DNA of 64,000 nt, taken from assembly GCA_014297435.1 (NCBI GenBank), contig JACOQA010000003.1:96001-160000 (forward strand). The letters are read 5' to 3'. This document shows, one piece after another, positions 1 to 64,000 of this stretch. How positions within the stretch are numbered: position 1 is the first letter of the stretch; every line of letters starts with the position of its first letter. The stretch is from Candidatus Nanohaloarchaea archaeon (GTDB lineage: Archaea > Nanohalarchaeota > Nanosalinia > Nanosalinales > Nanosalinaceae). Below the pieces are notes generated by a model, which did no database searches, had not been told where the DNA came from, and saw only the letters and a list, made by a program, of their open reading frames with translations. Position numbers and translations under genes: made by a program.

Positions 1-324
1 GAGTATCTCTCCGAAGACACAAGAGAACTCGAACCCAGACTTGAACTAAGGGTGAATCCGTCATCAATACAGTACTATCTTGAGCCCGGCGATGTAGGAC
101 AGATAAAGAGAAATATTGATGGCGAGATACGAGTTAATGGAGATTCCTACCCTGTCAACGTCAGATTTGAATCCGAGATGTATGAAGGAGAGATGGACGT
201 ATTTGTGTATTCAAACTTCCAGGATCCTCGGATAGAAGCCCTTGCAGGAGAATCAGCGACCGTCAAAATGGATGAAAATCCTGTAGAAAATGTTTTCAAC
301 CCTCAGAAAAACATGGCGTTCTAA
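1..324 (+). CDS. Hypothetical acidic protein, 5'-truncated by window edge
   Basis: Frame of ORF 52..324 is open back to base 1; acidic composition typical of this genome. Confidence 0.6.
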   Translation, partial: EYLSEDTRELEPRLELRVNPSSIQYYLEPGDVGQIKRNIDGEIRVNGDSYPVNVRFESEMYEGEMDVFVYSNFQDPRIEALAGESATVKMDENPVENVFNPQKNMAF

Positions 325-866
325 GGAGTAACACGGTCAACCTCGTAGTAGGTGACCTGTCTTTCGGAGTCTACTACCGCCCACATCATCGTCGCCCTGA
401 TATTTTGAGCTAAACGCACAGCTCGGGACATCTCCTGATAAGCCTGGTTATAATTTTCGGGAACCGCATTAACAATCCACTTCGTATGTTCCCTATCCTC
501 CTTCGGACCATCCTTGTAAGGGTTAACGCCTCTAGGATAGACTCTGAAGTGGGCGCCAAACTTGAACCCCGTCTTTACAATATAGCCTCTTTCCCTAAGA
601 TCAGAGTAGACAGCATACTTTTGATCGAAATCATCGTCCATGCCGGAAAACTTCTGGAACATACTCTCACGACCCATAACCTCGTTATCGGAATCAACTA
701 CCTCAAGTTCTTCACGGTCCACAAGATGCAATGCTTCAACTAGAGAAAGCTCTAGGTAATCATCGTCAATATATTTTCCGTAGTAGAACTCGGAATGAAC
801 TGTTTCTGCATCTTCTTCATCCCAGACCTTTACTTTTGCGTCCGATAGTTTTCCTTCAGCAGTCAT
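321..866 (-). CDS. endA: tRNA-splicing endonuclease (single-unit, alpha4-type size)
   Basis: LSLVEALHL, VYSDLRERGYIVKTGFKFGAHFRVY, catalytic His region; likely ATG at 866. Confidence 0.92.
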   Translation of the reverse strand: MTAEGKLSDAKVKVWDEEDAETVHSEFYYGKYIDDDYLELSLVEALHLVDREELEVVDSDNEVMGRESMFQKFSGMDDDFDQKYAVYSDLRERGYIVKTGFKFGAHFRVYPRGVNPYKDGPKEDREHTKWIVNAVPENYNQAYQEMSRAVRLAQNIRATMMWAVVDSERQVTYYEVDRVTP

Positions 867-892
867 ACCACAAAAGAAGTTTGGACAGTCTT

Positions 893-1453
893 TTAACTCA
901 GCGGGTTCTCCCACTCGAAGCTGTGATCGTAAACTTCGTCCACTGCTTTGGAAACAACAGGATAAATTTTTCCTGACTCTAACCCTGTTTCCTCTGTTAC
1001 ATACCAGGAAGGATCCACTCGATTCTTAGTCTCTATGTAAATTTCAGAACTGTCGAAATCCCACCCATAGTTCTTGTTATCCATAAAGTAAAGTACATCG
1101 GTCAGTTCTGGCACTCTGACCTCCCTACCATCAATATTTACCTTTGAATTATTCTGAAGTTCTCCAGGCTCTAGTCTGTCCCATTTCTTCTCTCTACTTT
1201 GCTCTTTAGGGACATAGGCTTCGATTGTTTCGATTTCGCCTTCAAAACCATCGACGTGATCCACAAATTCCTTTACATTTCTTTCAGTCTCCCAGAAGAA
1301 TCTGTACACCGGCTCCCCGCCAAACTCCTTGGTTTTAACCGCTTCTATACTGAAAGGATCCGATTCTACTTCAACTATGAAATTTTCTCCGTTTTCATCG
1401 ATCCTGTCAGTCTTACGTTTATCGACCTCAAGTTCAGATTCTCGGATAGACAC
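893..1453 (-). CDS. Hypothetical acidic protein
   Basis: 186-aa ORF with host-like composition; no motif recognised. Confidence 0.65.
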   Translation of the reverse strand: MSIRESELEVDKRKTDRIDENGENFIVEVESDPFSIEAVKTKEFGGEPVYRFFWETERNVKEFVDHVDGFEGEIETIEAYVPKEQSREKKWDRLEPGELQNNSKVNIDGREVRVPELTDVLYFMDNKNYGWDFDSSEIYIETKNRVDPSWYVTEETGLESGKIYPVVSKAVDEVYDHSFEWENPLS

Positions 1454-1514
1454 AACACTACTATTACAGCTTAACAGTTATAATGTAGCACCCTATACGA
1501 CATGTAAAGCCTGA

Positions 1515-2174
1515 TTAGAAACTGTCAAGACCGCTTTGATCGGCTTCCTTAAGTATTCTCTCAGCAGTGCTCCATGACTCTCTCGTCTCCTCAGGCAGCT
1601 GCCCTTTCTCATCGACAAATTTCTCCAGGAAATTGATCGTTGGTTTGTCGTGGGGATAGCCCGACTTGAAATCGTAACCATACTTCGACTTCAACTCATC
1701 TACATGGTTTTCCCTAGCTGATTTTGCGATGATTGATGCTGCGGAAACAATCGGAAAGTTATCGTCCGCTTCATGTTCAGCAGTAAAGTCACGATCCTGG
1801 AAACGTGAAGGTAATTCTTTCTTCATCTTTCTGATGAAACGATCGCCGTCGGGTTCAGGAAGATCAACAATTATCTTATCCGCATCCGACCGTTCTATAA
1901 CATCTGTAAACCCTTGGATCTCTATCTCGTTTAACGACATTAACTCACGAAGCTCATCGATCTCAGACGCAGTTATCTCTTTAAGAAAAGGTTCTCCCAT
2001 CTCTCTAAGTTCTTCGGCGAGACGCTCTCTCTTTTTATCGCTAAGTTTCTTCGAGTCTTTGACTCCTATGTTCTCTACCTCTTCCAGTTTTTCTTCTTCG
2101 ACCATGAAGCCGCCGATAAACATCGATCCGATGACCGGACCTCTTCCTGCCTCATCAACCCCTAGAACTTTCAT
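1515..2174 (-). CDS. rnhB: Ribonuclease HII
   Basis: GVDEAGRGPVIG, DSKKL, VSAASIIAK, SGYPHD motifs; C-terminal PIP-box-like QSGLDSF. Confidence 0.96.
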   Translation of the reverse strand: MKVLGVDEAGRGPVIGSMFIGGFMVEEEKLEEVENIGVKDSKKLSDKKRERLAEELREMGEPFLKEITASEIDELRELMSLNEIEIQGFTDVIERSDADKIIVDLPEPDGDRFIRKMKKELPSRFQDRDFTAEHEADDNFPIVSAASIIAKSARENHVDELKSKYGYDFKSGYPHDKPTINFLEKFVDEKGQLPEETRESWSTAERILKEADQSGLDSF

Positions 2175-2291
2175 AGAACATTTTCGGTCACCATAGCTTT
2201 TAGACTTACCTGAACAGAACACTAGATAGGAAGGATTTCAACAGGGCTGTCATACTTTAAAAGATTCACCTGCTCTATTTTCTTTAGAGAC

Positions 2292-2366
2292 AGCGGGGTG
2301 GAGCAGCCAGGAGTGCTCGTCGGGCTCATAACCCGGAGGTCGCTCGTTCAAATCGAGCCCCCGCTA
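2292..2366 (+). tRNA. Initiator tRNA-Met (CAT)
   Basis: Cloverleaf AGCGGGG...CCCCGCT-A with A1-U72, three consecutive G-C pairs in anticodon stem, CAT anticodon, GTTCAAATC; no CCA encoded. Confidence 0.95.
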
Positions 2367-2374
2367 TTAATCGT

Positions 2375-2924
2375 TTACTTGACTTTAGGCTTCTTCTCAG
2401 CTATCCTAAGGATATCAGGATAATCATCAACGCCAGAGATAGTAAGATAGTGTGAATCATCGCAATTTGGACCAGTGGTATTTGCTTCTACGTCGAGCTC
2501 GTTGAGAAGCTTCCTAACGCCTTCGAGCCCTCTTCTGTTCATGGACTTGACCCTCAACCTGTTATATTGGGGTTCGTAGTGACCTTCATCCCTGATGAAG
2601 GCTCTTAACCACTCAATCTTCTTATCCGCCAGTTCAAAGATTCTTGAACCCACAATCCATTTGTCGGACGAGAATTCGCCGACCTTTCGTTGGAGTTCTT
2701 CTACAATTGGGATCGATTTGACTTTTTACCTCCTCTTCATACCGATACATATCGACATCAAAAATTTTGTTCATATCCTCACGGAACTCTCTCAGATTTT
2801 CATCTACCACATTTGTGTAAACCACTATGGCTCTTCTGTTACAATCTCTTTCATTTGTCTCATAGAATGAAGCGTAACCGTCTCCCCAGAGCCTTGCATG
2901 TATTCTTACCAAAGCCGTTTTCAT
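2375..2924 (-). pseudogene. Free-standing LAGLIDADG-family endonuclease-like gene, frameshifted
   Basis: Two motif halves (ARLWGDG; LRAFIRDEG) in ORFs 2634..2945 and 2375..2653; removing one base from the T-run at 2723-2727 joins them into one ~182-aa frame (..EVKVKSIPIVEELQRKVGEFSSDKWIVGSRIF..). Confidence 0.75.
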
Positions 2925-3241
2925 AACTAGAATAAGGAGGGACAATTACTCTTACTTTTAATCCGCAGAGTTCCGGCAATTCCGTTAGATATCTGTTCTT
3001 TATAGCTTGATTACGTTTTAAACAATTTTTAAAGATTTATTCGTTTGAATAAATTTACAAACAATTCTATATAGGCATAAAATCACGAAAAAACACTTTC
3101 ACCTATTCTCGATTGTCGGTGAACATTCCGGATGTTTCTGGATTCCGATCCGTTAACTTAAATAAGGTTGTTAGTTTTTGTATTCATGTTAGGACACTGG
3201 GGAGTGTTGTATCAAATGGCGGAAAGGTCGTAAATACAAAA

Positions 3242-3595
3242 ATGAAGAAACTCGGAAACGTCTTGATCGAAGTAATGCAGGACCTCTCTAGAGTCTCGAC
3301 TAACGGAGAGGCGACCGTCAAAGTCAACAGAACCATGTGCTCACCGGAAAGATTCGAACAGCTCTTCAACTACTTCTCGAAAGGAACGATACTAGAAAGA
3401 ATCAACCTCAACGTCCAACCGATGGACTCCAAACTTGAATGCGGTTGCGGATACGCCGAGGTTATCGATGAAGAACATAATGGATACGATCGCTGTCCGC
3501 AATGCGGAAGGTTCGCCGACATTAAAGACACCGACTATCAGCTTGTTGATCCTCACCCTGAGAAGGCGATGGAACGCAAAAGCATCCGATTCTGA
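3242..3595 (+). CDS. HypA/HybF-like zinc-ribbon protein lacking the N-terminal MHE motif
   Basis: PERFEQLFNYFSKGTILE, CxC and CPQCG, ~117 aa from ATG 3242. Confidence 0.65.
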   Translation: MKKLGNVLIEVMQDLSRVSTNGEATVKVNRTMCSPERFEQLFNYFSKGTILERINLNVQPMDSKLECGCGYAEVIDEEHNGYDRCPQCGRFADIKDTDYQLVDPHPEKAMERKSIRF

Positions 3596-3843
3596 GAAGA
3601 GTTTAAAACTATTCGTTTCTCTATATTGTTTATGCTTTCGGCGATTAACATGAAAGTTTCTTGGATGACCGGGAGCATGACTGCTATCGTTTCGATTATT
3701 ATGCCGATCAACTAAGCTTTCTTTTGATCGGCCTCGTTGATTTTTCTGAATTTCGAGGTTGATACCAAAATGAAAACTAGAACACTACAACGCAACGCCG
3801 TACATAAAAAATCTAAGAAAAATCCCGATAAGGAGAGCTATCA

Positions 3844-4152
3844 ATGTCGCTAAGACAAGAAACACAAGAGAGTTATGTTAGACCTCTGGATCTCCAAGTC
3901 GATATAGACCAAACAGATTACGATGAACTGAAAGAATACGGAGGTTCCGAGGTACGTGATATCGCAGGTACTGAAGCAGTCGATCTTTATTCAGGGGATG
4001 ACTGGACCGATGCAGAGCTTACTGCGAGAGCTATAAATCTTGATGATGGCGCCTATATCCTTTCTGTCACCGAACACCAGGCAGATAGCTATACAGATTT
4101 AGAAGAGCTTGGACCTGTAGAAGATATCCTAGAAGGAAAAGGTTTGCCTTAA
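3844..4152 (+). CDS. Hypothetical acidic protein
   Basis: 102-aa ORF, AGGAG upstream, T-rich 3' flank. Confidence 0.65.
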   Translation: MSLRQETQESYVRPLDLQVDIDQTDYDELKEYGGSEVRDIAGTEAVDLYSGDDWTDAELTARAINLDDGAYILSVTEHQADSYTDLEELGPVEDILEGKGLP

Positions 4153-4187
4153 AAAATTTCTTTCTTCTCTTTCAATTGTACCGGCAT

Positions 4188-4261
4188 GGGCCGGTAGCTC
4201 AGTCTGGCAGAGCGCTTGGCTCTTAACCAAGTGGTCGCGGGTTCAAATCCCGTCTGGCCCA
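4188..4261 (+). tRNA. tRNA-Lys (CTT)
   Basis: GGGCCGG acceptor stem, CTTGG-CT-CTT-AA-CCAAG anticodon arm, GGTTCAAATCC. Confidence 0.95.
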
Positions 4262-4681
4262 AAATCATTCTCCAATCAAATTCTGGATAGAAACCGACCT
4301 ATGATACATGTGATATATTAATCTAGATCGACCTTCTTCGAAGCCGCGAAGAAACTAACGGAATATCTATCTGGTTATTCGGTTCCTCCAACACTTATAC
4401 TTTCGGACATGAAGCACATCAGGACGATGACGATACAAAGTTCAAGGTTCTCTACCTGATAAATGAGACTTCCGAAAATCCAATTTCTCTGCAAAAGAGT
4501 ATCTCACCGGACCTTTCGCCCAGCCAATCGAACTTAAAGAAAACCGATTCAATGACTTGGAAGATACCTATCTTTATGCTGAAGGAATAGTCCGTTCAGA
4601 AGATTCAGATCCTGATACTTTAGAGAGATTGCTTGAAAAATAAAACGGGAACTAAAAAACTTTGAAAAGCCAAAAATTAGT

Positions 4682-5146
4682 ATGTCGGATTGGACAGAGG
4701 CAACGCTTCTTTTCATAGTTGAAGATGGAGAAATATTGCTTATCGAGAAGAAGCGAGGTCATGGAAAAGGCTTCTTCAACGGTCCTGGAGGCAAGGTTGA
4801 AAATGATGAGACTATAGGACAGGCAGCCGTACGGGAGACAGAGGAAGAGACAGGTTTGAAACCTTTGAAAGTAAAGAAGATGGCGGTTCTCGAGTTCTAT
4901 TTCGGCGAGGATCCTTTCCAACGTGTGCATGTCTTCAAAACAGATATCTTTGAAGGCGAACTTTCCGAATCCGAAGAGGCTCGACCAGAATGGTTCAAGC
5001 TTGAAGAGATTCCCTACAACAACATGTGGCCTGATGACAAGTACTGGCTGCCCAAAATTCTTAATGGAGAACAGTTCAAGGCTGTTTTTGAATTTGACGA
5101 AGATGGAGATGAAATACTTGATTATGAATTCAATCAAGGAATCTAG
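4682..5146 (+). CDS. NUDIX hydrolase, MutT/8-oxo-dGTPase-like
   Basis: Nudix box GGKVENDETIGQAAVRETEEETG; MWPDD motif. Confidence 0.92.
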   Translation: MSDWTEATLLFIVEDGEILLIEKKRGHGKGFFNGPGGKVENDETIGQAAVRETEEETGLKPLKVKKMAVLEFYFGEDPFQRVHVFKTDIFEGELSESEEARPEWFKLEEIPYNNMWPDDKYWLPKILNGEQFKAVFEFDEDGDEILDYEFNQGI

Positions 5147-5164
5147 ATTATACAGAAATTTGGA

Positions 5165-7093
5165 TTAAGGGAAACCTATTACCTCTGTCTCGTACTCTCC
5201 GCCTTCACCTGCAGCGTTGAATCCATACTCTTGGGAGAGTTCGATTAACTCTTTTACAGATTCTTGATCCAACTTCGTTCCCTCCCAAGAATCTTCCAAT
5301 CCTCTTGCAGCTACACGAGTAATCTTCACCTCGAAGCCTTCTCTAATCAACCACTTCATGTATCTTTCCTGATTTTCTTGCCAAAGTGGAGCGAAAACTT
5401 TCAAGCCAAGTTTTTCAGCAATTTTTTCCACGCGGTCACGCTGGTAAGTTGATTCTATGGCTCCAGCGACAACACCCTCAACTCCGAACTCATTCTTCGC
5501 TTTTCTCAAACCTTCCTCAAGATCATCCAGTTCTTTCTCTTTCTCACCTTCAGTCTTCTGAACGATAAGAGGCGCACCTATCTTCTCAGTCTGTCTTTCA
5601 ATCGAAGATTTCTCTTTCCTTGAGTCGAACATGTAGCTATCCTTATTACTCGATCTCAATGTTAGCAGACAAGAGAATTCGTTGTTTCTCCTCTTCATCC
5701 TGTAAATTGCGGCGTTCGAATCCTTTCCTCCGGAAGTTAGACCTACGAGCCTTCTGTTCGGTTTGTCTCTAAAGGAGTTTAGATATTCCTGTTTGTGGTC
5801 GAAGCCCCTCTCTTTTGAAAGGCGCGATATTGCTTTGTCGAAGTTTGAGCCGTATTGTGCAGCCGTCTTCTTTCGCCAAGCCACTTTTTCCGGAACTCCT
5901 AATTTCTCAGCGGCTTTACGCAAAACATACTTCCTGTAATCATCCTTTACTTTGTAATCTTCCGGTAAAGTCAAAGCATGTCTAATTAGTTCGTGATCGA
6001 GGAATGGAAGCCTCAGCTCATAACCGTTCCTAAGACTGACTACATTGTCCCTGTATAGATCGCCTTCAAAAATTCTTCTCAGCCCTGATAGACACTCCTT
6101 GTTGAGGTAGCCCTGTTGTCTGTGGTAGCCGGCGTAGAGCTGTTCAGAGCCGAGACCAGACATAACTACTTTTTCTTCGCCATTCAGAGCAAAATGAAAC
6201 GGAAGTGCGACACCGTTCTTTACTACTGATGTTGAAGATATCCAGTCCGAGATTTTGGGAAGAGCTTTCTCAACTTCATTTAGATCAGCCTCGTAGCTTT
6301 CAACCTCGAGTCCCATGTCTTCGGCGATCTCTTCCGCCCACTCCATGTCTCTCGGTGCATTGACATTTCCGTGCTGTATTCCTGCAGTATAGGCTTTGAA
6401 ATCTTTACCTAGTTCCTGTAAAGTTGCTGCGATCAAGGTTGAGTCGACTCCTCCGGAGAAAAGCAGTCCTAAATCTCCTTCTGGAATCCTTTTCTCAACC
6501 GCTTCCAAGAATTTTTGTTTTATCTCTTCGGCGGCATCTTCGATATCTTTCCGCTCTTCAACATCTATCTCAAAGAACTCTCTCTGCTCAAAGGCGATCT
6601 CCTCTGTCTCTATATTATATTTTAGTATTTGTCTTGGATGGAGTTCGCGGGCTTCTAAACCCTGTTTCTCGAGAGCCTGTTTTTCAGAAGCAAATACGAA
6701 AGGCTCCTTTGAATACCAGATAGGGTTCACTCCTAACAGGTCGCGTGCCAATATTATTTCCTGGTCTTCTCTGTATGCGAATGCATAGATTCCATCTACG
6801 TCATCAAGTGCTTCAAGACCTTTTCTTTCTAGAAGTGCGTGGAGAAGCTCTGCATCGTTATCAACATCTATACCATATTCTTCCGCAAGCTCTCTCCAGT
6901 TGTAAATCTCGCAGTTAGCAGTAAGAACGCCTTCATTTTGGAGAGGTTGTTCTACTTCGCCTACTACTGAGTGAAGCACATGTCCAAGCGAGAAGTCTGC
7001 ATCGTTTAATTTGGTTGAGCTACCTCTATGACTCTGTTCTTCAATTATCTTTTCTACAGTTTCAGGATTTTCTGCTCCTGCTATTCCACACAT
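5165..7093 (-). CDS. Asparagine synthetase B-like protein fused to C-terminal diphthine-ammonia ligase (Dph6)
   Basis: N-terminal MCGI (Ntn amidotransferase), SGGVDS PP-loop and LRLPFLD; second PP-loop SGGKDS, SYMF, PLW and GEGGEYET of Dph6. Confidence 0.85.
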   Translation of the reverse strand: MCGIAGAENPETVEKIIEEQSHRGSSTKLNDADFSLGHVLHSVVGEVEQPLQNEGVLTANCEIYNWRELAEEYGIDVDNDAELLHALLERKGLEALDDVDGIYAFAYREDQEIILARDLLGVNPIWYSKEPFVFASEKQALEKQGLEARELHPRQILKYNIETEEIAFEQREFFEIDVEERKDIEDAAEEIKQKFLEAVEKRIPEGDLGLLFSGGVDSTLIAATLQELGKDFKAYTAGIQHGNVNAPRDMEWAEEIAEDMGLEVESYEADLNEVEKALPKISDWISSTSVVKNGVALPFHFALNGEEKVVMSGLGSEQLYAGYHRQQGYLNKECLSGLRRIFEGDLYRDNVVSLRNGYELRLPFLDHELIRHALTLPEDYKVKDDYRKYVLRKAAEKLGVPEKVAWRKKTAAQYGSNFDKAISRLSKERGFDHKQEYLNSFRDKPNRRLVGLTSGGKDSNAAIYRMKRRNNEFSCLLTLRSSNKDSYMFDSRKEKSSIERQTEKIGAPLIVQKTEGEKEKELDDLEEGLRKAKNEFGVEGVVAGAIESTYQRDRVEKIAEKLGLKVFAPLWQENQERYMKWLIREGFEVKITRVAARGLEDSWEGTKLDQESVKELIELSQEYGFNAAGEGGEYETEVIGFP

Positions 7094-7147
7094 AAAAACC
7101 GTTTTTCGATCGAAGATTTTTATTCGAACCTAGCAATTTCATACTAC

Positions 7148-7345
7148 ATGAAGGAAAGACTTGAACATGCACTACATGAGAACGGCGAACTCATGGTTCT
7201 AACCGACTCAGGCGAAGAGCACGAACTCCATAAACATAATTGCGAGTTCCACGACGACGGTTTTATCGAGATTGATGCTGCCGAGAAAGTTCACTGGTTA
7301 AACTGCGAGAAAATTGAACGTTACTGGATTCACAAGGAGTTTTAG
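7148..7345 (+). CDS. Small hypothetical protein (~65 aa)
   Basis: Acidic/His-rich ORF from ATG 7148. Confidence 0.65.
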   Translation: MKERLEHALHENGELMVLTDSGEEHELHKHNCEFHDDGFIEIDAAEKVHWLNCEKIERYWIHKEF

Positions 7346-8130
7346 TCCTCACTGTACTGTGCGCCGAAGTCGCTCAGACCTCTCTGGGAGTTATCGACTC
7401 CTTCGTAGCTCGCTATAACATCCTCCATATCGACCTCGACAAACTCCAGCCCTCTTTCCTCCAGGTAGTCGAGAATCTTCTCCGTCATCTTCGGTGCTAC
7501 TAAGATACCCCTAATCTCTCCAGAAAACTCTTCTTCTATCTCTTCGACGTATCTTTGAAGTTGGAGAACTGTGTTGTAGTCCGGATTTCTCTTCACCTCA
7601 ATAACCGTGTAGTTTTCGTCTTTGTCTCTGGCAAAGACATCGATGAATCCGGCAGGAGACTCTTTTTCACGCTCGACAACCTTTAAGCCCTCTTCAACGA
7701 TTCCCGGTTCTTCCTCTATCGATTCGTGTATGTCGACTTCGTGACCTCTTATCTTGAGATCGCTTTTGTCGACTAGCTGGGTTACTATAACTGTTTCGAT
7801 CTCCTCGAATCTTATTTCGACGAGTTCATCCGGATTCTTTCTCCGCGCTTCAAGGAGAAGCTCTTCGTTCTCTTCGTCTACTTCGACAGAGTATGAGTCT
7901 ACTTCAGGCTGCCAGTTTTTTGGCTGGTAGTTCTCCGGACCGTGAACAAGTAAGGCCGAGTCCTGTTTCTTGATGACAAGTCTCTCTCCTCTATCAAGCT
8001 TTGAGGATGCTCTTCCTTTATAATTGACAGAGCAAAGACCATTGACCTGTACCGTTACGTCTCTTATAAGGTATTCTTCCAGAGCTTCTTTAGCCCGTTT
8101 TAGATCGGGTTTTTCAAGGAGTTCTTTCAC
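7342..8130 (-). CDS. nucS: Mismatch endonuclease NucS/EndoMS
   Basis: Y.GRASS.L..GERLVI.K.D, PKNWQP, IDVFARD..IEVKR, QLQRY. Confidence 0.95.
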   Translation of the reverse strand: MKELLEKPDLKRAKEALEEYLIRDVTVQVNGLCSVNYKGRASSKLDRGERLVIKKQDSALLVHGPENYQPKNWQPEVDSYSVEVDEENEELLLEARRKNPDELVEIRFEEIETVIVTQLVDKSDLKIRGHEVDIHESIEEEPGIVEEGLKVVEREKESPAGFIDVFARDKDENYTVIEVKRNPDYNTVLQLQRYVEEIEEEFSGEIRGILVAPKMTEKILDYLEERGLEFVEVDMEDVIASYEGVDNSQRGLSDFGAQYSED

Positions 8131-8279
8131 AGTACATCAAAGGGTTCACCTAATAGTTATATTGGGTTTGCTGTCAGAGACCTCTTCCCTAGGAACTAGG
8201 TGTGTCGTTGAATGTTTCTTCTAACCTGTTTTGGTGTGAAGAGCTGGTTTTAAGCCAACGTTACGAATCTTCTCAACCC

Positions 8280-8951
8280 ATGGACTACAGGATCAAGGAT
8301 CTGCCCGAATCCGAACAGCCGAGACAGAAACTTCAGGACCACGGAGTAGATTCACTGACCGAGGCAGAACTCCTCTCACTAATAATAAGAACCGGCACCG
8401 AGGGCAAAAACGTTGAAGAGTTATCCTCCGAGATCCTTAGCTCATACCATATCTCGAGCTTAGCTGACAGAAAGCTTGAGGAACTGAAACAGTTCCGCGG
8501 AATTTCGGATGTAAAAGCTTCACAGGTTCTAGCAGTAGGAGAATTATCAAGAAGAATGAAGAACGAGCCCAGACAGAAGATCGACTGTCTGTCCGACCTA
8601 GAAGCACTTGTGCAGGACATGAAATATTTAGAGACAGAAGAGCTCAGGCTTTTTCTTTTATCTTCCGGCAACGAAGTCCTCGGAAAACACACCTTTGAAG
8701 GGCGTGTCGACAGCGTTAACTTCAGTTACCGGGAAATATTCAGAGAGGCTGTAAGATCAAATGCGGCAGCCGTGATAATGGCGCACAATCATCCTTCAGG
8801 CTACTCAAGACCTACTGAGAAGGACGTCAAGACAACCAAGCAGATGATTGAACTGGGCGAGAAACTTGATGTAACACTCCTGGATCATGTTATAGTAGGG
8901 GAGGATGTGTCGAGTATGAGGCGGTCGAACCGGCTCGAATTCGGAGACTGA
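8280..8951 (+). CDS. radC: RadC/UPF0758 JAB-domain protein
   Basis: IKDLP..EQPRQKL, ELLSLIIRTG, AHNHPSG..PT..D, LLDHVIV. Confidence 0.93.
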   Translation: MDYRIKDLPESEQPRQKLQDHGVDSLTEAELLSLIIRTGTEGKNVEELSSEILSSYHISSLADRKLEELKQFRGISDVKASQVLAVGELSRRMKNEPRQKIDCLSDLEALVQDMKYLETEELRLFLLSSGNEVLGKHTFEGRVDSVNFSYREIFREAVRSNAAAVIMAHNHPSGYSRPTEKDVKTTKQMIELGEKLDVTLLDHVIVGEDVSSMRRSNRLEFGD

Positions 8952-9063
8952 AGTACCTCCTTTAATACCTTTCGGATATATCCTCCCACCTATATAAAGT
9001 TTACTTAGGTCATTCTTGAACGTAGCTTCTCAAAATACGATATCTCGCGCGAGGCTTTCAAAC

Positions 9064-9300
9064 ATGGCAATGGATGTATCAGATCACGAGGCAGTTCCAC
9101 AACACAGAAAACTCGAGGAGGACGAAATTGAAGAAGTTCTCGAAAAATACGACGCAGACAGGAGCGATCTACCTAATATAGAAAGGACGGACGCTGCCTT
9201 AAAGCAGATGGACGTTGAAGTAGACGACGTCATCGAGATCGTACGTGAAAGCCCAACCGCAGGAGAGTCAGTCTACTACAGAGTTGTAGTCGAGCCGTAG
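9064..9300 (+). CDS. rpoH: RNA polymerase subunit H (Rpo5)
   Basis: H.AVPQH, LP.I...D, IVRESPTAG..YYRVV; first gene of the RNAP operon. Confidence 0.95.
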   Translation: MAMDVSDHEAVPQHRKLEEDEIEEVLEKYDADRSDLPNIERTDAALKQMDVEVDDVIEIVRESPTAGESVYYRVVVEP

Positions 9301-9308
9301 GTGACACA

Positions 9309-10766
9309 ATGCAGAGAGAATTCCTAGACCAGCTGATCAATCGCAACATCGTCAAACACCAAGTAGAATCATACAACCGTTTCGTCGAAGAACGAGTTAC
9401 CGCAATTCTTAACGAAGTCGGCGAGATCAAACCGGAGCTTCCGGACGGCGAAGAACTTGTAATCAAGATCGTCGACGTAAACATTGAAAGACCGAAGATC
9501 AACGAAGCCGACGGCTCAGTAAGAAAGATTACCCCGAAAGAAGCCCGAATGCGCGACCTAACATACTCCTCAGAGATCAAAGTCAAGATGACACCGATCT
9601 TCGAAGGAGTACAGCAGGAATCTGAAGAAGTCACGATCGGAGAGATCCCTGTCATGGTCGGCTCAGACCTTTGCTGGTCAAGCGACTGGGACGAAGAAGA
9701 GAAAAGAGAGCATGGAGAAGACCCAGAGGATCCTGGAGCATACTTCATCATCAACGGATCAGAAAAAACACTGATCTGTATGGAAGAAATGGTTAACAAC
9801 AAGCCAATCTACCAGGACGACGACGGAGAGCAGACATGCAGAATTAACTCCGAGAACCAGGGTTATGTTCAGAGACACGTTCTCAGAAGAGATGGAGACG
9901 TCGTAAACATTTCATTCGCAAACGTCAAGAAAACACCGGCAGTCTCACTTCTAAGAGCACTAGGACTCGAAACCGACAAAGAAATAGTTGAAGCAATCGG
10001 CGAAGAGTACGCTTCCGAAGTCTACCTAAACATGTACGAAACAGGAGCATCAAACAAGGAAGAAGCCTACGAGTACGTAGCCAACCAGGCAGGAATCACA
10101 AATGACATCGAGGAAAGAGTCGACTCGATTCTTGACGAATATCTTCTACCACACCTAGGTCAAGAACCTGATATGAGAGAAGAGAAAGCAGAGTTCCTCG
10201 CAACACTGCTCAGGAACACTATCGCTCTCGGTAAAGGAGACATCAAAGAGGACGACATGGACCACTACGCAAACAAGAGGCTCAACCTTGCAGGAGAACT
10301 TCTTGAGATGCAGTTCAGATCCGTCTTCCTTGGAAAATGGGGTCTCCTGGCACGAATGAAATACAACTTCAGAAAATCCGCTAAGAGAGGAAGACTTCCA
10401 TCCCTACAATCCACTATCGTTTCAGATACACTAACAAAACAGATTATGGGCGCTATGGCTACCGGAAACTGGGTTGGCGGAAGAACAGGTATCTGTCAGA
10501 GACTTGACAGAGGAAACAGAATCAAGACACTTGCCCACCTCAGAAACGTTGTCTCGCCGCTCAGCTCGGAAAGACAGCACTTCGAGGCAAGAGATCTACA
10601 CCCAACACAGTGGGGTAGAATCGGACCGATCAAGACGCCGGAAGGTATGAACATCGGACTTCGTACCCATCTGGCTATGTCCGCAAACGTCTCAACAGGA
10701 CTCAACGACATGGAGAGGAACTCGTTGAAAGCCCAGCTCGCTGACATCGGGCTGGACACCATGTAG
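9309..10766 (+). CDS. rpoB2: RNA polymerase subunit B'' (Rpo2N)
   Basis: GAYFIINGSEK, EARDLHPTQWGR, TPEG.NIGL. Confidence 0.96.
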   Translation: MQREFLDQLINRNIVKHQVESYNRFVEERVTAILNEVGEIKPELPDGEELVIKIVDVNIERPKINEADGSVRKITPKEARMRDLTYSSEIKVKMTPIFEGVQQESEEVTIGEIPVMVGSDLCWSSDWDEEEKREHGEDPEDPGAYFIINGSEKTLICMEEMVNNKPIYQDDDGEQTCRINSENQGYVQRHVLRRDGDVVNISFANVKKTPAVSLLRALGLETDKEIVEAIGEEYASEVYLNMYETGASNKEEAYEYVANQAGITNDIEERVDSILDEYLLPHLGQEPDMREEKAEFLATLLRNTIALGKGDIKEDDMDHYANKRLNLAGELLEMQFRSVFLGKWGLLARMKYNFRKSAKRGRLPSLQSTIVSDTLTKQIMGAMATGNWVGGRTGICQRLDRGNRIKTLAHLRNVVSPLSSERQHFEARDLHPTQWGRIGPIKTPEGMNIGLRTHLAMSANVSTGLNDMERNSLKAQLADIGLDTM

Positions 10767-10778
10767 GTGATCAAGAAA

Positions 10779-10859
10779 ATGAGAAAAAATACTATGAACA
10801 CGAAACTAGAAGCCACTGAAAATTTCAGAAACCAAGCAGAGGTGAACAAGCTTGACTAA
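10779..10859 (+). CDS. Putative 26-aa mini-ORF between rpoB'' and rpoB'
   Basis: AGGTGA SD then ATG; MRKNTMNTKLEATENFRNQAEVNKLD*; overlaps the TTG start of rpoB'. Confidence 0.35.
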   Translation: MRKNTMNTKLEATENFRNQAEVNKLD

Positions 10860-12657
10860 AGTATTCTTGGACGGAGAGATCGTCGATGAGATCGACGAAC
10901 CTGAAGAGATCAAGGAATCTCTTATTGAAAAGAGAAGATCCGGAGAGATCGACAAGCAGGTCTCAGTCTACTATGCAGAGGACAAGGATGAAGTAAGGAT
11001 TAACTCCGATGCAGGAAGAGTACAGAGACCGGTAATTATTGTCGAAGACGGAGAACCTCAGATGGGAGAAGAGCAGGAAGAAAAGCTCAAGAAAGGTGAG
11101 ATCACACTACAGGATCTCGAACAGGAAGGCGTTATCGAATATATTGACGCTGAAGAGGAAGAAAACACCTACGTCGCTATGGACGAAGACGAAGTAACTG
11201 AAGAACATACACACATGGAAATTGATCCGGCGATCACGCACGGACTTTCCGCATCACTAGTTGTCTTCCCTCAGCACAACAGAGGAGACCGTGTCAACTT
11301 CGGAGCAAAGATGTCCGGTCAGGGAATCGGAATGCACACCAGAGAGTTCCACCAGAGATTTGACACGAACGCAAACGTTCTCAGCTACCCACAGCAGCCG
11401 ATCACAGAAACACAGACATACGACACGCTACTCGAGAACCATCCAATCGGACAGAACATGGTTGTAGCGATCGCTTCGTTCGACGGCTACAACATCGAGG
11501 ACTCGGTAATCATGAACCAGTCCTCTGTCGACAGAGGTCTTGCAAGATCAACATACATGCGTACCTACAAGACAGAAGCACAGAGATTCTGGGGAGGCCA
11601 GAAAGACGAGATCGGAGTCCCTAACAAAGATGTTAGAGGTTACAGATCTGAAGACGCTTATTCACAGCTAGATCAAGACGGAATCGTCAACCCCGAAACA
11701 GAAGTTGATTCGGATGACGTACTAGTCGGTAAGACTTCGCCTCCAAAGTTCCTTGGATCGGGCAGCACCAGCGACGAAGTAAAAATGGGGCTGGCAGACA
11801 GAAGAGAGACCTCTCTAACAGTAAGACACGGAGAAACAGGAAAGGTCGACCACGTCATGGTCTCAGAGACCGGCGAAGGCGACAAACTGATCAAGATGAA
11901 GCTCAGGAACTACAGAATACCTGAACTCGGCGACAAGTTTGCGACAAGGCACGGACAGAAGGGTGTTGTCGGAATGATCGCACCTGAAGAAAACATGCCT
12001 TTCACCAAACAGGGAATAACTCCTGACATGATTCTATCAACACACGCTATCCCAAGCCGTATGACAGTATCACAGCTGATCGAGATTATCGGAGGAAAAG
12101 TCGGAGCACTGCGTGGAGAGAAAGTTGACGGAACAGCATTCCACTCAGAGGACAAAGACGACCTCAGAGATCAGCTTGAGGACCTAGGATTCGAATCAAA
12201 CGGCAAGGAGGTCATGTACGATGGAGTTACCGGCGAGAAGATGGAAGCCGAGATCCTTATCGGACCAGGATACTACTTGAAGCTAGACCACCAGGTCGGA
12301 GACAAGATCCACGCAAGAGCAAGAGGACCTGTAACACTCCTCACAAAACAGCCTACAGAAGGACGCTCACAGGAAGGAGGACTCAGACTTGGAGAGATGG
12401 AAAAGGACGTCTTCGTAGGACACGGAGCATCCCTACTTCTCAAAGAAAGATTCGGAGCCGACTCCACAGAGATCTATGTAGACGACGAAACAGGGGAGAT
12501 CGGTTACTACGACAAGGAACAGGACATACGTGTCAAGCCTGGCGGAGAACCAGGAGACCTCGACAAGACCGAGGTACCACACGCATTCCTCCTGCTGTTG
12601 AACGAGTTGAAATCACTCATGATAGACACAGAACTAAACCTGGAGGACGAAGAATAG
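10852..12657 (+). CDS. rpoB1: RNA polymerase subunit B' (Rpo2C)
   Basis: GYNIEDS, GDKFATRHGQKG, GGLRLGEME; TTG start with GAGGTG SD. Confidence 0.97.
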   Translation: MTKVFLDGEIVDEIDEPEEIKESLIEKRRSGEIDKQVSVYYAEDKDEVRINSDAGRVQRPVIIVEDGEPQMGEEQEEKLKKGEITLQDLEQEGVIEYIDAEEEENTYVAMDEDEVTEEHTHMEIDPAITHGLSASLVVFPQHNRGDRVNFGAKMSGQGIGMHTREFHQRFDTNANVLSYPQQPITETQTYDTLLENHPIGQNMVVAIASFDGYNIEDSVIMNQSSVDRGLARSTYMRTYKTEAQRFWGGQKDEIGVPNKDVRGYRSEDAYSQLDQDGIVNPETEVDSDDVLVGKTSPPKFLGSGSTSDEVKMGLADRRETSLTVRHGETGKVDHVMVSETGEGDKLIKMKLRNYRIPELGDKFATRHGQKGVVGMIAPEENMPFTKQGITPDMILSTHAIPSRMTVSQLIEIIGGKVGALRGEKVDGTAFHSEDKDDLRDQLEDLGFESNGKEVMYDGVTGEKMEAEILIGPGYYLKLDHQVGDKIHARARGPVTLLTKQPTEGRSQEGGLRLGEMEKDVFVGHGASLLLKERFGADSTEIYVDDETGEIGYYDKEQDIRVKPGGEPGDLDKTEVPHAFLLLLNELKSLMIDTELNLEDEE

Positions 12658-12669
12658 AGGTGATCAAGC

Positions 12670-15138
12670 ATGAAGAACATTGAAAGCATCGACTTTGGAA
12701 TTCTGAGCTCGGAAAAAGTTCAGAGAATGGCCGTAAAAGAAATCACAAAGGCAGAGGTCTACGACGCCGACGGATATCCTGTAGAGGACGGCGTCATGGA
12801 TCCTGCACTAGGAGTTATCGATCCTGGCATGACCTGTCCAACAGACGGACAGAGAGCCAGAGAAACAAACGGTCACTTCGGAATGATCACGCTCTCACGT
12901 CCAGTAGTCCACGTACTTCACAACAAGAAGGTAAGAAACCTTCTCAGATTTACATGTCATGAGTGCCACACACTGGCTATTAAGGACGAGAACAAGTCAC
13001 TTAGAAAGTCCAACATGCCTAAGGAGTGTCCTGAATGTGGTACAGAGACCGAGGACGTTGATTTAGACAAACCTTATACTTACTATGATGAAGATGGAGA
13101 GGAACTGAAGCCTGAAGACATCGAGGAACGTTTCGAAAAGATCAGCGATGAAGCAGCAGCAACGCTTGGAGTTGAAGGCGGAAGACCTGAAGATCTAATC
13201 ATTTCGCATCTTCCTGTACCGCCAGTAACGATGCGTCCTTCAATCACACTTGAGACAGGAGAAAGGTCTGAGGACGACATCACACACAAGCTTGTTGATA
13301 TTATCAGGATTAACAAGCGTCTTCAGAACAACATCGAGATCGAGGCACCGGAGTTCATTATCGACGACCTACACGAACTCCTACAGTACCACGTCTCTAC
13401 ACTGTTCTACAACGACATGAGCAACGTACCGCCGGCAAGGCACAGATCCGGAAGATCCCTGAAATCACTTATTGAAAGAGTTCAGGGCAAGGAAGGACGT
13501 TTCAGGCAGAACCTGATCGGGAAGAGAGTTAACTTCTCCGCCCGTACAGTTATCTCGCCAGACCCTAACATCGGGATCAACGAGGTAGGAGTGCCTTACG
13601 AGGTCGCGAAAAAGCTTACTATCAAGAGACAGGTCTCGGAAGACAATATAGAAGATGTACAGAAATGGATTGAGAACGGGAAAGAAGAGCATCCCGGCGT
13701 CAACTATGTCTTCCAGCCTGACGGAAGAAGGAGAAGAGTAACCGAAGAGAACAAGGAAGATCTTCTTGAGACTATCGAGCCTGGAGAAGGCTGGGAAGTC
13801 GAAAGACAGTTGATCGACGGCGACGTCGTACTGTTCAACAGACAGCCTTCACTCCACAGAATGTCGATCATGGCACACAAGGTAAGAGTGCTGCCTTACA
13901 GAACATTCAGAATCAACCCGAACGTCTGCGCGCCTTACAACGCAGACTTCGACGGTGACGAAATGAACCTGCACGTTCCACAGACAGAAGAATCGAGGGC
14001 TGAAGCAGAGGAACTTTTGAAGGTACAGGAGCACGTCAAGTCTCCTAAGACTGGAGGACCGATCATCGGCATGCTTCAGGACTATGTCTCCGGACTTTAC
14101 CTATTGACACAGGAGGATCTTGAGCTTTCCAGAGAGAAAGCGTTCAACCTTCTTGCCGAGGCAGGAGAACACGAGAAGTCGCTTCCTGAAGGAGAGACGA
14201 TTACAGGAAGAGAACTTGTCTCTATCTTCATACCTGACGACATTTCCATTACAATTAATGAGGGAGAGGCAAACGAGATCGTTATTGAGGACGGAACACT
14301 TGAGAAAGGTGTTCTTGAAGAAGACGCTCTCTCAGACTACGGTGGAGAGATTATTCAGCAGCTTAAGATCGAGTACGGATCAGACAAAGTTGCGGAGTTC
14401 CTCAACCGTGTCTCAACTATTGGAGCAGTATTCCTTACACGTAGAGGATTCTCTATCTCGATCGACGACCTCGAAGTTCCAGACGAAGCAACTGCAGATA
14501 TCAGAGGTCTTGTAGACCAGACGGTGGAGGACGCAGAAGAAGTAATTGGAGACTACAGGTCTGGAGAGATGGAGCCGATCACAGGTAAAACCCTTGAAGA
14601 GACGAGAGAAATCAGAGTGACACAGACACTCAACGAAGTCTTCACAGACATCGGAGAGATCATCCGAGACAATGTGGATGAAGAATCTTCAGCCTACATC
14701 ATGGCAGACTCCGGAGCTAGAGGTTCCATGGAGAACGTTACAACCATGGCCGGACTGCTTGGACAGAACTCTGTACGAAGCCAGAGAATTAACAGAGGTT
14801 ACAAGGAAAGAACAACCTCTCACTTCAAACGTGGAGAGCTAAGTCCAAAATCAAGAGGCTTCGTGGCTTCGAGCATCCTAGAAGGGCTTGATGCACAGGA
14901 GATGTTCTTCCACCAGATGTCACAGAGAAAGGCGCTGATGGACAAGTCGCTCCGTACGAAGACTTCCGGATACATGTATCGTAGGCTTTCCAACTCCCTG
15001 CAGGATCTGACGGTTCGAGAGGATCAGACAGTCCGGAACGCTCAGGATGATATCATCCAGTTCCGTGCAGGAGAGGACGGAGTCGATCCACAGAAATCCG
15101 ACAGAGGAATAATCTCTACGGAGATCGAAACCAACTAG
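12670..15138 (+). CDS. rpoA1: RNA polymerase subunit A' (Rpo1N)
   Basis: NADFDGDEMN catalytic motif, GKEGRFRQNL.GKRV, FNRQPSLH. Confidence 0.98.
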   Translation: MKNIESIDFGILSSEKVQRMAVKEITKAEVYDADGYPVEDGVMDPALGVIDPGMTCPTDGQRARETNGHFGMITLSRPVVHVLHNKKVRNLLRFTCHECHTLAIKDENKSLRKSNMPKECPECGTETEDVDLDKPYTYYDEDGEELKPEDIEERFEKISDEAAATLGVEGGRPEDLIISHLPVPPVTMRPSITLETGERSEDDITHKLVDIIRINKRLQNNIEIEAPEFIIDDLHELLQYHVSTLFYNDMSNVPPARHRSGRSLKSLIERVQGKEGRFRQNLIGKRVNFSARTVISPDPNIGINEVGVPYEVAKKLTIKRQVSEDNIEDVQKWIENGKEEHPGVNYVFQPDGRRRRVTEENKEDLLETIEPGEGWEVERQLIDGDVVLFNRQPSLHRMSIMAHKVRVLPYRTFRINPNVCAPYNADFDGDEMNLHVPQTEESRAEAEELLKVQEHVKSPKTGGPIIGMLQDYVSGLYLLTQEDLELSREKAFNLLAEAGEHEKSLPEGETITGRELVSIFIPDDISITINEGEANEIVIEDGTLEKGVLEEDALSDYGGEIIQQLKIEYGSDKVAEFLNRVSTIGAVFLTRRGFSISIDDLEVPDEATADIRGLVDQTVEDAEEVIGDYRSGEMEPITGKTLEETREIRVTQTLNEVFTDIGEIIRDNVDEESSAYIMADSGARGSMENVTTMAGLLGQNSVRSQRINRGYKERTTSHFKRGELSPKSRGFVASSILEGLDAQEMFFHQMSQRKALMDKSLRTKTSGYMYRRLSNSLQDLTVREDQTVRNAQDDIIQFRAGEDGVDPQKSDRGIISTEIETN

Positions 15139-15150
15139 AGGTGTTCAAGA

Positions 15151-16269
15151 ATGACAGACAACCAGATTTCATGGAAGGAAAGAGCAGAAAAACTGCCTGA
15201 AACTTACGAGGGCAGAGCTGACTCTGAAGATGAGAAAGAAAAACTGAAAGAACGTTACAGGCAGATGCAGTACGAGCCAGGAGAATCCATCGGTATTGTA
15301 GCCGCTGAGTCTCTTGGTGAGCCTGCCACGCAGCTTACTATGGAAACGTACCACGCAGCTGGTGCGGCACAGGTTTCGCTTACCGCAGGACTTCCAAGAC
15401 TCGAGGAAATTGTGGACGCAAGAAGAAATCCAAAGACACCAGCTATGGACGTCTACCTCCATGAAGATTACAACTCTGAGGAGGAAGCCAAGAAAGTTGC
15501 AAGAAAACTGAGAGAAGTTAAGTTCGGCGATCTAATTAAGAAGGATACTCTTGACATCATGCAGCTCAAAGTCGAGTACGAACTAAACAAAGATCTTCTT
15601 GAGGACTATGACGTCGACCTTGAAGACGTAAAGTCTCGGATCAAGGAGAAGGCGAAGAGAGCCAAGATATCCACAGAAGGAGATACGAAGCTTGTACTTG
15701 AATCGAACGAGGACGACTACGACCTCAGAGACCTGAAGGACTTAAAGACAAAGTCCGAAGATGCCCGAATTAAGGGAATCAAGGGTATTGAACAGGTTGT
15801 TGTTAACGAACAGGATGATGAGTGGAGACTTCAGACTGCAGGAACCTCGCTCAGAAAGACCTTGAAGATCAAGGAAGTAGATGAGAACAGAACGATTTCT
15901 AACGATCTTTACGAGGTCAAGTCTGTACTCGGAGTTGAAGCCTTGAGAAAGAGAATTATCTCCGAGATCAACGACACTCTGGACGCCCAGGGTATTGGCG
16001 TGGACGATAGACACATCATGCTTCTTGCAGATATGATGACGAAGGAAGGAGAACTCAACGGAACCACAAGATACGGAATCGTGGGTAACAAGGAGTCAAT
16101 CCTTGCAAGATCTGCGTTCGAGGAGACGAAGAAGCATCTCACAACCGGTTCTCTCAGAGGAGAGAAGGACGATCTCGAGGGAATCAACGAAAACCTAATG
16201 GTAGGACAAGCGGTACCAGCCGGAACCGGTCTAATCGACCTAAAGCCTGGGTTCAGCGATGATGAATAG
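15151..16269 (+). CDS. rpoA2: RNA polymerase subunit A'' (Rpo1C)
   Basis: GEP.TQ.T..T.H trigger loop, GLPRLEEIVDAR, LARSAFE. Confidence 0.96.
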   Translation: MTDNQISWKERAEKLPETYEGRADSEDEKEKLKERYRQMQYEPGESIGIVAAESLGEPATQLTMETYHAAGAAQVSLTAGLPRLEEIVDARRNPKTPAMDVYLHEDYNSEEEAKKVARKLREVKFGDLIKKDTLDIMQLKVEYELNKDLLEDYDVDLEDVKSRIKEKAKRAKISTEGDTKLVLESNEDDYDLRDLKDLKTKSEDARIKGIKGIEQVVVNEQDDEWRLQTAGTSLRKTLKIKEVDENRTISNDLYEVKSVLGVEALRKRIISEINDTLDAQGIGVDDRHIMLLADMMTKEGELNGTTRYGIVGNKESILARSAFEETKKHLTTGSLRGEKDDLEGINENLMVGQAVPAGTGLIDLKPGFSDDE

Positions 16270-16348
16270 CGCAGAACCAGGTAATGGTTTATAAAAGCTG
16301 GGTCCGTATCTAAACCTACAAACTTCACATATTTCTAGAGGATACGAC

Positions 16349-16768
16349 ATGGCAACAGTAACATACGACACCGAAAACATCCGAGCGATGAGCCTTTTCG
16401 AATCCATTACCGGAGTCGAAGCAAGAGACGTCATCCTGGAGGACGACGATGCATACTTCATCGTACCTGAAGGGAAGGCAGGAATGGCAATCGGCAAAGG
16501 AGGAAAAGTAGTAAAGAAAGTTCAGAACAACCTAGGCAAAAACGTCAAAGTATACGAGTACAGCGACAACCTAGGAAAGTTCCTCAACAACATTGTGCCG
16601 GTCAACCTAAGAGGAGTCGACATCGAAGACGAAGACTCCAAAGAAGTAGAGATCTCCGTTGCAAGGGACAAGAAAGGCAGAGTTGTCGGAAAGAACGGTA
16701 ACAAGATCGACTCGATCCGTGACATCCTGCAGAGGACTCATGGCGTCGACGAAGTTTCAGTAGAGTAA
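16349..16768 (+). CDS. nusA: Archaeal NusA (KH domains)
   Basis: G.AIGKGG and VGKNG KH loops; follows rpoA''. Confidence 0.93.
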   Translation: MATVTYDTENIRAMSLFESITGVEARDVILEDDDAYFIVPEGKAGMAIGKGGKVVKKVQNNLGKNVKVYEYSDNLGKFLNNIVPVNLRGVDIEDEDSKEVEISVARDKKGRVVGKNGNKIDSIRDILQRTHGVDEVSVE

Positions 16769-16804
16769 AGACGTAAAAGTACCGGTTCTCCATGTAAACT
16801 CTAC

Positions 16805-17107
16805 ATGGTAGAAACTCAACGCTTCTGTCCTAACTGCGGTTCAACGGACGTAGGACCGGATATGCGGAAGACCAACCTACTGGGAGAAGCCGTATTCAAC
16901 CAGAACAAATGGCTCTGCAACGAATGCGGTTATACAGGTATAATGCCGGAGGGCGATCCTGAAGACGAATCTTCTCAGGAGATGGATTTTGAACCGCCTG
17001 AGGACTACCCGCAACAGGACTTTGATGCCGGAAGAGCCTACTTCAAGTACTTCATCTACATATCTATCCCGGCTCTAATAATCTACTTTCTGTATCTTCA
17101 GCTGTAA
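16805..17107 (+). CDS. Zinc-ribbon protein with C-terminal TM helix
   Basis: CPNCGS...CNECGY; hydrophobic C-terminus. Confidence 0.75.
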   Translation: MVETQRFCPNCGSTDVGPDMRKTNLLGEAVFNQNKWLCNECGYTGIMPEGDPEDESSQEMDFEPPEDYPQQDFDAGRAYFKYFIYISIPALIIYFLYLQL

Positions 17108-17137
17108 CTTTTATTCGAGCTATTCGAACCAAAAGAT

Positions 17138-18694
17138 ATGCCCGGAAGAATAGAAGAGATGGAGAGATTTGAACATATCCTGAAGGTTCTAGCAGAGGAA
17201 GGCTTCGGATCTGCACTCGACAGGATGGATCTGATGCATCACGTACCTGTCGCAAGAAAGATGTCAACACGACAGAAAAAGCCGGGTCCGGAAAGACTTA
17301 GAGAGACCTTCGAAGAGCTGGGTCCTGCATTCATCAAGTTCGGACAGATAATGTCGGAGAGACCTGACCTGATACCTGAAAAATATACCGAAGAGCTAGA
17401 GAAACTGGAAGACTCCGCCCCCAAAGTAGATTACGAAGAGATAGAAAAAATAGTTGGTGACGAGATCGGACTCGAAAAGTTTGATAGATTTGAGAACGAG
17501 CCTATAGCCTCGGCATCTATAGCTCAAGTACACAAAGCTGTTTTGGATGGGAAGGAAGTTGCTGTTAAAGTTAGGAGACCTGACATACAGGAGCGGATGG
17601 ATGAAGACCTGCGTATAATCAGGTACCTAGCTACGAAAGCCGACAAACAACTTGATATAGGAGGAAACATGTTGAAGAAAGAGGCTGAGGAGTTTGCCAG
17701 ATGGACGAGGGACGAGCTTGATTTCGAGAAAGAAGCAAGAAACCTTGAACGATTCCAGAAAAATCTGGAGGACGAGGAAAAGATATTTGTTCCAGATGTT
17801 TATACAGATATTTCTACACGAAAAGTTCTGGTGATGGAGTATGTTGACGCCTTAAAGTGTGACAATACTGAAGCGATGCAGGATCTGGATGTCGACCAGA
17901 AAGAAATCGCAAGAACCGGACTCCGCTCATTCCTCAAACAGCTTCTGCGGGACGGATTTATTCATGTAGATCCTCATCCCTCCAACTTTATGGTAAAAGA
18001 CACAGGAGAACTTGTCTACCTTGATTTCGGCATGATGGCGGATATATCGCCCTCGATGCAGAAAGATATCGGCATGCTGATGATTCACACCTACAACGAG
18101 GACGTTGATCGATTCATGAATACGATAACAGCTATGTCAACTGTTGAGGAAGATGCCGATCTTGAATCGCTCAGGAAAGAAGTTGAGAGAATGGTCATAG
18201 ACTTGAGAGATGCGAAACTCGAGGAAACAAGTATTTCAACGAGTTTGATGCACATAGCAAAGACAGCCGCCGACAAAGGAGTCTACCTTCCTACAAGGTT
18301 CGTCTTGATAGGCAAAGGACTTGTGACCATGGAAGGCATCGGATTAAAGATATATCCCGATTTCGAGTTCAACGACGAGTATCAGAGGATTGTCGAGGAA
18401 CAATTAGCAGAGAACACAGCGAATCCCTCAGAAATCAGTAAATCGCTAGCGTTCAATTTGGTAGAGAACAAGGATCTAGTAACAGATCTGCCAGGGAAGC
18501 TTAACAGAGCGCTTGAACAGGCAGGAAAACCGGATAGAGTTAAGGTCGAAAGTCAGACCCCGGATCTTGTTGTTCCATCTCTGATTGTTGGTTCTGCTAT
18601 AGTTCTTTCAAGCTCCATGAAGAATCGGATGGCTGTCGGTCTCGGAATTCTAGGTTTAGGATATGCCTCACTCCTCTACATGAAGGAACGTTAG
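17138..18694 (+). CDS. ABC1/UbiB (AarF) family atypical kinase
   Basis: LGPAFIKFGQ, IASASIAQVHKA, VAVKV, H.DPHP.N, DFG; C-terminal hydrophobic helices. Confidence 0.93.
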   Translation: MPGRIEEMERFEHILKVLAEEGFGSALDRMDLMHHVPVARKMSTRQKKPGPERLRETFEELGPAFIKFGQIMSERPDLIPEKYTEELEKLEDSAPKVDYEEIEKIVGDEIGLEKFDRFENEPIASASIAQVHKAVLDGKEVAVKVRRPDIQERMDEDLRIIRYLATKADKQLDIGGNMLKKEAEEFARWTRDELDFEKEARNLERFQKNLEDEEKIFVPDVYTDISTRKVLVMEYVDALKCDNTEAMQDLDVDQKEIARTGLRSFLKQLLRDGFIHVDPHPSNFMVKDTGELVYLDFGMMADISPSMQKDIGMLMIHTYNEDVDRFMNTITAMSTVEEDADLESLRKEVERMVIDLRDAKLEETSISTSLMHIAKTAADKGVYLPTRFVLIGKGLVTMEGIGLKIYPDFEFNDEYQRIVEEQLAENTANPSEISKSLAFNLVENKDLVTDLPGKLNRALEQAGKPDRVKVESQTPDLVVPSLIVGSAIVLSSSMKNRMAVGLGILGLGYASLLYMKER

Positions 18695-18710
18695 TTTTAT
18701 CCGTAAGAGT

Positions 18711-19871
18711 GTGTTTCTCAACTATATGTCGAATCCTTACGGGGAAAGATTCAGGGAAGACGACGAAAAAGAAAGAGAGATTCAAGAGGATGTGGAGGAG
18801 AAAGAGCAGAAACTGAAGTCATACGAGGAAGATATTGAGAGTAAGGAAAAAACCGTGGAGAAAGAAGAGCAGAACCACGAGAACCCTGAGAAAGTTGCAG
18901 AGCAGGAATATCAGATCGACCAGGAGTTGGAATCTGCCGAAGAACTTGCTCAAGAGATACTGAAAGAAATCAAGGAAGAACTCGGTTTAAGTCTTGAGGA
19001 AGAAGAGATACTCGAGAGCGAGGAGGAAGAGCTAAACCAAGAATTGTCGGATGCAGCTGAAAAGCTCTGGGAGCTCGCACAAGAACTCCAAAAAGATCTA
19101 GACACTGACAATAACAGAAGTTTCAACTTCAACTCATTCTCAAACAGACTAGAATCTGCTTTAGAGGAAGTTGAAGATGGTATGCGCAAAAGCCGTGAGA
19201 TAGTCGAGGAGATTGAGGAGCTCGTTTCCGAACTTGAAGAGGTTGAAGCGGAGGAGACCCAGATATGGGAAGAGCTCGAAGAAGAGGAAGTAGAGGTAAA
19301 GCACGCCGAGAAGGAAGTAAAGGTCGAAGCAGAGGAAAGCCGTAGAGCCTCCGATTCCAAAGCTTTCGATGAAGCGAAACAGGAGAACCAGATGGTCTCC
19401 AAGTTAGAAGCAATGCAGGAAGAGAACGAACATTTCAGTATTGAGCTCGAGACTCAGCTTCAGACCGAAATAACTCGGCTAGAAGAGTTAGCTGGAATGA
19501 TGGATGCAGTTATACAGTCAAAGATGGGAAGCCGTCAGAAAGAGAAAGGCATAATGTACGATCTCGATGTCATCCACAAAGAGCTGACAAAGCTTGCGGA
19601 GAGACAGAACAGGCGTATGAAAAGAAAGATCAAGCAGTTGATTGAAAGGGTTGAGGAGGTCTTTCAGGAGCTTCAGAGGATTGAAGGTACGGAAGAGGAA
19701 GAACTGAAGAAGATAGACCGGGAGATAAAGAAAACCGAGTCTCAGAACAGCAAGTTAATGAAGGCCTCAAACGCCGCAAGCAAGGCAGGAAGCGGAATTA
19801 AAGCGGTAGCCAGCATAGCGATAGTTATCGGCATCTCGGTAGTTGTGATTTCTCAACTCGGTATCCTGTAA
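18711..19871 (+). CDS. Very acidic long coiled-coil protein with C-terminal membrane anchor
   Basis: E/K-rich heptad-like sequence over ~350 aa; terminal VASIAIVIGISVVVISQLGIL. Confidence 0.75.
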   Translation: MFLNYMSNPYGERFREDDEKEREIQEDVEEKEQKLKSYEEDIESKEKTVEKEEQNHENPEKVAEQEYQIDQELESAEELAQEILKEIKEELGLSLEEEEILESEEEELNQELSDAAEKLWELAQELQKDLDTDNNRSFNFNSFSNRLESALEEVEDGMRKSREIVEEIEELVSELEEVEAEETQIWEELEEEEVEVKHAEKEVKVEAEESRRASDSKAFDEAKQENQMVSKLEAMQEENEHFSIELETQLQTEITRLEELAGMMDAVIQSKMGSRQKEKGIMYDLDVIHKELTKLAERQNRRMKRKIKQLIERVEEVFQELQRIEGTEEEELKKIDREIKKTESQNSKLMKASNAASKAGSGIKAVASIAIVIGISVVVISQLGIL

Positions 19872-19910
19872 CCGCCCCTGTATAAAAAGGTTAACTTCAA
19901 CTTCTGCCAC

Positions 19911-20333
19911 ATGGGTTTGTACAACGCGCGCAAAGTTAGAAAGAAGCGGCAACAGTACCGCTGGAGCGACATCGACTACAAAAGAAGAATGAACAACCTG
20001 AAGGAGAAGTCCGACCCTTTGGAAGGATCCCCTCAGGGAAGAGGAATCGTACTAGAAAAGAGAGGTATCGAGGCAAAGCAGCCTAACTCCGCTATCCGTA
20101 AATGTGTGCGTGTACAGTTGATCAAAAACGGTAAACAACTAACAGCTTTCGTTCCTGGCGACCAAGCAATCGACCACATCGACGAACACGACGAAGTCCT
20201 GATTGAAGGAATCGGAGGAGCAGACTCCGGACCGAAGGGAGACATCCCAACAGTCAGATACAAAGTAATCAAGGTAAACGGCGTATCACTCGAAGAACTG
20301 GTCGAAGGAAACCAGCAGAAGCCAACACGGTGA
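19911..20333 (+). CDS. rps12: 30S ribosomal protein uS12
   Basis: [26 protein letters not shown]. Confidence 0.98.
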
Positions 20334-20339
20334 TATAAT

Positions 20340-20966
20340 ATGAGCGACGCAGCAACACTAGACCTAGAAGACGAACTTCTCACCATGGGAAGATGGGATG
20401 CATCCGAAGTAGAGATCGAGGACGACGGACTTGTAAGATACGTCAATCTTGACAACATCCTTGCACCACGTTCTAAAGGAAGACATACAGAGAGACAGTT
20501 CTACAAAGCAGATGTCCCAATCGTGGAACGCCTAATGACACGGCTTCAGGTCGCAGGACACAGAGGAAAGAAACACTACATTACTTCCGGACACAACACC
20601 GGATCCGCAGAATCAATCTGGAACATGATTGAGGAAGCATTCGAGATAATCGAAGACGAGACAGGCGAGAACCCGATCCAGGTACTAGTCAACGGAATCG
20701 AGAACTCTGCACCCGCAGAAGAAGTTGTTACATACCAGAGAGGTGGCGCAAGAGCCAGGAAAGCAGTACTGGTCTCACCTCAGAGAAGAGTTGATCTAGC
20801 TCTGAGACTTCTCGCACAGGGAGCCTACGAGAAAAGACTTGCTGAAGGAAACGACGCAGCAAACGTTCTAGCGAACGAGATTATCCTTGCAGCCAACGGA
20901 GACGACGACGCTCGCTGTGTACGCGAGAAAGAGAGAAGAGAAAGAGAAGCAGAAGGCGCACGTTAA
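20340..20966 (+). CDS. rps7: 30S ribosomal protein uS7
   Basis: IVERL, NPIQVLV..IENSAP, VSPQRRVD. Confidence 0.97.
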   Translation: MSDAATLDLEDELLTMGRWDASEVEIEDDGLVRYVNLDNILAPRSKGRHTERQFYKADVPIVERLMTRLQVAGHRGKKHYITSGHNTGSAESIWNMIEEAFEIIEDETGENPIQVLVNGIENSAPAEEVVTYQRGGARARKAVLVSPQRRVDLALRLLAQGAYEKRLAEGNDAANVLANEIILAANGDDDARCVREKERREREAEGAR

Positions 20967-21190
20967 AAACCTCTTCTATCTCTCCTCCATTTTCCATGTA
21001 ACTGACTAATTGTTTTTCTCATCTAAATTCAGAATCCCTCGATAGGATAAGGATGAAGATTAGTTGACCTAAATGGGGTCTCTGAGGCAGGAGAAGCAGA
21101 TTTTAGTGAACAGTGGGCTTCCGTCCTAATAATCCTTTTTTAAAACTTGGAACTTGTTTCTCATACATATAACCTGAGGTTATACTAAAA

Positions 21191-23380
21191 ATGTCTGACA
21201 AAGAGCTTGACGCAATTAAAGGCGTGATCGAAGATCCTGAACACATCAGGAACATCGCGATCGCCGCACACATCGACCACGGAAAAACAACACTAACTGA
21301 CAACTTACTGGCCAGAGCTGGCATGATCTCCGACAAGCTAGCCGGGGACCAGCGCTTCATGGACTTCGATGACCAGGAAGCAGAGAGAGGCATCACGATT
21401 TATTCTGCAAACATCTCTATGGTCCACGAGTTTGATAATGAAGACTATCTTGTAAACCTTATTGACACACCAGGCCACGTTGACTTCGGTGGAGACGTTA
21501 CACGTGCTATGCGTGCTGTCGACGGAGTTCTAGTTCTTGTCGACGCTGTCGACGGAGTTATGCCTCAGACAGAGACCGTTATGAAACAGGCACTTCAGGA
21601 GGGCGTCAAGCCGATCCTATTCATCAATAAAGTAGATCGCCTAATCGAAGAGATGCAGTTGACCCCTGAGGAAATGCAGGAAAGATTTACAGAAATTATT
21701 AGAGGAGTTAACGCAGCACTCAGAAAGTACGCAGACGAAGAAACAGCAGAAGAATGGAAGATGAGCGTACAGGATGGAACAGTTGCATTCGGTTCCGCAC
21801 TGATGAACTGGGCTATCTCGATGCCTTACATGCAAGAAACAGGTATCACCTTCTCAGACCTTATTGACAGAGTAAACGAAGGGGACCACGAAGGACTCAA
21901 GGAAGACGCACCTATTGAGGAAGTAGTACTTGACATGGTTGTCAAGCATCTTGTCAACCCTCAGGAGTCTGCGGAATGGAGAATACCTGCTGTATGGCCG
22001 GGAGATGTATCAAGCGCAGTAGGAGACGACATGATGGAACACGACCAGGACGGAAGACTGGTCGGAGTTGTCACGAACGTTGAAGACGACGAACATGCAG
22101 GAACAATCGCAACCGCACGACTCTTCTCCGGAACAGTACACGAAGGAGACGAACTCTACGGACTAGGAAGCCAGAAGACTGAAAGAGCTCAGCAGGTCGG
22201 AATTTACTCCGGTCCAAGAAAGCTTACAGTCGATTCAGTTCCTTGTGGAAACATCGCAGCGATCACCGGACCTGACTTCTCAACGGGAGAAACATTTATC
22301 CTGAAAGGCGATGATGAGATCCAGCCGTTTGAGCAGATCGAACACGTCTTCGAACCTGTCGTCACAAAGTCGATCGAACCAAAGAGAACATCCGACCTTC
22401 CAAAGCTTATTGAAACGCTAAGAAAGCGTGCGAAGGAAGACAACACGATCAAGGTTGACATCGACGAAGAGACAGGAGAGACACTTGTCTCCGGACTCGG
22501 AGAGCTACACATCGAAGCAAAGATTGAAAGACATCTCGAGGAGAAAGGAATCGACATCGACGTCTCTGAACCTATCGTTGTATTCAGAGAAGGTATCGAG
22601 GATGAGAGTGAAGTCGTAACAGGCAAGTCGCCTAACAGACACAACCAGCTTGAAATCTCAGTAGAGCCTATCGACGAAGACGTCAGAAAGTTCCTCAAGG
22701 AAGACTATGAAGAGATAAAGATGCAGGCGGACGACGAGACAGAAGTTCGTGACGCACTTGTCGATGCAGGGCTTGACCAGGACGAGGCAGACAACATCAT
22801 GGACGCTTACGAGGAGAACCTGTTCATCAACTCTTCAAGAGGTATCAAGAACTTGAGAGAGATCCAGGAGTACCTTGTAGATGCATTCCACGAGTTCTGC
22901 GATGAAGGACCTATGGCAGGAGAGCCAGTTATCGGATTGAAGGTCAAGCTTCACGATGCGAAGCTGCACGAGGACGCGATCCACAGAGGTCCATCCCAGA
23001 TGATTCCAGCAACCAAGGATGCGATGACAAGAGGTTTCCTCGAGTCAACACCTAGAGTAATCGAACCTGTTCGAATCCTCAGGATCGACACCCCGACAGA
23101 CGTTATGGGTGACGCTATGACAGAGGTCTCAAACAGAAGAGGAGACGTACAGGACATGGAGGAGGAAGGAGACTCAACCATCCTGACATGTAAGATCCCT
23201 GTCGAGGAGATGTTTGGGTTCGAAGCTGCATTGAAAGGAGCTACGAACGGAAAAGGCTTCTTCAACAACAAGGACATGATCTTTGAACCACTACCAATGA
23301 ACCTCCAGGAAGAAAAGATCATGGAGATCAGAAAGAGAAAGGGAATGAAGGAAGAAATGCCTTCACTCGAAGAGGAGTAA
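21191..23380 (+). CDS. fusA: Elongation factor EF-2
   Basis: AHIDHGKT, RGITI, DTPGHVDF, NKVD, diphthamide loop HEDAIHRG. Confidence 0.98.
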   Translation: MSDKELDAIKGVIEDPEHIRNIAIAAHIDHGKTTLTDNLLARAGMISDKLAGDQRFMDFDDQEAERGITIYSANISMVHEFDNEDYLVNLIDTPGHVDFGGDVTRAMRAVDGVLVLVDAVDGVMPQTETVMKQALQEGVKPILFINKVDRLIEEMQLTPEEMQERFTEIIRGVNAALRKYADEETAEEWKMSVQDGTVAFGSALMNWAISMPYMQETGITFSDLIDRVNEGDHEGLKEDAPIEEVVLDMVVKHLVNPQESAEWRIPAVWPGDVSSAVGDDMMEHDQDGRLVGVVTNVEDDEHAGTIATARLFSGTVHEGDELYGLGSQKTERAQQVGIYSGPRKLTVDSVPCGNIAAITGPDFSTGETFILKGDDEIQPFEQIEHVFEPVVTKSIEPKRTSDLPKLIETLRKRAKEDNTIKVDIDEETGETLVSGLGELHIEAKIERHLEEKGIDIDVSEPIVVFREGIEDESEVVTGKSPNRHNQLEISVEPIDEDVRKFLKEDYEEIKMQADDETEVRDALVDAGLDQDEADNIMDAYEENLFINSSRGIKNLREIQEYLVDAFHEFCDEGPMAGEPVIGLKVKLHDAKLHEDAIHRGPSQMIPATKDAMTRGFLESTPRVIEPVRILRIDTPTDVMGDAMTEVSNRRGDVQDMEEEGDSTILTCKIPVEEMFGFEAALKGATNGKGFFNNKDMIFEPLPMNLQEEKIMEIRKRKGMKEEMPSLEEE

Positions 23381-23521
23381 ACTCCCTCCCACATTTTTCT
23401 TTTCCAGATAAATATCTAAGTCTAGCTTTTTGAGCACAATTATCTTCTATTTAGGTCTAGTTAGTCGAACCCACTCGAGAGCAAGCAGGTTTTTATAACC
23501 TTTACATGACAACATAAGAGC

Positions 23522-23857
23522 ATGACGGACGACCACGATTATCTACTTGAGGCCGAAGAAGCCCTGAGAAGAACAGGATACCTCGAAGGAGTCTACCTAC
23601 AGGGACCGGAAGTGACACTAACAGCTGCCAACGTAGAAGAGGCGCTGGAAAAAACCGGAGAACAGGACGAGAACATAGACATTATGTTGAAATGTGACAG
23701 GAACTACAGCGGAGATACAGGCGTCTGGGTATACGAGGACGATGATGGAAACGGTCTTGGAGTGGAGGCGCTACCACCCCTACCCGAGGGAGCTGAGGAA
23801 GTAGACAAGGTCAGAGAAACGCTCGAAGACTGGGGAATAGAAATCGATTACAAGTAA
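23522..23857 (+). CDS. Hypothetical acidic protein
   Basis: 111-aa ORF; TTTATAA ~25 bp upstream. Confidence 0.7.
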   Translation: MTDDHDYLLEAEEALRRTGYLEGVYLQGPEVTLTAANVEEALEKTGEQDENIDIMLKCDRNYSGDTGVWVYEDDDGNGLGVEALPPLPEGAEEVDKVRETLEDWGIEIDYK

Positions 23858-24085
23858 TCGATCCCAAACCCAAAAAGAGCGAAAAACTAAAATTCCGAGA
23901 TCGACCCGGTTTAGGAGAGCGATCTTGACGAGCATCACCCCTCCGTTTATGGTGTCAAAAAAATATTCCGGGATAGAGCTGAACCATAATATTAGTTTTA
24001 ACAGTCAGAGGACTACTCCCCTATGTGAACTCTTTTCTTGACTACCTGAAACCTGACCGAGGAAAACCTTCTTTTAACACTAGTA

Positions 24086-24298
24086 ATGGGTGCTGTATTT
24101 TTCTCAGTTGCAACTCTTGTCATGGTTTTACTTGAAGTAGTCCTGGTCGGAGAGTTTGTTGATCCGCCGACCGCGGAGACCCCAGAGATGGAGTTCCTAC
24201 TGGTTTTCTCGCCCTTAATAGGCATGCTGGCAGCTTTCTACTTCCAGGTCTGTGTGGCGCTTTACTGGGTTAGAGAGCGTTTTGATGAAGCATATTAG
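24086..24298 (+). CDS. Small two-TM membrane protein (start uncertain)
   Basis: Two hydrophobic segments with an acidic loop. Confidence 0.45.
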   Translation: MGAVFFSVATLVMVLLEVVLVGEFVDPPTAETPEMEFLLVFSPLIGMLAAFYFQVCVALYWVRERFDEAY

Positions 24299-24367
24299 AC
24301 CATTCACAAACCCTTTTTAAAGTTTAATCGGGTTAACCGAGTTATACGCTGTAGGTGCAAATCAATA

Positions 24368-25654
24368 ATGGCAGATAAACCACACGTTAACTTAGTATTC
24401 ATCGGACACGTTGACCACGGAAAGTCGACCACAATCGGTAGACTTCTGTGGGACACAGAAAACCTTCCAGAAGAAGAGATGCGAAAGCTCGAAGACGCAG
24501 CTGAAGAAGCTGGCAAAGAAACCTTCGGATTCGCATTCGCTATGGACTCACTTGAAGAGGAGAGAGAAAGAGGAGTTACAATCGACCTCGCTCACAAGGA
24601 GTTCGACTCAGACAACTACTTCTTCACAATCATCGACGCTCCAGGTCACAGAGACTTCATCAAGAACATGATCACAGGAGCCTCTCAGGCCGACGCAGGA
24701 GTTCTAGTTGTTGCGGCTGACGACGGAATCCAGCCACAGACAAAGGAGCACGCATACCTCGCGAAGACTCTTGGAATCGACCAGCTAACAGTAGCTGTCA
24801 ACAAGATGGACCTGGCTGACTACGAAGAAGACGGATTCAACGACATCAAAGGCGATGTCGAGGAGCTGCTTAAGGGCGTAGGATTCGACCCAAGCGACAT
24901 CGACTTCGTACCGATCTCCTCGTTCGAAGGAGAAGGAGTCGCAGAGACTTCCGACGAAATGCCTTGGTACGACGGACCTTCCCTACTTGACTCCCTTGAC
25001 AGCCTAGACGAACCTGAGAAGCCTGAGGACCTACCTCTCAGAGCTCCAATCCAGGACGTCTACAACATCTCCGGAATCGGAGCTGTCACAGTCGGTAGAG
25101 TCGAGACAGGAGAGATCTCACCTGGCGACGACGTAACATTCGAGCCAGCCTCCACAAGACACAACGGAAACGTCGGTGGAGAAGTCAAGACAATCGAGAT
25201 GCACCACGAAGAAGTCGACCACGCAGAAGCAGGAGACAACATCGGATGGAACACAAGAGGCGTAGGTCAAGACAAGGTCAAGAAAGGCGACGTCGCAGGA
25301 CCAAGCGACAACCCTCCAACAGTTGTCGAGACCTTCGAAGCACAGATCATCGTCCTCAACCACCCTAACGTAATCTCCGAAGGATACACACCTGTATTCC
25401 ACGTCAACACGGCACAGGTATCATGCACCTTCGAGGAGATCAAGTCGACGATGAACCCTAAGACAGGAGAGACACTAGAAGAAGACCCAGACTACATCAA
25501 ACAGGGTCAGGCAGCAAAGGTCACAATCAGACCACAGCAGCCTCTCGTCATCGAATCTAACGACGACATCCCACAGATGGCACGTTTCGCCGTCAGAGAC
25601 ATGGGACAGACAGTCGGCGCTGGACAGTGTCTATCCGTAAACGAGAAGGAATAA
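24368..25654 (+). CDS. tuf: Elongation factor EF-1alpha
   Basis: [29 protein letters not shown]. Confidence 0.98.
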
Positions 25655-25753
25655 ATTCCCTCCTTCTCATCTCTCTTTTTCAATTTCTATCTATCAGAAA
25701 ACTTGCTTACAAGGTAATCGAAATATATAATATTTCAACTTATTGCTGTAACT

Positions 25754-26014
25754 ATGCCAGGATATACTTCTGTCTTAGCCGGAGCAAGCTTGCTTGGCGC
25801 AGGACTTTTAGCCGTTAGAAGACGTTCTGGAGATGAAGAGTATGAAACTCGGGATCTCGAACCAGCTGAGTTAGGACTCAGTGATTATGAGGACTATCTT
25901 GTTTCTAAAGAAAGAGTGGAAACTCCCGAAGTTTCGGAGGTTATGGACACTCTTGACTCACTTCACACGGAAGAAAGTTACGTGGAACGATTACTGGAGC
26001 CAGAATACGAGTAA
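25754..26014 (+). CDS. Small N-terminally membrane-anchored protein
   Basis: Hydrophobic N-terminus followed by RRR and an acidic tail. Confidence 0.6.
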   Translation: MPGYTSVLAGASLLGAGLLAVRRRSGDEEYETRDLEPAELGLSDYEDYLVSKERVETPEVSEVMDTLDSLHTEESYVERLLEPEYE

Positions 26015-26086
26015 TAAGTTACGAGAAACCTTTCATCGTCGAGAGCTTAAACACCATTTATAAGATTTAACTCGTGAAGAATTGGT

Positions 26087-26395
26087 ATGAAGAGAGCACG
26101 TGTAAAGCTCAGGAGCACAAGCCAGGACAAGATAGATGAACTGGCGGATGAAATCATAGAGATCGGAGAAGAATACGAGGCAGAAATCTCAGGACCAGTA
26201 CCACTACCAACGCAGACACTGAGAATTCCAACAAGGAAAGCTCCTGACGGAGAAGGTTCCGAAACTATTGAGCGCTACGAGATGCACGTCCACAACAGAC
26301 TTATCGATATTAAGGAGTCTGAGAGAGCGTTGAGACAGGTAATGCGTGTCCACGTTCCTGAAGGCGTCGACATCGAGATCGAGCTTGAAGAGTAG
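26087..26395 (+). CDS. rps10: 30S ribosomal protein uS10
   Basis: GPVPLPT, RKAPDGEG, HNRLIDI. Confidence 0.97.
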   Translation: MKRARVKLRSTSQDKIDELADEIIEIGEEYEAEISGPVPLPTQTLRIPTRKAPDGEGSETIERYEMHVHNRLIDIKESERALRQVMRVHVPEGVDIEIELEE

Positions 26396-26492
26396 ATTCT
26401 CAATAATATTTCTTTCTAACTCATTTCTAGTTTAATTGCTAGCTGTGGTCAAACCACAGAGATATTTAAAAATTACCATTTCCAAGTAACAA

Positions 26493-27224
26493 ATGTTAGG
26501 TGGTAAAATGGAAAATAATGGCAAAAATAAAGCAGCCAGAGCTTTACTTGACATAAAAACCAGTGTTGCAGCAAAAACTGAAGGACATGTCGACAGACTT
26601 CAAACAGCAATAGCTCCGGACACGGAAGACAGAAGTATTGACTACAAAATTGAAGACAGAGAAGATCTAACAGTTTACAGAGGACCTAAATCAGTAACCG
26701 TCATGGAGGCATTAGACGCCGATCATTACTCATCAGGCGAACAGTTTGATACAGATCTCAAGCCAATTTCTGAGGACGACATTGAGATCATCGAACAGGA
26801 GACTTATCAAGAGCATAAAAAGTTAGATCCAGAGGAAGTTCTCGAAGCAGAAGAGAAGATTTACACCCAAAAAGCCAGTAGAGACGATGATAAACTCCTA
26901 GAACCGGATGCCAAATACCCTCATGATGATAAACTAGTATGGGACGTGTCTAGTGATGTTAGCAATTCCGTAACAGGGATCTACAACTCCATAGACGAGG
27001 CAGAACTTGAACTCGAATTTACCAAGGACATAACTGATGTAGAATTAGAAAAGGTACAGATCTTGGCAGAAAACATCCACAACCAGGACGATACATCAAC
27101 CTCCCTTCAAGACACTGTCGACTACTCAAAGTTTAAGTCCGAAGATACTTACGACAGGCTTCCAGAAGACATTGAGACCGGGATAGAATTAGATACGGAT
27201 TATTCGGACAGATTTGAGCTATAG
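26493..27224 (+). CDS. Hypothetical acidic protein
   Basis: 243-aa ORF; ATG 26508 has a GGTGG SD and may be the start. Confidence 0.65.
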   Translation: MLGGKMENNGKNKAARALLDIKTSVAAKTEGHVDRLQTAIAPDTEDRSIDYKIEDREDLTVYRGPKSVTVMEALDADHYSSGEQFDTDLKPISEDDIEIIEQETYQEHKKLDPEEVLEAEEKIYTQKASRDDDKLLEPDAKYPHDDKLVWDVSSDVSNSVTGIYNSIDEAELELEFTKDITDVELEKVQILAENIHNQDDTSTSLQDTVDYSKFKSEDTYDRLPEDIETGIELDTDYSDRFEL

Positions 27225-27374
27225 AATGTCACCAGGGGAGGTTTCCCCTTCCCTCTCTAAATATCGAGAAGGTTTCCAACCTAATTTAAAGTTTCTACCA
27301 GCTTCTAATTTTAGACGGTTCAACAGAGCGCTTCCTATTCCGGAAGGGCTTGACTGATTAAACTCGAGTTTGTT

Positions 27375-27460
27375 GCCGAGGTGACTGAGTGGCTAAAGGT
27401 GCCACCCTGGAAAGGTGGTGAGCGTTACAGCTCTCCTGGGTTCAAATCCCAGCCTCGGCG
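27375..27460 (+). tRNA. tRNA-Ser (GGA), provirus integration target
   Basis: GCCGAGG/CCTCGGC acceptor stem, CCACC-CT-GGA-AA-GGTGG arm, long variable arm, G73. Confidence 0.95.
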
Positions 27461-27461
27461 T
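27448..27461 (+). repeat. attL core
   Basis: CCCAGCCTCGGCGT, identical to 36653-36666. Confidence 0.9.
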
Positions 27462-27561
27462 TTTTCAGCCGTTTCAGGCTCTAACGCCCGGTTTTAGTTC
27501 TCAACTTCTTCAAAATCCTAAAACTTCTCTAAACACTTCAATTCTTACTTAAGGGGTTTCT

Positions 27562-27789
27562 TTGATGCCTAAGACAGATAGAGATGTTTATATGGAAGAT
27601 AGGGGACGTAAAGGTAAGCAAGATCGTCTTGATAGTTATGCGGATAGTCTAAAAGAATCCGAAGAGGAAAACTTGGATTTAGAAGAAGAACCAACTTTAG
27701 AAGAATCACTTAGTCCTGAAGAGCAACAGGCATTTCTTAAAATGGGCGAGAACGCCAAGAAACTGATTAAAGGTGATACGGATGCCTGA
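27562..27789 (+). CDS. Proviral hypothetical protein (75 aa)
   Basis: First ORF of a tightly coupled early gene run. Confidence 0.65.
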   Translation: MMPKTDRDVYMEDRGRKGKQDRLDSYADSLKESEEENLDLEEEPTLEESLSPEEQQAFLKMGENAKKLIKGDTDA

Positions 27790-27934
27790 GTGTCCATATT
27801 GTGGTGAAGAATTTGAGTCAGAACATAAAGAAGGCGTTCATAGATCGAAAGAGCATGTGAATGAGGATAATATTACTCGCAAAAAGCAAACAGCGAGCAA
27901 AGGCGTATTTTACAAGAACAGCAACGGTGAATAG
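27782..27934 (+). CDS. Proviral C2H2 zinc-finger protein (50 aa, absent from the ORF track)
   Basis: MPECPYCGEEFESEHKEGVHRSKEH: C-x2-C-x3-F-x8-H-x4-H; AGGTGA SD upstream. Confidence 0.75.
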   Translation: MPECPYCGEEFESEHKEGVHRSKEHVNEDNITRKKQTASKGVFYKNSNGE

Positions 27935-27935
27935 C

Positions 27936-28253
27936 ATGAAAGAACAAGAAGACAATCTAGAACAGCTTTTTATCAACGAAAAACCCTACAAAATGATTAT
28001 AAAACTGCTTAGAAACCGTCTAAAGGACGATTTATGTAAACATGATCTTTCTAAGGCGGTTGATTCCACTTATTCACACACAGTTAAAGTGGTTGATCGT
28101 TTTGAAGAACTAGAACTTATCGAAACCAAAAAAGAGGGTAGAAAAATGGTTATTACCCTAACATCAAAGGGTGTTGAGGTTGCTAAGGCTCTCGAAAACC
28201 TGGAATCTGTAAAAACAAAAAAGCTGGATTTAGAAGGAGTTGAATCTGCATGA
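27936..28253 (+). CDS. Proviral winged-helix (MarR/ArsR-like) transcriptional regulator
   Basis: DLSKAVDSTYSHTVKVVDRFEELELIETKKEGR..ITLTSKG; ATG 27936 follows the previous stop. Confidence 0.8.
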   Translation: MKEQEDNLEQLFINEKPYKMIIKLLRNRLKDDLCKHDLSKAVDSTYSHTVKVVDRFEELELIETKKEGRKMVITLTSKGVEVAKALENLESVKTKKLDLEGVESA

Positions 28254-28363
28254 AAAAGGATTCAATCGCTCAACGTATCTATAACGATTGTAGAAGAAGT
28301 GGATTAGGACATAGCCATTCAATCCGTATAGTTAAAAGCCGTATTGGAGGTATTAAGCAGTAA
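28250..28363 (+). CDS. Proviral 37-aa basic protein
   Basis: ATGA overlap with the wHTH stop, GGAG SD; MKKDSIAQRIYNDCRRSGLGHSHSIRIVKSRIGGIKQ. Confidence 0.5.
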   Translation: MKKDSIAQRIYNDCRRSGLGHSHSIRIVKSRIGGIKQ

Positions 28364-28527
28364 TGTCTGGTTTCTACCGAACCTGTTATTTATGCGGTGC
28401 AGAGATTGACCAAAAGAAAAATTCTAAGCGTTTTGAAATAGAAGGGGAACCTTCTGGAATTCTTTATGGTCATAAACATGAAGTAGAGCGGAAAATCCGG
28501 AGAAACGATAAATATGTAGAGGTTTAG
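28363..28527 (+). CDS. Proviral 54-aa CxxC protein
   Basis: TAATG overlap, GGAGGT SD; MSGFYRTCYLCGAEI...GHKH. Confidence 0.55.
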   Translation: MSGFYRTCYLCGAEIDQKKNSKRFEIEGEPSGILYGHKHEVERKIRRNDKYVEV

Positions 28528-28531
28528 GAAC

Positions 28532-28975
28532 ATGGAAGAGGTTTCTAGCCTTAAAAGTCCTGAAGCTAGAATTGAATCTCTTGAAAAAGCTGTTAGGCAT
28601 TTGAAGGATAAAGTCAGAGAGTTAGAAGAACAAAAAGCCGATTTAAGCGATAGAGTACAGTTTCTTGAAAACAAAGAAGGAAAAAATCAGCCTAACAGAA
28701 AGTTTAAAGTTTCTAAAAGAATTACTAACGACAAAGGAGAATTAGAAAGAGATTTTTATGATGAAAGAGCTAAAAATGTCGCTAAAGAAGTTATGAAGCG
28801 TGGCAAAGCGAGAAGCGGCGAATTTGATAAAATACTCAGAGAACATGATGTCGACGTAAGTAACCCAACTAAATTGAATATAATGCGAAGATATGGCAAA
28901 GCCTTTGATTTTTTCAAGTTTAAAGGGCAGAAAAAAGGCGTTAGAAAGGAATCAGCTTTAATCCATACCCCTTAG
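28532..28975 (+). CDS. Proviral coiled-coil plus basic (possible wHTH) DNA-binding protein
   Basis: N-terminal leucine-zipper-like heptads, basic C-terminal domain; directly precedes the repeat-rich region. Confidence 0.65.
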   Translation: MEEVSSLKSPEARIESLEKAVRHLKDKVRELEEQKADLSDRVQFLENKEGKNQPNRKFKVSKRITNDKGELERDFYDERAKNVAKEVMKRGKARSGEFDKILREHDVDVSNPTKLNIMRRYGKAFDFFKFKGQKKGVRKESALIHTP

Positions 28976-29006
28976 AACCCTATTTAGCTCATTATTTTTA
29001 GGTCGA

Positions 29007-29336
29007 AAAAACCTTAATTTTACACGTTTCTGAAAGAAAGGCATAGCCGGAAGTTTAAGGTTTTTGCGATATTGAAAACCTTAAACTATGTAGCTGGCTG
29101 GTTCTTCTTGTAAAATTCGGTTTTGTCTAGAAGTGTGAAAAAGCGGATTTAATGTTTAAGGTTTTCTAAAATATAACACCATTATATAACACTGTTATAC
29201 TTTAGAAGTACACTTACAGACTCTTAACGTTAATTTTTTGGCGTAATGACTAAACAGTAAAAAACAGCGTTAAAGCCTAAAACCTTAATCTTCGGGGGGT
29301 TGGGGTCTCTAAGAAACGTGTAAAATTAAGGTTTTT
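29007..29336. repeat. 25-bp perfect inverted repeat enclosing alternating AAAACCTTAA boxes (candidate origin/control region)
   Basis: AAAAACCTTAATTTTACACGTTTCT at 29007-29031 and its reverse complement at 29312-29336; six AAAACCTTAA copies. Confidence 0.85.
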
Positions 29337-29347
29337 AGCACGGACTT

Positions 29348-29368
29348 AATTATAACGCCGTTATAATT
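29348..29368. promoter_or_regulatory. Palindromic operator upstream of the structural operon
   Basis: AATTATAAC-GCC-GTTATAATT; related sites at 29172-29186, 29185-29199 and 36480-36494. Confidence 0.65.
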
Positions 29369-29379
29369 TAGGACTAACT

Positions 29380-29814
29380 ATGAAACTATCAAACTTAACT
29401 CCCGGAAATTCGGACAGCTCCGGGGCGTTACTCGATTCCGGTGGTCGGGTCGCTGGTTCAATATTTCTTTTAGCGACTATGGCTCTTTTTGGCGGATTCG
29501 AACACGTCACGGGGTATTTAACTAGCGAGGCTTTTACTGTAGCCGGAGTTACCATGCTTTGGGCAGAAGTGGCGGTTATAGCGACTTCACTCTACGCGGT
29601 TGCTAACGCACAGACGACAAAGACAGGTATAAGCACGGCAGGAGCAACTTTACTTGTTTCAAGCGTGGCTTTTGTCTTTTCGAGCGGCTTGACTTCTTGG
29701 GTTAGTGGTTCTGCATCCAAGAGTCTTTTAATAACGGCTATTACGGCAGTAATCTATATAGCAACTATTGAAGGACGAGAGATAGGAGGTGCTGTGAAAA
29801 ATGTCACGAACTAA
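29380..29814 (+). CDS. Proviral multi-TM membrane protein (pleolipovirus VP3-like internal membrane protein)
   Basis: 144 aa, ~4 hydrophobic segments, first gene of the structural block. Confidence 0.65.
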   Translation: MKLSNLTPGNSDSSGALLDSGGRVAGSIFLLATMALFGGFEHVTGYLTSEAFTVAGVTMLWAEVAVIATSLYAVANAQTTKTGISTAGATLLVSSVAFVFSSGLTSWVSGSASKSLLITAITAVIYIATIEGREIGGAVKNVTN

Positions 29815-30826
29815 ACTGATCTTCGGCTCACTTGCCGTCCTAAGCCTCATAGGAATGGTTTCGACATCAACCGCCTACCTTTCAGCAACCGACAGCGGAT
29901 ACGACACCAGCAACTACATAACGATCACAGAACCGATCAACAAGACCACAGTTTTCTACGGCGATCTAGAACAAGGAGAAAGCGACACAATAAGTTTTGA
30001 AGCAACTGTAGACCTTCAAGCAATCGCAAACGACAAAGGCTACAATTCCCCAAGCGACTTGCATGTTGGAGCCGTAGTAGCCAACGGATTCGGAGACAAC
30101 CAAACAACCGCAAGCCTAGACAGCTACGGAACCATAAACAGAAACCTAACAAACGGAACGATGACAGTAACCGGTCAAATGCCACTTTACAACCTTAAAG
30201 ACCAGTTAGGAGACGCATTATGGAGCGAAGGCTACGGCTTCACAATATCGGCATTCAACGCCACGGACGGCTTCACAGAAGCCGACCTCACAAAGCTTGA
30301 AGCACGACATTCACACGCCTTCAAACTTGAAAGAGCACAAGACACACTCTTACAAGCAAACACCACAGAATCATGGAATTCAGCGGTCGAGACAACCACA
30401 GACTTCAAGTTTGAGAACGATTCAGCGAAAGCAACAAGCAAAAACGCATCACTACAGTTTAATGAAGTTCCAGCACAGATTTACGAAAGCCTAGAGATCG
30501 AAGTAAGCAAACAGGACGCCAACTCGAACGTAGACGCACAGATCGAATACCTCAACACCGGAAACAGCCGGACGGAAGCACTTAGTGACGGGTTGAACAC
30601 AATCGACCCGAATGTTCCGGACAACACGGAAGAGGTAAGAATCAGCATAGAAACCGACTCAGAGAACGTATCAATCGACTCTGTCAATCTATACGGCAGA
30701 TTCGACAATCTACAACTTACGCCTATAGGAGCTATAGGCGGTTCGGAGATCCCGATCATTTCAGATCTGTTGAACGGTCTGGAAAATCTGTTTAACGCGG
30801 TCTTGGAGTGGATTCCTTTCGTATGA
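29801..30826 (+). CDS. Proviral exported glycoprotein (second spike/receptor-binding candidate)
   Basis: Signal peptide, S/T/N/D-rich ectodomain with many N-x-S/T sequons, hydrophobic/amphipathic C-terminus. Confidence 0.65.
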   Translation: MSRTKLIFGSLAVLSLIGMVSTSTAYLSATDSGYDTSNYITITEPINKTTVFYGDLEQGESDTISFEATVDLQAIANDKGYNSPSDLHVGAVVANGFGDNQTTASLDSYGTINRNLTNGTMTVTGQMPLYNLKDQLGDALWSEGYGFTISAFNATDGFTEADLTKLEARHSHAFKLERAQDTLLQANTTESWNSAVETTTDFKFENDSAKATSKNASLQFNEVPAQIYESLEIEVSKQDANSNVDAQIEYLNTGNSRTEALSDGLNTIDPNVPDNTEEVRISIETDSENVSIDSVNLYGRFDNLQLTPIGAIGGSEIPIISDLLNGLENLFNAVLEWIPFV

Positions 30827-32307
30827 AGCGAAAGGTCGCCACTCTGACCCTAATTTCTCTTATCCTCATCAGCACCGCATCAGCCTTAGCTTTATCTTCT
30901 GTTGCCGTAGCCTCAGGTATTGGAGTTTGTGCTATTGATGCAGTTGCCGGAGACGGATGTTTCGGATTCGGCGGAGACGGAGAAATTGACGGAGCAACAC
31001 CAGACGAAGTTAAAAACAGCATATACGGCAACGGAGTATTTAGGGAAGATCAAAGACAACGCATGGTTACGCAGGTTTCTAGCTATGCGAATCAGAGCTA
31101 CGGAGTTTCGATGGGTCAAGCCAAAATGTACGGCATAGAAGCCCACAACAACGGTTCAGCGAAATCTGTAGCCTATAACAAGATCCAGAGCGAGGTAAAC
31201 GACTTTTACGCAACATATCAGCTTTCACTTATCAGAGACAGAAACACCGAAGCCCTCAAGTTCAACGAATCACTTAACACGATCCAAGCAACGAATGAAC
31301 TCAGCACAGAAGATGTTTTCAGAGTCAAAGCATCCTCTGACAGCCACTCAGGAAACGTCCATAATGCCGAGATCGTCGAGGAATCGGTAACTCTAGTCAA
31401 CGGATCAGAAATTAAAAGTTATCAAGTAAACGTAAGTTTCACAGATGGTTATACAGATAGTGAGATTGTTGAAGAGGTCTACACAGAACTAGGCAAGTTT
31501 AAGAGCGACCTATCCGATCCCGAAGCAGTCATCGGCAAGGACAGCGATGGCGATACTGCAAGATTTCTTGATAACAGCGATTACAGCGAAGCATGGAACG
31601 AAATTAACGGACATCGCCAAAGAGCGATTGACAACGTGAACAACGTCATCGACAAGGTTTACAGCCAGTACGACCCCGGAGAAATCGATTTGAAGGACAC
31701 GATGACCCCACTAGAACTCTTACAGACAGCATCAACCAACTACGAGGACACGGGCTATTACGGCTATGCGTCCCTTTCGTTGGAGTACATGGGTCTTTCA
31801 AGCAACGAAAGCTATGCGTTCAACGTGACATGGAACAACCAAGGTGTAGACGAGAAAACCGGGCACGGACAGTTATTTGTCAACAAGGACGACTTTAGCA
31901 ACGGTCTCGAAGTTGACACGACTTATGACGCATCGAATCGACCGGCTTGGTTCGTCCACAGCAACGACAACGGAAAAGCCCAAACAACACGCCTCAACGG
32001 CACTTTCACAATCAACGAAATGACAGACACGGAAACAGGCGAAACTGTGAACAGTACAGGCGTACAAAGCACAAAGTTAGTGACGACAAACACGACCAAG
32101 CTTGAAGAACAGCTTTCAGAACTACGAGAGGACATGAAAGACCTTCAAGGCGGCGGAATCACCCCAGTTGTCGATGGATTCACGGACTGGGTTTCTGGCG
32201 TGTTCGGAAGCCTAAAGAAAGGAATTGGAGCATTAGTTATCGTCCTTGCCGGTCTAGCGGCTTTAAGCTCCGGCGTTGGAAGAAACTCGGGAGGAGGCGA
32301 TAACTAG
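30823..32307 (+). CDS. Proviral spike/fusion protein (pleolipovirus VP4-like)
   Basis: ~494 aa, signal peptide followed by a hydrophobic Gly/Ala segment, coiled coil then C-terminal TM; position in the block. Confidence 0.7.
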   Translation: MKRKVATLTLISLILISTASALALSSVAVASGIGVCAIDAVAGDGCFGFGGDGEIDGATPDEVKNSIYGNGVFREDQRQRMVTQVSSYANQSYGVSMGQAKMYGIEAHNNGSAKSVAYNKIQSEVNDFYATYQLSLIRDRNTEALKFNESLNTIQATNELSTEDVFRVKASSDSHSGNVHNAEIVEESVTLVNGSEIKSYQVNVSFTDGYTDSEIVEEVYTELGKFKSDLSDPEAVIGKDSDGDTARFLDNSDYSEAWNEINGHRQRAIDNVNNVIDKVYSQYDPGEIDLKDTMTPLELLQTASTNYEDTGYYGYASLSLEYMGLSSNESYAFNVTWNNQGVDEKTGHGQLFVNKDDFSNGLEVDTTYDASNRPAWFVHSNDNGKAQTTRLNGTFTINEMTDTETGETVNSTGVQSTKLVTTNTTKLEEQLSELREDMKDLQGGGITPVVDGFTDWVSGVFGSLKKGIGALVIVLAGLAALSSGVGRNSGGGDN

Positions 32308-32309
32308 AA

Positions 32310-32825
32310 ATGAAGGTGAAAAAACCCGCCTTCATGCTTCTCTTCTTTATTGCTCTTATATCTGGAGGACTAGCCCAGTCTTCAAACTCCTCTTCTTCTT
32401 TTGAAGACTCTTCAATTATCAGTATTGATGAAACAACAAAGATTGTAAACACGACATGGGGTTCTAACGGAGTTAAAATTGTTTTCGATTCCGAAATACC
32501 TAAACTAATCAGTATTACAGATGTTAATAGTATTTCAAGTACTGGAGCGTCGACAGTAAACTTTAAGCGTACTAGATTATCGCCCGGAATGACTACAGTA
32601 CGGATGGATTTAACTATGAAAAGAGGTGACATGAAGGCTATAATAGGATCAGGTAAAACTTTTGTATCAATTTCAAATCCTTCTAAGCCGTTACTTTCCA
32701 ATATAACACGATTAGACTTTTATTTGGAGGGCTTGATGGTTGCCGTCTTTACATCGCTACAAGTAGTTTGGAGGCATAAATGGTACTATTACCGGCTTAA
32801 AAAGGGGCTTAACAGGGTGATTTAA
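32310..32825 (+). CDS. Proviral membrane protein (position of pleolipovirus ORF6/VP8-like)
   Basis: Signal peptide, beta-rich body, C-terminal TM with basic tail. Confidence 0.6.
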   Translation: MKVKKPAFMLLFFIALISGGLAQSSNSSSSFEDSSIISIDETTKIVNTTWGSNGVKIVFDSEIPKLISITDVNSISSTGASTVNFKRTRLSPGMTTVRMDLTMKRGDMKAIIGSGKTFVSISNPSKPLLSNITRLDFYLEGLMVAVFTSLQVVWRHKWYYYRLKKGLNRVI

Positions 32826-32830
32826 CTAAA

Positions 32831-33664
32831 ATGGTTTCAATAACTCCAAGCAAAACAGTTAAGCGTAAAAACCCGGACAATAACCGTGAAAAAGTTCATA
32901 AATTTGTTATGGAACATCGAGCGGTTTCCGGGTTTACTATAGCCGGGGTTGTAGCTCTGTTTTTCTTTAAAATAATTCCCTTGCCGTTTATCGGCTTGAT
33001 ACCATCAGGAATTTATAAGATCGGCGTTATGGCAGTAATTGCAAACGTATTAGCTTTTTATCCGTCTAAAAAGATTTTTCAATTCATGAAAACCGACCCA
33101 GTAGACTGGATATTGGAGTTATATATCAATCCGGAGAATGAGAAAACTATAAAGGGTTACACATACTTTAAAGGACGATTTGAGGAAGAATACACTTTTA
33201 AGGAAGGAAGCCCAATTAAAGAGACTAGTAAAAGAGGTAAAGATGTTTATATAGTGAATAATATTGATAAGGAAAATAAAGAGGTTGTAGCTCCAGAACT
33301 TGGAGAATACAACGACATAGAATTTTTATCCAAAGTCGAAACGATTGAAGCCAACCGCTTGAGAAATAGAAAATTAGCAAAAGCCGGAGGAAAGGCTTTA
33401 AGGCGTTTAAGAACCATAGCCGACCGAATGAAAGCCAAGCATTACAATAGAAACCAAAAAAAGGATATAGAAATGGTCGAAGCTGATCCAGAAATGATTC
33501 TGGATGAGGTCGAAGCTGAAATTCCCGAGCTTCTCGGGGATTCGGACGAGGACGAGGACGACACAAGTATTCAAAAAATTTTAAGAGAAGTTGAGAGTCC
33601 ACAAGATGAGTATAACGCCAGTTTAGAGTTCTCGACTGGCTCCGGTGGTGAATCTGATGAGTGA
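32831..33664 (+). CDS. Proviral membrane protein (position of pleolipovirus ORF7-like)
   Basis: Two N-terminal TMs, soluble domain, coiled coil and acidic tail; precedes the NTPase. Confidence 0.6.
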   Translation: MVSITPSKTVKRKNPDNNREKVHKFVMEHRAVSGFTIAGVVALFFFKIIPLPFIGLIPSGIYKIGVMAVIANVLAFYPSKKIFQFMKTDPVDWILELYINPENEKTIKGYTYFKGRFEEEYTFKEGSPIKETSKRGKDVYIVNNIDKENKEVVAPELGEYNDIEFLSKVETIEANRLRNRKLAKAGGKALRRLRTIADRMKAKHYNRNQKKDIEMVEADPEMILDEVEAEIPELLGDSDEDEDDTSIQKILREVESPQDEYNASLEFSTGSGGESDE

Positions 33665-34736
33665 CGTGCTTAGTGGGGATAAGTTGGAAGAACATAAAGT
33701 CTTGATTTCACGGATTCTGCGAGAGGTTCTTAAATCCGACAATAACGACTTGTACGCCTATGAGAATGCCGGGCTTCTAGATCCTGAAGCTCTTGAATAT
33801 CTTTCAAAGTTTGAAAGGTACAACGATTCGGATTATACCAAAGACGAGCGTTACCGTACAGTATTAAAGAGAAACACAAGTAAAAACATTAATGAGGCGA
33901 TTCGAGAGGGCGACATCCATCGCATGGCTCATGCGATTGGGTTAAGCACGGGAGACAAGAAAACGGATTACAGAAAAATTGAGGATGACTTTAAACCGTT
34001 TATAGCCCAAGAAGGTAAAATATACTATATCTCCGGCAACCCTAACAGCGGTAAAACCAATCTCGCGTTGTTTATGGCTGAGTTATGGCGTGAAGAGGTT
34101 GGTGGCGATGTCGCAAGTAATATTTCAAGTGTTAAGGCGTTTAGAACTGTGGAAAGCTTTAAAGAACTTAAAAGCTTCTTTGAAGAACCCGGCGAGAAAT
34201 TCTTTATTGCGGATGACTTTTCAAACCATGCCTCCGGTTATTCTGGCGATAGACAAAAATTTGAACAAAAAATTCGGAAGACGACAAACTTCATAGCCAA
34301 ATACAAGGCTTCTCTAGCCTTCATCGGTCATACAGGAATGGATTTACATGCGGATGCTCGGAGAAAAGCCAGATTTTTGGATAAAAAGAATAAAACGCAT
34401 GTAGATGTATTTAAAGGCGTTAAGAACGGTCAAGGCACGAATAAGAAAATGACCCTTGAATCAATTCCAGAGACTAAACATGGTTATGACCCATATGAGA
34501 AGACTAAATGGGATTGGAACATCGAAGAGGATGGCACGGACGAGAAAGAGATAAGAAAAGAGATTAACGAACGAATCAAAAAACTAGCTCTTCAGAAAAA
34601 CACGATTAAGAGAAGTGACGACCTTGGCGAGTATAAAACACGTTTGGCAAAGCTTGAGATGCGGGATTTTGCCGAAGACTCAAGCGACTGGCGTTTTAAA
34701 ACAAGCCCTCAAAGACTCGAAAAACGCCGTATATAA
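33645..34736 (+). CDS. Proviral P-loop NTPase (pleolipovirus ORF8-like)
   Basis: Walker A GNPNSGKT, Walker B FFIADD; ATG 33657 may be the true start. Confidence 0.8.
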   Translation: MVNLMSDVLSGDKLEEHKVLISRILREVLKSDNNDLYAYENAGLLDPEALEYLSKFERYNDSDYTKDERYRTVLKRNTSKNINEAIREGDIHRMAHAIGLSTGDKKTDYRKIEDDFKPFIAQEGKIYYISGNPNSGKTNLALFMAELWREEVGGDVASNISSVKAFRTVESFKELKSFFEEPGEKFFIADDFSNHASGYSGDRQKFEQKIRKTTNFIAKYKASLAFIGHTGMDLHADARRKARFLDKKNKTHVDVFKGVKNGQGTNKKMTLESIPETKHGYDPYEKTKWDWNIEEDGTDEKEIRKEINERIKKLALQKNTIKRSDDLGEYKTRLAKLEMRDFAEDSSDWRFKTSPQRLEKRRI

Positions 34737-35208
34737 TAAAGGACATATATCTTCGAGCAGATTCTTTATAAAGAATAAGATCTAGATCCTGCCGATAGGT
34801 TTTATACATCCTTTATTCTAGAGTTTTCAGATATCGCAAGATATAACGGCTTTTTCAAAATTTCATAGATGACTCACTCGAACCGGTCAAATCGGCATTT
34901 TTCAGGCTTTGACTATACGTTTTATAGGCATCTCACAAAGGCAAATGTGAAAGTTGGTACATCTCTGGCGTTTAACCATGCCCAATCTAAAAAATGATTT
35001 GTAAGGTCTATATATCGGACATAGAAGCTCCGAGATTCGAGATATAGATTAGAAGATTCAAATTCTTTGAACTTCCCGCAATATCTCATACCAGGAGGGT
35101 TAATCAGGGTCAAAAAATTGAGTATATCAGGATTCCCCGAATGAGCAAAGCAATTATGTCCGAAAGCTGTTTAAATATCCGTGAATATTTCGGTTCAGGG
35201 CGATAACT

Positions 35209-35436
35209 GTGGGAAAAAGGGTTGATATTCCGGTCAAGGACATAGAAGAAGAGTTTAAAAACGTCAGAGAGTTTATTGAAACCGAATACCCGGGTCGTGA
35301 AAGCTATGGAAAGCGTTTTATAGGTAAGAAAGCTTTTAGCATCGCATCAAAGCAGGTTGACGACTGGAAACATGAAACAAAAGACATAAAGGACGACTGG
35401 CATAGCTTAAAGAAAGAAATAGAAGATACAATTTAA
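35209..35436 (+). CDS. Proviral small hypothetical protein
   Basis: 75-aa ORF convergent with the integrase; TTTAAAT upstream. Confidence 0.55.
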   Translation: MGKRVDIPVKDIEEEFKNVREFIETEYPGRESYGKRFIGKKAFSIASKQVDDWKHETKDIKDDWHSLKKEIEDTI

Positions 35437-36407
35437 GCTTTTATTTCTTCTTCTTGAGACCATAGCTTATTCATAGCCTCGTCTAAATCGCTATTAGCCA
35501 TTCTGATGTATTTACGGGCATGTTTAGACCCCTGAACCCAACCAAAAAATTGGCAAATTTGAGGTTGATTAAGACCCTTTTTAGCTAAATATGTCGCTCG
35601 TCCTTTCCTAAAAGCATGGAAGTTTGTTTTACATTCAATACCGCCAGACCGGTCTAAAATATCTTCCATTTGGTTTCTCATACCTTGATAGGTTATAATA
35701 TCATTCTTATTTAGTTTAGTAAAAATATAACTGTCTCTGGACGCGTTAGGATGTTCTTTTTGCCATTTCTTTAGATGCTTGACCGATTCTTTAACAGGAA
35801 CTTTTCTCTTAATTGTTTTTGAGTTAGTAAAGCGGATTTTATGACCTTTTTCAACACTTTGGAGGTCTTTCCATTTAATATGAAGAACCTCAGAGATTCT
35901 ACCCCCAGTTTCCCACAAAACAGAGATAAACGCTTTATCCCTAGGATTAACAGCGTGTTCTTGTAGCTTCTTTACTTGCTCAGGGCATGGTAATTCGTCT
36001 GGATCGGTAAAGGATTGCTCATTTTTCTTTACCATGACTGTAACAAAATCTGTTATCTCAGGGTTTTGTGTGCCTTTATGCCAACTATAGAACTTTTTAA
36101 TTGCTTTTTTATACTCTGCTAGGGTGTGAGGCGAGTAATCCTTTTTATTTATTCTATCTTGGTTGATCTTGCCAACTAAACTTATTATATCCGATCTCTC
36201 AGCTTCTTTAAGTTCAAAGTCTACAATACTCTCCAACGTGTTGAAAGTGGTCATATAACGGCAAATTCTGGATGTACTGAGCCCCTGAGCCATTAAATAG
36301 TCTTTAAAATCCAATATCGCTTCTTTATTAGACCTAGAGTAATTTCCATCTTTGATATTTTGTACCTGACCATTTAGGTCGGAATTTCGATTGTATATTT
36401 CGGACAT
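35433..36407 (-). CDS. int: Tyrosine recombinase/integrase
   Basis: ETGGRISE (R), NSKT (K), HAFRK (H-x-x-R), FGW..GS, KYI (Y); next to attR. Confidence 0.95.
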   Translation of the reverse strand: MSEIYNRNSDLNGQVQNIKDGNYSRSNKEAILDFKDYLMAQGLSTSRICRYMTTFNTLESIVDFELKEAERSDIISLVGKINQDRINKKDYSPHTLAEYKKAIKKFYSWHKGTQNPEITDFVTVMVKKNEQSFTDPDELPCPEQVKKLQEHAVNPRDKAFISVLWETGGRISEVLHIKWKDLQSVEKGHKIRFTNSKTIKRKVPVKESVKHLKKWQKEHPNASRDSYIFTKLNKNDIITYQGMRNQMEDILDRSGGIECKTNFHAFRKGRATYLAKKGLNQPQICQFFGWVQGSKHARKYIRMANSDLDEAMNKLWSQEEEIKA

Positions 36408-36479
36408 ATGTATACCATACCCGATATATTAACTTTTTTATAACCTTTGTTACCTTTAGGTAAAAACACTTATTTCGTC

Positions 36480-36494
36480 AATAACGGCGTTATA
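36480..36494. promoter_or_regulatory. Operator copy upstream of the integrase
   Basis: AATAACGGCGTTATA; its reverse complement matches the 29351-29365 site at 14/15. Confidence 0.6.
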
Positions 36495-36652
36495 CTACGG
36501 TTGTAATATAAAAATCAGGTCAAAAAGTATGTATAGGAGAAAAATGCCTAGGCGGTGTTGTCGCACCCCTAGGCGGCTATTATGGCGTATATGGTGAATA
36601 ACCTATGAATGGATATACAACTCAAAACTTAAAAAACCGACAGGGTTTAACG

Positions 36653-36666
36653 CCCAGCCTCGGCGT
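36653..36666 (+). repeat. attR core
   Basis: CCCAGCCTCGGCGT duplicate of the tRNA-Ser 3' end. Confidence 0.9.
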
Positions 36667-36704
36667 CCCTCCTAGGATTTTCAACAAGAAGCTTAAATTG
36701 AAAC

Positions 36705-37040
36705 CTAATCAGCCAGATATCTATCTAGTTCTGATAATGTAGTCTCAGCAAATTCGACAGCTGCCACACGGTCATTTTCTGTGCTCATAACGGTCATACA
36801 TGGCTCACCAAAACAGTTGATTATAGCAGGCAAATCATTATTCTCTGCAAAATGTTCAAGCTCTCCGACAATAAGATTCCTGGATTCAGGAAAACTTTAC
36901 TCTATAGATTGATGCTCTTCAAAACTACTACCATAGTTCGTGAAGACCTTTAATTCAACATATTCTCCTGAGTTATCAAGCCACGTATCGCTCTCGTAGT
37001 GAGCTACTTTTTCACGTCCATACTCTAAACCCACAACCAC
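36705..37040 (-). pseudogene. Acidic hypothetical gene interrupted by an in-frame TAA
   Basis: 112-codon frame GTG..TAG with one stop at 36897-36899; host-like acidic translation on both sides. Confidence 0.55.
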
Positions 37041-37067
37041 ATATTAACAGCTAAAGTATAAACCGTT

Positions 37068-37286
37068 ATGGCAGGATCACCGCCTTCAAAGATAGAACTG
37101 GAGGAAGCGAAAGTCTACATACACAAGAAGGATGAGAGCTCAGGATCTCAGAACATCCACATAGATGTAGAGTACCCTAAGTTGAACGAGATTATAGAGT
37201 CGGGAGAAAATACGTTTGTAGGCGGAAAGAACGGAGGAGTCTTTATTGTTTTGAAAGATGAAATGATCGAGAGAGCTAGAATTTAG
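37068..37286 (+). CDS. Small hypothetical protein
   Basis: 72-aa ORF. Confidence 0.6.
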   Translation: MAGSPPSKIELEEAKVYIHKKDESSGSQNIHIDVEYPKLNEIIESGENTFVGGKNGGVFIVLKDEMIERARI

Positions 37287-37299
37287 TCGAGAAAAGAGA

Positions 37300-37611
37300 T
37301 CAGAAACCGTCCAGAGCTTCAAGAAGGTTTTCCGCGACCTTGACTGCTTCAAACTCTTCTTCTATCTCAAGAACCGTGTAAGCTTTCTCTTCTTCCTGGT
37401 AGAATTCAGCGACTTCCTGTCTTTCAATTGCTTCGGAAGCATCTTCCTCAAAACCGTATCTAAGTATATGGAAAGAATCCTCCATATCGATGTAGAAGAG
37501 GCTTACCTCGGTTTCACCGAACTTCTCCGTTTCAACCTTCTTATCGTGGTAAGACGGGATAGATTCATCCAATTCAACAATCTTGTAAATGTCTTCAGAT
37601 TCTACCGACAC
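37300..37611 (-). CDS. Hypothetical acidic protein
   Basis: 103-aa ORF. Confidence 0.6.
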   Translation of the reverse strand: MSVESEDIYKIVELDESIPSYHDKKVETEKFGETEVSLFYIDMEDSFHILRYGFEEDASEAIERQEVAEFYQEEEKAYTVLEIEEEFEAVKVAENLLEALDGF

Positions 37612-37663
37612 ACGAAAATTCCTATAGGTTAAGTGTTAAAACTGCTTTCGGTAAAAAATCTTT

Positions 37664-38245
37664 ATGGAGAGCTTTATCGACGAGTTCAAGGACGATAGAG
37701 AGAAAAACTCGGACATTATCATAGCGATCGATGGAATGGCCGCAGCAGGGAAAGGAACTGTCGCCAGATTTATCGCTGACAAACTTAATATTGAACATTT
37801 TTCGGCGAGCGATGTATTCTACCAGGTTGCCGATGAGAGAAACCTTGAGGATCATGAGCTTTCCGAAGAGGCCGAAAAAGAACTAGACCTTGAAATAGAT
37901 AGAAGAACTCTTGAACGGGCTTTGGAACAGGATTGTATTGTCGAAGGTCGGATTCCTTGTTATGCGGTCGGAAGCTTTGCAGACCTGAAGATAAAGATTA
38001 AAGCAGATCCTAGTGAAAGAGCGAGAAGGCTTGCAGGACGCGAAGATATCGAGATCGAGGAATCAGAGAAAATTGTTGAGAAACGTGACAGGGAGGACTC
38101 AAGACGTTACAAAGAATACTACGGGATCAACACTTCCGATACCGAGATATACGATATCGTTATTGACAACACCGATCTTTCCATAAACAAGCAGAACAAG
38201 TTAGTACTTGAAGAACTGGAAAAACTGTTTCCAGAAAAGGTGTAA
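37664..38245 (+). CDS. cmk: Cytidylate kinase (archaeal type)
   Basis: GMAAAGKGT P-loop, VEGR, RARR...RE, RYKEYYGI..D..IYD. Confidence 0.92.
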   Translation: MESFIDEFKDDREKNSDIIIAIDGMAAAGKGTVARFIADKLNIEHFSASDVFYQVADERNLEDHELSEEAEKELDLEIDRRTLERALEQDCIVEGRIPCYAVGSFADLKIKIKADPSERARRLAGREDIEIEESEKIVEKRDREDSRRYKEYYGINTSDTEIYDIVIDNTDLSINKQNKLVLEELEKLFPEKV

Positions 38246-38249
38246 GCAA

Positions 38250-38669
38250 ATGGGTTACAAGATACTTGGACATACGGCAGACGAGAAGTTTCATGCAGAA
38301 GGAGAAACAGTTGAAGAAGCTTTTTCCGAATCAGTGAAGGCTGTCGCCGAAATTGTTGGAGCTGATCCTGGAGCCGGCGAAAACCATCATAATGTAGAGA
38401 TTGAGTCCGAGTCTTACGAAGCTTTATTCTTCGACTTCCTCGACAAGATAATTTTTCTACAGGATACAGAGAACCAGGTTGTCACACACGCCGAGAACCT
38501 GAAAGTTGAAAAAATCGGGAATATTTACTTGCTTGAAGCGAAGCTGAATACTGACCCTATAGTTGAAGGCTCAGGATTCCTTGATCTTAAGGCTCCGACT
38601 TACAACGAGATGAAGGTTGACTACGAAGACGGCACAGGCTGGATCTTAGAGGCAGTTCTTGATATCTAG
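38250..38669 (+). CDS. Archease (RtcB cofactor)
   Basis: HTAD, KAPTY, C-terminal VLDI. Confidence 0.93.
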   Translation: MGYKILGHTADEKFHAEGETVEEAFSESVKAVAEIVGADPGAGENHHNVEIESESYEALFFDFLDKIIFLQDTENQVVTHAENLKVEKIGNIYLLEAKLNTDPIVEGSGFLDLKAPTYNEMKVDYEDGTGWILEAVLDI

Positions 38670-39355
38670 ACATAGTCATTCCTGTCAATTTTATAGACGG
38701 TCTCGTTGACCTTCTTGAACTGTTCGTTATCATCTTTCTCCATCCTGCGGGAAAGATTGTTCTTTCCTCTCTTCTTCACAATCTGTTCTTCCAGATTGTC
38801 TGCAATAACGTACTCCGTTCTTTCACTAAATTCATCAAATATTTCACCAAGCTCCGCGCGGTCATGCTCTCGTTCAAGTTTCGCTACCACATACTCCAGC
38901 ACCTGATTCTCCTCTTCAATAGAGGGAAGGCTTTCTGTGTCACATTTTACGTAGTTCCAGTCAGATAGGTTAGAACCTGAAACGTCCCACTTGTTTCCAA
39001 AAGCCGAGTTCTCAACCAACGTAATATCCTTGGATACATACTCTTGTAGTTCGTTTGCTAATTCAAAGATCCTAGAAACGCTATTTTGGGGAATGCTATC
39101 TGGAATGTTGTGGCGCTCAAACTTGGAGGATTCGAACGTGCTCTTCTTATAGCACGTCTCATCGCCCTTCTGAACCAATACGTTGTTCTCGAGACCTCTA
39201 TAGATACTGTCTATATATCTTCGGAAGTCCCGGACAGCTTGATGGCTATTCCCTATAGTGCCTCGTTTTCCTCCTTCCTCATACAGCTCTATTTCGCCTT
39301 CTAAAACCAAGTTGAAGAACTCAGATATCTCATTCTCTGACTCCAGTACGCTCAT
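38666..39355 (-). CDS. Hypothetical protein between archease and rtcB
   Basis: 229-aa ORF; possible C-terminal winged helix. Confidence 0.6.
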   Translation of the reverse strand: MSVLESENEISEFFNLVLEGEIELYEEGGKRGTIGNSHQAVRDFRRYIDSIYRGLENNVLVQKGDETCYKKSTFESSKFERHNIPDSIPQNSVSRIFELANELQEYVSKDITLVENSAFGNKWDVSGSNLSDWNYVKCDTESLPSIEEENQVLEYVVAKLEREHDRAELGEIFDEFSERTEYVIADNLEEQIVKKRGKNNLSRRMEKDDNEQFKKVNETVYKIDRNDYV

Positions 39356-39433
39356 TCTCTTGTTACCTGATAGAAACTAAAGATTTTTGAGTGAGAGGTC
39401 AGGTTCTAAAGCCTTGGCTCAGAATCTTTACAC

Positions 39434-40870
39434 ATGACAGACTCTAAAGACATCGAACTAGAGAAGGTTTCAGAAAACATCTACGAGATCCCTCAAACAG
39501 AGGAGATGAACGTTCCAGCTAGAGTATACTCATCAGAGCCATTACTTGAGAAAATGAAGGGCGACGATACCTTGAACCAGGTAAAGAATATGGCGGAGCT
39601 TCCGGGGATCGAAAAATATTCTATCGTGATGCCTGATGGACATCAGGGCTATGGTTTTCCCATCGGCGGTGTAGCAGCGTTCGACAACGAAACCGGGATT
39701 ATAAGCCCTGGCGGGATCGGCTACGACATCAACTGCGGAGTGAGGGTTCTAAAAACAGATTTGAAGAGAGAAGATATTGATGGGGATGAACAGAGAATAG
39801 CTAATATTCTATACTCAAAAGTTCCTGTAGGTCTTGGAAAAGGCGGTTATATCGATACTTCTGAAGAAGATGTTGTCGAGATTCTTGAGAAAGGCTCGGA
39901 ATGGATGCTTGAAAACGGTCATGCAAAAGAATCTGATCTTGAAAGATGTGAGGAAAACGGTAGATTGCCGGGAAATCCAGAGAAAGTTCCCGACGAAGCT
40001 ATTAAGAGAGGTTTGAAACAGGTCGGTTCTCTTGGATCCGGAAACCACTTCATGGAAGTTCAAGTCGTCTCCGATATATTTGAAGAAGAGAAAGCGGAAT
40101 CTTATGGACTTGAGGAAGACCAGATCGTAGTCATGATACACTCCGGGTCGAGAGGTCTCGGACACCAGACCTGTACTAACTACCTTAGAAAGTTTGAGAA
40201 GGAGTACCCTGAAATTGTCGAAAGTATTCCCGAGAAAGAATTAATTTATGCTCCTATCGCCGATAAACTAGCTGAGGACTATCGAGATGCTATGTATGGT
40301 GCAGCGAACTATGCTTGGGCAAATAGACAAGCGATCACTCAAGGAGTAAGGGAGTGTTTCAACACCTTGTTCGATGATGTGGAGATCGAGCTTGTGTACG
40401 ATGTCTGCCACAACATAGCCAAAGAGGAAGTACATGAGGTTGATGGCGAGGAGAAGGAGTTGCTTGTTCATAGGAAAGGTGCGACACGTGCGATGCCAGC
40501 CGGAAGACCCGAGGTGCCTGATGTTTATTCAGAGGTAGGACAGCCCGTACTAATTCCGGGAAGCATGGGAACTTCTTCTTACATTCTTTCAGGCGGAGAC
40601 AAATCATCAGAACTAAGCTTTGGTTCTACAGCACACGGAGCCGGGCGTTTGAAGTCACGTACTCAGGCAAAGAAGGATTACTGGGGTGAAGACGTTCAGG
40701 CAGAACTAGAAAGAGAAGGAATTCTGGTTAAGGCCGATTCCGGTTCCACAATAGCGGAAGAGGCTCCAGGCGTCTATAAGGACGTGGATGAGGTAATACA
40801 GGTTTCAGATAAACTAGAAATTGGGCAAAAAGTGGCGAGAATGAGACCTTTAGTAAATATTAAGGGATAG
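39434..40870 (+). CDS. rtcB: RNA-splicing ligase RtcB
   Basis: MPDGHQGYGFPIGG, GYDINCG, GSGNHF, HRKGATR, HGAGR; no intein. Confidence 0.98.
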   Translation: MTDSKDIELEKVSENIYEIPQTEEMNVPARVYSSEPLLEKMKGDDTLNQVKNMAELPGIEKYSIVMPDGHQGYGFPIGGVAAFDNETGIISPGGIGYDINCGVRVLKTDLKREDIDGDEQRIANILYSKVPVGLGKGGYIDTSEEDVVEILEKGSEWMLENGHAKESDLERCEENGRLPGNPEKVPDEAIKRGLKQVGSLGSGNHFMEVQVVSDIFEEEKAESYGLEEDQIVVMIHSGSRGLGHQTCTNYLRKFEKEYPEIVESIPEKELIYAPIADKLAEDYRDAMYGAANYAWANRQAITQGVRECFNTLFDDVEIELVYDVCHNIAKEEVHEVDGEEKELLVHRKGATRAMPAGRPEVPDVYSEVGQPVLIPGSMGTSSYILSGGDKSSELSFGSTAHGAGRLKSRTQAKKDYWGEDVQAELEREGILVKADSGSTIAEEAPGVYKDVDEVIQVSDKLEIGQKVARMRPLVNIKG

Positions 40871-40954
40871 AGAGCCCTTAACCACTAAATTCCATATTCT
40901 GTTCTTCTGACAGCCACACCCTATTTATAAAACTTGGTTGGGATTCATTCTTTA

Positions 40955-40996
40955 CCCTTCAGCATTTTTGAAGGGACAAGCCTCAAGCTTTGAGGC
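40955..40996 (+). promoter_or_regulatory. Twin-hairpin 5' leader of the rpl3 operon
   Basis: CCCTTCA/TGAAGGG and GCCTCAA/TTGAGGC stems downstream of TTTATAAA at 40924-40931. Confidence 0.55.
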
Positions 40997-41020
40997 CTAT
41001 GGAAACAAGGTGTAGAACAA

Positions 41021-41992
41021 ATGTCACAAGTAAACAGACCAAGAAGCGGATCACTAGGCTACAAGCCGAAGGTACGCGCAGACAGAATCTATCCCTCAAT
41101 CGACACATGGGAAGAAATAGATGAACAAAAACCTCTAGGATTTGCTGGCTACAAGGTCGGCATGACAAGAATACTTAGAATCGACGATACCGAAGGAGCA
41201 ACACAAGGACAAGAAGTTGCGACACCGGTAACAATCCTAGAAGCTCCACCACTAAGAGTTTACGGAGCAAGATTCTACACCGAAGACCTGAACGACGGAA
41301 AACAGGTCTACACAGAAGCATGGACTGATTCTCCAGCCAAAGAACTCCAAGAAGCAACCAACGTACCAAAAGAAGGAAACATGGACAATCTGGAGAAAGC
41401 AAAAGAAAACTCAGAAAAAATTACAGATGTCAAACTCCTCGTCCACACCCAGCCACAGAAGACCGGCGTAGGAAAAGATAAAGCCGCAAACTTCGAGCTG
41501 GGAATCGGCGGAGACACAGAAGAAAATATTGAATACGCAGAAGAGATGATCGGAAAACAGATCGAATTCTCTGATGTATTCGATGAAGGAGACTTCTCCG
41601 ATGCAATCGCCGTAACAAAAGGAAAAGGAACAGAAGGTCCTGTAAAGAGATACGGGATCAAGAAGCTCGGTCACAAGACACAGAAGAAAAGAAGAAAGGC
41701 CGGAAACGTAGGTCCATGGCACCCAGATACACTTTCATGGAGAGTTCCGCTTCCAGGACAGCAAGGATTCAATAACCGAACCGAGTTCAACAAGAGAATC
41801 CTCGGACACGGCGAAGAACCTGAAGACGTCCAGAGAGATGGCGGATTCAAGAACTACGGAGAAGTAGAATCAAACTACATCCTAGTCAAAGGATCGGTTC
41901 CAGGAGCAACAAAGAGACTAGTAAGGCTTAGAACCGCTCTAAGAAAAGACGAAAACCCAGGAACACCTGAAATCACTCACATCAACAGGTGA
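41021..41992 (+). CDS. rpl3: 50S ribosomal protein uL3
   Basis: RPRSGSLG, GFAGYKVGMT, TKGKG, KGSVPG. Confidence 0.97.
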   Translation: MSQVNRPRSGSLGYKPKVRADRIYPSIDTWEEIDEQKPLGFAGYKVGMTRILRIDDTEGATQGQEVATPVTILEAPPLRVYGARFYTEDLNDGKQVYTEAWTDSPAKELQEATNVPKEGNMDNLEKAKENSEKITDVKLLVHTQPQKTGVGKDKAANFELGIGGDTEENIEYAEEMIGKQIEFSDVFDEGDFSDAIAVTKGKGTEGPVKRYGIKKLGHKTQKKRRKAGNVGPWHPDTLSWRVPLPGQQGFNNRTEFNKRILGHGEEPEDVQRDGGFKNYGEVESNYILVKGSVPGATKRLVRLRTALRKDENPGTPEITHINR

Positions 41993-42759
41993 AAATAGAT
42001 ATGACAGACACACCAACACAGTTTAACGAAAGAGTAAGACCCGACATAATCAAGAGGGCGTTCCTCTCAATCCAGTCAAAGAACCGGCAGGACTACGGAA
42101 CAGATCCGGAAGCCGGACTGAAACACGTTACAAGGATCAAACAGAGGAACAACGCATTCAGAGGACAGAAAGGAAAAGGAATGTCCCGAACACCGAAGAA
42201 AGCCATGCTCGCCAGAGGACAGCAGTTCTACTGGGTCGGAGCAAAGGCGCCTCACACAAAAGGAGGTAGAGTAGCCCACGGACCTAAAGCCGAGAAAGAC
42301 TTCGAAGAAGAGATCAACGACAAGGAAAGAAGAAAGGCAATCAGGTCAGCTATCGCAGCTTCAAACGATATCGAGCTAGTCTCCAAGAAACATGATTACG
42401 ACGGAGAACTACCGCTTATCGAGGAAGGACTGAACGAAGTAGAGAAGACACAGGAACTGAAGGAAAGACTCGAGGATCTTGGACTCGAAGATGAACTAGA
42501 AAGAGCTTCGGAGAAGAAGGTTCGAGCAGGTAGAGGAACTTCAAGAGGAAGAAAGTACAGGACGAAGACAGGACCTCTAGTTGTTTACGCAGAAGATGAA
42601 GGAATTGTTAACGCAGCAAGCAACCTTCAGGGAGTTGACTCCTCAAGAGTCGACCAGTTAAACGCAAAGAAACTTGCACCAGGCGCACAGCCAGGAAGAC
42701 TTGTTGTCTGGACAGAAAAAGCTGTAGAAGAACTAAAAGAAAAAGAGCTTTACAGGTGA
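41989..42759 (+). CDS. rpl4: 50S ribosomal protein uL4
   Basis: VRPDIIKRA, GGRVAHGP, LAPG. Confidence 0.96.
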   Translation: MKIDMTDTPTQFNERVRPDIIKRAFLSIQSKNRQDYGTDPEAGLKHVTRIKQRNNAFRGQKGKGMSRTPKKAMLARGQQFYWVGAKAPHTKGGRVAHGPKAEKDFEEEINDKERRKAIRSAIAASNDIELVSKKHDYDGELPLIEEGLNEVEKTQELKERLEDLGLEDELERASEKKVRAGRGTSRGRKYRTKTGPLVVYAEDEGIVNAASNLQGVDSSRVDQLNAKKLAPGAQPGRLVVWTEKAVEELKEKELYR

Positions 42760-43034
42760 TTAAGATGGAAGAAGAGAAAGCATGGGACGTGATCGAGAAT
42801 CCTCACATGACAGAGAAAGCGATGGATCAAGTCGATATGGAGAACAAGCTAGTTCTCATAGTTGATCTTGATGCAGACAAGAACCAGGTTGAGGACGCGG
42901 TCGAGACCCTATTCGATGTCACGGTTAAAAAAGTAAACACTAGTATCACACCACAGGCAAAGAAAAAAGCGTTCGTCAGACTTTCAAACGCAGACGACGC
43001 GATGGATGTTGCCACGAAAATGGGTATGATGTAA
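42756..43034 (+). CDS. rpl23: 50S ribosomal protein uL23
   Basis: TEKA, KVNT, KKAFVRL. Confidence 0.96.
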   Translation: MIKMEEEKAWDVIENPHMTEKAMDQVDMENKLVLIVDLDADKNQVEDAVETLFDVTVKKVNTSITPQAKKKAFVRLSNADDAMDVATKMGMM

Positions 43035-43050
43035 GAGAGGTGAACAAGAT

Positions 43051-43755
43051 ATGGGATCTCCACTAAGACAACAGAGAAGAGGAAAAGGATCGCCTAATTA
43101 CAGGGCTAACTCCCACAGAGGAAAGGGAGGAGTAGATCACAACAACGCAGAAACCACAGGAACAGTAGTAGATCTACAGCACGATCCTTCGAGAACAGCA
43201 CCAGTCGCCGTAGTCGAATTTGACAGCGGAGAGAAAAAGAACGTGCTTGCACCAGAAAACCTCTCAATCGGACAGCAAATCGAAATCGGCAGAAGCGCCG
43301 AAATCAAAGAAGGAAACACACTACCTCTCGGCGAAATTCCGGAAGGAGTTCCAATACATAATATTGAGCTCCAGCCTAACGACGGCGGAAAACTTGTAAG
43401 GTCCTCAGGAACGTACGCTTTCGTTGTCACACACGAAAAGGATGGAGTCAGAATCAGCCTTCCTTCCAAGTCGTTCAAGAAGCTCTCGAAAGAGTGCAGA
43501 GCGACTGTCGGAAAGGTTGCTGCCGGCGGAAGAAAGGAGAAGCCTTTCGTCAAGGCCGGAAACAAGCACAAGGCGATGAAAGCGCGCGGAAAACCTTATC
43601 CAAAGGTATCTGCAGTTGCTATGAACGCCGTCGACCACCCATTCGGTGGATCAGCAAAACCAGGACAGCCCAAGACAGTTTCCAGGCATGCATCGCCTGG
43701 TTCAAAGGTTGGAAACATCGGAGCAAAACGCTCTGGCAAGAAGAAGAACGACTAG
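43051..43755 (+). CDS. rpl2: 50S ribosomal protein uL2
   Basis: HDPSR.AP, AMNAVDHPFGG. Confidence 0.97.
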   Translation: MGSPLRQQRRGKGSPNYRANSHRGKGGVDHNNAETTGTVVDLQHDPSRTAPVAVVEFDSGEKKNVLAPENLSIGQQIEIGRSAEIKEGNTLPLGEIPEGVPIHNIELQPNDGGKLVRSSGTYAFVVTHEKDGVRISLPSKSFKKLSKECRATVGKVAAGGRKEKPFVKAGNKHKAMKARGKPYPKVSAVAMNAVDHPFGGSAKPGQPKTVSRHASPGSKVGNIGAKRSGKKKND

Positions 43756-43767
43756 AGGCCTAGAACT

Positions 43768-44148
43768 ATGACAGATGAAGACTTTACATTCAGAGGAAAA
43801 AGCCTTGAGGAACTGAAGCAGATGAACCTCGACTCCTTCGCAGACCTCGCAAACGCGAGAGCAAGGAGAAAGATCAAGAGAGGACTAAACAGAAAGGAGA
43901 AGAAACTGCTTTCAGACCTTGAGGACAGCGACACAGCGAAAACACACGAGAGAAACATGATCGTTGTTCCTTCGATGGTTGGAAAAACCGTTGAAGTCTA
44001 CAACGGACAGAGATTTATCGAGGTAGATATCGAGGGCGAAATGCTCGGACACTACCTAGGCGAATTCGCAAAAACCAGAAAGAAAGTCGAACACAGCGCT
44101 CCAGGACTTGGAGCTACACGTTCGTCACAGCACGTACCTCTCAAGTGA
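43768..44148 (+). CDS. rps19: 30S ribosomal protein uS19
   Basis: KTHER.M, MLGHYLGEF, GATRSS. Confidence 0.97.
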   Translation: MTDEDFTFRGKSLEELKQMNLDSFADLANARARRKIKRGLNRKEKKLLSDLEDSDTAKTHERNMIVVPSMVGKTVEVYNGQRFIEVDIEGEMLGHYLGEFAKTRKKVEHSAPGLGATRSSQHVPLK

Positions 44149-44570
44149 TCATCATGAGTCTAGAAGTAGAAACACACCAGGCAAAGGCCGTAGGGAAAAA
44201 CCTACGTGTCTCCTGGAAGGACTGCACAGAGATTGGCAGGTTTATTGACGGAGACTCCGTCGAGAAAGCCAAGAACAAGCTTGAGAGAGTAATCGACAAG
44301 GAGCTACCAGTTCCGATGACAAAGTTTGACTCGGACGCAGGACACAAATCCGGTCAGGGTGCTGGAAAGTACCCTGTTAAGGCAGCGGAAGAAATGCTTT
44401 CACTTGTCGAACAGGCAGAATCCAACGCAGAACACGAAGGACTTAACACCGGACAACTTGAAGTCCAGAACATCATCACCAATCAGGGTCCTTCGATCCG
44501 CACACCGAAGCGTCATAGAGGACGCCAGATAAAATCAGCTCACGTAAAAATGGTCGTGGGCGAAAAATAG
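44145..44570 (+). CDS. rpl22: 50S ribosomal protein uL22
   Basis: GKYPVKAA, AESNAE; gene order. Confidence 0.95.
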   Translation: MIIMSLEVETHQAKAVGKNLRVSWKDCTEIGRFIDGDSVEKAKNKLERVIDKELPVPMTKFDSDAGHKSGQGAGKYPVKAAEEMLSLVEQAESNAEHEGLNTGQLEVQNIITNQGPSIRTPKRHRGRQIKSAHVKMVVGEK

Positions 44571-44585
44571 AGGTTTAAACATACT

Positions 44586-45656
44586 ATGCAAGAAAAACAA
44601 TTCGTACAGAAAGGAGCCAGAAAGGTTCGTCTTCACGAGTTTCTGAAAGACGAGCTTGAAGGCGCAGGTTACTCTCACGCAGATATCGTGAGAACACCTA
44701 CATCGACAAAAGTCGTGATTTACGCACAGAGACCTGGACTCGTTATTGGAAGAGGTGGTTCCCGTATCAAGGAACTTACTTCTGACATGGAAGCAGAGTT
44801 CAACTTTGAGAACCCTCAGATAGAGGTAAACGAGATCGACGAACCTGATGCAGACGCACAGGTAGTCGCACAGTCCATGGCTGACTGGCTTGAGAAAGGC
44901 GGTCGCGCCAAAAGGGTTGGCTACACCTACCTTCGCAGGATGAAGGAAGCAGGTGTCCCAGGTGCAGAGATCGAGATCTCCGGAAAGCTTTCCGGAAACC
45001 GTGGAAGAACAGAAAAATTCTCGTTCGGATACGTAAAGATCTGCGGAAACACAGCAAAGGAAAACGTAGACCGCGGATACGAACTAGCTAGAACCAAGCC
45101 AGGTGCAATCGGAGTAAAGGTCAGGATGATGGAAGAAATGCCTGACTTCATGCACAGAGACGTAGATGTAGAGGAAGAGATCATGCATGAAACAGTTGAA
45201 GGCGGAGAATCCGTTGAAAAGGCAGAGAGAATTTCCGAGATCATCCAGGAAGCAGACAACATGACAGCAGCCGAGATCGAAGACGCTATCGAGACACTTG
45301 AAGAGGTCAAGACCTCTGACATCTCGAAGGACGAAGTAAGACAAGTCTTCGAGGACGGCGGACACGAAGAAACTTCAGAAGATGACGAAGAGGAAGCTGT
45401 TTCCGAAGAACCTGAGGAAGAAGATCAGGACGAATCGAAGGCAGACGAAGAAGCACCAGTAGAAGACACGGAAAAGTCTGACGAATCTGAAGGCGACGAA
45501 ACAGAGTACGCGGAAATCGTCTCAGGAACCATCAGCGATGCAAAGGACGCAATTGACGAACTTGAAGAGCCTGACTTCGCAGAGCTTCTTGCTGCTGAAG
45601 AGGCAGACAAAAACCGAACAACCTTTATTGACTGGTTGGAGAACAAGAAAGAATAA
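44586..45656 (+). CDS. rps3: 30S ribosomal protein uS3 with long acidic C-terminal extension and extra terminal domain
   Basis: RPGLVIGRGG, ISGKL, GAIGVKV; ~170-aa extension. Confidence 0.97.
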   Translation: MQEKQFVQKGARKVRLHEFLKDELEGAGYSHADIVRTPTSTKVVIYAQRPGLVIGRGGSRIKELTSDMEAEFNFENPQIEVNEIDEPDADAQVVAQSMADWLEKGGRAKRVGYTYLRRMKEAGVPGAEIEISGKLSGNRGRTEKFSFGYVKICGNTAKENVDRGYELARTKPGAIGVKVRMMEEMPDFMHRDVDVEEEIMHETVEGGESVEKAERISEIIQEADNMTAAEIEDAIETLEEVKTSDISKDEVRQVFEDGGHEETSEDDEEEAVSEEPEEEDQDESKADEEAPVEDTEKSDESEGDETEYAEIVSGTISDAKDAIDELEEPDFAELLAAEEADKNRTTFIDWLENKKE

Positions 45657-45680
45657 AAGCAGAGTAAGGAGTGATTACAC

Positions 45681-45878
45681 ATGGCGATTCTAAAGGCAGA
45701 CGAGATCAGGGACATGAGCGAAGATGAGGCTCGAGAGAGACTCAACGACCTCAAGAAGGAAATTGTAGAGGAAAAAGGACAAATTGAGACAGGAGGATTC
45801 GCTGAAGACCCTGGAAGAATCAAGGAGATGAGGAGAACCATCGCCCGCATCAAAACAGTTCTCAACGAAAAGGAGTAA
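45681..45878 (+). CDS. rpl29: 50S ribosomal protein uL29
   Basis: EIRDMS, RRTIARIKT. Confidence 0.96.
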   Translation: MAILKADEIRDMSEDEARERLNDLKKEIVEEKGQIETGGFAEDPGRIKEMRRTIARIKTVLNEKE

Positions 45879-45888
45879 ACGTACCAAG

Positions 45889-46194
45889 ATGTCAGATCTT
45901 AACGACGATAACCTACCGGACGACTTCGACCCTATGGACCAGCTTGCACGGTCCGAACAAACCATCACAGTCAAGATCGACACTCGTAGCTTCGGCAAGG
46001 AAATGACTGTTGTCGAAGGATTCGGGGACGATGTCGATATTTCTGAACTCGCATCCACCCTCAAGTCCAAGCTTGCATGCGGTGGAACCGCGAAGAATGG
46101 ACAGATCCAGCTCCAGGGAGATCACCTGAGGAGGATTGAAGAAGTTCTCGAAGGCGAAGGCTTCGACCGGGAGAACATCGACGTCAAACGCTAG
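45889..46194 (+). CDS. sui1: Translation initiation factor aIF1/SUI1
   Basis: LKSKLACGGT, IQLQGDH. Confidence 0.96.
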   Translation: MSDLNDDNLPDDFDPMDQLARSEQTITVKIDTRSFGKEMTVVEGFGDDVDISELASTLKSKLACGGTAKNGQIQLQGDHLRRIEEVLEGEGFDRENIDVKR

Positions 46195-46280
46195 AAACTC
46201 CGTTCAAAAGCTTTCTTTGAACGGTTTCACAGCCCTTTTTACTTCCCAACTTTTAATTCTAGAATCCCTAATTCAACTAT

Positions 46281-46811
46281 ATGCCAGGACCTGTATTCCT
46301 AGAAGGAGAAGAAGCTGAACTAAGAACTATCGAGGAAGGAGATATTGAATTCCTCAGAGACAGTGTAAACCTTCCTGTTATCCGTAGAAACATTTTATCG
46401 GTAAGAAAACCGGAAAATAGAGCCAGCAGCGAGGACTTCTTCGAGAACGTAGTATGTTCTGACAATACTGTCCATTTCCTTATCTGTAAAGACGGCGAGA
46501 GAGCCGGCATAATCTCGGTAGAGGATAAAGGAACTGTGGAGAAGCTTGGACAGCTAGGTCTCTGGATACACCCAGATTACCATAACCAGGGTCTTGGAAC
46601 AGAGTCAACCAAACTAATGATTGAGCACGCCTTCGAACAGCTGGACTATCACAAACTGTATGCACGAGTCCACGAGAATAACGAGGCATCACAAGCACTC
46701 TGGGAAAAACTTGAGTTCGAGAAAGAAGGAAGACTGAAGGAACACTGTTACACAAACGGAGAATACATCGATGTAATTATGTACGGAATGCTTAGGAGGG
46801 ATTGGAGATGA
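46281..46811 (+). CDS. GNAT acetyltransferase, RimJ/RimL-like
   Basis: MPGPVFLEG, HPDYHNQGLGT, N.AS..L.EKL.F..EG. Confidence 0.9.
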   Translation: MPGPVFLEGEEAELRTIEEGDIEFLRDSVNLPVIRRNILSVRKPENRASSEDFFENVVCSDNTVHFLICKDGERAGIISVEDKGTVEKLGQLGLWIHPDYHNQGLGTESTKLMIEHAFEQLDYHKLYARVHENNEASQALWEKLEFEKEGRLKEHCYTNGEYIDVIMYGMLRRDWR

Positions 46812-47335
46812 CAAGGTTTATGGAACGCGACGGAGTTGTATTTAGACCGGTAGAGGAAGAGGACAAGGAATTCCTTAGAAAGCTAATTAACCATGAAAAT
46901 GTCAGAGACACAATCGGCATGGCTCCTAAACCAAAGAACCTGAAGGACGAAGAAGAACATGTCGAGTTAGCTAGTGAACAAGATGATGCAGCTTACTTCC
47001 TGATAGAGTACGAAGGCGAAAAGGTCGGAACAATCTCACTTGAAAATATTAACAGAGATTACCGTAGATGTCACCTAGGTCTGTCGATCCATCCGGATTA
47101 TCACGGGCAGGGAATCGGAACCACAAGCGTACAGATGATCACAGATTACGCATTCAAAGACCTCAACATGCACAAGGTGAGAGGCGGCTACCTCGAACAC
47201 AACCCTGCTTCGAAAAGAATTATGGAGAAAGCCGGGTTTCAGGAAGAAGGAATAGAAAGAGAGTTCAAATTGGTTGACGGTGGCTGGAAAGATGTTATCT
47301 GGATGAGCATCCTCGAACAAGAGTGGCGAGAATGA
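46802..47335 (+). CDS. GNAT acetyltransferase, RimJ/RimL-like (tandem paralogue)
   Basis: HPDYHGQGIGT, NPASKRIMEKAGF.EEG. Confidence 0.9.
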   Translation: MEMTRFMERDGVVFRPVEEEDKEFLRKLINHENVRDTIGMAPKPKNLKDEEEHVELASEQDDAAYFLIEYEGEKVGTISLENINRDYRRCHLGLSIHPDYHGQGIGTTSVQMITDYAFKDLNMHKVRGGYLEHNPASKRIMEKAGFQEEGIEREFKLVDGGWKDVIWMSILEQEWRE

Positions 47336-47815
47336 GAGTTAGAGAAGCCAGGAAGAAAGATGTTGAAGGTATTAGTGAGATAGCGGAGAAGACATGGATG
47401 GATTCTTACAGCTCGATCATTTCTGAAAGCACTATTCAGAAGGTTATCGATGACTGTTATGATTTAGATTCCTTAGAATATCAGCTGGATAAAGGTCTTT
47501 TCTACGTAGCCGAAGAAGACAACGAAGTAATCGGTTTCGCCCACGCAGGTTCCCGAAGACGGAAGTAAAGCCAATCTCTACCGGATCTACGTTGATCCAA
47601 ATTCTCAGAGAAAAGGTGCCGGCTCAAGGCTCTATGAGAAAATAGAGAATGAACTAAAGGATAGAGATATCGAAGGAATTAGACTGGAAGTCGTGTCTGA
47701 AAATGAGAAAGGTTTCAGTTTTTACAGGAAGAACGGATTTGAAACAGTGAATGTGGAGACAGTTGAGTTGAAAGGCGATGAAGTGGACCAGAAAGTTATG
47801 GAGAAAGGGATCTAG
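47332..47815 (+). pseudogene. GNAT acetyltransferase with a one-base frameshift
   Basis: Removing one base near 47548 joins ..VIGFAHA to VPEDGSKANLYRIYVDPNSQRKGAGSRL..FYRKNGF..TAG 47815 (~160 aa). Confidence 0.8.
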
Positions 47816-47941
47816 AGTTATGGTATTGAATACTTGATTATAAGTTTGCCTATTGAGGTCAGTAAGCTCTTAGGAATCTAGTTCTTGAGAAAATAGGCTT
47901 CTCCCTAAACCCATTTAATTGTTACTATGTAATAACAAAGT

Positions 47942-48718
47942 ATGTCGTTATTTGTTCAAAGGCAGCAACGCGGTATAGAAGCCGAGTTCGAGGATATTTT
48001 GCTAAATGACCCGCTCGGCCATGGAGCTGAATTGAACGAAGAGGCAATTGAGGATATATTCAGGGTCATAGAACTAGCAGACCGAGAGATCAATCACGGC
48101 TTCGCGGAAAGAGACTATATCTTTGATCATGGAAGAGCTGCCTTTGACTCCGATAAAGGAGGCGACAAAATCTCTATATCAATGGCTACAGAGTTCAAGC
48201 CCTTCAGACTCTGCCACGAGCTGGGACACAGCGCATACCATTCAGAGATACGGGAAAAAGTACCTGAATCTGACCCGGAGCCGATAAGAACTTCCTATTC
48301 CGAAGCATTCGCTGAACTTACTGCCTACCACCTCTTCGATCAGGTAGAAATGGACTACTCTGAATCCATACCAGAAAGAAACCCTTACACAAATCCTGAT
48401 CAGACAAGATTCTACGCCGAACTCGTAGAGGAAGATATACCTGACTGGAAGGAACACCATGAGAACTCAGATCTTCAGGTTGACTTACAGCACCACTCCG
48501 CAAACCTAATTGGTAGGAAGATGAGTGAGAAGGGATTAAACCCGAATAATGCCCTAGACTCAACACAACAGTTCTTCTCATTAGTGCGTCAAGGCCTCGA
48601 AGCAGTTGTGGAACACGGCACAGAGCTCTACAGACAGGGAGAGCTCGAACAGATCTACCCGCAGGGAAAAGAGAGATACGAGGAGAGACTGGACCAGATA
48701 ATAGAAAACAACTTCTGA
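47942..48718 (+). CDS. Zincin-like metallopeptidase-domain protein
   Basis: HELGH followed by SEAFAE (gluzincin-type third ligand). Confidence 0.65.
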   Translation: MSLFVQRQQRGIEAEFEDILLNDPLGHGAELNEEAIEDIFRVIELADREINHGFAERDYIFDHGRAAFDSDKGGDKISISMATEFKPFRLCHELGHSAYHSEIREKVPESDPEPIRTSYSEAFAELTAYHLFDQVEMDYSESIPERNPYTNPDQTRFYAELVEEDIPDWKEHHENSDLQVDLQHHSANLIGRKMSEKGLNPNNALDSTQQFFSLVRQGLEAVVEHGTELYRQGELEQIYPQGKERYEERLDQIIENNF

Positions 48719-48773
48719 CCCTCCAAAAGAACTATCAAAAGACCGTAAAAAATACCGAGAAACAAATTTATTT

Positions 48774-49988
48774 ATGGAGAAAGTCTTCCCCAAGTATGGC
48801 GAGGCATCGCTGGCAGACATTCCCGGAACAGTACTCTCCCTCTTTAATATAGAATCAGACCTAACCCGGTTAGACGAAGATATAGTTAATTCAGAGGAAG
48901 ACTACGAAAACGTAGTAGTAATTCTGATCGACGGTCTTGGACTAAACCAGTTAGAGAATTTTTCAAGAGGTTTTTTTGAAGAAGCTAAACAATCTGGAGA
49001 GCTTAAGGGGATTACTAGTGTATTTCCGTCAGCGACCCCAGCCACGCTTACCAGTATTAACACCGGCAAAACACCTAAAGAACATGGTTTGCTTGGATGG
49101 GAGATGTACTACGAGGAGATAGACTCGAATATCTTTACACTACCTTTTCTGACAACAGAGGGCGAAAAACCTCAAGATGCATTCGAGGAAGTTGACCCGA
49201 AGATGCTTTTCGAAGGCGAACCTATCTACCCAAGGCTTGAACAGAATGATGTAAACTGTTTTTCAGTAACTAAAGAGGATATTGTAGACAGCGAGTACAC
49301 TGAGATGGTCAAAAAGGGGTCGGAGATAGTGCCTTACCTGAACACTGCCGATATGGCGCTACAAATCAGGAGAACCCTGGAAGAAAATGAAGGTAAAAAG
49401 TACATCTATGCTTACACGTCCGATATTGATTCGATCTCCCATATGCGGGGTCCGAAGACTGAGGATGAGCGCAATCAGCTGGAGATGATCTCTGAGACCC
49501 TTAACAGAAATCTGGTTGAGGAGATGGATGAGGAAACAGCCGAGGACACTCTCGTGTTAATTACAGCCGATCACGGCCAGATCGAGCATGATGAAAAGGT
49601 GGATCTCTTCCAGTGGGATAATGTAGGTGAAAGCCTGAAGACGGATGACAACGGCGACTTGATAACTCCGACAGGTAACGGAGGTCGCTCCATCTTCCTA
49701 CATGTGAAAGAGGAGAAGCTCGATGAACTGCACAGCTTTCTGAACGAAAAGCTTGATGCAGAGGTAATGAAGACAGAGACAGCTCTAGAAGAAGGATACT
49801 TCGGTGAAGGAGAACTAGCAGATAATTTCAAGGCAAGAGCCGGAGAGTTAGTCATAGTTTCAAACGACAACAAAATTCACTGGGGTGAGCCCTGGAACCT
49901 TGAAGACATCGGGGTTCATGGAGGACTACATCAGGAAGAGATGAAGATTCCGTTGCTGAAGTTTGAGTTATCCGATTTAAGGAGGTAG
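48774..49988 (+). CDS. Alkaline phosphatase superfamily (nucleotide pyrophosphatase/PglZ-like) protein
   Basis: IDGLG, SVFPSAT, D..SH..GP, TADHG, HGG. Confidence 0.88.
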   Translation: MEKVFPKYGEASLADIPGTVLSLFNIESDLTRLDEDIVNSEEDYENVVVILIDGLGLNQLENFSRGFFEEAKQSGELKGITSVFPSATPATLTSINTGKTPKEHGLLGWEMYYEEIDSNIFTLPFLTTEGEKPQDAFEEVDPKMLFEGEPIYPRLEQNDVNCFSVTKEDIVDSEYTEMVKKGSEIVPYLNTADMALQIRRTLEENEGKKYIYAYTSDIDSISHMRGPKTEDERNQLEMISETLNRNLVEEMDEETAEDTLVLITADHGQIEHDEKVDLFQWDNVGESLKTDDNGDLITPTGNGGRSIFLHVKEEKLDELHSFLNEKLDAEVMKTETALEEGYFGEGELADNFKARAGELVIVSNDNKIHWGEPWNLEDIGVHGGLHQEEMKIPLLKFELSDLRR

Positions 49989-50045
49989 ATTTCAAAACCT
50001 AGAAATTGGGAAAAACTCAAAAATCGGCGTGAAAAACCTCTAAAT

Positions 50046-50648
50046 ATGAGAGATACCGTCAAGAAAGGCTACGAAGAAGGCGACTACGAAGGAGAGTATC
50101 GAGAGAACAGAGAGATAGTTGAAAAAGAAAAACAGCTGTTCAAGAAGCTTTCTGACAACATCAAAGGCGATAAAGTACTTGATCTGGGTTGCGGTACGGG
50201 CGTTCCTTTCGATCGTTACCTCGTTGACGAGGGCTTCGACTTGACAGGTATCGATATATCAGAGAAACACATCAGAAAGGCAAGAGAAAACATACCTGAA
50301 GCCAAATTTCTTCAGGGAGACTTCTTTGATCAGGACTTCGGAGAGAACAGTTTCGATGCCGTAGTAAGTTTCTACGCTATCTTCCATATACCTAGAGAAG
50401 AACACCAGAAGCTTTTCGAAGAGGTGAGGCCCTGGTTGAAAGACGATGGAGCCCTACTTGTCACGATGGGTGCTGAAGAAATGGAGCAGCATAAAGAAGA
50501 AATAGGAGGAGGTGAACTTGTCTGGAGCTCCTACTCACGCGAGAAGAACAAAGAGCTAATAGAAAAAGCCGGGTTCAATATTTTGGAAACGTACGTAGAG
50601 GATTGGCGCGAGGAAACACATCTATGGATACTTGCCGAGCCCAACTAG
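50046..50648 (+). CDS. Class I SAM-dependent methyltransferase
   Basis: VLDLGCGTG, GIDIS, FDAVVSFYAIFH. Confidence 0.92.
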   Translation: MRDTVKKGYEEGDYEGEYRENREIVEKEKQLFKKLSDNIKGDKVLDLGCGTGVPFDRYLVDEGFDLTGIDISEKHIRKARENIPEAKFLQGDFFDQDFGENSFDAVVSFYAIFHIPREEHQKLFEEVRPWLKDDGALLVTMGAEEMEQHKEEIGGGELVWSSYSREKNKELIEKAGFNILETYVEDWREETHLWILAEPN

Positions 50649-51286
50649 AAATCCTCACCATCCATCTCCATCTCTATTCTTTCAATAGCTTGTTTATGCC
50701 TCTCTAAACGTTTCTCCGCCACTTTCTTAGTATAGTCAAAGTTAAGCTTCTTCATCTGTCCTCTATAGCGGTCAACTGCAGAGTCCCAGAAGTATTCTAG
50801 GCTATCATCAAAAGTTCTTTCGTGTTCGGCTGCGTAATGTATCTGCCGCCAGAGGTTGTTTACACCGAAGTTTGAAACCTTGTCAGCATCCTGCACAATT
50901 TTTCCTTCGACAGTTTGAGGTTCGGAGTGATGGTTCCTGATAATTCTTTGAATTTTCTTGAGCTGGTCTTCTGTAACAAAGTCAGAAACGTATTCCTCGA
51001 TTATCTTGGCTCCTCTTTCATCGTGTCCTTCATGTCCTTCAAAAGGATCCATCTCACCGTCTTCAATATCCTCTTTTCTGCCGATATCATGGTAGAGAGC
51101 GGCGATCTCCAAAACGTTCTCATCTATCTCCTCACTTGTTTCGACGTTTTGTTTCAGTTTGTGTACGATCTCTAGAACCGTTTTAAGGTGTCTGTAACGG
51201 TAGTTCTTTCCCCCGGCTATCTCGGTATAGTTTGAGAACTCGTCTTTCAGCCTTGATTTAAGCTCTTCTTCGACCTCTTTCTCCAT
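50645..51286 (-). CDS. HD-domain phosphohydrolase
   Basis: H...AALYHDIG...H...HH...DADK. Confidence 0.88.
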   Translation of the reverse strand: MEKEVEEELKSRLKDEFSNYTEIAGGKNYRYRHLKTVLEIVHKLKQNVETSEEIDENVLEIAALYHDIGRKEDIEDGEMDPFEGHEGHDERGAKIIEEYVSDFVTEDQLKKIQRIIRNHHSEPQTVEGKIVQDADKVSNFGVNNLWRQIHYAAEHERTFDDSLEYFWDSAVDRYRGQMKKLNFDYTKKVAEKRLERHKQAIERIEMEMDGEDF

Positions 51287-51349
51287 AGAATAGTTATTGG
51301 AACAGAAAATCTTACAAGTTTGAGTTGAAAGTTAAAGGGGTAAAAGTAG

Positions 51350-51464
51350 TCTGGCAGCGTCCCGGAACTCCCGCCTGTAAGGCAGTACCGACCGGATCGC
51401 TGAGGGACTTTACTTCCGTGTTCGGGATGGGTACGGGTGTAACCCCCTCGCTCTGACCGCCAGT
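51350..51464 (-). rRNA. rrf: 5S rRNA (stand-alone)
   Basis: Reverse strand contains ACACCCGTACCCATCCCGAACACGGAAGTAAAG and GGTACTG..GGGA; terminal helix CTGGCGG/CTGCCAG. Confidence 0.93.
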
Positions 51465-51545
51465 ATCACAAATATCAGGTTTAACTCTTATAAACAGTGA
51501 TGGCGTTTAAGTCACGAAACATTCAAGCCCTTCCTAAGGTAATCT

Positions 51546-52037
51546 TTGGTTATGAGAATTAGAACCGCGGATATCGAGGACAGAGAAATCTTGGCTCATG
51601 AGATGTGGATAGAACTTGCCGAGATGATGGAGCCTTACAGCGAAGCTAACGAGCTTAAGGAAGATCCTAAAGAGCTTGCTTTAAACGGATTCGAGAATGT
51701 TCTAGAAAGCGAAGATTACGAGACATTTCTAATCGAAAAAGACGGCAACGAAATAGGTTTCATGAACGTCAAGGTAGAGGAAAAAACCACTTTCAAGATG
51801 GATAAATGCTTGGACATAGTCGACCTTTTCATCAAAGAAGGTTTTCGTGGCGAGGGCTACGGAACCAAGTTAGTTGAGAAAGCGGAAGAATACGCAGATA
51901 AAACCGGATGCGATTACATAACCGTTTCCGCCGAGTGGAAGAACAAGAAAGCACAGGAGTTCTACGAGAAGAAAGGTTTTAAGCAAAAGCAGGTTCAGTT
52001 CATCAAATTGAGGGATGAAAAATGGAGCAGGCGATAA
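51546..52037 (+). CDS. GNAT acetyltransferase
   Basis: LFIKEGFRGEGYGT, N..A..FYEKKGF. Confidence 0.9.
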   Translation: MVMRIRTADIEDREILAHEMWIELAEMMEPYSEANELKEDPKELALNGFENVLESEDYETFLIEKDGNEIGFMNVKVEEKTTFKMDKCLDIVDLFIKEGFRGEGYGTKLVEKAEEYADKTGCDYITVSAEWKNKKAQEFYEKKGFKQKQVQFIKLRDEKWSRR

Positions 52038-53002
52038 AGGATAAGATTGAATCAGCTCTTGAAGAAAGTTTTGAGTGGACGAAAATTGAGAAAGGCTTAA
52101 ACAGTGTTTACAGAATCTATTCCGGGAAAAAAAAGTTTATCGTGAAAGTTCATACTAACGAAAACCTTGAATCCGAAAATTTCAAAGCCGAGCCACTCAT
52201 TTACGATGCAATACAGGAAAAAACGGATGTTCCAAGCCCTAAAGTCATACATGAATCACTTGATGACGAAGAGTTCAGCTTCTATGTCATGGAATTAATT
52301 GAAGGAGAGAATCCCGGACCAAGAAGAAAGAACTTGGAAATGGAAACCCTTGAAGACTTAATTTTCGAATACGGCAAGATTCTAGGGGAGATACATAGAG
52401 AAATAGGCTTCGAATCCTACGGAGAACTCGAAGGAAGTACGGACGGACCGACAGTCAGGGATAGTTCTGAGAACTGGAGGGATGAGCTCTCTGAAATATT
52501 CCATGTTTATAGGGATATTGTCGAAGACGAGTGGGATAACCCTCCGAAAATGGAAATACCTGATAATTTGGGCTGTATACCTGAGAGACCTAAGCCCTCA
52601 CTTATTCACGTAGACAACAGACTTGACAATCTTCTAGTCGAAGACAATCGGATAACCGGATTTATTGACTGGAGTTTTACACGTACCGGTCATAACGAGT
52701 ACGATCTCATACGGGCAGAATATCTGCTAATAGATTATGATCTAAGATTTCTTAGTGAGACCAAAAAGGAAAGACTCAAAGAAAGCCTTTTCGGAGGGTA
52801 TAGGGAGGAAATTGATCTGGATAAAGATTCTGGGTTCAAAGCAAGGAGACAGTTGTACCGGTATGCCCCGGTTTTCTGGCTGGCTGCAGGGTTTCAGAGC
52901 TGGGGTCAGGACCTAGAAAAAGATGCTTACCAGGAGATGCTCCAGTTGATTATTGAAAGCCTAAAGGAGGAAAAGCCAAAAAATCTTCCCTTCAACCAAT
53001 AG
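52022..53002 (+). CDS. APH/choline-kinase-like phosphotransferase
   Basis: IVK, H.D.R.DN, IDW motifs. Confidence 0.85.
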   Translation: MEQAIKDKIESALEESFEWTKIEKGLNSVYRIYSGKKKFIVKVHTNENLESENFKAEPLIYDAIQEKTDVPSPKVIHESLDDEEFSFYVMELIEGENPGPRRKNLEMETLEDLIFEYGKILGEIHREIGFESYGELEGSTDGPTVRDSSENWRDELSEIFHVYRDIVEDEWDNPPKMEIPDNLGCIPERPKPSLIHVDNRLDNLLVEDNRITGFIDWSFTRTGHNEYDLIRAEYLLIDYDLRFLSETKKERLKESLFGGYREEIDLDKDSGFKARRQLYRYAPVFWLAAGFQSWGQDLEKDAYQEMLQLIIESLKEEKPKNLPFNQ

Positions 53003-53004
53003 TT

Positions 53005-53289
53005 ATGCCTATCACTCCTGAAAACCTTCCCCGCCACGAACTGATCGGACTTGAATGCGAAGTTGTAGAAGCAAAGGATGAGAACCTGATCGGATTGAAA
53101 GGCGAGGTTCTTGATGAGACTCAATCCCTACTAAGGATTGGTGATACGAAGGTCGAAAAGAAGATCTGCACTTTCGAATTCGAGCTTCCTTCAGGCGAAA
53201 AGGTCGAGCTGGACGGCAAACTGATTGATAAGAGACCTGAGGAACGTGTCGGGATGAAGCTTCCGGGCAAATGGAGTTACGTTGATTGA
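53005..53289 (+). CDS. rnp1: RNase P protein component 1 (Rpp29/Pop4)
   Basis: ITPENL.RHELIGL, G.V.DET, RPEER. Confidence 0.94.
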   Translation: MPITPENLPRHELIGLECEVVEAKDENLIGLKGEVLDETQSLLRIGDTKVEKKICTFEFELPSGEKVELDGKLIDKRPEERVGMKLPGKWSYVD

Positions 53290-53326
53290 ACGAGCCTTTT
53301 TGAATTTTTGTTACTAACTGGTATGT

Positions 53327-53614
53327 ATGGGAGAGGGGAACTACACTTCGATCGAAGATTATTCTCAAGAAGGAGAGTTTGAGGTTGTGACTGCATTCAA
53401 CCTTGTAAATGAATTTGATATGAATCCTGAGCCAGGGAAGATGTGGGCTGTAGCCGATTATCTTATGAAGTCACTTCAGGGAAAGGACGAGGCTGATTCT
53501 TATGACGAAGCTATCCTCAAGTCGGCGAGAAACACCAGTATTGATCGTGGAGACAACCAACTGGACCTAGCTTACGATACTATCGAGGAGCTTGGAAAGC
53601 TTTACCTCGACTAA
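53327..53614 (+). CDS. Hypothetical acidic protein
   Basis: 95-aa ORF. Confidence 0.6.
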   Translation: MGEGNYTSIEDYSQEGEFEVVTAFNLVNEFDMNPEPGKMWAVADYLMKSLQGKDEADSYDEAILKSARNTSIDRGDNQLDLAYDTIEELGKLYLD

Positions 53615-53650
53615 ACCCCTTTTTAAAACTTTAGTTCTATTGTTGGGATA

Positions 53651-53780
53651 GCCGCTTGGAGTCGTGAATTGACGAAAGCCTATTGTCCGGGTTTTCAGAT
53701 TGGAGCGATACTCCGGGAGCAGCGAGAGAAAAACCTCGTGTAGAACGTACAGTTTTTCCCGGGTAACTTACCAGTGGTTT
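53651..53780 (+). ncRNA. Candidate ~130-nt structured non-coding RNA
   Basis: TATA-like TTTAAAA at 53622-53628, terminal pairing GCCGCTTGG/CCAGTGGT, internal hairpins, no ORF. Confidence 0.4.
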
Positions 53781-53828
53781 ACTTAAAAAGTTTACAATCG
53801 AACGAGACTACATCAGGGCTAAAGAACC

Positions 53829-54110
53829 ATGACAGAATCAATTGAAACCGAATACCCCGTTAGGGGAGGAACTTTCGTTGGGACGGTAGAGTCCACGAAG
53901 ATGCAGAAATCCGCAACAGTAAGATGGGAGTACTCTGAGAAGGTTCCCAAGTACGAGAGGTACGAGAGAAGAAACACCAAGATAACGGTTCACGTGCCCG
54001 AAGACGTAGAGATCGAGGAAGGCGACGAAGTCAAAGTAGGAGAAACGAAGCCTATCTCGAAGACTAAAAGCCATGTTATAATCGAAAAAGTAGAAGACGG
54101 TGAAGAGTAA
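53829..54110 (+). CDS. rps17: 30S ribosomal protein uS17
   Basis: VRG..F.G.V.S.KMQK, PKYERYERR, KPISKTK. Confidence 0.96.
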   Translation: MTESIETEYPVRGGTFVGTVESTKMQKSATVRWEYSEKVPKYERYERRNTKITVHVPEDVEIEEGDEVKVGETKPISKTKSHVIIEKVEDGEE

Positions 54111-54509
54111 ATGAAGCCGATCGGATCCAACATAACAAGAACACTGGATATCGGCGCAGAACTTACATGCGCAGATAACTCCGGAGCAAAGAAGCTAGAA
54201 ATCATCGGAGTCAAGGCAAGACAGGGACGACGTTCCCGAAGGAACTCTGCAGGAATCGGAGACAAAGTAATGGTAAAGATCCTGAAGGGAGACCAGGAAG
54301 TCAAGAACCAGGTCTTCGAAGCAGTGATCGTCAGACAGGCAAAGGAATTCCAGAGACCTAACGGACTAAGAGTAGAGTTTGAAGACAACGCAGCAGTACT
54401 AGTGGAAGACACAGGACTTCCAAAAGGATCGGTTACAAGAGGACCTATCGCGAAAGAAGTCGTCGAAAGATACAGCCCGATCGGAAAGATCGCATCACAG
54501 GTGGTGTAA
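54111..54509 (+). CDS. rpl14: 50S ribosomal protein uL14
   Basis: CADNSGAK, FEDNAAV. Confidence 0.97.
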   Translation: MKPIGSNITRTLDIGAELTCADNSGAKKLEIIGVKARQGRRSRRNSAGIGDKVMVKILKGDQEVKNQVFEAVIVRQAKEFQRPNGLRVEFEDNAAVLVEDTGLPKGSVTRGPIAKEVVERYSPIGKIASQVV

Positions 54510-54512
54510 AAA

Positions 54513-55247
54513 ATGGTAAACGAGACAGAGAACTGGAGTAGCAACTGGAAATCAAGCAAGAAACCTTCAAAACAGAGAAAGTACAGAGATAACGCACCTC
54601 TACACGTAAAGGACAAACTTGTTTCTGCACATCTAGACGAAGAACTTAGAGAAGAAGTCGGAACAAGAAACATGCCTCTCAGAACAGGAGACAGAGTAAG
54701 AGTTATGAGAGGAGACCAGAAAGGTGCAGAAGGAATCGTAAACAATATTGACAGAGAAAATACTCGAGTCTACATCGATGGAGTTGAGAACGAGAGAACC
54801 GATGGTTCAACGAACCAGAAGGCTTTCCCTCCATCCAACGTACAGATCGTAGCACTAAACATCGAAGACATCTCAAGGATCGAGAAATACGATGTCGAAG
54901 ACTACGAAGAGATCAAAGTCGAAGAAGAAGAGCTCGAAGAAGCCCTAGCAGAAGATGAAGAAGAGAACGAGATGATGCAGCAGATGCAGGGCGGAGAATC
55001 AGGAGCTCACGAGCAGTTCGAAGAAGACGAAGAAGAAACAGAAGAAGTAGAGGAAGAGACTGAAGAAACAGAAGAGGAAGAAGTTGAAGCCGATTACAGC
55101 GAAGTTGTTTCGCAGAACATCGGCGATGTAAAGGATTCAGTTCAGGAGATGGAAAGCCCTGACTACGATGCTCTGCTCGAAGCAGAGGAAGACAACAAGG
55201 ACAGGAAAACCATGAAGGAATGGATCGAATCTCAAAAAGAGGAGTGA
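54513..55247 (+). CDS. rpl24: 50S ribosomal protein uL24 with acidic extension and extra terminal domain
   Basis: SKKPSKQRK, GDRVRVMRGD KOW, PSNV; ~115-aa extension. Confidence 0.96.
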   Translation: MVNETENWSSNWKSSKKPSKQRKYRDNAPLHVKDKLVSAHLDEELREEVGTRNMPLRTGDRVRVMRGDQKGAEGIVNNIDRENTRVYIDGVENERTDGSTNQKAFPPSNVQIVALNIEDISRIEKYDVEDYEEIKVEEEELEEALAEDEEENEMMQQMQGGESGAHEQFEEDEEETEEVEEETEETEEEEVEADYSEVVSQNIGDVKDSVQEMESPDYDALLEAEEDNKDRKTMKEWIESQKEE

Positions 55248-55253
55248 TTTCAA

Positions 55254-55913
55254 ATGACAAAACACCAGAAAAGGCTTTCAGCACCTAAGCACTACCCTAT
55301 CTCGAGAAAGGATAACACTTACGTCTCGACGATCAAGGGTTCAAGAAGTTTCGAAAACGCAATACCGACCGTCCTACTTCTCAGAGACGTACTTGAGTAC
55401 GCGGACAACGAGAAGGAAGCGAAAAAGATTGTCAGAGACGGAAAAGTCTACAGAAACGGCGACAGGATCAGAGACGTAAAAGAAGGCGTAGGTCTTCTGG
55501 ACGTCGTAACAATCCCTGAAACAGAGGAAGCCTTCAGAGCAGTAAGAAGAGGCAAGTACCTAGAGTTCGTCGAAATTGAGGACGAAGAAAGGGTTGCCGC
55601 AAAAGTCGTTGACAAATCTGTTGAAGGAGATGAATACGTTTACAGGCTTCACAACGGAGAAAACTATGCTACTGGAGACGAGTTCTCCACAGGCTCAACG
55701 CTTGTTTTCAACGGCGGAGTCGAGGAACTAGAGCTCGAAGAAGGAGCAACAGTTCTAGTTGTCGATGGACAGCACGCCGGAGAGACAGCAGAGCTTGAAG
55801 AGATCAACGAAAGAGGAATGAACAAGAACACAGGTCTCGTGTCCACGGAAGAAAACTCTTTCGAGACACAGCTCGAAAACCTTGTAGCAGTTGGAGACCT
55901 GGAGGTCGAGTAA
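55254..55913 (+). CDS. rps4e: 30S ribosomal protein eS4
   Basis: KHQKRLSAP, LRDVL.YAD, LHNG.N, G.HAG. Confidence 0.96.
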   Translation: MTKHQKRLSAPKHYPISRKDNTYVSTIKGSRSFENAIPTVLLLRDVLEYADNEKEAKKIVRDGKVYRNGDRIRDVKEGVGLLDVVTIPETEEAFRAVRRGKYLEFVEIEDEERVAAKVVDKSVEGDEYVYRLHNGENYATGDEFSTGSTLVFNGGVEELELEEGATVLVVDGQHAGETAELEEINERGMNKNTGLVSTEENSFETQLENLVAVGDLEVE

Positions 55914-55916
55914 AAA

Positions 55917-56429
55917 ATGAGCGAGAACGTGATGAAGCAGATCGAGATCGGTAAAGTTGTAGTAAACATAGGAATAGGACAGGTCGGAGACGACGTTGAA
56001 AAAGCAGTCAACCTGCTTGAAAAACTTACAGACAAGCAGCCTGTCAAAGCAGAATCAAAGGAAGCTTCGAAGACGTTCGGAAAACGTTCCGGACTAAATA
56101 TTGGAGCATTCGTAACCCTCAGAGGAGAGGAAGCAAGAGAGTTCCTCGAAAAAGTTCTTCCTGCAAAGGACGAGCTTGATGCCGACGCATTCGATGGAAA
56201 CGGAAACTTCTCATTCGGTATCTCCGAGTACATTGATGTTCCGGGTGTAGACTACGATGCGGACATCGGCATGATGGGATTCGAGGTAGCAGTAAACCTC
56301 GAAAGACCTGGTTACAGGGTAAAGAAGAGAGACCACAAGCCAACCAGTGTTGGAAAAGAACACCAGGTTTCCAACGACGAAGGAAGAGAGTTCGTCGATG
56401 AAAACTTCGAAGTCGAGGTGAACGAGTAA
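55917..56429 (+). CDS. rpl5: 50S ribosomal protein uL5
   Basis: KVVVNIG, VTLRG, FDGNGNFSFGI. Confidence 0.97.
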   Translation: MSENVMKQIEIGKVVVNIGIGQVGDDVEKAVNLLEKLTDKQPVKAESKEASKTFGKRSGLNIGAFVTLRGEEAREFLEKVLPAKDELDADAFDGNGNFSFGISEYIDVPGVDYDADIGMMGFEVAVNLERPGYRVKKRDHKPTSVGKEHQVSNDEGREFVDENFEVEVNE

Positions 56430-56654
56430 ATGTCATACGAGAAAGTACTAGACCAGATCAAGCACAAAGAAGGAAAGAGAAAGAAGTTCGAGAAGCACAA
56501 CGCTCCCAAGGACAGGGACTACGGAAAAGCAAAGAAAGAATGCAGAAGATGCGGCAGAACAGGGAAAGGAATTCTTTCCCAGTACGGACTTAACTACTGC
56601 CGTCAGTGCTTCCGCGAAATCGCAGAAGATCTGGGATTCAAACAACTAAAATAG
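56430..56654 (+). CDS. rps14: 30S ribosomal protein uS14 (Zn-binding, N-terminally extended)
   Basis: CRRCG...[16 protein letters not shown]. Confidence 0.96.
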
Positions 56655-56667
56655 AGGTGAAGAAGAG

Positions 56668-57057
56668 ATGCAACACGATACACTGAGCGACGCACTTTCC
56701 GCAATCAACAACGCAGCGAGAAAGGGCAACAACTACGCAACAATCAGCCCTACAAGCAATCTTATCCAGAACGTCCTACTCAAGCTTCAGGACGAAGGAT
56801 ACATCGGAGTCTTCGAACTTATCGAGGACGGTAAAGGTGGAAAGTACAAGGTAGAGGTCAAGGAAGCAGTAAACAAGTGTGAACCAGTCAAGCCTAACTT
56901 CTACGTTGGAAGCGACGAACACACAGAGTGGGCAAAGAGATACTTGCCTGCACGAAACTTCGGAAAACTCATAGTAACAACACCGAGAGGAGTTCTCACC
57001 CACGACGAGGCAGTTGAAGAAAACGTGGGCGGAAAGCTCCTTGGGTACGTCTACTAG
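56668..57057 (+). CDS. rps8: 30S ribosomal protein uS8
   Basis: D.LSDALS, YLPARNFG, GGKLLGYVY. Confidence 0.97.
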   Translation: MQHDTLSDALSAINNAARKGNNYATISPTSNLIQNVLLKLQDEGYIGVFELIEDGKGGKYKVEVKEAVNKCEPVKPNFYVGSDEHTEWAKRYLPARNFGKLIVTTPRGVLTHDEAVEENVGGKLLGYVY

Positions 57058-57594
57058 GTGAAAAAGAAAATGAGAGAGACAGCAGACCTCAACGGATTCG
57101 AAGCCAACTACGAAGACGGCGTACTTGAAGTTGAAGGAAACGGCGAAACAGTTTCAAGAAAGCTTAACCACGCACGAATCGATGTAGAAGTCAAGGATGG
57201 AGAAGTAGTTTTCTCCTCAGACGAGAGCAACAAGACAGTTAAGTCAATCCTTGGAACTTTCAGGTCCCACGTCCAGAACATGGTCGACGGACTTGAAGAT
57301 GAACACGTCTACCAGATGAAAGGTGTTTACGCACACTTCCCTATGGACATCGATGTAGAGAACGACCAGGTAGTGATCGGAAACTTCATGGGAGAAAGAA
57401 ATCCTAGAAAGGTCGATATTGCTGAAGGCGCAGAAGTATCAGTAAACGGCGAAGACCTAGAAATCAGAGGTGCAGACAAAGAAGCAGTAGGACTTACCGC
57501 CGGACGTATCGAACAGGCATGCAAGAAAGGGAACCGCGATCCAAGAACGTTCCAGGACGGAGTCTACATTACAGACAAAGGTGAGAAAGAATGA
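57058..57594 (+). CDS. rpl6: 50S ribosomal protein uL6
   Basis: YAHFPM, NFMGE, RDPRTFQDGVYI. Confidence 0.97.
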   Translation: MKKKMRETADLNGFEANYEDGVLEVEGNGETVSRKLNHARIDVEVKDGEVVFSSDESNKTVKSILGTFRSHVQNMVDGLEDEHVYQMKGVYAHFPMDIDVENDQVVIGNFMGERNPRKVDIAEGAEVSVNGEDLEIRGADKEAVGLTAGRIEQACKKGNRDPRTFQDGVYITDKGEKE

Positions 57595-57929
57595 GCGACG
57601 ATTTCAAGAGAGAAGACAACCACAAGAAGACACAGACCCCTAGCTCGTGGAGAAAGCCTAAAGGAGGGCACTCCCGTGCACGTCTGAAGAAGAAAGGTGC
57701 GAACCCTCTTCCGAAGGCAGGTTACAGAACTGATAAAGATGTTAGAGGCAAGCATCCTTCCGGATATGAGGAAGTGCTTGTCCACAACACCTCCGACCTT
57801 GAGGAACTTGATGAAGAGACAGAAGCAGCACGAATCGGTTCAACAGTCGGAGACAGAAAACGTGAAAAGATAGTTAAAAAAGCTGACGATGAAGGAATCC
57901 ATGTGCTTAACAGAGGTGACGAAGAATGA
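57591..57929 (+). CDS. rpl32e: 50S ribosomal protein eL32
   Basis: WRKPKG, RGKHPSGY.EVLVHN. Confidence 0.96.
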   Translation: MSDDFKREDNHKKTQTPSSWRKPKGGHSRARLKKKGANPLPKAGYRTDKDVRGKHPSGYEEVLVHNTSDLEELDEETEAARIGSTVGDRKREKIVKKADDEGIHVLNRGDEE

Positions 57930-58369
57930 CCGACCTTAAATCACAGAAGAGAATGGCTTCAGAAGTACTTGACGTAGGAAAGAACCGTGTCTGGATCGAT
58001 CCGGACAACACAGAGAAAGTAGAGGAAGCCATCACAAGGAACGACATCAGGAACCTGGTCGAGTCAGGAGTCATCCAGAAAAAAGATGTTAAAGGAACCT
58101 CGAAAGGTCGTGCAAGAGACAAGAAGAAGCAGAAAGCCAAAGGACGCAGAAAAGGTCAAGGAAACAGGAAAGGAAAGAAGACAGCAAGGAAAGATTCCAA
58201 AGAAGAATGGCAGGAAAAAATCCGTGCCATCAGGAAAAGACTCAAGGAAATGAAGGAAGAGGAAGAAGTTTCGAACGACGAGTACTGGGATCTTTACGAC
58301 ATGGCAAAGGGAGGATTCTTCCGTAACACAAAACACCTAGAAAACCACGTCGAGAACAAGCTAGAGTGA
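57926..58369 (+). CDS. rpl19e: 50S ribosomal protein eL19
   Basis: QKRMA, VG.NRVWIDP, G.RKG, AKGGFF. Confidence 0.97.
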   Translation: MTDLKSQKRMASEVLDVGKNRVWIDPDNTEKVEEAITRNDIRNLVESGVIQKKDVKGTSKGRARDKKKQKAKGRRKGQGNRKGKKTARKDSKEEWQEKIRAIRKRLKEMKEEEEVSNDEYWDLYDMAKGGFFRNTKHLENHVENKLE

Positions 58370-58375
58370 TTACAA

Positions 58376-58885
58376 ATGGCAGACACATCAAACTACGAAC
58401 TACCTTTCAGGAGAAGAAGAGAACAGAAAACAGACTACAAACAGAGACTTGGACTTCTGAAATCAGGTAAGCCAAGAGCAGTTGTAAGAATCTCTAACAA
58501 CCATACTAGAGTCCACCTCTCTCACTACAAACAGGAGGGAGATGAAAACACAGCTCAGACACTTTCAAAGGAGCTTGAAGAGTACGGATGGGAGAACCAT
58601 ACAGGCAATCTTCCTGCCGCTTACTTGACAGGTTTCCTTGCAGGAATGAAGGCTGAAGAGGACGAAGCAGTTCTCGACCTAGGACTAAGAGAGAAAAACA
58701 AGGGCGGAAGAATGTTTGCCGCTCTCAAAGGATTGATCGATGCAGGAGTCGAAATCCCTGCAGGCGAATCCATCTTCCCATCCGAGGAAAGACTAAGGGG
58801 AGAACACATCGAAGAGATGACAGACAAAGAAGTACCTGCAAACTTCGATGAAACAAAGGAAGCAATCAGAGGTGAGTTCGAATAA
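58376..58885 (+). CDS. rpl18: 50S ribosomal protein uL18
   Basis: RRRRE.KTDY..RL.LL, NLPAAYLTG. Confidence 0.97.
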   Translation: MADTSNYELPFRRRREQKTDYKQRLGLLKSGKPRAVVRISNNHTRVHLSHYKQEGDENTAQTLSKELEEYGWENHTGNLPAAYLTGFLAGMKAEEDEAVLDLGLREKNKGGRMFAALKGLIDAGVEIPAGESIFPSEERLRGEHIEEMTDKEVPANFDETKEAIRGEFE

Positions 58886-59556
58886 TGTCACAGGAAATGG
58901 AAGAAGAGGAGATCTGGAAGCCACGCACCAAGCTAGGCGGAAAGGTCGCTAACGGAGAAATCACAAAGATCACAGAAGCACTTGACTCCAAGTACCCAAT
59001 CATGGAAGAAGAGATCGTCGACCAGCTTGTCGACCTGGACGAAGAGGTAATCTTGATCGGAGGAACACCAGGAAAAGGAGGCGGCGTAAGAAGAACTGTT
59101 TCAAAGAGAACATGCAGAATGCACAAGTCAGGAGGACGTTACTCCACAAACGCTATGGCAGTTCTCGGAAACAGAAGAAATGTTGTAGGACTTGGAGAAG
59201 GAGACGCAAACGATACAAGAGCAGCTATCGAATCCGCTTCAAGAGAAGCAAAGCTCAACCTCATAAAGGTAAACAGAGGGAACGGATCCTGGGAAGACAG
59301 AGGAGACGACTCAACATCGATTCCTTTCAAAGTTACAGGAAAGTCCGGTTCTGTTGAAGTAGAGCTTAAGCCTGCACCGAGAGGAACAGGGCTTGCAGCA
59401 TCAGAAGGAGTAAAGAAGATGCTTGAGCTTGCCGGAATCCAGAACATCTACGTTGAATCCCGAGGACAGACAAGAACACGGGAGAACATGATGAAGGCAA
59501 CATTCGAAGCTCTCAAGAAGCTCAACGAATACGAATCACCAGGTGATGCAGAATGA
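58885..59556 (+). CDS. rps5: 30S ribosomal protein uS5
   Basis: W.PRTKLG, GSWE, PAPRGTGL. Confidence 0.97.
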   Translation: MSQEMEEEEIWKPRTKLGGKVANGEITKITEALDSKYPIMEEEIVDQLVDLDEEVILIGGTPGKGGGVRRTVSKRTCRMHKSGGRYSTNAMAVLGNRRNVVGLGEGDANDTRAAIESASREAKLNLIKVNRGNGSWEDRGDDSTSIPFKVTGKSGSVEVELKPAPRGTGLAASEGVKKMLELAGIQNIYVESRGQTRTRENMMKATFEALKKLNEYESPGDAE

Positions 59557-59900
59557 TCGCAGCAGTAAGAGTAAGAGGTCCAGTAGACCTTAACGAAACA
59601 GTGAACAACACACTCGACAACATCAACCTGAACACAAAAAACCAGGTTGTAGTCTTCGAGGAAAACGAAGCAATCATGGGAATGATGAACTCTGTAAAGG
59701 ACTACATCACCTATGGAGAGATCTCCGATGAAGTAGTAGAGAAACTTGAGGAAAGAAAAGGAGAGAGTCTCGAGTCAGGAGATACAGTCAATCTTTCGCC
59801 TCCATCAGGAGGATTCGAAGACACGAAAAGAAACACGGGACAGGGCGGAAGCCTTGGAAAACGTGAAAATATCGACGAACTTTTAGAGAGGATGGTATAA
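59553..59900 (+). CDS. rpl30: 50S ribosomal protein uL30 (shortened)
   Basis: AVRVRG, DYITYGE, L.PP.GG, I.ELL.RM. Confidence 0.94.
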   Translation: MIAAVRVRGPVDLNETVNNTLDNINLNTKNQVVVFEENEAIMGMMNSVKDYITYGEISDEVVEKLEERKGESLESGDTVNLSPPSGGFEDTKRNTGQGGSLGKRENIDELLERMV

Positions 59901-60326
59901 ATGACGAAGAGAAGATCTAAGAAGAATAAGTCCGGTTCTCACGGACACGGTTCATCGAAGAAAAACCGTGGAGCAGGAAGCAAAGGTGGAAGAGGTAACG
60001 CCGGAAGAGGAAAGAAGGCAAAACACCACAAGATGCAGTCAGGCGAAGTCCACGAGCTTGGAGAGAAAGGATTCAACTCCCGGAAGTCCGAGCAGGACGG
60101 CATCAACCTGAGAGACATCGACCAGAGAATCGACGACTTCGTAGAAGAAGGTTCTGCGGAAGAAACTGAGGACGGTTATGTCTTCCACGCTTCCGACGCA
60201 GGATACGAAAAGGTTCTCGGAAAAGGACAGCTCAGGAAGGACATCGAGATCCATGCCGAAGATTTTTCCAGCACGGCAGAAGAAAAGTTAAAAGAAGCCG
60301 GAGTTGAACCTGTAATAGAGGATTAA
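59901..60326 (+). CDS. rpl15: 50S ribosomal protein uL15
   Basis: RGAG.KGGRG.AG, KVLGKG. Confidence 0.96.
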   Translation: MTKRRSKKNKSGSHGHGSSKKNRGAGSKGGRGNAGRGKKAKHHKMQSGEVHELGEKGFNSRKSEQDGINLRDIDQRIDDFVEEGSAEETEDGYVFHASDAGYEKVLGKGQLRKDIEIHAEDFSSTAEEKLKEAGVEPVIED

Positions 60327-60330
60327 ACGA

Positions 60331-61719
60331 ATGTCGAAACTAGTCCAGGCAGCATCTTACTTACCAAGCATCAAGGAACCCAAGAAAGAACAGTCATTAA
60401 GGAGAATGTTGACCTGGACCGGGATTGCCCTGGTTCTTTACTTTATAATGGGTTCGATCGATCTCTACGGCGCTAACGCCCAGTCGGTCGAACAAGCACT
60501 TCAGAGTTTGCAGACTTTCCAGACTATTCTAGGAGCTCAGATTGGTTCTATAATTACACTAGGTATTGGACCTATCGTTACGTCATCGATTATCCTTCAG
60601 ATGATGGTAGGTTCGGATCTCCTTCCATGGAATACTAACACACAGGAAGGAAAGATCAAGTTCCAGTCGGCGCAGAAGGTACTTGCGTACGGCTTGACAG
60701 TAATTGAAGCCTTCGGGTACGTTCTCTCAGGCACCTTCGGTAACGTTGCAGGAGACCCTATGCTATTGTTCCTGCTAGCCGGACAGATAACACTGGGCGG
60801 ATGGCTGATCATCCTGCTTGACGACATGGTCCAGAAATGGGGATTCGGATCAGGGGTATCGCTGTTTATTGCAGCAGGTGTATCTAAAGCAGTATACATC
60901 TCAACTATCTCTCCACTTACATCCGCAGGAGAACTATTCTGGACTGTAGGAGGAAACCCTGTAGGACACATCATCCAGTTCTTCCTAACGTTCCAAGCAT
61001 CATCCATAATCCCTGTAATATTCACAGTACTGGTCTTCGCAACAGTAGTTTACCTACAGGCTATGCGTGTGGAGATTCCGTTGACCTTCGGAAACGTCAG
61101 AGGGTTCGGTCAAAAATGGCCTCTGAAATTCCTCTACACCTCGAACATGCCTGTCATCCTGATCGCAGCACTTGTGTCTAACTTCAGGATACTTGGAACC
61201 ACACTTGCCGGAACAAACGGTTGTTCAATCCTTGGATGTTTCCAGGGAGGACAGGCAACATCCGGACTCGTCGCATATCTCAGCGCTCCACAGAGCTTCG
61301 TGGATGGACTGATTAACGGAACAGTTCAGATGGTTGGAACCGGTGGACTTATGCACGTCCTAATCTACCTGAGTGTTTACACGTTAGGATCGATCATGTT
61401 CTCGATCTTCTGGATGAAGACCTCAGGACAGGACGCCGACTCTGTTGCGGAAGATATTCAACAGACCGGCATGAAAGTTCCAGGATTCAGGAAAGACAAA
61501 CGAGTAATCAAGAAAGTACTCAATCGGTACATCCCAGGACTGACAGTACTGTCGGGAGCAGTTGTTGGACTCCTTGCAGGAATCGCCAACATTACAAACG
61601 CTGCAGGGGGCGGAACAGGAATCCTACTTACAGTCATGATCCTGTACCAGATGTATGAGCAGCTGGCTCAGAAACACATGGAGGAACTTCACCCAGCACT
61701 CAAGGACTTCATGTCCTAA
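60331..61719 (+). CDS. secY: Preprotein translocase SecY
   Basis: LGIGPIVTSSII, KWGFGSG.SLFI, PLKFLYTSNMP, GTGILL. Confidence 0.97.
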   Translation: MSKLVQAASYLPSIKEPKKEQSLRRMLTWTGIALVLYFIMGSIDLYGANAQSVEQALQSLQTFQTILGAQIGSIITLGIGPIVTSSIILQMMVGSDLLPWNTNTQEGKIKFQSAQKVLAYGLTVIEAFGYVLSGTFGNVAGDPMLLFLLAGQITLGGWLIILLDDMVQKWGFGSGVSLFIAAGVSKAVYISTISPLTSAGELFWTVGGNPVGHIIQFFLTFQASSIIPVIFTVLVFATVVYLQAMRVEIPLTFGNVRGFGQKWPLKFLYTSNMPVILIAALVSNFRILGTTLAGTNGCSILGCFQGGQATSGLVAYLSAPQSFVDGLINGTVQMVGTGGLMHVLIYLSVYTLGSIMFSIFWMKTSGQDADSVAEDIQQTGMKVPGFRKDKRVIKKVLNRYIPGLTVLSGAVVGLLAGIANITNAAGGGTGILLTVMILYQMYEQLAQKHMEELHPALKDFMS

Positions 61720-61792
61720 CAAACCTCATTTTTACTCCTCCTCCTGAACAGCCTCCGATTTAAAAGCCTTCTCCGCGAAGTTACTTGATAAG

Positions 61793-62527
61793 ATGGCATC
61801 GATACAGGGATTCCTAAACGTTTTATTCGGGTTCTATGATACGCTTTTCCAGCCGATACTAAGTTTAGGACCGCTTCCCTCACTCGCAATCTTCTCCGGA
61901 ATGTTAGCCGGAATGTTCTCGATAATATACTACATCTTCCTAGATATCGAGGCGATGGATGAAATTAAAGAGAAAATTAACGAGAAACAGGAAAAACGGA
62001 AGGAAGCACAGAAGAACGATAACGTCGATGAAGCAACCGACCACATGAAGGAAGCTATGTCTCTGAATCAGGAGATGATGATGCTCAACTTCAAACCGAT
62101 GATCGTGACTATGATTTGCGTAGCATTCATCTTCCCATGGCTTGGGGCAACATTCGCACCATCAATCGATCTACAGCAGACATCTAACTCGACATTTGAA
62201 GGAGATTTCCAGTTTAACGGTCAAAACGAAAAGATAACTATAGTTAATGATACAGAGCCAGTGGTTAAGATGGATGATCAGAACGCTTTGATCGGCGGAG
62301 AGGTCAACGCCTTTGGTGTGGACTGGGATGTAGTCAGGTTCGGTGAAAAGAAAGGAGGCTTCTTCTCATCAGGCGGAGAAGGACACGTTTTGAAGATGAA
62401 TGCCAGGTTCGTAGACCTGCCTTTCAGCATTCCGCTTGCAGGAGCAGCACTGAACTGGCTTGGAACCTACATCCTAATTTCGATGCCACTAACCTTCCTG
62501 TTCAGGAAGATGCTAGGAATCCAGTAG
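61793..62527 (+). CDS. DUF106/EMC3-TMCO1 (Oxa1 superfamily) membrane insertase
   Basis: TM-coiled coil-KPM-TM...W..Y...S TM topology; directly after secY. Confidence 0.85.
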   Translation: MASIQGFLNVLFGFYDTLFQPILSLGPLPSLAIFSGMLAGMFSIIYYIFLDIEAMDEIKEKINEKQEKRKEAQKNDNVDEATDHMKEAMSLNQEMMMLNFKPMIVTMICVAFIFPWLGATFAPSIDLQQTSNSTFEGDFQFNGQNEKITIVNDTEPVVKMDDQNALIGGEVNAFGVDWDVVRFGEKKGGFFSSGGEGHVLKMNARFVDLPFSIPLAGAALNWLGTYILISMPLTFLFRKMLGIQ

Positions 62528-62583
62528 GTTTTCCCTCTCCATTTTCAGTTGATCAGATAAAAGTTTCTCAAAGAGGTTAAGTT

Positions 62584-63540
62584 ATGGATTGGTACACCCG
62601 GGACGAGGCAGAGACATCCGAGGAATACGGATCAATACCAGAAAAACGTTCTATCGAAGAACTGATGGATAAAGGATTTTTTGTAGTAGACAAGCCCTTC
62701 GGACCACAGTCAAAACAGGTCTCAACCTGGATAAAGAAAGAACTTAACCTGAAGAAGACAGGTCACTTTGGAACACTTGACCCAAATGCTACAGGCGTAC
62801 TACCTGTAGGAGTAAACTCGGGAACCCGCATAAACGATATACTATCTGGTTCAGACAAAGAATACATATTCGAAGCAGTTCTGCATGAGGAAAGAGAAGA
62901 AGACAAGATAAAGGAGAAACTACTGGAGTTCAAAGGCACGAACAAGCAGACACCTCCTGAAAAATCCGCTGTGAAAAGAGAGGAAAGAGAAAGAGAGGTA
63001 TACGAAGTAGAACTGCTTGAAAAAGACGGCAAGAAAGTTCTTGGAAGAGTCAAATGCGAGTCAGGTTTTTACGTAAGAGTATTGATCACGCAGCTGGGAG
63101 AAAAACTTGACACAGAAGCAGAGATGAATGAGCTTAGAAGAACTAAACAAGACCATCTATCCGAAGAAGACGCTAACACGTTACAAGATATTGTAGATGC
63201 TTACCACTTCTGGAAACAGGATGATAGAGAAAACGAGATCAGAGATATTCTGCATCCTATCGAGAAAGCTGTGGAACATGTTCCGAAGATCGCAGTAAAG
63301 GACTCTGCGGTAAACGCTGTGGCTAACGGCGCGGATCTAGGTGCTACGGGGATTTCGAAGTTCCAGAGCGGTATAAAGGAGGGGGATACTGTTGCAATAA
63401 CGACCTTGAAAGGCGAGCTTGTCGCGCTTGCAGAGGCAAGAATGAACTCAGAGAAACTTTACGATGAGGACGGAACCGCAGCCTCACCAGAATCTGTGCA
63501 TATGGCTCCTGAAACCTATCCAAAACGGTGGAAACAGTGA
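62584..63540 (+). CDS. cbf5: H/ACA RNA-guided pseudouridine synthase Cbf5
   Basis: DKP.GP.S, GH.GTLDP..TGVL, G.YVR, ELRRT, PUA domain. Confidence 0.95.
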   Translation: MDWYTRDEAETSEEYGSIPEKRSIEELMDKGFFVVDKPFGPQSKQVSTWIKKELNLKKTGHFGTLDPNATGVLPVGVNSGTRINDILSGSDKEYIFEAVLHEEREEDKIKEKLLEFKGTNKQTPPEKSAVKREEREREVYEVELLEKDGKKVLGRVKCESGFYVRVLITQLGEKLDTEAEMNELRRTKQDHLSEEDANTLQDIVDAYHFWKQDDRENEIRDILHPIEKAVEHVPKIAVKDSAVNAVANGADLGATGISKFQSGIKEGDTVAITTLKGELVALAEARMNSEKLYDEDGTAASPESVHMAPETYPKRWKQ

Positions 63541-64000
63541 TCGAAACACTTCTTAAAGCACTAGAACTGAAGGATGAGAAACGTACCGGACAAGAAATCT
63601 ACAATATATCTGAACCTGACTCTGTTGCCGGACATTCATGGAATGTTGTTTTCCTGACGATGCTTTTTGGTGAGGGCGAAGATGTCAACATGAAGAAGGC
63701 TTTGAAGATCGCTACAGTGCACGATCTAGCTGAAGCCGAGACAGGTGATATCGCGAAGAGAGCCGACGAAGATAAACAGGATTTAAGCGACGAGGAGAAA
63801 GAAGTAGAAGAGTTCGAGGCGATAACAGGGCTTTCCGAATCACTGAACTCTCACGAGATCAGGATGCTCTGGAAGGAGTACGAGGACTGCCAGACACCTG
63901 AAGCCAGACTGGTCAACGACATGGACCACATCGAGAAATGTCTGACGGCTTTGAAGAATGAAAAAGAAGAAAATTATGATCCGGGAGAAAACGATACAGG
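63537..64000 (+). CDS. HD-domain hydrolase (YfbR/HDDC2-like), 3'-truncated by window edge
   Basis: Manual translation from GTG 63537: LK.E.RTG..., SVAGHSW, VHDLAEAETGD, LW.EYE, DMD. Confidence 0.85.
   Translation, partial: MIETLLKALELKDEKRTGQEIYNISEPDSVAGHSWNVVFLTMLFGEGEDVNMKKALKIATVHDLAEAETGDIAKRADEDKQDLSDEEKEVEEFEAITGLSESLNSHEIRMLWKEYEDCQTPEARLVNDMDHIEKCLTALKNEKEENYDPGENDT

Follow-up and report, generated by a model that had tools for sequence, protein, structure and literature searches.

A probable integrated pleomorphic virus of the Nanopleoviridae type in a nanohaloarchaeal chromosome

Genes and boundaries at the tRNA-Ser(GGA) locus

The window (the whole stretch of DNA analysed; 64,000 nucleotides) belongs to a genome of 998,768 bp that is 99% complete with 1.05% contamination. 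Within it, a 9.2-kb insertion follows a tRNA-Ser(GGA) gene and carries the features below, in window positions. All open reading frames named in the original prediction, including its co-oriented block of six, were recovered.

27374-27461, + strand: tRNA-Ser(GGA) (ARAGORN; Rfam RF00005, 53.9 bits), identical to the copy of G001, a genome of the same genus; the final 14 nt of the gene form the attL core
27448-27461, + strand: attL core, CCCAGCCTCGGCGT, exact
27562-27789, + strand: acidic 75-aa ORF (22 acidic, 12 basic residues); no family at E<0.01
27861-28253, + strand: winged-helix DNA-binding protein, 130 aa, candidate regulator (PF13463 HTH_27, E 3e-4, just under cut-off)
28363-28527, + strand: 54-aa ORF call, which may not be a gene
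28532-28975, + strand: basic 147-aa protein with an N-terminal coiled coil (coiled-coil families below cut-off)
29007-29336: intergenic, iteron-like repeat cluster; six copies of AAAACCTTAA, three per strand
29186-29198: ATAAC-N3-GTTAT palindrome, centre of the intergenic region
29352-29364: ATAAC-N3-GTTAT palindrome, operator-like, ending 16 nt before the matrix-position gene
29380-29814, + strand: multi-pass membrane protein, 144 aa, in the matrix (VP3) position
29801-30826, + strand: exported acidic beta-rich protein, 341 aa, orphan family
30808-32307, + strand: VP4/VP5-like membrane fusion (spike) protein, 499 aa from GTG (phrog_2231, E 6e-71), with a signal-like N-terminus and a C-terminal anchor
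32310-32825, + strand: HRPV-1 ORF6 homologue, 171 aa (phrog_1938, E 8e-18)
32831-33664, + strand: HRPV-1 ORF7 homologue, 277 aa (hhalign probability 95.7%, E 9.8e-9)
33645-34736, + strand: VP8-like AAA+/P-loop NTPase, 363 aa (phrog_1979, E 2e-54; Walker A; tree)
35209-35436, + strand: 75-aa ORF with no assigned function, convergent with the integrase gene
35433-36407, - strand: intact XerA-like tyrosine integrase, 324 aa (PF00589, E 5e-20; phrog_1, E 5e-29), adjoining attR
36481-36493: ATAAC-N3-GTTAT palindrome, 74 nt upstream of the integrase start, between the integrase gene and attR
36653-36666, + strand: attR core, CCCAGCCTCGGCGT, 14/14 identical to the attL core

The duplication of the tRNA 3' end is exact, as first described, and the 14-mer is present at just two places in the whole genome when both strands are counted (expected count 1.4e-5 for 20 kb on one strand and 0.0014 for the genome on both). 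Similarity extends beyond the core, with 21 of 24 positions matching between 27438-27461 and 36643-36666; the 10 nt preceding the attR core (36643-36652) represent the T arm of the tRNA in a diverged version carried by the virus. Some 14-nt stretch of the tRNA also recurred in two of 300 sequences made by mononucleotide shuffling of the downstream 20 kb. We therefore place weight on two other facts: the repeat stops exactly where the tRNA ends, at its 3' side, and it encloses the integrase.

G001 served as the provirus-free reference for this site. Its left flank is 90% identical up to window position 27461, and its right flank picks up at 36724 just 587 bp later, with no provirus gene in between; the dinucleotide CC that follows the attR core also follows tRNA-Ser in G001. 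By their coordinates, the tRNA and the right-flank gene are adjacent in four further genomes (G013, G010, G012 and G006). The G001 site is not an exact attB, as it carries a Nudix-like gene that the genome of the window is without; hence, this locus varies even apart from the provirus. Presence of the same region without att boundaries in relatives, which would have spoken against a provirus, is not what we observed, because the region is missing at this tRNA in G001.

A pleolipovirus-type module with an Archaeoglobi-type integrase

A full pleolipovirus-type block, comprising a matrix-position protein, VP4/VP5, ORF6, ORF7 and the VP8 NTPase, is present as open frames, and its order matches both VP3-VP4-ORF6-ORF7-VP8 of HRPV-1 and that of a related contig (G004:C41). 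For the spike, a tblastn search of 50,697 phage and archaeal-virus records returned pleolipovirus-type VP4, VP1 or spike genes in 27 of 27 matching records; in a separate protein comparison, HRPV-1 VP4 matched at 8e-10 and the SNJ2 spike at 6e-4. Comparison with VP4/VP5 structures, proposed as the check on this gene, gave a sequence match to the VP5 fusogen (PDB 6qgi) at E 6e-16, and the top four Foldseek hits were all VP5 (E 1.3e-13). Both AlphaFold models were of low confidence (mean pLDDT 51.1 and 45.7; n=2), and the fold match is therefore partly carried by sequence. Translation from ATG at 30823 would give 494 aa, the length of database entry P0001, as an alternative to the 499 aa from GTG at 30808. 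Hydrophobic segments (Kyte-Doolittle, window 19, threshold 1.6) lie at the N-terminus and at residues 462-480, in agreement with the predicted C-terminal transmembrane segment. The closest spike sequence found (P0002) is 38% identical.

The NTPase evidence is similarly specific. The tblastn search matched 35 records, all from pleolipoviruses as judged from the best 30 of the 35 and a tally of organism names; in the protein comparison, the SNJ2 NTPase matched at 3e-19 and HRPV-1 VP8 at 5e-14. The Walker A motif GNPNSGKT (G131, P133, G136, K137, T138) is invariant in all six aligned NTPases, which bears out the first assignment of this gene, and the closest sequences found (P0004 and P0005) are 45-47% identical. 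The 171-aa protein matches SNJ2 gp14 (2.6e-6), HGPV-1 ORF5 (6e-5) and HRPV-1 ORF6 (0.08), while the hhalign partners of the 277-aa protein, which has a single strong hydrophobic segment at residues 39-57, are HRPV-1 ORF7, SNJ2 gp15 and HGPV-1 ORF6. Such elements are sparse: a spike-type element occurs in 3 of 41 relatives and an NTPase-bearing element in 4 of 70 phylum-level genomes of 0.5-1.7 Mb, the present genome being counted in both, and most copies are on short contigs.

Two genes lie upstream of the spike gene. The 144-aa protein was predicted to have four transmembrane segments; two pass the Kyte-Doolittle threshold, and the other two (approximately 24-40 and 86-103) are weaker and visible by eye. 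Positional analogues in two relatives have 148 and 157 aa. Profile comparison of this protein with haloarchaeal VP3 gave no significant match (hhalign probability 5.9%), and we regard it as a candidate matrix protein from its position, size and hydrophobicity alone. The 341-aa protein has the N-terminal hydrophobic segment expected of an exported protein, and 49 acidic and 17 basic residues. It has no match in Pfam, PHROG or NCBIfam, and its family has 11 members at E<=0.001 among 1.84 billion representatives. The gene lies between the matrix and fusogen genes in all three loci seen (the present one, L024 and L025), and its product is a candidate second envelope or receptor-binding protein.

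The integrase is open and its catalytic residues (R170, H264, R267, Y300) are invariant in comparison with two paralogues, so that its description as intact holds. Integration was originally likened to that of SNJ2, which inserts into a tRNA gene, but there is no detectable relationship with the SNJ2 integrase (E 0.39). Instead, the best viral relatives belong to the Thalassapleoviridae of Archaeoglobi, namely ThalV2 (BK065158.1) and Geoglobus acetivorans pleomorphic virus 1 (BK065156.1), with 32-33% identity over 92-96% of the query (E 1e-37 and 2e-38). VP4-like fusogens of Archaeoglobus viruses or proviruses also match the spike weakly (7e-5 and 2e-4); no Thalassapleoviridae appeared among the 35 records matched by the NTPase. 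These viruses differ from the element in their hyperthermophile hosts, in their larger genomes (13-18 kb) and, in the published description, in their phylum (Calorviricota as against Saleviricota), and that description likewise reports some members without a recognisable replication protein.

Relation to known viruses and alternative explanations

Nanohaloarchaeal pleomorphic viruses have already been described. A 2025 preprint by Zhou et al. reports DNPV-1 (9.1 kb) and the provirus ANPV-1 "without detectable replication proteins" (bioRxiv 10.1101/2025.02.15.638363), and the family Nanopleoviridae is listed in J Virol 2026 (PMC13595969). The published description matches the element in host, in size, in having homologues of VP3, VP4, the AAA+ ATPase, ORF6 and ORF7, in the lack of a detectable replication protein and in the integration of one member in a nanohaloarchaeal chromosome. 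Our interpretation is therefore supported but not new, and the novelty implied by the original prediction falls away. The element, likened here by description and not by sequence, may be ANPV-1 itself or a distinct member of the family. The att site, the Archaeoglobi-type integrase, the orphan 341-aa exported family and the iteron-like repeat cluster are added here; the main-text passages on DNPV-1 and ANPV-1 compared here do not give the att site, integrase type, 341-aa gene or intergenic repeats.

Two pleolipoviruses were also compared with the element. SNJ2 of Natrinema (a betapleolipovirus; NC_074646.1) is also temperate, has its integrase at one genome end and carries the block VP12, VP13, gp14, gp15 and NTPase, with homology detectable in the spike, ORF6-like protein and NTPase. 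However, it is 17 kb long with a GC content of 0.59 and a haloarchaeal host, and its Orc1/Cdc6, two recombination accessory proteins, HicAB and 659-aa protein have no counterparts in the element. The alphapleolipovirus HRPV-1 (NC_012558.1) shares the order VP3-VP4-(ORF5)-ORF6-ORF7-VP8 and similar gene sizes, but has an HUH-type Rep (ORF1, 500 aa), no integrase, no gene between VP3 and VP4 where the 341-aa gene lies here, a haloarchaeal host and a GC content of 0.54.

In agreement with the original prediction, family, profile and pleolipovirus protein searches of the element found no Rep (the HUH/RCR type included), polB, Orc1 or beta-type Rep homologue. The accompanying suggestion of an unusual replication module remains a guess. 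As the element encodes no replication protein, host factors most likely carry out its replication, which is also the published view for these viruses.

Very probably, then, a temperate enveloped pleomorphic virus of the Nanopleoviridae type has its genome integrated here, spanning positions 27462-36652 with one copy of the 14-bp core. An unlikely reading is that of a dead or domesticated remnant that no longer excises or forms particles and is either not yet decayed or kept for a benefit such as superinfection exclusion or vesicle formation. Two related loci, L040 and L041, do look degraded or rearranged, with an integrase adjoining ORF6, ORF7 and the NTPase and no spike found; L041 also has a truncated NTPase and a fragmented integrase. 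The lack of a replication gene would also fit a remnant. However, all six module genes and the integrase of the present element are open, free of internal stops and full length relative to homologues, and the att cores remain identical. Its length equals that of the complete free DNPV-1 genome, and that free virus is itself reported without a replication gene.

It is very unlikely that the element is instead no virus, strictly speaking, but an integrated plasmid or vesicle-forming element with a borrowed membrane module. Haloarchaeal plasmid vesicles and pleolipovirus-like particles are considered related phenomena, and the arms encode just small DNA-binding proteins with no virus-specific replication gene. 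Against this, the five-gene block that defines the virus group is complete and in canonical order, and elements of the same content are classed as viruses in the published descriptions. Profile searches found no plasmid partition, relaxase or conjugation/T4SS family, the last having been named beforehand as a match that would undermine the viral assignment. Least credible of all is a haloarchaeal pleolipovirus misjoined into the contig by assembly or binning: stray contigs of this kind do end up in MAG bins (L041 in that of a 'Ca. Paceibacteria', and L042 in a Bacillaceae assembly) and GC content by itself cannot decide the matter (a stretch of His2 has 0.406), but the element sits in a 207-kb contig with both flanks syntenic with G001, its ends duplicate the host's own tRNA, its GC content is 0.405 versus 0.455-0.465 in the flanks and 0.54-0.62 in HRPV-1, SNJ2 and HGPV-1, and its NTPase groups with nanohaloarchaeal sequences rather than the 15 haloarchaeal ones.

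Host, proposed life cycle and intergenic repeats

The host is a nanohaloarchaeon by kinship, in keeping with the DPANN cell first proposed. Its genome of about 1 Mb lies within the range of the 70 phylum-level genomes (0.5-1.7 Mb). The NTPase falls in a clade with sequences from nanohaloarchaeal MAGs (support 100/99), and one branch (91/93) separates the four nanohaloarchaeal from the haloarchaeal sequences. The GGGP synthase, DGGGP synthase (UbiA) and CDP-archaeol synthase families (PF01884, PF01864, PF01040) had no matches in the host genome, while all four archaeal controls were positive, which is consistent with the suspected dependence on a partner for lipids. As the host is without these core families, envelope lipids would come second hand from a haloarchaeon.

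For the provirus reading, we envisage that a circular genome recombines, through a tRNA-like attP of 24 nt with 21 matching, with the 3' end of the tRNA gene, and that integration regenerates an unchanged tRNA. Homology and the known biology of pleolipoviruses suggest that the integrase would excise the genome on induction. Particles would then bud with lipids taken from the cell membrane, and thus ultimately from the haloarchaeon that the nanohaloarchaeon lives on. The matrix protein would line the inner face, and the VP4-like spike would be exposed on the outer one, perhaps alongside the exported 341-aa protein. Entry would occur through spike-driven membrane fusion.

More tentatively, host factors may be recruited to 29007-29336, a candidate origin or operator region, possibly through two small proteins of the left arm that have, or may have, a winged helix. 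The 130-aa protein has ArsR/MarR-type NCBIfam matches, every one under cut-off, and weakly resembles HGPV-1 ORF1 (E 0.004 against a database of 38 proteins). For the 147-aa protein, a C-terminal winged helix is a possible lead, suggested by structural neighbours in wHTH clusters of the atlas (TM 0.37-0.52). The repeat cluster is bracketed by a 31-nt inverted repeat (29007-29037 and 29306-29336; 94% complementary), and inverted repeats I1, I4, I7, I10 and I11 were detected in this region. It holds all six copies of AAAACCTTAA in the window (0.23 expected) and six of the eight in the genome. The 10-mer is absent from 69 of 71 loci, the other two being copies of this window, so no related locus has it. 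The ATAAC-N3-GTTAT palindromes before the structural operon and the integrase gene look like operators of a lysogeny switch and may act as such; the motif occurs four times in the window (0.03 expected), three of them in non-coding provirus DNA.

The insertion in tRNA-Ser and its integrase

The 9.2-kb stretch is an att-bounded insertion in a nanohaloarchaeal chromosome and contains an intact integrase together with a complete morphogenetic block of the pleolipovirus type. Two genes frame the evidence for integration:

27374-27461, tRNA-Ser(GGA) gene, found by ARAGORN and confirmed by Rfam
35433-36407, minus strand, integrase gene (PF00589, E 5e-20)

The final 14 nt of the tRNA gene, CCCAGCCTCGGCGT, recur as an exact second copy at 36653-36666, and over a longer stretch (27438-27461 versus 36643-36666) 21 of 24 positions agree. 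The duplication of the tRNA-Ser 3' end (27448-27461 and 36653-36666) had been noticed in the original prediction and is borne out: in the entire 998,768-bp genome, searched on both strands, this 14-mer occurs in these two places only, for an expected count of 1.4e-5 per 20 kb or 0.0014 per genome. A less strict control, in which the 20 kb downstream were shuffled 300 times, turned up some 14-nt substring of the tRNA in two shuffles; what makes the repeat significant is therefore that it stops precisely where the 3' end of the tRNA lies and that it encloses an integrase. The 9,191 bp between the repeats have a GC content of 0.405, as against 0.465 and 0.455 in the 10-kb flanks.

A genome of the same genus (G001) shows the site without the element. 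Its left flank aligns to 26051-27461 at 90% identity and its right flank to 36724-38670 at 75% identity, and on a single contig these matches lie 587 bp apart, separated by a Nudix-like ORF and zero provirus genes. The dinucleotide CC directly follows the core both in G001 and at attR, while at attL the core is followed by a different, viral sequence. By match coordinates, the tRNA also adjoins the right-flank genes in four further relatives (G013, G010, G012 and G006). The same region was therefore not found in relatives without att boundaries. The G001 gene (L015 833-1438, contig C11) encodes about 170 aa with a zinc-ribbon-like N-terminus, lies right after tRNA-Ser and is absent from the genome carrying the provirus; Nudix is our presumptive label, taken from reading the sequence. 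Since this gene is missing from the provirus-bearing genome, the G001 site is not a perfect attB, and its presence in only one of the two genomes indicates that the 3' flank of tRNA-Ser is variable even without a provirus.

The integrase had been described as intact, and this is supported by the family match and by conservation of R170, H264, R267, Y300 and the W/H position, catalytic in tyrosine recombinases, when it is aligned with its two paralogues encoded elsewhere in this genome. The att sites are thus intact and the integrase has the full R..H-x-x-R..W/H..Y set of catalytic residues, and an insertion bounded in this way implies that the element also has a circular form. A different outcome was obtained for the suggested kinship with SNJ2. 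The SNJ2 integrase gave a blastp E value of only 0.39, i.e., no detectable relationship, and neither of the SNJ2 accessory proteins Orf2 and Orf3 was matched in the element; the integrase is therefore not of the SNJ2 type. It is XerA-like (NF040815, E 2e-25, although the 89.8 bits fall below the 220-bit cut-off), and its closest viral relatives are those of ThalV2 and Geoglobus acetivorans pleomorphic virus 1 (GAPV1), at 32-33% identity and E values of about 1e-38. The integrase lineage is one shared with pleomorphic viruses of Archaeoglobi and not with haloarchaeal SNJ2.

The two paralogues elsewhere in the genome have 35% and 31% identity to this integrase. One, at 166196-167515 of the same contig (C9), lies downstream of tRNA-Gln(CTG) (162549-162623), the two together spanning 2.5-7.5 kb past the right end of the window, and a 22-nt stretch of the 5' end of this tRNA is repeated at 165211. 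The other (C8:247489-248700) is separated by 133 bp from tRNA-Arg(GCG) and lies close to a contig end. Both loci are probably further integrated elements.

The morphogenetic block

The realm Pleomoviria is described in PMC13595969 as being defined by a morphogenetic module. [quoted passage not shown] For the 499-aa spike, the match to phrog_2231 has an E value of 6e-71, and tblastn matched 27 virus records, in each case a VP4, VP1 or spike gene, either from a pleolipovirus or from a pleomorphic (pro)virus of Archaeoglobus. Among solved structures, the spike matches the VP5 fusogens of HRPV-2 and HRPV-6 (6qgi, 6e-16; 6j7v, 4e-7; 6qgl, 2.5e-6). The AlphaFold model, built from a four-sequence alignment, is of low confidence (mean pLDDT 51.1), yet a Foldseek search of the PDB with it placed VP5 in all of the top four positions (1.3e-13 to 1e-5), the next match having an E value of 0.056; the anticipated resemblance to HRPV VP4/VP5 structures was thus recovered. 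Its N-terminal region contains a hydrophobic segment, and residues 462-480 form a C-terminal anchor, in agreement with the predicted spike of about 494 aa with a C-terminal transmembrane segment. A precomputed Pfam annotation on this protein is PF26255. By homology, the spike is a membrane fusion protein of the VP4/VP5 type.

Downstream of the spike, the genes for ORF6, ORF7 and VP8 (NTPase) homologues are recognised by protein similarity. The 171-aa protein matches phrog_1938 (8e-18) and also SNJ2 gp14 (2.6e-6), HGPV-1 ORF5 and HRPV-1 ORF6, while the 277-aa protein aligns with the ORF7 group in hhalign (probability 95.7%, E 9.8e-9). The 363-aa NTPase matches phrog_1979 (2e-54), its Walker A motif is invariant across six aligned relatives, and the 35 virus records that it matches are all from pleolipoviruses, as expected of the pleolipovirus-like NTPase originally proposed. 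Spike, ORF6-like, ORF7-like and NTPase genes form a co-oriented block, again as proposed, and the gene order of the morphogenetic block is that of HRPV-1 with one extra gene, encoding a 341-aa protein.

The 144-aa membrane protein occupies the position of VP3 (matrix) and has positional analogues in two relatives, G004 and G011. Of the four transmembrane segments ascribed to it, two pass a strict hydrophobicity threshold but the other two are weaker. A profile comparison with HRPV-1 VP3, SNJ2 VP12 and HGPV-1 VP2 gave a probability of 5.9%, i.e., no detectable similarity. This agrees with the published divergence of matrix proteins, which in pleomorphic viruses are stated to be highly divergent (PMC13595969).

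Relatives, placement and host

Counting the genome under study, 3 of 41 relatives carry the spike and, at phylum level, 4 of 70 genomes carry the NTPase. A search for homologous proteins returned, apart from self matches, one relative of the spike (38% identity) and three of the NTPase (47, 46 and 29%), the nearest database proteins being at 38% for the spike and 45-47% for the NTPase. One relative, G004 (contig C41), has the same gene order, with proteins of 157, 274, 518 (spike), 180 and 279 aa followed by a cut NTPase. Single-protein queries of IMG/VR with NTPase and spike found no relative, and a query with the NTPase alignment found only seven distant loci, at 23-27% identity and mostly in known haloarchaeal viruses. 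A metagenome scan gave 29 loci (best, 31% identity), in none of which were the left-arm genes, on the attL side, or the 341-aa gene detected by tblastn at E 1e-4. Other nanohaloarchaeal genomes contain near-exact matches of 23-28 nt to the provirus, which were considered as CRISPR spacers, but no repeat array surrounds them at any of the three loci checked (L068, L070 and L071), so a spacer origin is not supported.

Placement was assessed with a maximum-likelihood tree of the NTPase comprising 32 rows (4 nanohaloarchaeal, 15 haloarchaeal and 13 unlabelled), DNPV-1 and ANPV-1 not being among them. The window sequence falls in a clade supported at 100/99 with the loci L038 and L039 (Ca. Nanohaloarchaea MAG) and the database proteins P0004 and P0005, and a single branch (support, 91/93) sets the 4 nanohaloarchaeal rows apart from all 15 haloarchaeal ones; the branch leading to HGPV-1 is very long, which makes its placement unsure. 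In this tree, which lacks DNPV-1 and ANPV-1, the element groups with nanohaloarchaeal pleomorphic viruses and outside the haloarchaeal Pleolipoviridae. Its host belongs to the phylum Nanohaloarchaeota, as do hosts of the Nanopleoviridae.

Several other NTPase or related loci were observed. In L040, a 7,163-bp contig of a Ca. Nanohalobium MAG, an integrase homologue lies directly upstream of ORF6-like, ORF7-like and NTPase genes (2324-5797), and the spike and 341-aa gene were not found by tblastn; this is either a different arrangement or a deleted element. L041, a 10,101-bp contig of a Ca. Paceibacteria MAG, has an integrase in two pieces and an NTPase match limited to query residues 69-292, with a tree position almost identical to that of L040; it looks like a mis-binned nanohaloarchaeal element. 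L042, a 7,063-bp contig (GC, 0.614) of a Fredinandcohnia salidurans (Bacillaceae) assembly, encodes a pleolipovirus-type NTPase, 31% identical to that of the window, which groups with metagenome sequences in a part of the tree also containing SNJ2-type haloarchaeal rows; the contig probably stems from a haloarchaeal virus, as contamination of the bacterial assembly. In the related element of G011 (L025, contig C105), a gene for an 827-aa GmrSD-type restriction endonuclease (3269-5752; PF03235, 4e-26; PF07510, 5e-14) directly adjoins the matrix-like gene; it may be either cargo carried by the element or a host gene for defence that lies at the border of the integration.

The host assembly has 15 contigs totalling 998,768 bp (GC, 0.44; completeness, 99%; contamination, 1.05%), and the 70 genomes returned for the phylum range from 0.5 to 1.7 Mb; G011 and G057 are members of its family. 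The element sits inside a 207-kb contig, with flanks syntenic with the same-genus genome. GGGP synthase (PF01884), the UbiA family of DGGGP synthase (PF01040) and CDP-archaeol synthase (PF01864) had no match in this genome, while four control archaeal genomes were all positive for each family. For this genome, the absence of three core lipid families supports the premise that the cell relies on a partner for lipids. By homology, the virus would integrate and excise site-specifically through a tRNA-like attP, replicate by means of host factors, bud non-lytically as lipid-enveloped particles and enter via VP4-driven fusion, with envelope lipids derived ultimately from the haloarchaeal partner. 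As the symbiont would lack lipid synthesis of its own, the virion envelope would have to be built from lipids first taken from the haloarchaeal host.

The central reading of the original prediction, an enveloped membrane-fusing virus of a DPANN cell, is therefore correct, but its implied novelty is not. Zhou et al. (bioRxiv 10.1101/2025.02.15.638363) have described DNPV-1 (9.1 kb) and ANPV-1, a provirus in a nanohaloarchaeal genome, and proposed the family name Nanopleoviridae. This family is placed in the phylum Saleviricota of the realm Pleomoviria (J Virol 2026, PMC13595969) and is counted among the three families of pleomorphic archaeal viruses now recognised (PMC13631441). The idea that membrane-fusing enveloped viruses lysogenise DPANN symbionts unable to make their own lipids is thus confirmed, starting from an independent reading made blind, but already published. 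Our comparison with DNPV-1 and ANPV-1 is by published description, and the element may be ANPV-1 itself; if identical, it is already known. What this analysis adds is the att site, the kinship of the integrase, an orphan exported protein and a candidate origin region.

Replication, the left arm and the 341-aa protein

The prediction that the element has no HUH/RCR Rep or polB agrees with our searches. Rep, primase, helicase, polB and Orc1 families were absent from the 18 ORFs of at least 50 aa scanned (10 main and 8 small or antisense), and blastp comparisons with HRPV-1 ORF1 (HUH Rep), SNJ2 Orc1/Cdc6, SNJ2 gp19 and HGPV-1 ORF14 gave nothing significant. With HRPV-1 ORF1, the type of Rep found in Alphapleolipovirus, the sole alignment was to the 277-aa protein (E 0.36). 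The large replication-associated protein of Betapleolipovirus, termed 'Rep-Arvir' in PMC13595969, gave as SNJ2 gp19 or HGPV-1 ORF14 a best E value of 0.051 over 42 residues, and there is no ORF of this size outside the structural block. Gammapleolipovirus has a protein-primed family B DNA polymerase and a linear genome; no polB family was found in the element. The residual non-coding spaces of about 100, 405, 473 and 245 bp are too small for a Rep-type gene.

All six copies of AAAACCTTAA in the window (expected, 0.23), out of eight in the genome, lie in the 405-bp intergenic space that precedes the structural genes, and the cluster is flanked by a 31-nt inverted repeat with 94% complementarity. 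The cluster was ruled out as a host-origin mark, as the motif clusters nowhere else in the genome. A second motif, the palindrome ATAAC-N3-GTTAT, occurs four times in the window, where 0.03 are expected; one copy is outside the provirus, and the others are as follows:

29186, ATAAC-N3-GTTAT palindrome
29352, ATAAC-N3-GTTAT palindrome, ending 16 nt before the start of the matrix gene
36481, ATAAC-N3-GTTAT palindrome, 74 nt before the start of the integrase gene

In the left arm, a 130-aa winged-helix protein has sub-threshold matches to HTH_27 and ArsR/MarR, and a 147-aa coiled-coil protein has a possible winged helix, its neighbours in the structure atlas being wHTH clusters, all below threshold. 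The 341-aa protein is exported and acidic, and its gene lies between those of the matrix position and the fusogen, as it does in G004 and G011. A search of 1.84 billion representatives gave only 11 proteins of its family at E <= 0.001. The AlphaFold model (mean pLDDT 45.7) is confident only for residues ~220-300, and the structure atlas gave zero feature matches and structural neighbours all at a TM score of <= 0.39. The protein thus represents a very rare exported family whose gene is placed between those for matrix and fusogen.

An unlikely reading would combine these features: the element would have a minimal non-canonical replication/control module of its own instead of a Rep, and the 341-aa protein would be a lineage-specific second envelope protein that sets attachment to nanohaloarchaeal cells. 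The candidate module would consist of a 330-bp intergenic region with six AAAACCTTAA iterons within the 31-nt inverted repeat, and two small left-arm winged-helix proteins might read the iterons and recruit the nanohaloarchaeal replication machinery. That the iteron-like region is an origin, or an operator, read by left-arm DNA-binding proteins is speculative. If true, the 'Rep-less' pleomorphic viruses (some Nanopleoviridae, Pleolipoviridae and Thalassapleoviridae) would gain their first concrete candidate for an origin and its initiator, and the candidate origin/operator region would make their replication open to experiment.

Two further observations concern the remainder of the window. Strong positive AT skew (0.25-0.46, plus strand) is seen at 9001-24000, 41001-46000 and 54001-60000, and these skewed stretches hold ORFs of 485-822 aa at 9309-15138 and 21191-23380. 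There is also a sole rRNA gene:

51349-51464, minus strand, 5S rRNA gene (70.9 bits)

Its lone occurrence fits an unlinked arrangement of the rRNA genes.
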